The notes: generated by a model from the sequence alone, not told the origin. DNA of 32,000 nt from Erysipelothrix larvae (GCF_001545095.1 NZ_CP013213.1:870001-902000), one strand, 5' to 3'. Shown: positions 1-32,000, numbered from the stretch's first letter. Numbers and translations are program-made.

Positions 1-741
<741 letters not shown>

Positions 742-838
742 CAAACGTCTTATAAACAACAACACATCCGAAAGGATACAACGTCAACTTATCAATCGAC
801 TTTCTATTATTTAGTTTTGAGAGATTCTCTCAATTTGA

Positions 839-950
<112 letters not shown>

Positions 951-957
951 TTAATCA

Positions 958-988
958 AGGACCTTCACTTTGAGGGTTCTTTTTTTTA
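958..988 (+). terminator. rho-independent terminator closing the rRNA operon
   Basis: Imperfect hairpin AGGACCTT / AGGGTTCT (with wobble pairs) followed by a run of eight T (981-988). Confidence 0.6.
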
Positions 989-1090
989 TAGTACTTTAAA
1001 AAGGTGTGTTGATATGAATAAAATTTTCATCTAGACATAACAAATTAAATTGTAAAATTGACATATTTTTCATCGAACTTCCATATAGTG

Positions 1091-1117
1091 TGATATAATT
1101 AGTTAACCGATTAACTA
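1091..1117 (+). promoter_or_regulatory. extended -10 promoter (TGaTATAAT, 1091-1099) plus 18-bp palindrome TAGTTAACCGATTAACTA (1100-1117); candidate MarR operator
   Basis: TGnTATAAT read directly. The palindrome pairs at 8 of 9 positions. It sits between the -10 and the GAAGGAG RBS of the marR-like gene, the usual place for an autoregulatory MarR box. Confidence 0.5.
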
Positions 1118-1135
1118 TTATGAAGGAGTGATCAT

Positions 1136-1576
1136 ATGTTTGACTTATTAACAGAAACTTTTCGTGCGATGGCACATAAGCAACGAAATGCTTTACGTAC
1201 CGAATTAGCAAAGCACGGTCTCTATTTGGGACAACATCGGATTCTTTTCTTACTCAAAGATCAACCAGGACTGTCTCAAGTTGAAATCTGTGATAACTTG
1301 AATGTAACTAAAGAATCGTTATCCTTAAGTCTTAAACGGCTTCACAATGCTGATCTTGTGTATTGTGAGAAAGATGATCATGATAAAAGAAAGACACTGT
1401 GGTCTTTAACCAATCTTGGATTAGAAAAGGCTCAGGTGTGTAAGAAGGGGTTTAAGTCAGTGAACGAATCGATGTTTGGGGAACTATCACATGAAGAAAT
1501 GATTCAGCTCGAATCATACTTCAATAAAATGATACGGGGGTTAGAAAGAAGAGAGATTGATGAAGAAGTTATTTAG
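1136..1576 (+). CDS. MarR-family transcriptional regulator
   Basis: 146-aa ORF. Winged-helix pattern (LGQHRILFLLKDQPGLSQVEICDNLNVTKESLSLSLKRLHNADLV...DKRK). GGAG RBS 7 nt upstream. The 3' end overlaps the ABC gene start. Confidence 0.8.
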   Translation: MFDLLTETFRAMAHKQRNALRTELAKHGLYLGQHRILFLLKDQPGLSQVEICDNLNVTKESLSLSLKRLHNADLVYCEKDDHDKRKTLWSLTNLGLEKAQVCKKGFKSVNESMFGELSHEEMIQLESYFNKMIRGLERREIDEEVI

Positions 1577-3296
1577 TATTTTTAAACCCAGTATTCCACT
1601 TGCCCTTGTTGGCGTTGTAATGGTTGGAAGTGTGGCATTGATTGAACTCTATCAAATTCAATTAATGGCACAAATTATTGATGTAGGAATTGCAAATCAA
1701 GATATGAGTGTTATTGTACGGGTCGGCTCATTAATGGTAGGTCTGGCCTTAATTGGCGCGGTGATTGCGGTGTTGGGACTTATCATTCCTGCACATGTGT
1801 CAACGCTTTTTGGGTTTAATCTCAGATTATATTTATTTGATAAGATTCAAAACTTCTCAGTTAAAAATGTTAACAAATTTTCAAGTGCGTCCTTAGTTAC
1901 GCGATTAACTAATGATATTGATGTTGTTTCGAGAACCCTTATGACCATTTTAAGACTTCTTGTAAGAGCACCAATCCTTATGGTCAGTGCTGTGTATATG
2001 ACCTATATCACGAATAAAGAGTTATCCTATGTAATGCTTGTTGCAATTGTAATATTATCGACTATTTTAGTAACAGTGATTCAACTTGGTTTCTCGCGTT
2101 TTGTCTTCTTGCAAGAAAAAGTAGACCAGTTGAATCGAAAAATACAAGAATCATTGGTAAATATTCGTGTGATTAAATCCTTCGTACGTGAAGATTTTGA
2201 AGACGAAGGGTTTGAAAAAGAAAACGAAGCTTTTTATAATGCAGCAATGCGTGCGAATTTATTGATGTTAATCAGTAACCCTGCACTTATGGCAGCAATT
2301 AACTTCGCAACAATTATCATTGTTTATATGAGTTCTTTCTTAATTATTGATAGCCAAATCTTACAAATCGGTGACTTACTGGTCTTTGTCAATTATTTAA
2401 GATTTACCATGTTTTCTATGATGATGTTGAGTTTCGTATTTACGATGGTTACCCGTTCTAAAGCATCACTTATTCGGATTAAAGAAGTAATTGTGGAACC
2501 CATTGATATCACAAATCCCATCGAACCAACACGTGTATCCAAGGAAAGTGGCACCATTGAATTCAAAAATGTAAGTTTCAATTACTTTGGTCATGAAGCA
2601 GATGATGTTCTCAGCGATATCAACCTTCACATTCAAAAAGGTGAACACATTGGAATTATTGGAAGTACAGGAGCAGGAAAGTCAACCTTAGTCAATTTAT
2701 TAGTGCGGTTGGTTGATGTATCTCAGGGAGAAATATTGTTGAATGGAACAGATATTCGACATATGGATGTTTTTGAGCTTAGATCTCATTTTGGATTTGT
2801 ACCTCAAAAGAATGTCCTGTTTTCGGGAACTATTGCGGATAATTTGAAATTTGGATCACAATTAGTTGATGAAGATGCAATGATTAAAGCAACACAAACT
2901 GCATCAATCTATGACTTTATTAACAATTCAAAAGATCAATTCGAGTCGACAGTTGTACAAGGCGGTACAAACTTTTCAGGTGGGCAACGCCAACGGTTAT
3001 GTATTGCCCGAGCTTTAGCAATCAATCCAAATATATTGGTGCTTGATGATAGTACCTCTGCTTTAGATGCTGCAACTGAAAGTGCTGTTATGAAAGCAAT
3101 TGACGATAACTACCCGACCCTCACCTTAATTAATATTGCGCAAAAAATAAGCTCAGTACGTATGATGGACCGCATTGTTGTATTAAATGAAGGGCAAATA
3201 GTAGGCCTTGGAACACATGATGATTTATTGGAACACTGTACCGTATACCAAGAAATCTATGAGTCACAAATGAGAAAGGAAGCATCATATGAGTGA
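1560..3296 (+). CDS. ABC exporter, fused permease/ATPase, degenerate-NBD subunit of a heterodimer
   Basis: N-terminal 6-TM region. Walker A GSTGAGKST, signature FSGGQ. Walker B is ILVLDD (Asp in place of the catalytic Glu) and the H-loop is IAQKIS (Gln in place of His). Start taken at ATG 1560; the ORF track uses TTG 1557. Confidence 0.9.
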   Translation: MKKLFSIFKPSIPLALVGVVMVGSVALIELYQIQLMAQIIDVGIANQDMSVIVRVGSLMVGLALIGAVIAVLGLIIPAHVSTLFGFNLRLYLFDKIQNFSVKNVNKFSSASLVTRLTNDIDVVSRTLMTILRLLVRAPILMVSAVYMTYITNKELSYVMLVAIVILSTILVTVIQLGFSRFVFLQEKVDQLNRKIQESLVNIRVIKSFVREDFEDEGFEKENEAFYNAAMRANLLMLISNPALMAAINFATIIIVYMSSFLIIDSQILQIGDLLVFVNYLRFTMFSMMMLSFVFTMVTRSKASLIRIKEVIVEPIDITNPIEPTRVSKESGTIEFKNVSFNYFGHEADDVLSDINLHIQKGEHIGIIGSTGAGKSTLVNLLVRLVDVSQGEILLNGTDIRHMDVFELRSHFGFVPQKNVLFSGTIADNLKFGSQLVDEDAMIKATQTASIYDFINNSKDQFESTVVQGGTNFSGGQRQRLCIARALAINPNILVLDDSTSALDAATESAVMKAIDDNYPTLTLINIAQKISSVRMMDRIVVLNEGQIVGLGTHDDLLEHCTVYQEIYESQMRKEASYE

Positions 3297-5079
3297 GAAG
3301 ACACTAAAAGTAGGGGGAAAACCCAAACAAAAAGGTGGAACACTAAGACGCCTCTTAGGATATCTTGGAAGAAATAAATTTCTATTATTTACCGTATTTA
3401 TCCTATCTGCGATTTCTACACTTGGTGCTGTCTATGGTTCATATGCAATTTCGCCCTTAATTACAATTATTGAAAATGGTCTGAATGGAACCATCTCACG
3501 TGTGGATGTAACCACACAATTAATTCGACAGCTGTCTATCCTATTTATCATTTATGCTTTTGAAATTGTAGCGAGTTATCTATCATCTAGATTCATGGTT
3601 AAGATATCACAACAAGCAGTAAAAGATATTCGAAAAGATATGTTCTCGCGCATTCTTCGCATTGATATTCGTTATCATGATATAAATACACATGGTGAGC
3701 TTATGAGTCGATTTATTAATGATATTGATTTAGTGACCGAAGGGTTAAACTCAGCAGCAGCGTCACTTGTGTCCAATGCATTATCCCTTGTGGGAACACT
3801 CATTGCAATGTTTATTTTAAGCCCAATTCTAACCATTGCCACTGTGATTATCTTGCCTTTACTTTCCTTAATGTCGCGTACGGTTGTGAAATTTAGCCGT
3901 AAGTATGCAAAACTGCAACAACAATCTCTTGGGAAATTGAATGGATTTGTGGAAGAAGCCATGGAAGGTCAAATTGTAACCCAGCTGTTTAACCACCAAG
4001 AACAATCCAATCAAGAGATGCGTCGCTTGAGTGAAATATATCGTAAAAATAATAAGTATGCACAAATTACATCCTTGATGATGATTCCTTTAATGCAAAA
4101 TCTAAATACGATTAATTATGCAATCATCGGGGTATTGGGTGGTTACCTTACAATCAATCATGGTTTGTCAGTCGGTAACTTAGGGGCATATGTTAACATG
4201 ACCCGTCGTTTGGGATTCCCAATTAATGAAATCGCAAACCAATATACAATCCTACAATCATCAGTTGCAGCAGCAGAACGTATCTTTGAACTGATTGATT
4301 GGCCACTTGAACCTGTTGACTCAAAAGACATTATGCTCGACCAAGTTGAAGGGGATGTTGTGTTCAGTGATGTTCGATTTGGATACAAGAAAGGCGTTGA
4401 CGTTCTTAAAGGAGTTTCATTTTGGGCGAAAAAAGGACAAAAAATTGCCTTTGTCGGATCTACAGGTTCGGGTAAAACAACCATGATTAACCTGATTACA
4501 CGATTTTATGATATTGACAGTGGGAGTGCTACATTAGATGGCATCGAGTTGAAGGATATAAACCGATACAGTCTTCGTAATCAGATTGCGATGGTGCTTC
4601 AAGACACCCATCTTTTCACAGGAACGATTATGGACAATATTCGATATGGTAATTTAGATGCAAGTGATGAAGCGTGTATTGAAGCTGCTAAGCTAGCAAA
4701 TGCCCATCACTTCATTAAACGACTTGAATACGGATATCAAACTGTAATCAGTGGATCAGGGGATGAACTTTCCCAAGGCCAACGACAACTTTTAAATATT
4801 GCTCGGGCTGCGGTTGCTAATCCAAAAATCTTAATACTTGATGAAGCAACTTCAAGTATCGATACACGAACCGAACGCCTTATTGAGAAAGGAATGGACC
4901 GTTTGATGGCTGGAAGAACAACATTCATTATTGCCCACAGACTTTCAACAGTTAGGAATTCAGACGCAATTCTCGTATTGGAACAAGGGGAAATCCTTGA
5001 GCGTGGTGATCATGATTCTCTGCTTAAATTGGGTGGTCGCTATGCATCCCTCTATACAGGGCAAAGTGAGCTCGAATAA
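3289..5079 (+). CDS. ABC exporter, fused permease/ATPase, canonical-NBD subunit of a heterodimer
   Basis: Walker A GSTGSGKTT, Walker B ILILDE, H-loop IIAHRLS, but a deviant signature LSQGQ. Overlaps the upstream gene by 8 nt. AAAGGAAG RBS. Confidence 0.9.
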   Translation: MSEKTLKVGGKPKQKGGTLRRLLGYLGRNKFLLFTVFILSAISTLGAVYGSYAISPLITIIENGLNGTISRVDVTTQLIRQLSILFIIYAFEIVASYLSSRFMVKISQQAVKDIRKDMFSRILRIDIRYHDINTHGELMSRFINDIDLVTEGLNSAAASLVSNALSLVGTLIAMFILSPILTIATVIILPLLSLMSRTVVKFSRKYAKLQQQSLGKLNGFVEEAMEGQIVTQLFNHQEQSNQEMRRLSEIYRKNNKYAQITSLMMIPLMQNLNTINYAIIGVLGGYLTINHGLSVGNLGAYVNMTRRLGFPINEIANQYTILQSSVAAAERIFELIDWPLEPVDSKDIMLDQVEGDVVFSDVRFGYKKGVDVLKGVSFWAKKGQKIAFVGSTGSGKTTMINLITRFYDIDSGSATLDGIELKDINRYSLRNQIAMVLQDTHLFTGTIMDNIRYGNLDASDEACIEAAKLANAHHFIKRLEYGYQTVISGSGDELSQGQRQLLNIARAAVANPKILILDEATSSIDTRTERLIEKGMDRLMAGRTTFIIAHRLSTVRNSDAILVLEQGEILERGDHDSLLKLGGRYASLYTGQSELE

Positions 5080-5158
5080 ATGTTATGAATAATTTAGTAC
5101 CTTTCTTCATGATAGCGTAAATTAATGCTATAATATGCAAAAAGGGAGTGATTATTTC

Positions 5159-5845
5159 ATGCTTAGAGTGGAATTTTTAGGCCACAGTGGATTTGTTGTT
5201 GAAACGGACAAAGCAGTCTATGTTTTTGACTTCGTTTACGGGAACCTTCCATCACATTATTTAAAGAATGAATCAAAACCGGTGTTATTTTTAGTGTCGC
5301 ATCATCACGAAGACCACTATTCAACATCGGTTTTTGCGTATCAAATGACGACAATTCTCTCATTTGATATCGATGTAGTACCCTATCGTGATGTCTTTAA
5401 GGTAAGACCAGGGGATAATATCAACTTAGGATTTGCGAAAATCTTTGTTTACCCAAGCACAGATGATGGTGTCAGTTATGTGATTCAAGAAGATAACCTA
5501 ACATTTATGCACAGTGGTGATTTAAATGATTGGCATTGGAAAACAGATTCAGGTGTAAACGAAGCAAAAGAAGCAACACGCAGTTTCAGAGAAATTGTAG
5601 ATCGTCTAGTTCAATATAAAGGCATGGATTTGATGATGTTTCCAGTCGATCCAAGACTTGGAAGAGATTTTGATCAAGGCGCGCGTTATATCATTGAAAA
5701 ACTTGAACCTAAAATCTTCATTCCGATGCATTATAGGGGGCAAATTGAACGGCTCACGCCATTTATAGAATGGACACAAACAGTGCCTTCTGTGCATTTT
5801 GAAATTCCACGACATGACAATAAGTACTTCAACTTTGAAATTTAA
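5159..5845 (+). CDS. MBL-fold metallo-hydrolase
   Basis: HxHxDH motif (SHHHEDH). Start moved to ATG 5159, which follows an AAGGGAG RBS. TGcTATAAT extended -10 at 5126-5134. Confidence 0.75.
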   Translation: MLRVEFLGHSGFVVETDKAVYVFDFVYGNLPSHYLKNESKPVLFLVSHHHEDHYSTSVFAYQMTTILSFDIDVVPYRDVFKVRPGDNINLGFAKIFVYPSTDDGVSYVIQEDNLTFMHSGDLNDWHWKTDSGVNEAKEATRSFREIVDRLVQYKGMDLMMFPVDPRLGRDFDQGARYIIEKLEPKIFIPMHYRGQIERLTPFIEWTQTVPSVHFEIPRHDNKYFNFEI

Positions 5846-6482
5846 AGCAATTATATTCGACTTAGATGGGACCCTTGTAGATTCTTTGTTTGATTTGGGG
5901 TCAAGCATGAATAAGGTTCTTTTACGTCATAACTATCCAATCCATGCAATGGATCGGTATCGACACTTTGTTGGCAACGGAATGCGTAAACTCGTGGAAC
6001 GCGCATTACCCAACACTTTTGAACATGATATAGAATTCTATTTAGACGAACTCTTGACAATTTATGCTGATAACTGTTTAATGAAGACACAGACATACAC
6101 TGGAATCGAAGCATTGTTACAACAACTAAAGGATGCATCGATTCAAATGGCAATCATAACAAATAAGAAACATGAGCTTACAGATAAAATCATAGAGGAT
6201 CTGTTAAGTGATTTCACTTTTGAAGCAGTGATGGGAGATTTAAATGATGGCAAACGCAAACCGGATCCATATCACACACTTGCTGTGATGGAAACGATGG
6301 GTGTAAGACCATCTGAAGTACTCTTTGTGGGGGATTCAAATGTTGACATTGAGACAGCACAGAATGCAGGTGTAGAATCATGTGGTGTATTATGGGGATT
6401 TCGCACAAAAACAGAACTCATTGACGCAGGTGCTACCTATGTCGTTGAGAAACCATCAGAAATCTTCGAAATAATTCACTGA
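5814..6482 (+). CDS. HAD-IA family phosphatase (phosphoglycolate phosphatase-like)
   Basis: HAD motifs I (IIFDLDGTL), II (ITNK), III (GKRKPDP) and IV (VGDSNVD). The start is ambiguous: TTG 5799, ATG 5814 or TTG 5835. None has a clear SD and all overlap the upstream gene. Confidence 0.8.
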   Translation: MTISTSTLKFKAIIFDLDGTLVDSLFDLGSSMNKVLLRHNYPIHAMDRYRHFVGNGMRKLVERALPNTFEHDIEFYLDELLTIYADNCLMKTQTYTGIEALLQQLKDASIQMAIITNKKHELTDKIIEDLLSDFTFEAVMGDLNDGKRKPDPYHTLAVMETMGVRPSEVLFVGDSNVDIETAQNAGVESCGVLWGFRTKTELIDAGATYVVEKPSEIFEIIH

Positions 6483-6552
6483 AAACACATACATGGTGGC
6501 TACCTAAATTGAGCCAAATATGTTAAACTTGGAGGGTAAGGGGTATTTTTTT

Positions 6553-8202
6553 ATGGATGATAAACGACTCATATATATATGCGGGCATCAATTTCCGGAT
6601 ACAGATTCAGTTGTATCAGCAATTGCTTATGCTCACTTAAAGCAAAGAAAAGGGATTAATGCAGTTGCATGCCGACTAGGGCCAATTAATGCAGAGACAG
6701 CATTTGTTCTTGAACGTTTTGGAATACGCAAGCCAATCTTATTGAAAGATGCACGTGCAACCTTAGAGGAAATAGAAATGGATGACGTCGTTTCAGTACG
6801 CATTCATACTACAATTAAAGAAGCCATGGAATTGATGTCTGAAACTGGAACACGAACACTTGCGGTTGTAAATGAAAAAAATCAACTGTTGGGCGTTGTA
6901 ACAAACTCCAATCTTGCTTATGTAGCGATTGGAGATACTGCACATACAATCAAAATGCTACAACAAACTCCAGTTGAAAATATCGCGAAGTCTATTGAAG
7001 GAAAAATTGTTTACGCGCCTTTAGATTTTAAATTTAATGGTAAAGTAAGTATTGTTGCGATCGCATCAACTAAGCTCCAAAATTATGAATTAAGTGGTAG
7101 ACTCGTTGTCATCGGAAATGACACGGATTCACAAATAGAAGCAATCAATCGAGGGGCAGCTTGTATCGTAACGGTATGGACAAAAGAAATTGCACCGGAA
7201 GTAATTGAAATGGCAAAAGAACATAATTGTGCCATTATCATGTCAGAGCATGGTTCTTTGAACACATCACGATACATCTTCTTTGCACCAAGTGTCGATA
7301 AGGTTATGTCAAGTGACCCAATTTACTTTAACAAAAGCGAATTTATCGATGATGCAGCCGATCGTATGTTGAAAACACGATACCGTTCCTATCCAGTTGT
7401 AGATGATCAAAATCGAATTTATGGTTTTGTATCTCGGTTTCACGTACTCAACAGTAAGAATAAGCGCGTGATTCTAGTTGACCACAATGAGTATTCTCAA
7501 AGTGTAGTAGGAATCGAAGAAGCTGAAGTACTTGAAGTGATTGATCACCATCGAATTGGTGATGTCAGCACCGCAAAACCAATCTATTTCAGAAATGAAA
7601 TTATAGGCTCAACAGCTTCAATCGTTGCGAAAATGTATGAAGAAGCAGGGGAGCAAATTCCAAAAGATATCGCTGGTTTACTCCTTGCAGCAATGATTTC
7701 TGATACATTGAATCTCAAATCGCCAACAACAACACCGCAGGATCTCAAAATCGCGGAGAAACTTTGTCAAATATCTGAAATCAATCGCGATGATTTTGCC
7801 CGTGAGATGTTTGAAATAACATCCTCTATTGGTAATAAATCATACGAAGAAATCATTAATCAAGATATTAAAAGTTTCAACCTATCAGGACACAATGTCG
7901 TGATAGGACAAGTCGTAGTTTATGAGTTTGATGAAGTCAACAATATCTTGGATGAATTCACCGATGCAATGGATCAATATGTAAAGGTAAACAAAATTGA
8001 CCTGCTTACCATTGTATTCACAAGTATTGTTGATAATGGATCAATTATCCTGGCTGCAGGTGAAATGAAAAAAGCAGTTCATGATGCATTTCCAAATCGT
8101 GAGGGTGAACGATATTCGTTCTTCTCTGATGTTGTGTCACGTAAAAATCAAATTGTTCCTAAATTATCTTATGCATTATCCCAATATAAAACATCAAAAT
8201 GA
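6553..8202 (+). CDS. ppaC: CBS-domain-containing family II (DHH/DHHA2) inorganic pyrophosphatase
   Basis: DHH-family motifs GHQFPDTDS, VDHNE and IDHHRIGD. A ~250-aa regulatory insert of CBS-pair type sits between motifs. C-terminal DHHA2-like region. Start at ATG 6553 after a purine-rich AAGGGG. Confidence 0.75.
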   Translation: MDDKRLIYICGHQFPDTDSVVSAIAYAHLKQRKGINAVACRLGPINAETAFVLERFGIRKPILLKDARATLEEIEMDDVVSVRIHTTIKEAMELMSETGTRTLAVVNEKNQLLGVVTNSNLAYVAIGDTAHTIKMLQQTPVENIAKSIEGKIVYAPLDFKFNGKVSIVAIASTKLQNYELSGRLVVIGNDTDSQIEAINRGAACIVTVWTKEIAPEVIEMAKEHNCAIIMSEHGSLNTSRYIFFAPSVDKVMSSDPIYFNKSEFIDDAADRMLKTRYRSYPVVDDQNRIYGFVSRFHVLNSKNKRVILVDHNEYSQSVVGIEEAEVLEVIDHHRIGDVSTAKPIYFRNEIIGSTASIVAKMYEEAGEQIPKDIAGLLLAAMISDTLNLKSPTTTPQDLKIAEKLCQISEINRDDFAREMFEITSSIGNKSYEEIINQDIKSFNLSGHNVVIGQVVVYEFDEVNNILDEFTDAMDQYVKVNKIDLLTIVFTSIVDNGSIILAAGEMKKAVHDAFPNREGERYSFFSDVVSRKNQIVPKLSYALSQYKTSK

Positions 8203-8275
8203 GATGCTTTCCAAACTGGCTCTAAACCAAAGAACATAAATTAGCCAAAAACGAAAATATTTTCTATGCTTAAAG

Positions 8276-8311
8276 AGGTACTATCACGAATAAGTGGTAG
8301 TACCTTTTTAT
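8276..8311 (+). terminator. rho-independent terminator
   Basis: 12-bp stem AGGTACTATCAC / GTGGTAGTACCT (one G-U pair), 6-nt loop, then TTTTTA. Confidence 0.8.
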
Positions 8312-8825
8312 CGATAAGCTAGAAGTTTATAATTCTCTGTGTTTTGGGTAAACAAAAAATTAAATTTTTGGTCAAATTACTTATTGATGGTATTTATTTA
8401 AATCTGTAAATCTTAGTAAAGAGCGTTAAGGTCGTTTACATAACTGGGAACTTCATAGTTTTCTGCAGTTCTGTGAATCTTTGACGCCTTCTTTCACTTC
8501 TGCTGAAGGGTTGTAATAAAATGCCTGAGTTTGACTAATACGTCCTTTAAGTTCTTCTAGTTTTTATACACCGGTTTTTTTTACGCTCTTGGTATAAATA
8601 TCAATTACTTTTTAAGAATATAAATAAAATGTATCTTAATATGAACCAAACCCTAAATCTGTTAGAATAATTTCTAGCTAAGTAACACAAGTAAAATTTC
8701 TTTCTTGTAGAAGAAAAAAATATCATCAAATATGATAATAAACGGTGATTTTTCACAAAATAAGCCATCTAAAGAACGAACTTTGTTAAAAATAATAAAA
8801 TATGTACATAATCCGGTTATATTAA

Positions 8826-8854
8826 TTGAAAGAAACGTGAAAACTCCCTATAAT
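8826..8854 (+). promoter_or_regulatory. near-consensus sigma-A promoter of the pilus locus (TTGAAA-17 nt-TATAAT)
   Basis: -35 TTGAAA at 8826-8831, exact 17-nt spacer, -10 TATAAT at 8849-8854. Lies 45 nt upstream of the first pilin ATG. Confidence 0.6.
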
Positions 8855-8898
8855 TTGGTTACAATCTTCATAGAAATGAACGAAAGCGAGAAAAACTG

Positions 8899-9165
8899 AT
8901 GAAAAAAGGGTTCACTTTAATCGAAGTTGTAGTTGCTTTAGCTCTATTGATTATTGTAGTTGCGGTCGTGAGTACAGCATTTGCTTTAACTGGTAGAGTT
9001 AACGCTGCAGCTAATCAAAAAATAACAGCCCAACAGGTTGCGGTGAACGCAACAGAAGAGCTGAGATATTTAGCAATCAATGAAAGCACTGATAAAGACA
9101 GTTTGTTAGTAAGTTTATCAGAAACTGATTTGTTTGGAACTTACAATGTTTTATCGGCGGTCTGA
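8899..9165 (+). pseudogene. minor (pseudo)pilin, N-terminal fragment truncated by IS insertion
   Basis: MKKG|FTLIEVVVALALL class III (prepilin) signal with Glu+5. The native frame leaves the gene at 9155 and runs 3 codons into the IS to a TGA at 9163-9165. Confidence 0.85.
9148..9155. repeat. target-site duplication GTTTTATC (left copy)
   Basis: Identical 8-mer at 11681-11688, directly flanking the IS. 8 bp is the TSD length typical of ISL3-family elements. Confidence 0.8.
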
Positions 9166-9245
9166 AATAACTTGGGGATAATTCAGAAAATGATATAAAA
9201 TAACTTGGGGAGTAAGTTACCCCAAACAAGTTTGTTAAAGACCAA

Positions 9246-9286
9246 AGGGAAGCGTAGTCGCACATGACTATAGCTTCCCTCTTTTT
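9246..9286. terminator. hairpin terminator downstream of the transposase, also oriented to stop + strand read-in
   Basis: AGGGAAGC (9246-9253) pairs with GCTTCCCT (9273-9280). Inner stem TAGTC/GACTA. Followed on + by CTTTTTG and on - by TTTGGTCTTT. Confidence 0.6.
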
Positions 9287-9315
9287 GTTATAGTATATCA
9301 ATAATGAGTCATTTC

Positions 9316-10791
9316 TTAAGAGAGTCCTTTGTCATAGGTTGTTTTAATTATTGGGTTAATTCGATATGTTGCGTCTTCATTAAGCACATACAACACACGA
9401 TTCCTAAACCGCTCCCAATTACGATAGCCACTTGCATTGTTTTTTATTTGCTTGATTATGCGATTTCGATTCTCAATCAACGCACTGTTTATGTGTGTTA
9501 TGGAAACTTCATAATGGGTTTCTCCTGTTTTCTTATTTGTGACCTTTGTGCATTTTTCTACTTTATTGAAAGTTGCGACAATTTCATTTTTCCACTTTCC
9601 TAAAGTTCGGCTAAAATCAACGATTGATGCAACTCTACTCTGAGCCATCACTCTGATGAGTGTGTTCAGATTCTCGTGTGCATTCTCAGCTTTTGATTCA
9701 TTGAAGAATTGATCGAGTAAGAACTTCATGTTATATGCATCTTCAAGGCCATTGCTCGTTTGAAGAATTAGGTCTATTATGTCGTAAAGGTTTAGAAACT
9801 TTCCCAATTTCTTATTGCGTTGTTTCGGTACATTTGGATCAAATATATTGTATTTCTTATCTTTAACTGTGGTTGTTGCTTTGGGGTTTTTATAGAGTAA
9901 CCAGTTGAACTTTTTAAGCAGATAGTATTGCTGGTCACGCTTATAATATTCTTGTCTTTTGACTTTATCTTCTGTTTGCTTCCAGTTCTTAGGAGGTTTT
10001 AGTTTCTTCATAGTGTCTACCCTAATAGAGTCGATACGTTTCATTAAATCACTATAAACATGAAAACGATCAACACTGATAAACGCGTTTGGAAGGAATT
10101 GTTTTGCGACGACTCTATAGCTATACCACATGTCGATTCCAATACCTAAGACTCCTTTGCGTTCTTCAAGGGGGATTTGGCTAAAATACGCGACTAAGTC
10201 TTGTTTCTTACGGGACGGTAATATATCTACGATATTCTTTGTCATTGCATCAATAAGAACGCATACATAATCACTGCGATCACTGTGGTACGCATAACAT
10301 TCATCAATAAGCAGATAAGCGGGTAGTTTTTGTCTGGAGACAGAAACGTGGGAATCGAAAATAGATGATACTGTAGTGGGAGATAACCGATATCTATTGG
10401 CAACTGTGGTAAACGTTTCATGTGGCGATTTAAGATCATTCAGGACATTATATACGGTCAGCTGAGTAATCTTCATATTTCGATACGCAAATGGATTGTG
10501 TTCAAAAAAGCATTTATTACACGTTGTGCATTTATAACGTCGTGCACGGTAACGAATGTAACAGGGTATATGTGTTACCAGTGAGTGGAGAAGCTTCTTT
10601 TCAGAATAATCTTTGATTGTGGATGTTTTGCTTTCACAAATTGGGCATGTTTGTTCCTCTACCTGAAGCGTAATGTACACATTCAATGCGTCACTTTGAC
10701 CTTTGATATCAATCTTCTGGACTTGATGGTGTTCTAAGTTAAATAATTCAAGAATTTTTTCGTTACTTAAAAGAGTGGCATTAGCGTTCAT
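9316..10791 (-). CDS. ISL3-family DDE transposase
   Basis: N-terminal Zn-finger (CPICES...CTTCNKCF). Family-typical blocks LLIDECYAYH, IGIDMWYSYR, SVDRFHV and NSALIENRNRIIKQIKNNASGYRNWERFRNR. Confidence 0.9.
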   Translation of the reverse strand: MNANATLLSNEKILELFNLEHHQVQKIDIKGQSDALNVYITLQVEEQTCPICESKTSTIKDYSEKKLLHSLVTHIPCYIRYRARRYKCTTCNKCFFEHNPFAYRNMKITQLTVYNVLNDLKSPHETFTTVANRYRLSPTTVSSIFDSHVSVSRQKLPAYLLIDECYAYHSDRSDYVCVLIDAMTKNIVDILPSRKKQDLVAYFSQIPLEERKGVLGIGIDMWYSYRVVAKQFLPNAFISVDRFHVYSDLMKRIDSIRVDTMKKLKPPKNWKQTEDKVKRQEYYKRDQQYYLLKKFNWLLYKNPKATTTVKDKKYNIFDPNVPKQRNKKLGKFLNLYDIIDLILQTSNGLEDAYNMKFLLDQFFNESKAENAHENLNTLIRVMAQSRVASIVDFSRTLGKWKNEIVATFNKVEKCTKVTNKKTGETHYEVSITHINSALIENRNRIIKQIKNNASGYRNWERFRNRVLYVLNEDATYRINPIIKTTYDKGLS

Positions 10792-10924
10792 AGAAACCCT
10801 GCCTCTCTTTGACTATTTTGATAAGGTTTCATTATGTATCTTGCTCCTAAATATAAAAATGATTGTCTGTTATTTAAATAACCATCTTCATTATATTCAA
10901 TCTGAGGAGTTAAAACTATTTTTC

Positions 10925-11395
10925 TCATGTTGGTGAAGTAATGGCGGAATGATAGATATTCCGTTTTGTGGATAATATGAAGTAATTCAATCGTTCCAAA
11001 TAACTTAAATGTCTCACCGATTCATAATCGTTAAAACGTATTTTTATCCGAATATATGTTGATTCATCAATATCAGTTAAAAGCGTGCTATCAAGTTCAT
11101 GGGTTAATATTATTTCAATTGTGGGTACAGACAGTTGAAAATAGGGAAGTAAGTTACTTGGTATTATTGCATGAGTTCTCTTACATTGATTACAAAAGAA
11201 ACGTGCGATTTCTACGACAATGGTTAATCGCCCAGTAATTATGGTTTTCGGATAGTATCCATAACGAATCAGTGTATCTGTTTTTGAACAGCACGGACAA
11301 GGTATTGTTTTTGGATTAATTGAATTGAGAAATTTGTAATATTCCTTTTGAGAAAACTGTTTATTATTGAATGTGTTTGAGAAAACTGTTATCAT
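10925..11395 (-). CDS. small Zn-ribbon protein co-carried by the IS (resembles the DUF6431 family; assignment from memory)
   Basis: 156 aa with CPCC...CNQC spaced like a zinc ribbon, followed by THAIIPSNLLPY. AAGGAG RBS 7 nt upstream. Same strand as, and upstream of, the transposase, and inside the IS inverted repeats. Confidence 0.6.
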   Translation of the reverse strand: MITVFSNTFNNKQFSQKEYYKFLNSINPKTIPCPCCSKTDTLIRYGYYPKTIITGRLTIVVEIARFFCNQCKRTHAIIPSNLLPYFQLSVPTIEIILTHELDSTLLTDIDESTYIRIKIRFNDYESVRHLSYLERLNYFILSTKRNIYHSAITSPT

Positions 11396-11495
11396 ATTCT
11401 TACTCCTTTATAGGAGGTATTGGATTGGTAGAAACTTAGGTCTGGAAACTTGGGGTTTCTACCATTTTATTAACCTCGTTAAACTAATAATACAA

Positions 11496-11548
11496 AAAAA
11501 ATCACTTTAATACAGCACTTAATTGTGCATAAAGTAAAGTGATTTTTT
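11496..11548. terminator. long A-tract/stem/T-tract hairpin near the IS end (bidirectional terminator-like)
   Basis: AAAAAATCACTTTA (11496-11509) is the perfect complement of TAAAGTGATTTTTT (11535-11548). An inner GCAC/GTGC stem is present. The stem is AT-rich, so function is uncertain. Confidence 0.4.
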
Positions 11549-11680
11549 ATTCTGCTGGTCTAAGATAATCAGTTTACAACAGAAATCCCCAAACTTCTTT
11601 AAAGACAGAGGCTAGAGCAAGATTACCTCACCCCAAGAAATAGTGTTGCGAGTGAAAACCCCAAGTAAAGTTTAATATCC

Positions 11681-11688
11681 GTTTTATC
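11681..11688. repeat. target-site duplication GTTTTATC (right copy)
   Basis: Identical to 9148-9155. Confidence 0.8.
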
Positions 11689-11833
11689 CAGTGACATCTA
11701 TGAATTTAACCTGGTTGATTATTCAATTGTTTTAAATTTCTCACGCGGTAATAAACTCGTTAAGTTATCCGTAACGCTTTCGAATGGGGAATCATTCGAG
11801 ACAATGGAGTGGTTAGAATATGCAGGATCGTAA
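11681..11833 (+). pseudogene. minor pilin, C-terminal fragment (continuation of 8899-9155)
   Basis: Open frame VLSSDIYEFNLVDYSIVLNFSRGNKLVKLSVTLSNGESFETMEWLEYAGS* with no start of its own. It is in frame with the N-terminal fragment once the IS and one TSD copy are removed. The stop at 11831-11833 overlaps the next gene's ATG at 11820. Confidence 0.8.
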
Positions 11834-12260
11834 AGGATTTACTTTAATTGAATTAATCATTGCAATGCTTATTTCTGGAATTGTCCTCACGATTCTGACA
11901 ACCTTTGTAATTTATGTTCTGAACATTCAAAGGAATCAAGAGAACTTTCTAATTGCACAAGATGCAGTTCGAGTTGCTGGACTAAAAATAGAAAAAGACA
12001 TTCGCACATCGTCACAATCAATCAAGGTAAGTACAGAATCAAATTGCACAACGATTAGTGAAAATGATTTTGATGTGCCTATAATCTACTGTTTATCACA
12101 AAACACACTAACAAGAAACGGTGATTTTGTTACGAACAATATTGAAACATTTACTATTACGCAAAGATTATCAGATGCAATTGATATTTATATTAAAGGA
12201 GTATATGAAGGGAGAGCTATTGAATATGACCAGAAAATCTATCTCAGAACTGCTTCATAG
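11820..12260 (+). CDS. minor pilin with prepilin-type N-terminal cleavage/methylation signal (PilW/GspJ-like)
   Basis: MQDRKG|FTLIELIIAMLISGIVL class III signal with Glu+5. 146 aa. Confidence 0.8.
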   Translation: MQDRKGFTLIELIIAMLISGIVLTILTTFVIYVLNIQRNQENFLIAQDAVRVAGLKIEKDIRTSSQSIKVSTESNCTTISENDFDVPIIYCLSQNTLTRNGDFVTNNIETFTITQRLSDAIDIYIKGVYEGRAIEYDQKIYLRTAS

Positions 12261-14328
12261 TAAGAAAGGATCAACCTTGATTACAGTTGTGATATTGTTC
12301 TTATTCTTCATGATAATCGTGAGTACAAGTGCAATTGCAGCTCAAAGCAATATAAAACGTGCTGTGACAACGAATCAGTATGAATCTGCTTACTATGTTG
12401 CGGAAACAGGATTGAGCGAATACACCGATAAAATCACAGACTTCATCAACACGTCAACCAAAGATTATAGTGGAAATTTCGCCCAACTCGTTACAGATTT
12501 CCTTGTGTCAAACAGTGCAAGTCCTGATGGCGTGATTACAAGTGATTATGGTCAAGTGATGGACAAACCTGCTATTGCTAAGATTCATTTAGTTTTGGAT
12601 CAAGTGGCAGATACAAGTGCAACGTTTACACTGACGTCTCAGGGTACTTTAAACAATAGTGAACGAACTGTTTCAAAATCATTTGTTTTCACTCAATCTT
12701 CATCTGGAGAATATGAATACGATGGCTTTAATTCAAATGGACTCATCACAATCGATTTGACAGCTACTTCAAATACAGCTATGGGAGTTCCGGCAAATGG
12801 AACAACCCTTACTGGTCCTGTAATTACAAATAAGCCCATCGATTTCACGAGTGAAATCATTATTAATTCAGCTGTTGTCACCAACAACAATATCACCATA
12901 CCAAATGGGATTACTTTACGTGGTGTACTTATTACATCGGGGAAAATTGAGATAAATACTAAAAGTGGAAATGCTTCATTACACACAGTTGTATTAAAAA
13001 AAGGTGGATCCATTTATGTTAATTTAGGTTACGTAAATGCGCTTAATACCATCGATTATGTATTAGTGCCAGAAGAATATAAAAATTCACTTTCATCGGT
13101 AATCACTTACAAAACGGACTCAGATACTAACAACGCATTTAATGCTGCAGCATATGAAAAGATTAAAAGCAAGGTCATTTTTTATAAACAACTCAACTTT
13201 AACCCTTGGGATATGAGTTTCTATTCGGACAGCAGTATTTATCCCAAATCAAACATTAATCCAGTCAGTATTTTTGGAGAAAAACCAACATCAAGTAATA
13301 ATGCTTTAGACTATGGTATCTATTTCCAGTCTGATTTTGTTTTAGACAATATGGATAAACCAGATATCGTGGATGATTACGTTCCTACTGTTGTGATGCC
13401 ACAGTTTCCAGAAACAACAAGCGCTAATGCATACAATCAAACTGGAAAGGCGATTACAGTTTCACCTCCAGGGAATGAGGGAACACGGTTTGAAATAGTC
13501 AGTGCAAATAACGAGTTTCGCTATTATAGCGAAATCGCGTATCAAACAAATTATCGAACACTCGATTTATCACAAGGTTCTCAAAAGGTCTACTCATTTG
13601 AATCATTTAAAGTGGAAGTTCCTACAGAGGGAGTCAATGACAAAACATTAACGATTAACGTAGGTGATAAAGATGTATCTTTAGTCGTCAAATCGTTCAA
13701 TATTGTAAATGCATCACTCAAAGTTGTTGGAACCGGTTCACTATCGGTATATGTGACAGGTAACAATGGTGTGACTAAACCAACAGATTTAACACTATCA
13801 ATATTTCAACTCGGCTTATATAACACCGAAGGTGGCGAAAATCAAAATGACCCCACTAAGTTCAAAGTTTTCGTCAAAAGTGTTTATAACACAGATGGTT
13901 CGCTTTATAACTTGTCTTTAGGTAATAATCAAAGGTTTGATTTGTATGCTTCTGTTTATTCACAAAACTTAAATGTCACCTTTGACTCACCATTCAAAGG
14001 AGCATTTGTATCAATTGATGGTACAAGTATAAACAAGAGTGGCTCAGGGAATGATATAAACAGTCCCTTAATCTTTGCACCAAAAGCCATCTTCGAAAAT
14101 CGTGGACTTACCACTGGATTTATTGTTGTGAAAAACTTCAAGTTTGGCGATTGGGGTGACTTATCCTTCAATCAACAGTTCGACAAAAATACACTTGAAG
14201 ACATTTTAGGGCCAGTTATTGCAGGTTCAACAAATGGTAGCGGTGGGAATGGATCGGGAACAACCAATCCAGGAACAAATCAAAAAATTCTAACATGGGG
14301 TTCTTCAAAAGAATTAGGAGGTGACTAA
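12226..14328 (+). CDS. giant (~700 aa) PilX_N / GspK-like minor pilin, candidate pilus tip protein or adhesin
   Basis: MTRKSISELLHSKKG|STLITVVILFLFFMIIV then ...YESAYYVAETGL, which fits a PilX N-terminal domain pattern. Position +5 is Thr, not Glu. Start set at ATG 12226 (GGGAGAG RBS) rather than the ORF-track 12121. Confidence 0.65.
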   Translation: MTRKSISELLHSKKGSTLITVVILFLFFMIIVSTSAIAAQSNIKRAVTTNQYESAYYVAETGLSEYTDKITDFINTSTKDYSGNFAQLVTDFLVSNSASPDGVITSDYGQVMDKPAIAKIHLVLDQVADTSATFTLTSQGTLNNSERTVSKSFVFTQSSSGEYEYDGFNSNGLITIDLTATSNTAMGVPANGTTLTGPVITNKPIDFTSEIIINSAVVTNNNITIPNGITLRGVLITSGKIEINTKSGNASLHTVVLKKGGSIYVNLGYVNALNTIDYVLVPEEYKNSLSSVITYKTDSDTNNAFNAAAYEKIKSKVIFYKQLNFNPWDMSFYSDSSIYPKSNINPVSIFGEKPTSSNNALDYGIYFQSDFVLDNMDKPDIVDDYVPTVVMPQFPETTSANAYNQTGKAITVSPPGNEGTRFEIVSANNEFRYYSEIAYQTNYRTLDLSQGSQKVYSFESFKVEVPTEGVNDKTLTINVGDKDVSLVVKSFNIVNASLKVVGTGSLSVYVTGNNGVTKPTDLTLSIFQLGLYNTEGGENQNDPTKFKVFVKSVYNTDGSLYNLSLGNNQRFDLYASVYSQNLNVTFDSPFKGAFVSIDGTSINKSGSGNDINSPLIFAPKAIFENRGLTTGFIVVKNFKFGDWGDLSFNQQFDKNTLEDILGPVIAGSTNGSGGNGSGTTNPGTNQKILTWGSSKELGGD

Positions 14329-14330
14329 AG

Positions 14331-15518
14331 ATGCCAAGTTATAAAGTCACGATGATTACACCAAATGGTGAAACGATAACGGATGTTTTACCAGTAGACA
14401 ACGTCAATCAATTATTAAGTCTTGTAAAGCAACGCGGGAATTATTGTGCAGACTATGAACTGGTAGAATCTTTCTCGAAAAATCATTTCAGACTAAAACT
14501 CAGCGCTTTAGTTGTATTCTGTTATCAAATGAGTGCCATGCTAAATGCAGGTGTTCCGCTAATTGAAGCTTTAAAAATGATTCAATCAAAAACTAGAAAG
14601 CCTAAAGAACGTAATATCTACAGTAATCTCTATGAAGAAGTTCAAAAAGGAAACGCGCTGTCTGTTGCGATGCTAAGACAAGAAGGGGTCTTTGATCCCT
14701 TACTCATTAGTATGATTCAATCAGGCGAACAAAGTGGCTCCCTAGGCGAAATCTTAGAAACCATGTCGCGTCAATATGATCGCGATAAACGAGTAAAAAG
14801 CAAACTAAGAAGTGCGAGTATTTATCCGGTGGTTCTCTTAGTTGTGTCAATAGCAGTTGTGGTAATACTTGTAGTATTTGTCTTGCCAGGCATCACATCA
14901 TCTTTCCCAGAATCTGCGATGCCAGCATTAACACGCGTATTATTAGGGATATCACACTTCATGATTAACCGTTGGTATGTTGTATTGATGATTGTTTTAG
15001 CACTGGGTGGTGGGACTTATCTAATGATTCGAAATAAAGAAACACGCTTAAAAATAGATCAATCAATCTTGAGAATCCCAATTGCAGGTGAGCTTATGAA
15101 AACGATTTACTCAGCACGGGTTGCACGCTCATTTGCATCTTTATATAAGCATGGTATTCCTGCACTCAAAATGATTGATTTAACAAGTCGTGTCATTGGA
15201 AATACCTATTTAGAAAAGCAATTTGAACAAGTTTATGTAGAAGTTAGTCGTGGTGAGCTGATTTCAAATTCAATCGAAGCAATTCAAGAGTTTGATTCAA
15301 TGTTACCTACGATGATTCGTGTCGGTGAAGAAACCGGAGACCTTGAAGGCATTTTGTCTAAGATAGCGAACTACTTTGATGAAGAGTCTGAAGCCGCAAT
15401 GACACGTCTTGTAGGACTGGTAGAACCAATGATGATTATCATTTTAGGCATTATGGTCGCAATTATCGTAATCGCAATCATGCAACCAATCTTTACCATG
15501 TATCAATATGTTCAGTAA
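14331..15518 (+). CDS. pilC: type IV pilus platform protein PilC (GspF/T2SS-F family)
   Basis: 395 aa with a duplicated GspF-type domain and 3 TM segments. GGAGGTG RBS. Confidence 0.85.
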   Translation: MPSYKVTMITPNGETITDVLPVDNVNQLLSLVKQRGNYCADYELVESFSKNHFRLKLSALVVFCYQMSAMLNAGVPLIEALKMIQSKTRKPKERNIYSNLYEEVQKGNALSVAMLRQEGVFDPLLISMIQSGEQSGSLGEILETMSRQYDRDKRVKSKLRSASIYPVVLLVVSIAVVVILVVFVLPGITSSFPESAMPALTRVLLGISHFMINRWYVVLMIVLALGGGTYLMIRNKETRLKIDQSILRIPIAGELMKTIYSARVARSFASLYKHGIPALKMIDLTSRVIGNTYLEKQFEQVYVEVSRGELISNSIEAIQEFDSMLPTMIRVGEETGDLEGILSKIANYFDEESEAAMTRLVGLVEPMMIIILGIMVAIIVIAIMQPIFTMYQYVQ

Positions 15519-15530
15519 GTGGAGAAAATT

Positions 15531-16412
15531 ATGAAATATGTAATTGAAATAAGAGATCAGTCTATTCTGGTTTTAGCAGGAAAACATGCTAAGAAAAAAA
15601 TAAACCTTGCAACCGACTTTCGAATTGATTTTGATACACCGATCATAGAAGATGGGAAACTATTAAATCATTATGACATCATTAAACAAATTAAAGAAGC
15701 AATTAAAGCACATCATCTTGTGATCACAAAAGTACGCGTGATAATGAATAACAAATCAATCCTTACGCGTGACCTAACGATTCCAAAAGTTGAAGCGAAA
15801 CAAAAATCAACACTGATAAAAAATGAAATGATTACACTGCTTAATCTTAACAGTGATTATGTTGTGGACTATCGTGATTTGTCAGATGTCAGAACAAAGG
15901 ATGGAAAACAACGTGTCCTTGCCTGTGCATTGAGTGGTGAAACAATCGATTCAATTGAACAATTCTTTAAAATGTTAAAAATTAAAATCGACTCAATCGA
16001 TGCCTCCGTCTCAACAATGATTCACTTTATCCAAACCTTCGAACTTGTAAACAAGAATCTATCGTCACTGGTCATCGACATTAACGATTCTTATGTGCGT
16101 AATTATCTCTTTATGAATGGAGAGTTATTACTCTTTAGAACTTTCTTTATCCAAGAAGATGCAAATATCGAACTTGTTACAAATCGCATCTACCAAATCA
16201 TCGATAACATTAAACAACAGCATGAAGGTGAAGCGAAACAAGCAATCTCTGAAATTGTCTTGCTTGGAAATCGAAACCGATATCCTATCGTCACAGCACG
16301 TTATAATGATGATCCGAATATGAACGTAAAATGCACAAATATCACAGACTATGTTAAAACATCCACTAAAAACTTCATGGGTTATGGAAATGGGTTAGGA
16401 GGGCTTCTATGA
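15531..16412 (+). CDS. pilM: type IV pilus assembly protein PilM (actin-like ATPase fold)
   Basis: Soluble protein of about 293 aa placed directly before a PilN-like gene (ATGA overlap). Start at ATG 15531 after GGAG; the ORF track uses GTG 15519. Family call rests on position, size and overall pattern. Confidence 0.6.
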   Translation: MKYVIEIRDQSILVLAGKHAKKKINLATDFRIDFDTPIIEDGKLLNHYDIIKQIKEAIKAHHLVITKVRVIMNNKSILTRDLTIPKVEAKQKSTLIKNEMITLLNLNSDYVVDYRDLSDVRTKDGKQRVLACALSGETIDSIEQFFKMLKIKIDSIDASVSTMIHFIQTFELVNKNLSSLVIDINDSYVRNYLFMNGELLLFRTFFIQEDANIELVTNRIYQIIDNIKQQHEGEAKQAISEIVLLGNRNRYPIVTARYNDDPNMNVKCTNITDYVKTSTKNFMGYGNGLGGLL

Positions 16413-16966
16413 AAAAGCACATTAACTTATATGATGCCTATTTAGAAGGTCAAAAAGGCCGGCGGTCACGTTCTAAAAACTTAAAATATGTGGTGGTATT
16501 GTTGGCTCTAGGACTAATTATTGGTGGTTATGGTACAAAGCTTACATTGGATAGAACATCCCTTCAAAACGAAATTCAGAAACTCTCATCCTATGTCACA
16601 AACACTTCAAATCAAGACGTTGTGAAAAAGGCTGAAGCAATCCAAACCGATATCAGTACCATGACACAGCTCAGTGATGCTTTGGATAATATTGTTTCCG
16701 TATTTGATGAGAAACAATCCATCAGTGGCGCTATGATCAAGCAAATCACACAAGCTTTACCAAATGGTGTCACACTAAAATCCATCGGCTTTCATGGTGC
16801 TGCAATTTCATTGACCATTGCTTCAACAACCAACAATGGTCCATCCGAATTTGTTGATAAGATTTTGAAACTTGATTTTGTTGAGACAGTTGATTACAAA
16901 GGCTACACATCATCAGGAAATGTCTTCTCAAGTAACTTCTTAGTGGTACTAAAGGGGGATTATTAA
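16409..16966 (+). CDS. pilN: PilN-like bitopic assembly protein
   Basis: N-terminal MKKHINLY resembles the PilN INLLP PilM-binding motif. It is followed by a basic stretch, one TM (YVVVLLALGLIIGGYG) and an extracellular domain. Confidence 0.6.
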   Translation: MKKHINLYDAYLEGQKGRRSRSKNLKYVVVLLALGLIIGGYGTKLTLDRTSLQNEIQKLSSYVTNTSNQDVVKKAEAIQTDISTMTQLSDALDNIVSVFDEKQSISGAMIKQITQALPNGVTLKSIGFHGAAISLTIASTTNNGPSEFVDKILKLDFVETVDYKGYTSSGNVFSSNFLVVLKGDY

Positions 16967-16967
16967 G

Positions 16968-17606
16968 ATGAGTAAATTATCAAAACGCGAAGTATTATTG
17001 TTGTTTATGTTGGGGTTCGTATTGATTATTGGTGTGGGTGTTCCACTATGGATCGTTCCACTTCAAGAGGAAATTAATACACTTTCCCTTGAAAAATCGA
17101 CACTGGATCAAGAAAAGATGCGCATTGAATCCTTAATCAATCAAGAAGACGCGTTGAGTGAACGAAAACTTGAGTCAATCAAAGAAACCGATGACCTTCT
17201 CTCAAAGATATCAGTTCGTGTAAAACCGAGTGAATTTGATCAGTTTCTCAATGACACCTTATCCACTGCAGGCTTCACCATTCAATCCATCAGTTATGGT
17301 GAGATTGCACCAACGGTTCCTCAAGTCATTTCAGCCGATGAATCAACCGTTGAGTATTCGTTGAAAACCCTCTTTGATCAATATAAGAATGTGAAATCAG
17401 AAGGGGGAACATCTGAAACGATTGCTGATGAACTTTTAAAACAAACCATCACGATTACAATGAATGGAAGTGAAGCCAACCTTCCACAACTCATTGACAC
17501 GGTCAATGAAATGGGAAACACCTATTTTATTTCTTCAATTGCCTATACAAAAGGTGATGCAACAAGCACAATCACCTTAAATTTAGATATTTATTTTATT
17601 GATTAA
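16968..17606 (+). CDS. pilO: PilO-like bitopic assembly protein
   Basis: Short cytoplasmic N-terminus, one TM (LLLFMLGFVLIIGVGVPLWIV), a coiled-coil segment and a C-terminal globular part. Positioned after pilN. Confidence 0.5.
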   Translation: MSKLSKREVLLLFMLGFVLIIGVGVPLWIVPLQEEINTLSLEKSTLDQEKMRIESLINQEDALSERKLESIKETDDLLSKISVRVKPSEFDQFLNDTLSTAGFTIQSISYGEIAPTVPQVISADESTVEYSLKTLFDQYKNVKSEGGTSETIADELLKQTITITMNGSEANLPQLIDTVNEMGNTYFISSIAYTKGDATSTITLNLDIYFID

Positions 17607-17609
17607 TTG

Positions 17610-18362
17610 CTAACGAATAAAAAGCGACAGGTACATGCTCACAAGTTCAGTACCAATCAAATATGCGCAAAAGATTCCAAAGCATAAATAAGGACCAAAG
17701 GGTATTTCAGATTTCAACCCTTTAGACTTTAAAGCTAAAGCAAAAATACCATATAATCCACCGATTATCACACCAATGAAGAAGGCAACCACAATGTTTG
17801 TTGCACCAAGCAAAAAACCACTGGAGGCCATAAGCTTGATGTCACCACCACCCATTCCCTTTGTTATTAGGGCAATGATAAGAAGTGGAACACTGACGAT
17901 CACGGTTCCAACCAGTGAGGATATCAAGTTACCTTCTAAAAAGAACAATTGAATAAGTCCCAAAAGGAAAATCAGCACATGAAAACGATCATTGATAATC
18001 ATTGTATCGATATCTATGAATGTGATGATGATGAGGATTGACGCAAGGGCACATGCAAGTGCAGTCTGTAGAGTTAATCCAAATCGCATAAAGCTTAATA
18101 GAAAGGTGAGTGAGGTAAGAACCTCAAGCAACGGATAGCGCCAAGATAACTTTGTCTTGCAGTATCGACAGCGCCCTTTCTGAATCAAAAAACTAAAAAT
18201 TGGAACTAAGTCAAGTGCTCCCAGTTCATGATGACAGTTGTCACATTCTGACCTTCCAGTCGCTATATTTCGCTTTGCTGGAAGTCGATCAATCACAACG
18301 CCATAAAAGGAACCAAGCACGAGACCAAGAATTCCAATAAAAACCATATAAATTTCATTCAT
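17610..18362 (-). CDS. pilD: prepilin peptidase / N-methyltransferase (peptidase A24, PilD)
   Basis: GSFYGVVIDRLP start, four-Cys cluster CDNC...CRYC, and catalytic Asp motifs FIDIDTMIINDR and GMGGGDIKL. Confidence 0.9.
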   Translation of the reverse strand: MNEIYMVFIGILGLVLGSFYGVVIDRLPAKRNIATGRSECDNCHHELGALDLVPIFSFLIQKGRCRYCKTKLSWRYPLLEVLTSLTFLLSFMRFGLTLQTALACALASILIIITFIDIDTMIINDRFHVLIFLLGLIQLFFLEGNLISSLVGTVIVSVPLLIIALITKGMGGGDIKLMASSGFLLGATNIVVAFFIGVIIGGLYGIFALALKSKGLKSEIPFGPYLCFGIFCAYLIGTELVSMYLSLFIR

Positions 18363-18404
18363 AGTATCACCAGAGACATTATACCAAAAGAAAGGTGGGT
18401 TCGG

Positions 18405-20057
18405 ATGAAAAATTTAAAACTTGGAGAATTATTAGTAAATGACCATCTCATCACACAAGAACAACTTGATGATGCCTTGGAAATTCAACGTGAAGTCCAT
18501 AAGAAATTAGGTCAAATATTTATAGAAATGCAATTGATAAGTGAAAATGAGTTGCTAACAGTACTTGCTGACAAACTCGGATTTCATTATTCAGAGCAAC
18601 CACTCTCACTTGTAGAGAATGGTATACAAGATGTCGTTTCCAGTGAATTTGTTAGAGCCAATAAAATTTTGCCATTATATATCAAAAATGGAACGCTCTA
18701 CGCTGCGACCAATGATCCCCTTGATTTCGCAACATTTGAAGACTTAAGCATGATAACTGGACTTGACACCCGTCCAATTGTTTCACCCCTTAGCAAGATT
18801 GAACAAGGCATTGGGGTTGTCTATTCGTTTACCGATGAGAATATTTCTGAAGCAGATAAACTAAGCATTCAAGAAGAACAACTGATGCAGCGCGTTGATT
18901 CAGCACCGGTTGTTAAACTGGTGAACCAAATCATCTCGAATGCTCAATCACTCAATGCATCAGATATACACATTGAACCGGAAGAAGATGTAACGAAAAT
19001 TCGATACCGCATCGATGGCATTCTCAGTGACCAAATGACATTGAAAAAAGAATTGCATGACTTAATTACTACGCGTATCAAGATCATATCAGGCATGAAT
19101 ATTGCAGAAAAACGATCACCACAAGATGGTGCGTTCAGGATTCAAACCGATTTTCTTAGAATCGATATTCGTGCAAGTTCAATTCCTACCCCCAAAGGTG
19201 AAAAGATTGTGCTTCGACTTCTTGGTTCCGATCGTAACGTTCAATATGAATTATCCAAAATTGACATATCCGACACAATTAAGGATAAACTACGAAAAAT
19301 ATCTCAAGTTCCAAATGGAATCTTATTACTAACAGGACCTACAGGAAGTGGTAAAACAACAACCTTGTACTCGCTCCTTCATGAAATCGCAACACGAGAA
19401 CGCAGTGTAGTGACAATCGAAGATCCTGTTGAAAAACAATTTGATGGCATCACTCAAGTACAAGTTAACCCACGTGCTGGGCTAACCTTTGCTACAGGAC
19501 TACGCTCTATTATGAGGCAAGACCCGGATGTCATCATGGTCGGAGAAATTAGAGATACAGAAACCGCAACAATTGCCATTCGTGCCGCAATCACAGGGCA
19601 CTTTGTATTGTCGACATTGCACACAAATGACGCAATTGCATCAATCGCAAGACTTGTTGATATGGGCGTTGAGCCGTTTATGGTTGCATCTTCAGTAAAA
19701 GCAGTTCTCGCACAACGTTTGGTACGTAAAGTATGTCCACATTGTGCTACTAAAGAAGAAACATCCCCTGAAGACCGACGATTACTCGGAGATCCAAATC
19801 TAACACATACTATGAAAGGAGGTGGTTGCGAGCGATGCGACCACACAGGATACCTTGGACGGTCTGCTGTGTTTGAGATTGTATTTGTCGATGAAGTAAT
19901 TCAAGACATGATAGCATCTGGCGCAAAAGCTCAGGAAATAAGAGAGTACGCTAAAACGCAAGACAGCCAATTCTTACAAGATGATATTCTTCGTTTAGTA
20001 AGAGAAGGCAAAACGACTGTACAAGAAGCACGGCGAATCTTGTTCAGTATCGATTAA
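18405..20057 (+). CDS. pilB: type IV pilus extension ATPase PilB (GspE/T2SS-E family)
   Basis: Walker A GPTGSGKTTT, Asp box, Walker B (DPDVIMVGEIRD), His box (TGHFVLSTLHTND), tetracysteine CPHC...CERC, and an N-terminal T2SSE_N/MshEN-like domain. Confidence 0.92.
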   Translation: MKNLKLGELLVNDHLITQEQLDDALEIQREVHKKLGQIFIEMQLISENELLTVLADKLGFHYSEQPLSLVENGIQDVVSSEFVRANKILPLYIKNGTLYAATNDPLDFATFEDLSMITGLDTRPIVSPLSKIEQGIGVVYSFTDENISEADKLSIQEEQLMQRVDSAPVVKLVNQIISNAQSLNASDIHIEPEEDVTKIRYRIDGILSDQMTLKKELHDLITTRIKIISGMNIAEKRSPQDGAFRIQTDFLRIDIRASSIPTPKGEKIVLRLLGSDRNVQYELSKIDISDTIKDKLRKISQVPNGILLLTGPTGSGKTTTLYSLLHEIATRERSVVTIEDPVEKQFDGITQVQVNPRAGLTFATGLRSIMRQDPDVIMVGEIRDTETATIAIRAAITGHFVLSTLHTNDAIASIARLVDMGVEPFMVASSVKAVLAQRLVRKVCPHCATKEETSPEDRRLLGDPNLTHTMKGGGCERCDHTGYLGRSAVFEIVFVDEVIQDMIASGAKAQEIREYAKTQDSQFLQDDILRLVREGKTTVQEARRILFSID

Positions 20058-20101
20058 GGGATAGCCGTAATTTATATTAACTAAGAAAGAGGAGAAATAT
20101 T

Positions 20102-20476
20102 ATGAAATTAGTTAAAAACAACAAAAACAAAAAAGGATTTACATTAATAGAATTAATCGTAGTTATCGCGATTATTGCAATCTTAGCACTCATCTTAATC
20201 CCAACCATCTCAGGATACATCGCACGTGCAGAACATGCACGTGATGAAGCAAATGCTCGTAACCTCTATACTGCTGCAATTTTAGTTGCTGAAACAGAAA
20301 ACGTTGACCTTAATGCAACAGATGCTGGTGCTAATGTGTATGGAAAGGCTAAGGCTTATATTACAGTTCCTGCTGACGTAACAGCATCGGTTACTGTTAC
20401 CAATGGCGAAATTACAAGTGTAACCTACAATGATGTTACATTTAATGGAAGCGAATTTACAACTCCAACAGAGTAA
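20102..20476 (+). CDS. pilA: major type IV pilin (prepilin)
   Basis: MKLVKNNKNKKG|FTLIELIVVIAIIAILALILIP. 124-aa precursor. Strong AAGAGGAG RBS and its own terminator. No Cys. Confidence 0.85.
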   Translation: MKLVKNNKNKKGFTLIELIVVIAIIAILALILIPTISGYIARAEHARDEANARNLYTAAILVAETENVDLNATDAGANVYGKAKAYITVPADVTASVTVTNGEITSVTYNDVTFNGSEFTTPTE

Positions 20477-20522
20477 CATTCTCACTTTACTTTTAGGGTG
20501 ACGATTATTACATACAATCACA

Positions 20523-20553
20523 AGTCTTTGGGTTAAAATCCAAAGGCTTTTTG
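20523..20553 (+). terminator. rho-independent terminator after the major pilin
   Basis: 9-bp stem AGTCTTTGG / CCAAAGGCT (one G-U pair), 8-nt loop, T-run. Confidence 0.65.
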
Positions 20554-20610
20554 TCATTAGGTGGGAATATGAATGAAATGTGATAAATAGTGTTATATCG
20601 CTGATAAGGC

Positions 20611-20638
20611 TTGGTTATTTTACATTTTCGTGTATAAT
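20611..20638 (+). promoter_or_regulatory. candidate sigma-A promoter of pfk (TTGGTT-16 nt-TATAAT)
   Basis: Hexamers read directly. Lies 33 nt upstream of the pfk ATG. Confidence 0.45.
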
Positions 20639-20670
20639 ATTAAGTGGAAAACGAAGGAGAGAATTTACAT

Positions 20671-21879
20671 ATGGCAAATTGTTTAGTTGCTCAATCTGGT
20701 GGACCTACTTCTGTAATCAATGCAACGGTTGCAGGTGTTGTTAAGGCAAACCAATTGAACCCTATTTATGATACAGTTTACGGTGGTTTACACGGTATTG
20801 AAGGTATTCTACAAGAAATGTTTGTAGATCTAACACACATGAGTGAGGACGAAAATAAAGTACTTCGTCAAACACCATCAAGTGCATTAGGATCATGCCG
20901 TTATAAATTAAAACGTGAAAACGTGAAAGACTTCGAAAGACTCTTTGAAGTTATGGAAAAATACGACATTGAAACATTATTCTACACAGGTGGAAATGAC
21001 TCAATGGATACAGTATACGCTTTAAGCGAATATGCTCAAAAGAATGGAATCACAAACCGTCGTTTTGTTGGTTGTCCTAAGACTGTCGACAATGACTTAA
21101 TGGTTACTGATCACTGTCCAGGTTTCGCAAGTGCTGCGAAATTCATCGCAACAACTGCTGCACAAACATGGTTAGATAGCACAGTGTACACACGTCAAGA
21201 TGTATTTATTCTTGAAACAATGGGTCGCGATGCTGGATGGCTTGCTGCTAGTGCTTGTGTTTCTGGAAATGTTGATGTTCTTGTATTGCCTGAAATCGCA
21301 TTTGATAAAGAAGCATTCTTAGCAACTGTTAAAAAACACATCGATGAAAAGAACAAGTGCTACATTGTAGTATCAGAAGGTGTTCGTTATGCTGATGGTA
21401 CTTACTTAGCTGCTGGCGAAAGCAAAAATGACCTCTTTGGTCACGCTGTTTTAGGTGGCGCAGGTTCTGCACTTCGTGAAATGATTTTAGAAGCTGGAAT
21501 TTCTGAGCGTGCAAAAGTACAAGACTTAGCAAATGCTCAACGTTCACACGCTGTTGGACAATCACTTGTTGATGTTGAAGAATCATTCAAACTTGGTATG
21601 TCAGCACATATGCGTTCTGCTGATAAATCATTCTCAGGTAAAATGGTTGGTGTTAAACGTGTTGAAGGTGACAAGTATGATGTTGAGTTCTTTGCAACTG
21701 ATGCATCAAATGTCGCAAACCATGTTAAAAACTTCCCAACTGAATGGGCACTTCCTGATTTTGCAGGGATTTCTCAAGAAGCAATCGACTACATTGCACC
21801 ATTATTAGTGGGCGAACCAGTTGTGCTTTATGACGAACGTGGATTACCACGTCACGTAGTTCCTTACTACATGCGTTAA
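20671..21879 (+). CDS. pfk: PfkA-family 6-phosphofructokinase, predicted pyrophosphate-dependent
   Basis: Motifs TGGNDS, CPKTVDND and MGRDAGW. Start at ATG 20671 after an AGGAGA RBS (ORF-track start is 20644). Confidence 0.85.
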   Translation: MANCLVAQSGGPTSVINATVAGVVKANQLNPIYDTVYGGLHGIEGILQEMFVDLTHMSEDENKVLRQTPSSALGSCRYKLKRENVKDFERLFEVMEKYDIETLFYTGGNDSMDTVYALSEYAQKNGITNRRFVGCPKTVDNDLMVTDHCPGFASAAKFIATTAAQTWLDSTVYTRQDVFILETMGRDAGWLAASACVSGNVDVLVLPEIAFDKEAFLATVKKHIDEKNKCYIVVSEGVRYADGTYLAAGESKNDLFGHAVLGGAGSALREMILEAGISERAKVQDLANAQRSHAVGQSLVDVEESFKLGMSAHMRSADKSFSGKMVGVKRVEGDKYDVEFFATDASNVANHVKNFPTEWALPDFAGISQEAIDYIAPLLVGEPVVLYDERGLPRHVVPYYMR

Positions 21880-21884
21880 TTAAA

Positions 21885-21910
21885 GGCTCCTCATCTGAGG
21901 AGTCTTTTTA
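21885..21910 (+). terminator. rho-independent terminator after pfk
   Basis: GGCTCCTC-ATCT-GAGGAGTC followed by TTTTT. Confidence 0.8.
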
Positions 21911-21956
21911 TTTGCTCTATTTTTTTTATTAAAAGCAGAAAATAATTTATTGAATT

Positions 21957-21982
21957 AAGCACCAGGTTCTGGTGCTTTTTTA
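21957..21982 (+). terminator. second hairpin plus T-run
   Basis: AAGCACCAG-GTTC-TGGTGCTT followed by TTTT, 47 nt after the first terminator. Confidence 0.6.
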
Positions 21983-22001
21983 TGAACATTGTCTATTTTT
22001 A

Positions 22002-22045
22002 TGCTATAATGGTGGTACGAAGTGGTATAAAGTGGAAGAAAGTGG
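22002..22045 (+). promoter_or_regulatory. dcw promoter (TGcTATAAT, 22002-22010) plus four direct GTGG boxes at a 10-bp period (candidate MraZ operator)
   Basis: GTGG at 22012-22015, 22022-22025, 22032-22035 and 22042-22045. In context: GGTGGTACGA AGTGGTATAA AGTGGAAGAA AGTGGTGAAT. Confidence 0.65.
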
Positions 22046-22054
22046 TGAATTCAG

Positions 22055-22483
22055 ATGTTCATGGGTGAATACCAACATAATTTGGATAAGAAAAATCGAA
22101 TTATTGTTCCTGCGAAATTCCGTGAACAACTTGGAGATATTATGATCGTTACACGTTGGCTCGATGGGTGCCTTGCAATCTATACCCAAGACCAATGGAA
22201 ATCAGTATATGAAAAGATATCACAACTACCATCCACAAAACGTGAAGCACGACGATTCGTTCACATGATTATGGCAAAAGCTGCAGAATGTGAAGTTGAT
22301 GCACAAGGACGTATTTGTATACCAGCACCACTCGTGAAAGAAGCAAGTCTAGAAAAAGCCTGTGTTGTCGTTGGTGTAAGTGACCATGTTGAAATATGGG
22401 ATCAAACGCGTTGGGATGAATATTATGCTAACGCAAGTGAAGATTTTGAAGAGATAGCGGAAACGCTCACGGATTTCTTCTAA
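22055..22483 (+). CDS. mraZ: transcriptional regulator MraZ
   Basis: MFMGEYQHNLDKKNRIIVPAKFRE and a second SpoVT/AbrB-like repeat (DAQGRICIPAPL). Confidence 0.95.
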   Translation: MFMGEYQHNLDKKNRIIVPAKFREQLGDIMIVTRWLDGCLAIYTQDQWKSVYEKISQLPSTKREARRFVHMIMAKAAECEVDAQGRICIPAPLVKEASLEKACVVVGVSDHVEIWDQTRWDEYYANASEDFEEIAETLTDFF

Positions 22484-23394
22484 TGAAGCATTACTCAGTG
22501 CTCCTTAATGAATCAATCGAAGCTTTGGATATTAAACCAGAGGGCATTTATGTCGATGGTACATTAGGCAGAGCAGGACACAGTACAAAAATTCTAGAGA
22601 AACTTACAACCGGAACACTTATTGCTTTTGATAAAGATACAGATGCACTTGAAGAATCAAAAAAATTACTGGGTGTAAAGCCCATCCTCATTCATGACAG
22701 TTTCGCTACAATTGGTGAACACCTTGATGAATTAGGCATTGATAAAGTCGATGGATTTCTCTTTGATTTAGGTGTATCATCCCCACAGTTTGATGATGCC
22801 GATCGAGGCTTTAGTTATCGTTTTGATGCAAAGCTTGATATGCGAATGGATCAAACACAAACATTGAGTGCATATGAAGTAGTCAATGAATATAACGAAG
22901 ATAAACTTGTAGATATTTTAAAAACATATGCAGATGAACGTTATGCGAAAGGGATTGTGAAAGCAATTCTAAAACATAGACCGATAGAAACTACCTTTGA
23001 ATTAGTCAGTTGTGTTAAGGAAGCCTACCCTTCATCCCAACTAAAAAAAGGACATCCAGCGAAGAAAACATTTCAAGCAATCCGTATGGAAGTCAATAAT
23101 GAGTTGAAAGATATCGAAAATGCACTCCAGGATGCAATTAAGTACACCAAGGTGGGTGGAAGAATTGCGGTAATCACATTCCATAGCATTGAAGATCGAC
23201 TCGTAAAACAAAGATTCAATGAAGTGGCAACACCACCAAAAGTAAATCCAAGAATTCCACAAATTGAGGTGAGTCAACCTAAGTTTAAGTGGATTAGTAA
23301 ACAAATAAAGCCAAGTTTGAAAGAGCTTGATGAAAATAATCGCTCACACAGTGCAATACTGAGAGTCATAGAAAGGACTGAATACGATGGCTAA
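22483..23394 (+). CDS. rsmH: 16S rRNA (cytosine1402-N4)-methyltransferase RsmH
   Basis: GIYVDGTLGRAGHS and FDLGVSSPQFD motifs. TAATG overlap with mraZ. Confidence 0.95.
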   Translation: MKHYSVLLNESIEALDIKPEGIYVDGTLGRAGHSTKILEKLTTGTLIAFDKDTDALEESKKLLGVKPILIHDSFATIGEHLDELGIDKVDGFLFDLGVSSPQFDDADRGFSYRFDAKLDMRMDQTQTLSAYEVVNEYNEDKLVDILKTYADERYAKGIVKAILKHRPIETTFELVSCVKEAYPSSQLKKGHPAKKTFQAIRMEVNNELKDIENALQDAIKYTKVGGRIAVITFHSIEDRLVKQRFNEVATPPKVNPRIPQIEVSQPKFKWISKQIKPSLKELDENNRSHSAILRVIERTEYDG

Positions 23395-23689
23395 AATAGT
23401 AAAAGTAAGAAAAAAGAGAACCTTAAGATTAGGAAGTGTTGCGGCACTTACTTTATTTCTTGCGTTAGCATTTTCATTTATTACCGTCATTTTTGTTCGG
23501 TCTGAAAATCAAAGAATGCTAAGAGAAATCGACAGTATCAATAATAAAATCGCTGAAGTAACAGCACAAAATCAAGACGTTGCACGACAAGTAAATGAAT
23601 TGTCAAGTTATGCTAGGGTAGTTCAAATGGCTCAAGAAGGAGGGCTTGAATTCAATCACAACAATCGACTCTATGTTAAGGGTAATTAG
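23387..23689 (+). CDS. ftsL: cell division protein FtsL-like
   Basis: 100 aa: basic N-terminus, single TM, coiled coil. Canonical position between rsmH and the class B PBP. Confidence 0.7.
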   Translation: MAKIVKVRKKRTLRLGSVAALTLFLALAFSFITVIFVRSENQRMLREIDSINNKIAEVTAQNQDVARQVNELSSYARVVQMAQEGGLEFNHNNRLYVKGN

Positions 23690-23691
23690 TG

Positions 23692-25842
23692 ATGAAAAGA
23701 CGTGCTAATATTCGAATTTTATTATCATTTTTAGTTGTAACAATTGTGTTTGCACTCGTTAGTGCAAACGTTTTTGTTGTCTCAATCCTTGGATGGCATA
23801 TTAACTCTTCCACAAGCATTCGTGATAAAGTAGAAGGCATGTATGTTGTTGAGGAGGACATCATTGCGAAACGGGGGAACATTATTGATCGTAATGGGAA
23901 TATCCTCGCTCAAGATGTGACAGCCTATACGTTGTATGCAAACATTGATCCGGATCGATTCAGTGCAAATGGTGATGCTGCCCATGTCGTTGATAAAGAA
24001 GCAGCTGCAACAATCATTGCTTCAGTCATTGATTCTGAATACAATGATGTGCTGGCAATTTTAAATTCCGAAGGATCAAAAGAAGTTCAATTTGGAACAA
24101 AAGGTAAATACTTATCATTATCACAAAAGCAAAAACTCGAGGCTTCAGACATTTCTGGTCTAGGGTTCTATGAGATTGTTCAAAGAAGCTATCTTTCCGA
24201 TACGCTTGCTACAACCCTAATTGGACGCTCAATTTTCGATGAGGAAAGTGGCGAACAAAATGGTATTATGGGTATCGAAAGCTATTACAATGACATCCTA
24301 ACAGGTGTTAATGGCTCTGTTGTATTTCGTCAAGACAGTGATAATTATCGATTTGAAACGTTTGAGAATTTATCGAGAGATGCCATCAATGGAATGGATG
24401 TCGTCTTAACAATCGATCGTGGGATTCAAGAAGAACTTGAGATTGCGCTTCAAACCCTGCTTACTTCGGATCTTGTCCATGCTTCAGAAGCATGGGGAGC
24501 GGTTATGAATATCAAGACGGGTGAAATTCTTGCATTTGCAGATCGTCCAGCTTTTGATGCAACCGATCCAGAAACAACTTATCTTAATCGTGGGACTCAA
24601 TATCAATATGAGCCTGGATCAACGATGAAGACCTTTACAATCGCTTCTGCGATAGATAATGGTGCAGTTACACCAACATCAACCTTCGATTCAAGTCCAT
24701 TCTATATCGGGCTTGATGCCAATGGAAAAGCAATCCGTGTCACGAGTGGACAAAAAAACATTGGTGTTGTTAATAATGCGGATTATGAACAATATGGGAC
24801 AATTACACATTACCTCGGGTATCAAAAATCATCCAATGTTGGGATTGCTGATATTCTTGTCAATCATTTAAATCCAGAAGAATTGAAAAACGATTTACTT
24901 GAACTGGGATTCTTTGACAATGTCACATCAGATCGAATTCCGGATGAAACAGGGTATTTGGTATGGGATGGACCACGTGAAAAAATCAACAATGGATTTG
25001 GCCAAGGATCAACTGTTACCATGCTCCAAATTCTTCAAGGTTATTCGGCAATTTTTGGCGATGGAACTGTAGTTAAACCATATTTTGTGAAGCAAATAAT
25101 TGATACCGCAAATAATACAATCGAATATGAAGCTCAAAAGCAAACACTGAATAAAGTTTATAAAGAGTCAACGGTACAAACAGTTCGTGACTTGATGTAT
25201 GAAAATGTTGAATCAGTAGATTTAACCCGTTTTAAAATGGATGAAGTGAGTGTTATGGCAAAATCAGGGACAGCACAACTTGTAATTGATGGTGCTTATA
25301 GTCGTTCACAATATATATTCTCAGCTGCATTAGGATTCCCTTATGAAGACCCTGAATATATGATGTATTTTGCATATCAAACCGGAAATCATGCAACACG
25401 TAACTCTGCAAACATCATGAAAAATGTGGTGCGTAAAGTAGTTTCAACCTATCCAATTTCTTCAGGAGAAACGGATTATGTTCCTGAAGGTGAGTCCTTT
25501 ACAATGACAAATCTCATTAACCTTCCTGTAACGCTTGCTAAAGATAGACTTGCAGAAAACAAGATTACACCGATTATTTTTGGCGATGGATCAACAGTCA
25601 TTAATCAATATCCTAAGGATGGACAAAGTTACATGGGAAGTGATAAAGTATTACTGTTCACATCGACCAGCAATATTATTATGCCTGATATGACAGGGTG
25701 GACAATGAAAGAAGTCCGTGCCTTTAGTGATACAGTTTCCTTAACGCTTAAAGCATCAGGAAGTGGTTATGTGAAGTCGCAATCAATACCTCAAGGCACT
25801 GTTGTTGAGACCGGTGGTGTCCTTGAAATAACGTTAGAATAG
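23692..25842 (+). CDS. pbpB: class B penicillin-binding protein (division transpeptidase) with two C-terminal PASTA domains
   Basis: STMK, SSN and KSGT active-site motifs. Two PASTA-like repeats in the last ~130 aa. ATG 23692 (the ORF track uses GTG 23689). Confidence 0.9.
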   Translation: MKRRANIRILLSFLVVTIVFALVSANVFVVSILGWHINSSTSIRDKVEGMYVVEEDIIAKRGNIIDRNGNILAQDVTAYTLYANIDPDRFSANGDAAHVVDKEAAATIIASVIDSEYNDVLAILNSEGSKEVQFGTKGKYLSLSQKQKLEASDISGLGFYEIVQRSYLSDTLATTLIGRSIFDEESGEQNGIMGIESYYNDILTGVNGSVVFRQDSDNYRFETFENLSRDAINGMDVVLTIDRGIQEELEIALQTLLTSDLVHASEAWGAVMNIKTGEILAFADRPAFDATDPETTYLNRGTQYQYEPGSTMKTFTIASAIDNGAVTPTSTFDSSPFYIGLDANGKAIRVTSGQKNIGVVNNADYEQYGTITHYLGYQKSSNVGIADILVNHLNPEELKNDLLELGFFDNVTSDRIPDETGYLVWDGPREKINNGFGQGSTVTMLQILQGYSAIFGDGTVVKPYFVKQIIDTANNTIEYEAQKQTLNKVYKESTVQTVRDLMYENVESVDLTRFKMDEVSVMAKSGTAQLVIDGAYSRSQYIFSAALGFPYEDPEYMMYFAYQTGNHATRNSANIMKNVVRKVVSTYPISSGETDYVPEGESFTMTNLINLPVTLAKDRLAENKITPIIFGDGSTVINQYPKDGQSYMGSDKVLLFTSTSNIIMPDMTGWTMKEVRAFSDTVSLTLKASGSGYVKSQSIPQGTVVETGGVLEITLE

Positions 25843-25852
25843 GGGTTTAGAT

Positions 25853-26818
25853 ATGATACCAGCAATACTTGGGGGTATTAGTGCATTAATCATCAGTGTA
25901 TATGCATATCCAAAGTATATAAAATACTTAGAAAGTCGAACAATCCAACAAACCGTCAGTGAGTTTGCTGTGGATGCATTTAAAGAAAAAAAGAAAACTG
26001 TAACGTTTGGAGGAGCGCTATTTGTGCTTATTCCAACGATTTTATCACTGATTTATGCAATTGTTTTCAAAAATGTATGGATTCTCTTGATGTCCGGAAC
26101 CTATTTACTCAATGGAATCTTAGGATTTGTTGACGATTATAAAATCGTTAAAGAAGGAAAAAATGATGGTCTTTCCGAGAAACAAAAGCTCATTTTTCAA
26201 GTTGCAGTAGCCCTTGCTTTTTATGCAGGATATGTGGCTTTAGGTGGTGCAAATGTTGTCGGCATTCCATTTGTAAACATTCAACTTAATATTGGTTTTG
26301 TATATCCAATACTTGTCGTGTTCCTCATTGTTGGAACTGCTAATGCAGTGAACTTTACTGATGGTATGGATGGATTGGCAGCAGGTACTTCCCTGATTGC
26401 GATGCTTCCATTCATGATCATTGCTTTTAAACACGCCAACTATGATATTATGTTTCTGCTATTTTGTGTATTTGGAAGTGTTTTAGGATTTCTTCTATAT
26501 AATGCACACCCTGCAAATATCTTTATGGGAGATGTCGGATCTTTACCATTAGGAGCCTTATTCGCAACCACTGCCATTGTATTACACCAAGAACTTTTAC
26601 TTGCGTTAATTGGCGGCGTGTTTGTTTTAGAAATGCTTAGTGTTATTATCCAACAAACCTACTATAAAAAGACAGGGAAACGTCTGTTTAAATATACACC
26701 AATCCACTACAGCTTTACCTTGTCGGGTTGGAAAGAAGTTGATGTAGTCCATCTATTTTGGGGTATAGGTGCTGTATTTGCAATATTAAGTATTCTAATT
26801 GGAGTATTTTTCGCATGA
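25853..26818 (+). CDS. mraY: phospho-N-acetylmuramoyl-pentapeptide transferase MraY
   Basis: NAVNFTDGMDGLA and HPANIFMGDVGS motifs. Polytopic membrane protein. Confidence 0.95.
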   Translation: MIPAILGGISALIISVYAYPKYIKYLESRTIQQTVSEFAVDAFKEKKKTVTFGGALFVLIPTILSLIYAIVFKNVWILLMSGTYLLNGILGFVDDYKIVKEGKNDGLSEKQKLIFQVAVALAFYAGYVALGGANVVGIPFVNIQLNIGFVYPILVVFLIVGTANAVNFTDGMDGLAAGTSLIAMLPFMIIAFKHANYDIMFLLFCVFGSVLGFLLYNAHPANIFMGDVGSLPLGALFATTAIVLHQELLLALIGGVFVLEMLSVIIQQTYYKKTGKRLFKYTPIHYSFTLSGWKEVDVVHLFWGIGAVFAILSILIGVFFA

Positions 26819-28092
26819 GAGCCCTTGTAATCGGTGCTGCACGATCAGGTGTTGGAGCGGCACATTTACTCACTCAACAAGGATATCATGTTACGTTGGT
26901 GTCAAATCAAGATTTCAATGAGCGTGATGACCTTGAAACCATGGGTGTTCAAGTTATTTTAGATGACTCAGAAACCGATCAATTTGATCAGGTTGATCTT
27001 GTGATAAAAAATCCAGGTATACCAAATTCACATCCACTTGTATCACGTTTTTCACATGTTATTAATGAAATTGAATTGGCATCGATGTATAATCCTTCTG
27101 GGAAGTTATATGGAATTTCAGGAACAAATGGTAAAACAACAACCGTGTCACTCCTTTATGACATGTTTAAAATCCATGATTCCCATGCCATCGTTGTGGG
27201 AAATATTGGGATTCCTTACAGTGAAATTGTGTATCAAGAAGGGGATGTTTCGCGAAATGTTGCCCTTGAACTGAGCTCATTTCAGATGGAAAATTTACCA
27301 GGATTAAAACTGGAAGCGTATGCTCTAATGAATCTTACACCTGATCATTTGGATCGTTATGAATCGGTAGAAGCTTATTTCAGTGTTAAATCACGCTTTG
27401 GATCACAGGCAAAGGTTGTTGTGCGAAATGCAGATGATGCAGAAGTCATGAAATACACCCAATCACTAGAAGTCCCTTTTATTAATGTCTCTTTAGAATC
27501 TAAACAACACGTGTATCTTGAAAAAGGGTGGTGCTTCTATGGTGAGGATCGCTTGTTTCCATGCGATGCACTTCAACTCGCAGGGAAACATAATCTGATG
27601 AATGCCATGTTTGCAGCCGTAATGGCGTATTTAGGCGGCGTAACATCGGATCAAATCACGCAGGCACTATCTACATTCAAAGGTGTTGAACATCGCTTAG
27701 AACTTGTGCAAACGCTTCATGGTGTTCGGTACTTTAATGATTCAAAAGCAACTAATCCAGAATCAACTGAAAAAGCATTAAGTGCATTTGATGATCACCA
27801 AGTTATTTTATTAGCGGGTGGATATGACAAGAAAATTCCTTTTGATATTCTTGCAAACTACACATCAAAACTCAAAGCAATTTATGTCTTTGGCGACAGT
27901 GCGCTGTCAATAAAATCAGTATTTGAAGAGGCAATTGTTGTTGAAACAATGTTTGAAGCATTACAACAAGCCCATAAGATTGCAACAGAAGGTGATGTTG
28001 TCTTATTATCTCCAGCTTGTGCATCCTTTGATCAGTTTAAAGATTATGAAGATCGGGGCCGTCAATTTAAAAAGATGGTTCATGAATTATAA
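26815..28092 (+). CDS. murD: UDP-N-acetylmuramoylalanine--D-glutamate ligase MurD
   Basis: MRALVIGAARSGVGAA Rossmann start and GISGTNGKTTT P-loop. ATGA overlap with the mraY stop. The ORF-track start at 26758 adds a Cys-rich extension inside mraY. Confidence 0.92.
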   Translation: MRALVIGAARSGVGAAHLLTQQGYHVTLVSNQDFNERDDLETMGVQVILDDSETDQFDQVDLVIKNPGIPNSHPLVSRFSHVINEIELASMYNPSGKLYGISGTNGKTTTVSLLYDMFKIHDSHAIVVGNIGIPYSEIVYQEGDVSRNVALELSSFQMENLPGLKLEAYALMNLTPDHLDRYESVEAYFSVKSRFGSQAKVVVRNADDAEVMKYTQSLEVPFINVSLESKQHVYLEKGWCFYGEDRLFPCDALQLAGKHNLMNAMFAAVMAYLGGVTSDQITQALSTFKGVEHRLELVQTLHGVRYFNDSKATNPESTEKALSAFDDHQVILLAGGYDKKIPFDILANYTSKLKAIYVFGDSALSIKSVFEEAIVVETMFEALQQAHKIATEGDVVLLSPACASFDQFKDYEDRGRQFKKMVHEL

Positions 28093-28143
28093 AAAAGTTC
28101 AAATAGTACTAAAACATATAATTCAAAGATCATAAAGTCGATA

Positions 28144-28196
28144 CCAACCCAACATTGCGCATAAACAGCCGATTATAGTGGGTTGGTTTCTTTTTG
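28144..28196 (+). terminator. hairpin plus T-run ending the dcw unit
   Basis: CCAACCCA (28144-28151) pairs with TGGGTTGG (28179-28186). The loop is long (27 nt). Followed by TTTCTTTTT. Confidence 0.5.
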
Positions 28197-28295
28197 TGAG
28201 AAAACACGACGAGAACTTTTTGTTTGGATTGGGAGCTGATTCACATTTTTTACGTGATGAATCAATCCATTTTTGTTTAAAGATAGGTCTCGTTT

Positions 28296-28304
28296 TGATA
28301 TAAT
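28296..28304 (+). promoter_or_regulatory. extended -10 element TGaTATAAT
   Basis: Read directly, 21 nt upstream of the ATG at 28325. No good -35. Confidence 0.4.
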
Positions 28305-28324
28305 ACGTTGGTAGGGGTGACGTT

Positions 28325-28600
28325 ATGCCGATTTACAATGAACAGCACGTTCAATTATTATTAACAATGCGCTTGATGAAGATGCATCGCGAAGGATTTG
28401 ACGGAGTAACCTATGATGATTTTCAACGGATATTTACGAAATATATCTTAAAAAATCAGATGGGTGCAACCTTAAATCAAATAACAGATCGAATTTTGAA
28501 TATCTCAACAGATACGATCATTCGTTACTTGGCACTTGATGCAACAATCAGGAGTAAACAGCAATCATTGGGTGATGTATTGACCGAAGGAGATCTATGA
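28325..28600 (+). CDS. small ComN/YrzD-like post-transcriptional regulator family protein
   Basis: 91 aa. Its position immediately upstream of a secDF-like gene and recJ matches the Bacillus subtilis comN(yrzD)-secDF-...-recJ order. The sequence pattern (GFDGVTYDDF...) is compatible. Confidence 0.45.
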   Translation: MPIYNEQHVQLLLTMRLMKMHREGFDGVTYDDFQRIFTKYILKNQMGATLNQITDRILNISTDTIIRYLALDATIRSKQQSLGDVLTEGDL

Positions 28601-30291
28601 TGTCCAAACGTCGAGTATCACTCCTTTTTGCATTAGTCGGGTTATCCTTTGTCGTATTGTTGCTACTGGGTACCATCAGCAACCTAAATCCTGGGTTAGG
28701 ATTTGGACGCGACCTACGCTTAATTATTGATGTAAAAGAATCCCCAAATCAACTCATCGATTTTCTGATGTCTCAAAGATCAATGGGACGCGAAATTCAA
28801 GTAGACTCTATCAGTGATACCATTAAGATGATTTCTATCTCGGGTGTCAGCGATCTTCAAACCTTTTTAAGTCAAGTATCAAGCCAATTGTGGCGGACTA
28901 CCATCATGGAATTAGGAACCTTTGGTTCATTGTCAAATTTGGGCCAATTTATGTTTACACTTGAGTTTTATGTTACTGTTTTTGTATTAACATTTGCGGT
29001 TTATTGGCTCATTCGTTATAAAACACTGGGGTTGTTTTCAGTACTCACAATCTTTGTTATCATTTTAGGGTCACTGACAATTCTTAAACATCTTTCCAAT
29101 CCATTTACGCATGTGATCTGGTTCTCGATGCTTTTATCATTTTGCTTCTTGTTGTTCCAACAAAAAATGCTTATTAGTTATATTTCCAGTGACACATTCA
29201 CAAATTCAAACGAGATGGACCAAACGATTTCACGAAATGTTCGCACGCATGCAATCGTCCTTGCATTTTTTTCATTGGTGCTCTATGCTACAAATTTTGG
29301 ATTAACGTCTTCCGCACGTTATTTTGCACTCATTGCGGTATTTATGATCGTGCTATCCTTTGTTTTACCATTTAGCTTAAAATCCGTTCGTGATTTTATG
29401 ATCCATGAGAAACACAACCAATATTTTCTGTCCTTAAATAATTTCCGTGGTTATTCTTCGGATAAATCACTACGGGTATGGGGAAGTGTTGTAGTCATGG
29501 GATTGATTGCAGTTTTAGTTGGGGGAATCCTATTTAATAACTTCAACGTTCGTTCACGGGAGTTGTATAATGAATATGAATCCAAAACTCTGTTTTTAAT
29601 CGAAGCAGAAGATGCACAAAGTTTTATTGAAATGCATGCGTCATTTGCGACACACGATGTTCTTAATGACCAAATCACCTTTTTTATCAGTGACGAGCGC
29701 TCAATGTGGTTTTTCTACAATGAAAATGTCAATATTGAAAATCTAGAAATTGCACGGGATTCAATCGAACAAAAGATTAATGTTACTGGTAATATTTTTG
29801 AATTTTCGAGTACAGAAAATCCAATGGGATCCCCCTTATTCTATTTTACAGAATTGATTTTTGTGATCTTGGGGTTTATGATTGCGAATACCCATCCAAA
29901 ATATCGCTATGGGATTGTTTCGATTGTGTTAAACATTCTATCACTAGCCATATGTTCAGGTTGGTTTTCGCTGTTTTCACTTGGACACTCTCGTATTACA
30001 GTACTGTTGTTTTTAAGTATTCCAATCCTCAATGCATTTTTTATCATCACAACACCCAAAGAATTAAAAGATTACTCATGGTCGAAATGCATCGTATATG
30101 CTACGGTACGATTAGGAACCATTATGATGATAATTGGGATTCCGGTCCTGTTAATTATTCCAAGCCCAAGCGATAACATTCTAGTGATGATTAGTTCACT
30201 GATTATCTGGTCATTATCAACAGTCTGTTCATTTATCTTTTATCCATTAATAATGAAAGGAAGTAAACATGAAATATTATCAAAACCTTGA
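28597..30291 (+). CDS. divergent, short SecDF-like polytopic membrane protein
   Basis: Topology reads as TM1, a ~90-aa loop, 5 TM, TM7, a ~110-aa loop, 5 TM, which is the SecDF pattern. N-terminal GLGFGRDLRLIIDV resembles the SecD GLDLxGG...L.V motif. Synteny with recJ. Confidence 0.45.
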   Translation: MMSKRRVSLLFALVGLSFVVLLLLGTISNLNPGLGFGRDLRLIIDVKESPNQLIDFLMSQRSMGREIQVDSISDTIKMISISGVSDLQTFLSQVSSQLWRTTIMELGTFGSLSNLGQFMFTLEFYVTVFVLTFAVYWLIRYKTLGLFSVLTIFVIILGSLTILKHLSNPFTHVIWFSMLLSFCFLLFQQKMLISYISSDTFTNSNEMDQTISRNVRTHAIVLAFFSLVLYATNFGLTSSARYFALIAVFMIVLSFVLPFSLKSVRDFMIHEKHNQYFLSLNNFRGYSSDKSLRVWGSVVVMGLIAVLVGGILFNNFNVRSRELYNEYESKTLFLIEAEDAQSFIEMHASFATHDVLNDQITFFISDERSMWFFYNENVNIENLEIARDSIEQKINVTGNIFEFSSTENPMGSPLFYFTELIFVILGFMIANTHPKYRYGIVSIVLNILSLAICSGWFSLFSLGHSRITVLLFLSIPILNAFFIITTPKELKDYSWSKCIVYATVRLGTIMMIIGIPVLLIIPSPSDNILVMISSLIIWSLSTVCSFIFYPLIMKGSKHEILSKP

Positions 30292-31828
30292 TTGTGATCC
30301 TCGATTTTCAAGTGAAAGTATCTTTTGTCAAAAGATATTCTCTTTGCTCAACTTATCGGATGATAAGGTTGAAGAACTGCTGAAACCATCCCAACACGTG
30401 GTTCATGACGCAGTGCTCTTTGATGTTGTTTCATTTATGAAACAATCCAAGAAACTCATGATTTGTGGGGATTATGATTGTGATGGTATCACAAGTACGA
30501 CCATTGCGATGATTCTTGCCAAGAAATTGGGTGTTGAAGCTGGATATTATATCCCTAATCGAATTGATGAAGGATATGGAGCGAATAAAAACACACTTAA
30601 ACTTGCTTTTGAAAAAGGGTATGATGCCGTGATGATGATCGATAATGGTGTTAAAGCCCTTGAAGCCATTCACTATGCCCATGAAGTTGGTATGAAAGTA
30701 TGCATTGTTGATCACCATACCTATGATGAAGCCCCACCTGTGGATGTATTTGTGCATCCAGATGTCTTATCACCCTATTGCGATACCATGTGTGCAGCAG
30801 GACTAATGTATACCATTTGCGAAACAAATGGGTATGCAGATGATTATCTATTAGCACTTGGATGTATTGGAACCTTAGGTGATGTCATGCCTTTGTGGCA
30901 TAAAAATCGTGAGATTGTGATGGAAGGTCTAAAAGCACTCAACAAACATCAGTTCTTACCGCTTGTTTCATTATTGAATACAAAAAATGCACCCATTGAT
31001 GCCATGATGGTATCCTTTCAAATTGTTCCGAAAATAAATGCAGTGGGAAGAATGGCAGATATGGTTAATGTGAATACAATGATACCGTATTTGATGGCAG
31101 ATGATGAAAACCTCATCTTAAACTTCTGTGCTCAGGTTAACAGTGTGAATACAGTTCGAAAGAACTTAGGCCAAGATTTAAAAACGATTGCGTTGGATAT
31201 GATTGATGAATCCATGCCTGTAAACATCATTTCAGATGAACGGTTTCATGAAGGGTTATTAGGAATTGTTGCGAATCAATTAACAACACTTACTGGAAAA
31301 CCAACCATGGTCTTTCAAAAAGTAAGTGAAGGGTATAAGGGCAGTGCACGCTCAAAAACCATTTCTTTGTCGGAATTGTTCAGTAAGGTTAATGATGCCT
31401 ACTTTATCGCAATGGGAGGGCATGACTTTGCTTATGGAATGACCATCCATGACCATCAATTTGAGGCGTTTTCACACGAGGTTCAATCAGTTGCGAAAAC
31501 ACTTGAATCTGTAAAACAAGACGATGCGATTGTCTTGATGGACGAACCCTTAACAAAATCGATGCTTGAAAGCATCAGTAAATTTGAACCGTATGGTCCA
31601 GGGTTTCAATTGCCACTTTTCGCAATTGAGTGTCCCGATGCAGTCTCCGTATATCCAATAGGAACCAGTGGATTCAGATTTAGTTTTAAAAACTTTTGGT
31701 TAAAAAGTGCTGTGTACTTTAATCCATCCGCAAAATTTGATGGTGATAACATGCCAAAAATGCTCATCGGAAGATTTTCCATTCATTCACAGTATGGACT
31801 GTCATTTACAGTCGAAAGTGTTTTATAA
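30269..31828 (+). CDS. recJ: single-stranded-DNA-specific exonuclease RecJ (DHH/DHHA1), short form
   Basis: DHH motifs ICGDYDCDGITS, MIDNG and VDHH, plus DHHA1 MGGHDFA. 519 aa. Confidence 0.85.
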   Translation: MKYYQNLDCDPRFSSESIFCQKIFSLLNLSDDKVEELLKPSQHVVHDAVLFDVVSFMKQSKKLMICGDYDCDGITSTTIAMILAKKLGVEAGYYIPNRIDEGYGANKNTLKLAFEKGYDAVMMIDNGVKALEAIHYAHEVGMKVCIVDHHTYDEAPPVDVFVHPDVLSPYCDTMCAAGLMYTICETNGYADDYLLALGCIGTLGDVMPLWHKNREIVMEGLKALNKHQFLPLVSLLNTKNAPIDAMMVSFQIVPKINAVGRMADMVNVNTMIPYLMADDENLILNFCAQVNSVNTVRKNLGQDLKTIALDMIDESMPVNIISDERFHEGLLGIVANQLTTLTGKPTMVFQKVSEGYKGSARSKTISLSELFSKVNDAYFIAMGGHDFAYGMTIHDHQFEAFSHEVQSVAKTLESVKQDDAIVLMDEPLTKSMLESISKFEPYGPGFQLPLFAIECPDAVSVYPIGTSGFRFSFKNFWLKSAVYFNPSAKFDGDNMPKMLIGRFSIHSQYGLSFTVESVL

Positions 31829-31846
31829 TAAGTATGGAGGTGTGAT

Positions 31847-32000
31847 ATGCGATTTCGTAAATTATTAAGTATCTTGGGGATAACATGTTTTGTTTTCATC
31901 ATGGGATTTCCAACTCACATTAATGCAGAGACACAAACACAACAACAAAATGAACTAACAGGTGAAAATGAAACAACGAATCAGACCGAAAATAGTGAAG
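31847..32000 (+). CDS. secreted protein, N-terminal fragment (runs off the window)
   Basis: GGAGGTG RBS. MRFRKLLSILGITCFVFIMGFPTHINA|ETQ is signal-peptide-like and is followed by a Q/T/N/E-rich stretch. Not in the ORF track because the frame is open-ended. Confidence 0.55.
   Translation, partial: MRFRKLLSILGITCFVFIMGFPTHINAETQTQQQNELTGENETTNQTENSE

Follow-up and report, generated by a model that had tools for sequence, protein, structure and literature searches.

[quoted passage not shown]

Erysipelothrix larvae is a bacterium of the beetle gut. A 32-kb window of the chromosome of strain LV19 (the whole stretch of DNA analysed here) carries prepilin-like genes between two housekeeping genes, which raises the question of whether they form a genuine type IV pilus locus, how they came to lie there, and what filament they would build. 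The window holds a real type IV pilus cluster, probably inherited rather than inserted. We consider it likely from the sequence that this is a chromosomal, vertically inherited locus of the type IVa-like (T4aP) kind.

Pilus genes and their boundaries

All of the pil genes proposed in the initial annotation were present and could be placed in type IV pilus families with Pfam and NCBIfam models and locus-built profiles. Their order is minor pilin, minor pilin, ComZ-like large pilin, pilC, pilM, pilN, pilO, pilD (antisense), pilB and pilA. Apart from the first gene, described below, the features are as follows.

8271-8310, plus strand: hairpin terminator 3' of the CBS-DHH pyrophosphatase gene (17-bp inverted repeat; RNA fold -24.9 kcal/mol, z -6.3)
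8826-8854, plus strand: sigma-70-like promoter TTGAAA-17-TATAAT, 5' of the first minor-pilin gene (consensus match 11/12)
11820-12260, plus strand: second minor pilin (pil146), 146 aa (N_methyl 36.7 bits; HpsC and ComGF matches sub-threshold; kept in related loci)
12226-14328, plus strand: predicted ComZ-like large tip pilin, 700 aa (structure prediction, Foldseek, family profile)
14331-15518, plus strand: PilC platform protein (T2SSF in two stretches, E 2.4e-56; GspF/PilC models)
15531-16412, plus strand: PilM, actin-like cytoplasmic component (TIGR01175 1e-6, sub-threshold; locus-built profile)
16409-16966, plus strand: PilN, bitopic membrane component (Pfam PilN 21.4 bits, cut-off 22.8; profile A2)
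16968-17606, plus strand: PilO-like bitopic membrane component (profile A3; GspM 0.02; position after PilN kept)
17610-18362, minus strand: PilD prepilin peptidase / N-methyltransferase (A24_N_bact 1.1e-32; Peptidase_A24 3.5e-15)
18405-20057, plus strand: PilB extension ATPase with an N-terminal MshEN/GSPII domain (T2SSE 6e-124; MshEN 1.5e-11)
20102-20476, plus strand: candidate major pilin PilA, 124-aa precursor with a 12-aa leader (N_methyl 41 bits; type IVa pilin N-terminus matches in the PDB)
20522-20549, plus strand: intrinsic terminator after pilA (12-bp stem then TTTTT; -13.9 kcal/mol, z -5.1)

The terminators and promoter that had been read as bracketing the locus are supported: both hairpins fold stably, the first marking the left limit of the pil transcription unit and the second the right limit of the locus, and the promoter is, by consensus match alone, the best between positions 8000 and 21000. 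The flanking genes are likewise as described, a CBS-DHH inorganic diphosphatase on the left and a PPi-dependent phosphofructokinase (PFK) on the right.

Four class III signals had been reported, and all four are there: MKKG/FTLIE at 8899, MQDRKG/FTLIE at 11820, ...SKKG/STLIT, without Glu5, at 12226, and ...NKKG/FTLIE at 20102. Three of the four proteins pass the Pfam N_methyl cut-off of 21.2 bits (28.9, 36.7 and 41.0); the 700-aa pilin, searched as a single sequence, does not reach it. Single-sequence searches with PilM, PilN and PilO gave no or sub-threshold matches, and these proteins were placed with profiles built from related loci, each of which had its Myxococcus counterpart in 3jc8 as the top match: PilM at 1.8e-14 (profile A1, which also matched 2ych at 3.4e-7), PilN at 1.8e-4 and PilO at 2.4e-3. 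In E. inopinata the PilM orthologue matches PF11104 and the PilO orthologue gives a weak T2SSM match; PilO appears to be the least secure assignment in the locus. An alternative GTG start for pilM lies at 15519. The PilD motifs (CxxC...CxxC, DxD, GGGD) can be read in the sequence, and the antisense orientation of pilD is kept in 17 related loci.

The initial annotation had argued from PilM/N/O against a ComG pseudopilus, and this holds. PilB matches ATPases of the PilB/PilF type over its full length (in the PDB, Thermus PilF best, and also Geobacter and Myxococcus PilB), whereas the ComGA model stays below its cut-off (267; cut-off 300) and aligns with no more than the core, residues 175-441. 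ComG of Bacillota resembles the locus in its class III prepilins and A24 peptidase, in having no retraction ATPase, and in the weak matches of the three upstream E. larvae pilins to ComGE, ComGF and ComGG. It differs in having no PilM/N/O, in a short ComGA without the N-terminal domain, and in gene order.

Descent of the locus

Could the cluster be an accessory island, placed recently between housekeeping genes by horizontal transfer, as first proposed? A 696-bp AT-rich spacer upstream (GC 0.287) and a mobile element within the locus might be taken to suggest so, as might the different location of the locus in E. inopinata. Most of 80 Erysipelotrichaceae PFK loci, like that of E. tonsillarum, also have no pil locus beside them. 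Relatives argue otherwise. The ten-gene order, antisense pilD included, is found again in E. inopinata and about 20 related contigs, and several of these contigs share the pyrophosphatase and/or PFK flanks: in L085 the block follows the same MarR-ABC-ABC-MBL-HAD-PPase genes, in L083 and L114 it lies between PPase and PFK, and in L003 and L115 it adjoins PFK. These flanks are kept despite divergence of PilB to 61–63% identity with the window (PPase 63–68%, PFK 75–81%), which places the carriers roughly species to genus level away.

Composition points the same way, as the pil genes have a GC content of 0.372 against 0.378 for the flanking genes, and GC3 also matches. No integrase, tRNA or flanking repeats were found in the block, and the mobile element interrupts a pilin gene and lies at neither edge of the block. 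Moreover, the PFK of E. tonsillarum is nearer to the window (84%) than are those of the carriers, which argues for loss rather than gain; the variability within the genus fits loss and rearrangement. The island reading is thus already largely refuted, and we regard it as highly improbable. The layout of the LV19 locus instead appears, from the contigs compared, to be common to an Erysipelotrichaceae lineage.

An ISL3 element in the first pilin gene

The initial account does not mention a 2525-bp insertion sequence (IS) in the region. Its features, with those of the gene that it interrupts, are as follows.

8899-9155, plus strand: split minor-pilin gene, 5' part, GspI/PilV/ComGE-like (N_methyl 28.9 bits; weak ComGE, PilV and GspI matches)
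9148-9155, no strand: target-site duplication GTTTTATC, left copy, 8 bp (identical 8-mer at 11681-11688)
9156-11680, minus strand: ISL3-family insertion sequence, 2525 bp (DDE_Tnp_ISL3, transpos_ISL3, target-site duplication, inverted repeats)
9316-10791, minus strand: ISL3 transposase (Pfam DDE_Tnp_ISL3 1.3e-40; NCBIfam transpos_ISL3 212 bits, cut-off 180 bits)
10925-11395, minus strand: DUF6431 gene inside the IS
11681-11688, no strand: target-site duplication GTTTTATC, right copy, 8 bp (identical to 9148-9155)
11689-11833, plus strand: split minor-pilin gene, 3' part (in frame with 8899-9155 once the IS and one duplication copy are taken out)

The ends of the element are imperfect GG-terminal inverted repeats, and at least four copies of its DUF6431 protein, all identical, occur in E. 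larvae. Two Logan contigs break off just within the element, 30 nt (L082) and 25 nt (L081) in from its ends, and a second sample (SRR6161627) carries the same junctions. Once the IS and one copy of GTTTTATC are removed, the two parts join to encode a 133-aa pilin, which can be aligned over its whole length with intact homologues (for example, 40% identity to L083 1594-1983); the 3' part of the gene overlaps the ATG of the next gene at 11820. As it stands, the ORF from 8899 stops at 9163-9165 inside the IS, so that its 88-aa product is truncated and the pil locus is not intact. The description of a full, self-contained extension machine therefore stands in part: a type IVa-type extension machine is encoded in a monoderm, but one of the three minor-pilin genes is split and two terminator-like hairpins lie downstream of the promoter.

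These plus-strand hairpins of the IS (9246-9280 and 11496-11548) resemble terminators, and both separate pil146 through pilO from the only strong promoter; in the interval 11549-11819, no promoter match reached 9/12. In LV19 the element would thus truncate the first minor pilin and set two terminator-like hairpins before those genes, and we lean slightly towards piliation being reduced or abolished in this strain. The insertion may nevertheless be tolerated, since the remaining nine pil genes are intact and look constrained (PilB differs between two strains by 6 synonymous and 0 non-synonymous changes) and since the insertion is common to two strains about 0.5% apart downstream.

The tip pilin, the motor and the expected filament

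The 700-aa protein, "PilX", is, on modelling, a ComZ-like tip pilin with a beta-solenoid. Its AF2 model (63-sequence alignment, pLDDT 89.2) predicts a prepilin-like N-terminus that lacks Glu5, a pilin domain, and a beta-solenoid of about 470 residues before the last strand, a secondary-structure order that fits a ComZ-type solenoid insertion. Foldseek matched the model to Thermus ComZ (6qvi; E 1.4e-5, prob 0.99, identity 12–13%), and the family profile matched the same structure at E 1.1e-4. Among the 63 family members, Pfam matches were to DUF7305 (51), PilX_N (30), pAdhesive_15 (13) and N_methyl (3). The small-pilin profiles match PDB pilins through the N-terminal helix only; order and size lead us to infer I and J roles for the small pilins, and position suggests a GspJ/ComGF-like role for pil146.

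This resemblance raises the possibility of a Thermus-type DNA-uptake pilus, whose ComZ-like tip would serve as DNA receptor while the filament brings DNA to the cell surface. ComZ has two DNA-binding lysines. Among PDB structures, only ComZ is significantly related to the 700-aa pilin, PilB has Thermus PilF as its best PDB match, and the small pilins match ComGE and ComGF weakly. ComZ is a DNA-binding protein required for transformation, not piliation (PMC6561018); by analogy, the ligand of the solenoid could be DNA and not a surface. The 12–13% identity to ComZ and the adhesin-type Pfam matches of the family count against this, as does the absence from the locus of pilT, since uptake normally needs retraction; a separate comG operon is reported in Erysipelotrichaceae (PMC12786226), and no comEA or comEC lies nearby. 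We consider DNA uptake unlikely. The Thermus thermophilus system (PilF; pilA1-pilA3, comZ, pilA4 locus) shares the large pilin with a solenoid before the last strand and an ATPase with GSPII/MshEN-type N-terminal domains, but it belongs to a diderm, has PilT proteins and a PilQ secretin, and its PilF has three GSPII domains against one in E. larvae PilB.

The reported lack of a PilT was upheld for the 32-kb window, which holds no second T2SSE-type ATPase. Only in more distant relatives does pilT lie 3' of pilB (TIGR01420, 444–448 bits; cut-off 319 bits); it is absent from the locus throughout the Erysipelothrix clade. A PAS-GGDEF-HD-GYP gene adjoins pilA in six related loci, and no GGDEF/HD-GYP gene is found in the window. 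From this gene content, pilT appears to be lost from the clade's locus and the GGDEF/HD-GYP gene from the window; pilT could lie elsewhere in the 2.5-Mb genome.

The PilB N-terminal domain, together with the PAS-GGDEF-HD-GYP gene beside the pilA of relatives, suggests that assembly was probably c-di-GMP-gated. PilB scores 62 bits on the NF053729 c-di-GMP motif domain (cut-off 38), and the layout defined for Vibrio cholerae MshE, 24-residue motifs in tandem with 5 residues between them (PMC5013675), is readable in its sequence. In contrast to MshE, both motifs start with Lys rather than Arg and the turn Gly is replaced (H14, Q43), and in E. inopinata the motif is degenerate; c-di-GMP binding is thus uncertain. 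The MSHA system further differs in being diderm and in using PilT (PMC9815625). No c-di-GMP riboswitch was found.

The type IVa pili that Clostridium perfringens and Clostridioides difficile make are tied to c-di-GMP and to adhesion or biofilm, and the E. larvae pilus may be so too. These systems share with E. larvae a monoderm envelope, pilins without cysteine (PilA contains none), and pilins with PilD, PilB, PilC and PilM-N-O but no secretin; pilin, PilD, PilB, PilC and PilMNO make up the core Gram-positive set (PMC11580942). E. larvae differs in its antisense pilD between pilO and pilB, in having the minor pilins first and pilA last, in the lack of pilT from locus and window, in its ComZ-like large minor pilin, and in the riboswitch not being found. 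The Streptococcus sanguinis pilus is also Gram-positive and type IVa-like, with bulky functional modules on minor pilins (PMC4832360; bioRxiv 10.1101/2021.01.27.428410), but it is retractile and PilT-powered, its gene order differs, and its modules (vWA, lectin) are grafts on the pilin, whereas the solenoid is an insertion.

An alternative with a clostridial precedent is a type II-secretion-like pseudopilus that would push a folded protein through thick peptidoglycan, a role suggested for the second pil set of C. perfringens. Export of BsaC there needs PilA3, PilB2, PilC1, PilD and PilMNO, whereas PilT and two minor pilins are dispensable (PMC11580942). This list corresponds to what the E. larvae locus holds, and the GspE and PilB models score E. 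larvae PilB equally well (522 and 509 bits). Yet no conserved cargo candidate lies beside the locus in related contigs or E. inopinata, and a tip pilin of 700 aa that bears an adhesin-like solenoid fits an external fibre. The variable part of PilA is replaced between two strains with 99.5% identical flanks, as expected of an exposed filament subunit and not of a buried piston. Secretion thus seems to us very unlikely.

We therefore return to an external type IVa-like pilus. In this model, PilD would process all four prepilins by cleavage and N-methylation; the ComZ-like pilin, which has no Glu5, and the two small minor pilins would form a priming complex that ends at the filament tip, following ComZ/GspK reasoning on priming by GspI/J/K-like minor pilins and the tip place of a Glu5-less subunit (PMC6561018). 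PilB on PilC, aligned by PilM-N-O, would polymerise PilA beneath this complex and push the growing filament through the peptidoglycan, displaying the solenoid as a binding module. The pilus would be non-twitching, any retraction being PilT-independent, and its assembly was probably gated by c-di-GMP, as for an adhesion or biofilm pilus.

Machinery encoded at the pil locus

From its sequence, the pil locus of E. larvae LV19 is predicted to encode monoderm-form type IVa pilus machinery, comprising prepilins, PilD, PilB, PilC, and PilM-PilN-PilO. The window is arranged as follows, in window positions.

1-952: 3' end of the 23S rRNA, and 5S rRNA
Left of the pil region, in order: MarR, two ABC exporters, MBL-fold protein, HAD hydrolase, CBS-DHH inorganic diphosphatase (PPase)
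8203-8898: 696-bp AT-rich spacer (GC 0.287) between the pyrophosphatase terminator and the pil promoter
8899-9155 and 11689-11833: the two parts of the first minor pilin gene
9156-11680, opposite strand: ISL3-family insertion sequence, 2525 bp, between the first and second pilin genes
11820-12260: pil146, the second minor pilin gene (146 aa)
17610-18362, minus strand: pilD
Right of the pil region: PPi-dependent phosphofructokinase (PFK), then the mraZ-rsmH-ftsL-pbp-mraY-murD cluster
28325-28600: ComN-like post-transcriptional regulator
28597-30291: 564-aa polytopic membrane ORF
30269-31828: RecJ-like gene

Three prepilins scored above the Pfam N_methyl threshold, and their class III signals (Gly-1, hydrophobic helix, Glu+5) are legible in the sequence. 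PilD matched A24_N_bact (112 bits) and Peptidase_A24 (57 bits), and PilC contained two T2SSF stretches (189.5 bits). PilB matched T2SSE (414 bits) plus MshEN and gave full-length alignments to the type IVa pilus ATPase structures of Thermus PilF and Geobacter and Myxococcus PilB; it falls short of the equivalog cut-offs for both TIGR02538 and TIGR02533. PilM, PilN, and PilO have diverged too far for single-sequence Pfam calls. We built a profile for each from 12-14 orthologues in related contigs and searched these profiles against the PDB, where the top match was in each case the protein of the same name in the Myxococcus type IVa machine structure 3jc8 (PilM, E 1.8e-14; PilN, E 1.8e-4; PilO, E only 2.4e-3, which is weak taken alone). 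The promoter upstream of the locus matches the consensus at 11 of 12 positions and both bracketing hairpins are supported by energy, these being consensus and energy matches only. All features listed in the initial annotation (prepilin signals, PilC, PilM/N/O, antisense PilD, PilB, promoter, and hairpins) were recovered, and the family placement it had proposed for the ORFs held in the N_methyl, T2SSF, A24, and T2SSE searches and, for PilM/N/O, through the orthologue profiles. The minor-pilin set is not fully intact, its first gene being split by the ISL3-family element. PilB, PilC, PilD, PilA, and a 700-aa pilin are exact matches to AOC36_04005 through AOC36_04040, whose public names are hypothetical, GspE/PulE family, T2SS F family, A24 peptidase, or prepilin-type.

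We considered two other identities for the machine. A ComG competence pseudopilus, already discounted in the initial annotation, was rejected, since PilM/N/O are present and the ComGA and ComGB models stayed below their cut-offs (267 versus 300, over the core only, and 152 versus 240, respectively). A type II secretion system was likewise rejected, as no ORF of the locus had a Pfam or NCBIfam match to a secretin (GspD) or to GspC/GspL. Profiles of the two small minor pilins matched PDB pilins through the N-terminal helix only, and GspI and GspJ are at most putative identities for them.

In the window and in 17 related loci, pilD is antisense and wedged between pilO and pilB, the window copy lying 3 and 42 nt from these neighbours. 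Given this position, the pilD promoter must sit inside pilB, and read-through of the operon would collide with it.

Elsewhere in the window, protein-coding genes directly follow the rRNAs, with no trailing tRNAs. At the position of the AT-rich spacer, relatives carry either ~120 bp or an APH gene (the latter in the related locus L083); the spacer itself matched nothing in Rfam, with E allowed up to 1, and showed no trace of the L083 APH gene and no resemblance to any related locus. The 564-aa ORF, flanked by the ComN-like and RecJ-like genes, has no Pfam or NCBIfam match. In Bacillus this position is taken by secDF, and the ORF may be a very divergent SecDF.

Gene order in relatives and the missing pilT

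The initial annotation had read the block as an accessory insertion. A scan of 80 PFK-centred Erysipelotrichaceae loci found only one (L003) with the whole pil locus upstream of PFK; two more had a pilA-like gene at this position, and most of the rest, E. tonsillarum and E. inopinata included, had neither. A PilC-centred metagenome scan, in addition, recovered ~20 contigs with the same gene order, antisense pilD included. In one of the related loci (L085), the MarR-ABC-ABC-MBL-HAD-PPase series lies immediately upstream of the locus, as in the window; in L083 and in an Erysipelothrix MAG locus (L114), the pil block lies between PPase and PFK, and in L115 PFK directly follows pilA. These relatives with conserved flanks are diverged from the window (61-63 % identity in PilB, 63-68 % in PPase, and 75-81 % in PFK). 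The same block thus stands beside the same PPase/PFK flanks in relatives, and the accessory reading was not sustained. Recent horizontal insertion is largely refuted by this synteny in diverged relatives together with matching composition (GC 0.372 in the pil genes versus 0.378 in the flanking genes). We found no integrase, tRNA, or bordering repeats at the locus. E. inopinata carries an identical ten-gene locus elsewhere in its genome. These data fit an old chromosomal locus that some species later lost or rearranged; they do not fit insertion of an island in E. larvae.

More distant contigs (41-47 % identity in PilC) carry a 351-aa PilT/PilU-family gene directly between pilB and pilA, scoring 444-448 bits against TIGR01420 (cut-off 319). 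This gene is missing at the locus throughout the Erysipelothrix clade. The window, L083, L085, L003, L113, L114, and L115 all lack it there. The earlier statement that no PilT is encoded here also stands for the 32-kb window as a whole, which holds no second T2SSE-type ATPase gene. L083, L003, L053, L007, L061, and L085 have a PAS-GGDEF-HD-GYP gene between pilA and PFK; in the window, this interval holds a terminator only. The genes in the related loci are these.

L086, 15024-16079: PilT/PilU-family gene
L092, 15924-16979: PilT/PilU-family gene
L087, L088, L093-L095, L097, and L107: PilT/PilU-family gene
L083, 10832-12952: PAS-GGDEF-HD-GYP gene

The N-terminus of PilB is of the MshEN type, scoring 62 bits (cut-off 38) against NF053729, the NCBIfam c-di-GMP motif domain. 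Measured against the published definition of the MshEN c-di-GMP motif (PMC5013675), its two 24-residue motifs are set apart by the canonical 5-residue spacer, and the hydrophobic positions are kept. In the Erysipelothrix clade, both motifs have Lys for Arg at the start and a replaced turn Gly (His and Gln in the window); the pilT-bearing relatives have Arg at the motif start. Because the model matches but the Arg and turn Gly are replaced, control by c-di-GMP appears plausible for the family and uncertain for the PilB of the window.

An insertion sequence in the first pilin gene, and strain variation

The element that splits the first pilin gene encodes a transposase with DDE_Tnp_ISL3, Zn_ribbon_ISL3, and HTH_Tnp_ISL3 Pfam domains, which scored 212 bits against NF033550 (cut-off 180), paired with a gene for a DUF6431 protein (10925-11395). 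An exact 8-bp target-site duplication, GTTTTATC, is found at both junctions. In the single copy compared, the ends form imperfect inverted repeats, with 15/30 terminal positions matching; both begin GG and have CTTGGGG at positions 16-22. For a second copy of the ends, the contig index yielded neither the transposase nor the DUF6431 protein, and there was no plasmid match. Public records hold at least 4 identical copies of the DUF6431 protein in E. larvae, at least one of them on a plasmid, and the element is therefore multi-copy.

When the element and one repeat copy were removed in silico, 8899-9155 joined 11689-11833 in frame to give a 133-aa pilin whose stop overlaps the ATG of the next gene. 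Along its whole length, the reconstructed protein aligns with orthologues that carry no interruption, such as a 134-aa ORF of L083 (40 % identity). Thus, the 88-aa ORF that the first reading, having missed the element, counted as a pilin is the truncated product of a split gene. In a second sample, SRR6161627, Logan contigs end 30 and 25 nt inside the two element ends, indicating that the insertion is common to both samples.

Read on the plus strand, the element contains two stable hairpins (9246-9280 and 11496-11548), each with a U run after it. Being bordered by A and U runs, they are predicted terminators in both directions. In the interval from the element to pil146, no promoter match reached 9/12. 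With these hairpins and no such match before pil146, a polar effect of the element on pil146 through pilO is likely, as far as sequence can tell. The window copy of the locus is probably impaired, and we lean slightly toward the view that the insertion has weakened or silenced the LV19 pilus.

We compared window positions 963-28301 with the SRR6161627 contigs L082 and L081. The upstream part differed by 1 mismatch in 8223 nt, and 11656-15046 by none, leaving pil146 and the 700-aa gene identical; there were 37 mismatches in 15047-20297 and 40 in 20445-28301 (0.5-0.7 % from 15047 onward). This mosaic divergence suggests recombination, with a breakpoint near 15 kb. Differences in PilB number 6 synonymous and 0 non-synonymous, a bias suggesting that the machine genes were constrained, if only in the donor lineage. 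In PilA (124 aa in LV19 versus 116 aa in SRR6161627), the central and C-terminal stretch is swapped for unrelated sequence, the replaced segment being 20298-20444 in the window versus 8643-8765 in L081 within flanking DNA that is 99.5 % identical. This looks like an allelic swap of an exposed pilin region, akin to the usual variability of exposed major pilins.

A ComZ-like pilin and the proposed role of the pilus

The leader of the 700-aa protein, KG|STLIT, is prepilin-like without Glu5, a trait kept in its family. Word-indexed homologue searches with the protein alone or with a 7-sequence alignment returned only the query, and the profile of a small alignment (A4) matched nothing significant in the PDB. 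An exhaustive HMMER search of 1.84 billion representatives, at E up to 1e-3, recovered only 152 clusters. The 63 family members scanned had Pfam matches to DUF7305 (51/63), PilX_N (30/63), an ice-binding-like adhesive domain (13/63), and an adhesin head domain (8/63). Single-sequence AlphaFold was not usable (pLDDT 38.9); with a 63-sequence alignment taken from the exhaustive search, it gave a model with pLDDT 89.2 and pTM 0.74. In this model a helix (16-76) is followed by strands forming a four-stranded sheet (104-158), a short-strand solenoid (about 173-647), and a last strand (686-697). Foldseek found one significant relative in the PDB, the Thermus competence pilin ComZ (6qvi; E 1.4e-5, prob 0.99), with low global TM-scores of 0.16-0.21, and the family profile also matched 6qvi by sequence (E 1.1e-4).

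ComZ, a GspK-like pilin whose last strand is preceded by an inserted beta-solenoid, has been argued to occupy the pilus tip and bind DNA (PMC6561018). The modelled 700-aa protein, with its N-terminal helix, pilin sheet, and large beta-solenoid before the last strand, fits a ComZ-like tip pilin. On this likeness, we assign the three upstream genes to a priming and tip complex that the ComZ-like protein would cap; three minor pilins would prime the filament, with the solenoid pilin as its cap. The structure of such tip pilins was previously characterised in Thermus; the putative ligand here would be a surface or DNA.

The reading of the locus with the best support is that of a type IVa-like pilus that lacks PilT and serves attachment or aggregation. 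Its main rival is a role in DNA uptake, which the ComZ relationship of the 700-aa pilin favours. A role in secretion, as proposed in C. perfringens (PMC11580942), is possible, but we have no candidate cargo. We give only a small chance to a further-reaching account, in which the Erysipelothrix clade may have turned an ancestral retractile pilus (pilB-pilT-pilA) into a PilT-less filament with a ComZ-like beta-solenoid pilin as cap. In a monoderm, and outside the ComG paradigm, this filament could receive DNA or act as a fibre for its uptake. In another form of the account, the conserved antisense pilD could be a built-in regulatory device, with transcriptional interference linking prepilin processing to read-through of the operon. 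If this account were true, the insertion common to two E. larvae strains would mean that the cell can do without the GspI-like pilin where no retraction motor works against assembly.

Pil operons have been known across Gram-positive classes since 2011 (PMC3244431), and a 2025 Bulleidia paper reported tad and comG loci in the family, not the present locus (PMC12786226). Our search of the full-text literature turned up no account of such pili in Erysipelothrix, E. larvae, or the family. To our knowledge, work on Gram-positive type IV pili has been confined almost entirely to clostridia and Streptococcus sanguinis. The locus represents no new machine class, its kind of machine being already known. 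It defines a compact ten-gene layout, ComZ-like tip pilin included, for an Erysipelotrichaceae lineage, and offers a natural reduction series in which pilT is lost, the GGDEF/HD-GYP neighbour is lost, and a minor pilin is interrupted by an insertion sequence. The genus Erysipelothrix includes animal pathogens, and the locus provides it with a candidate adhesion or DNA-binding organelle whose presence or absence can be compared across species.
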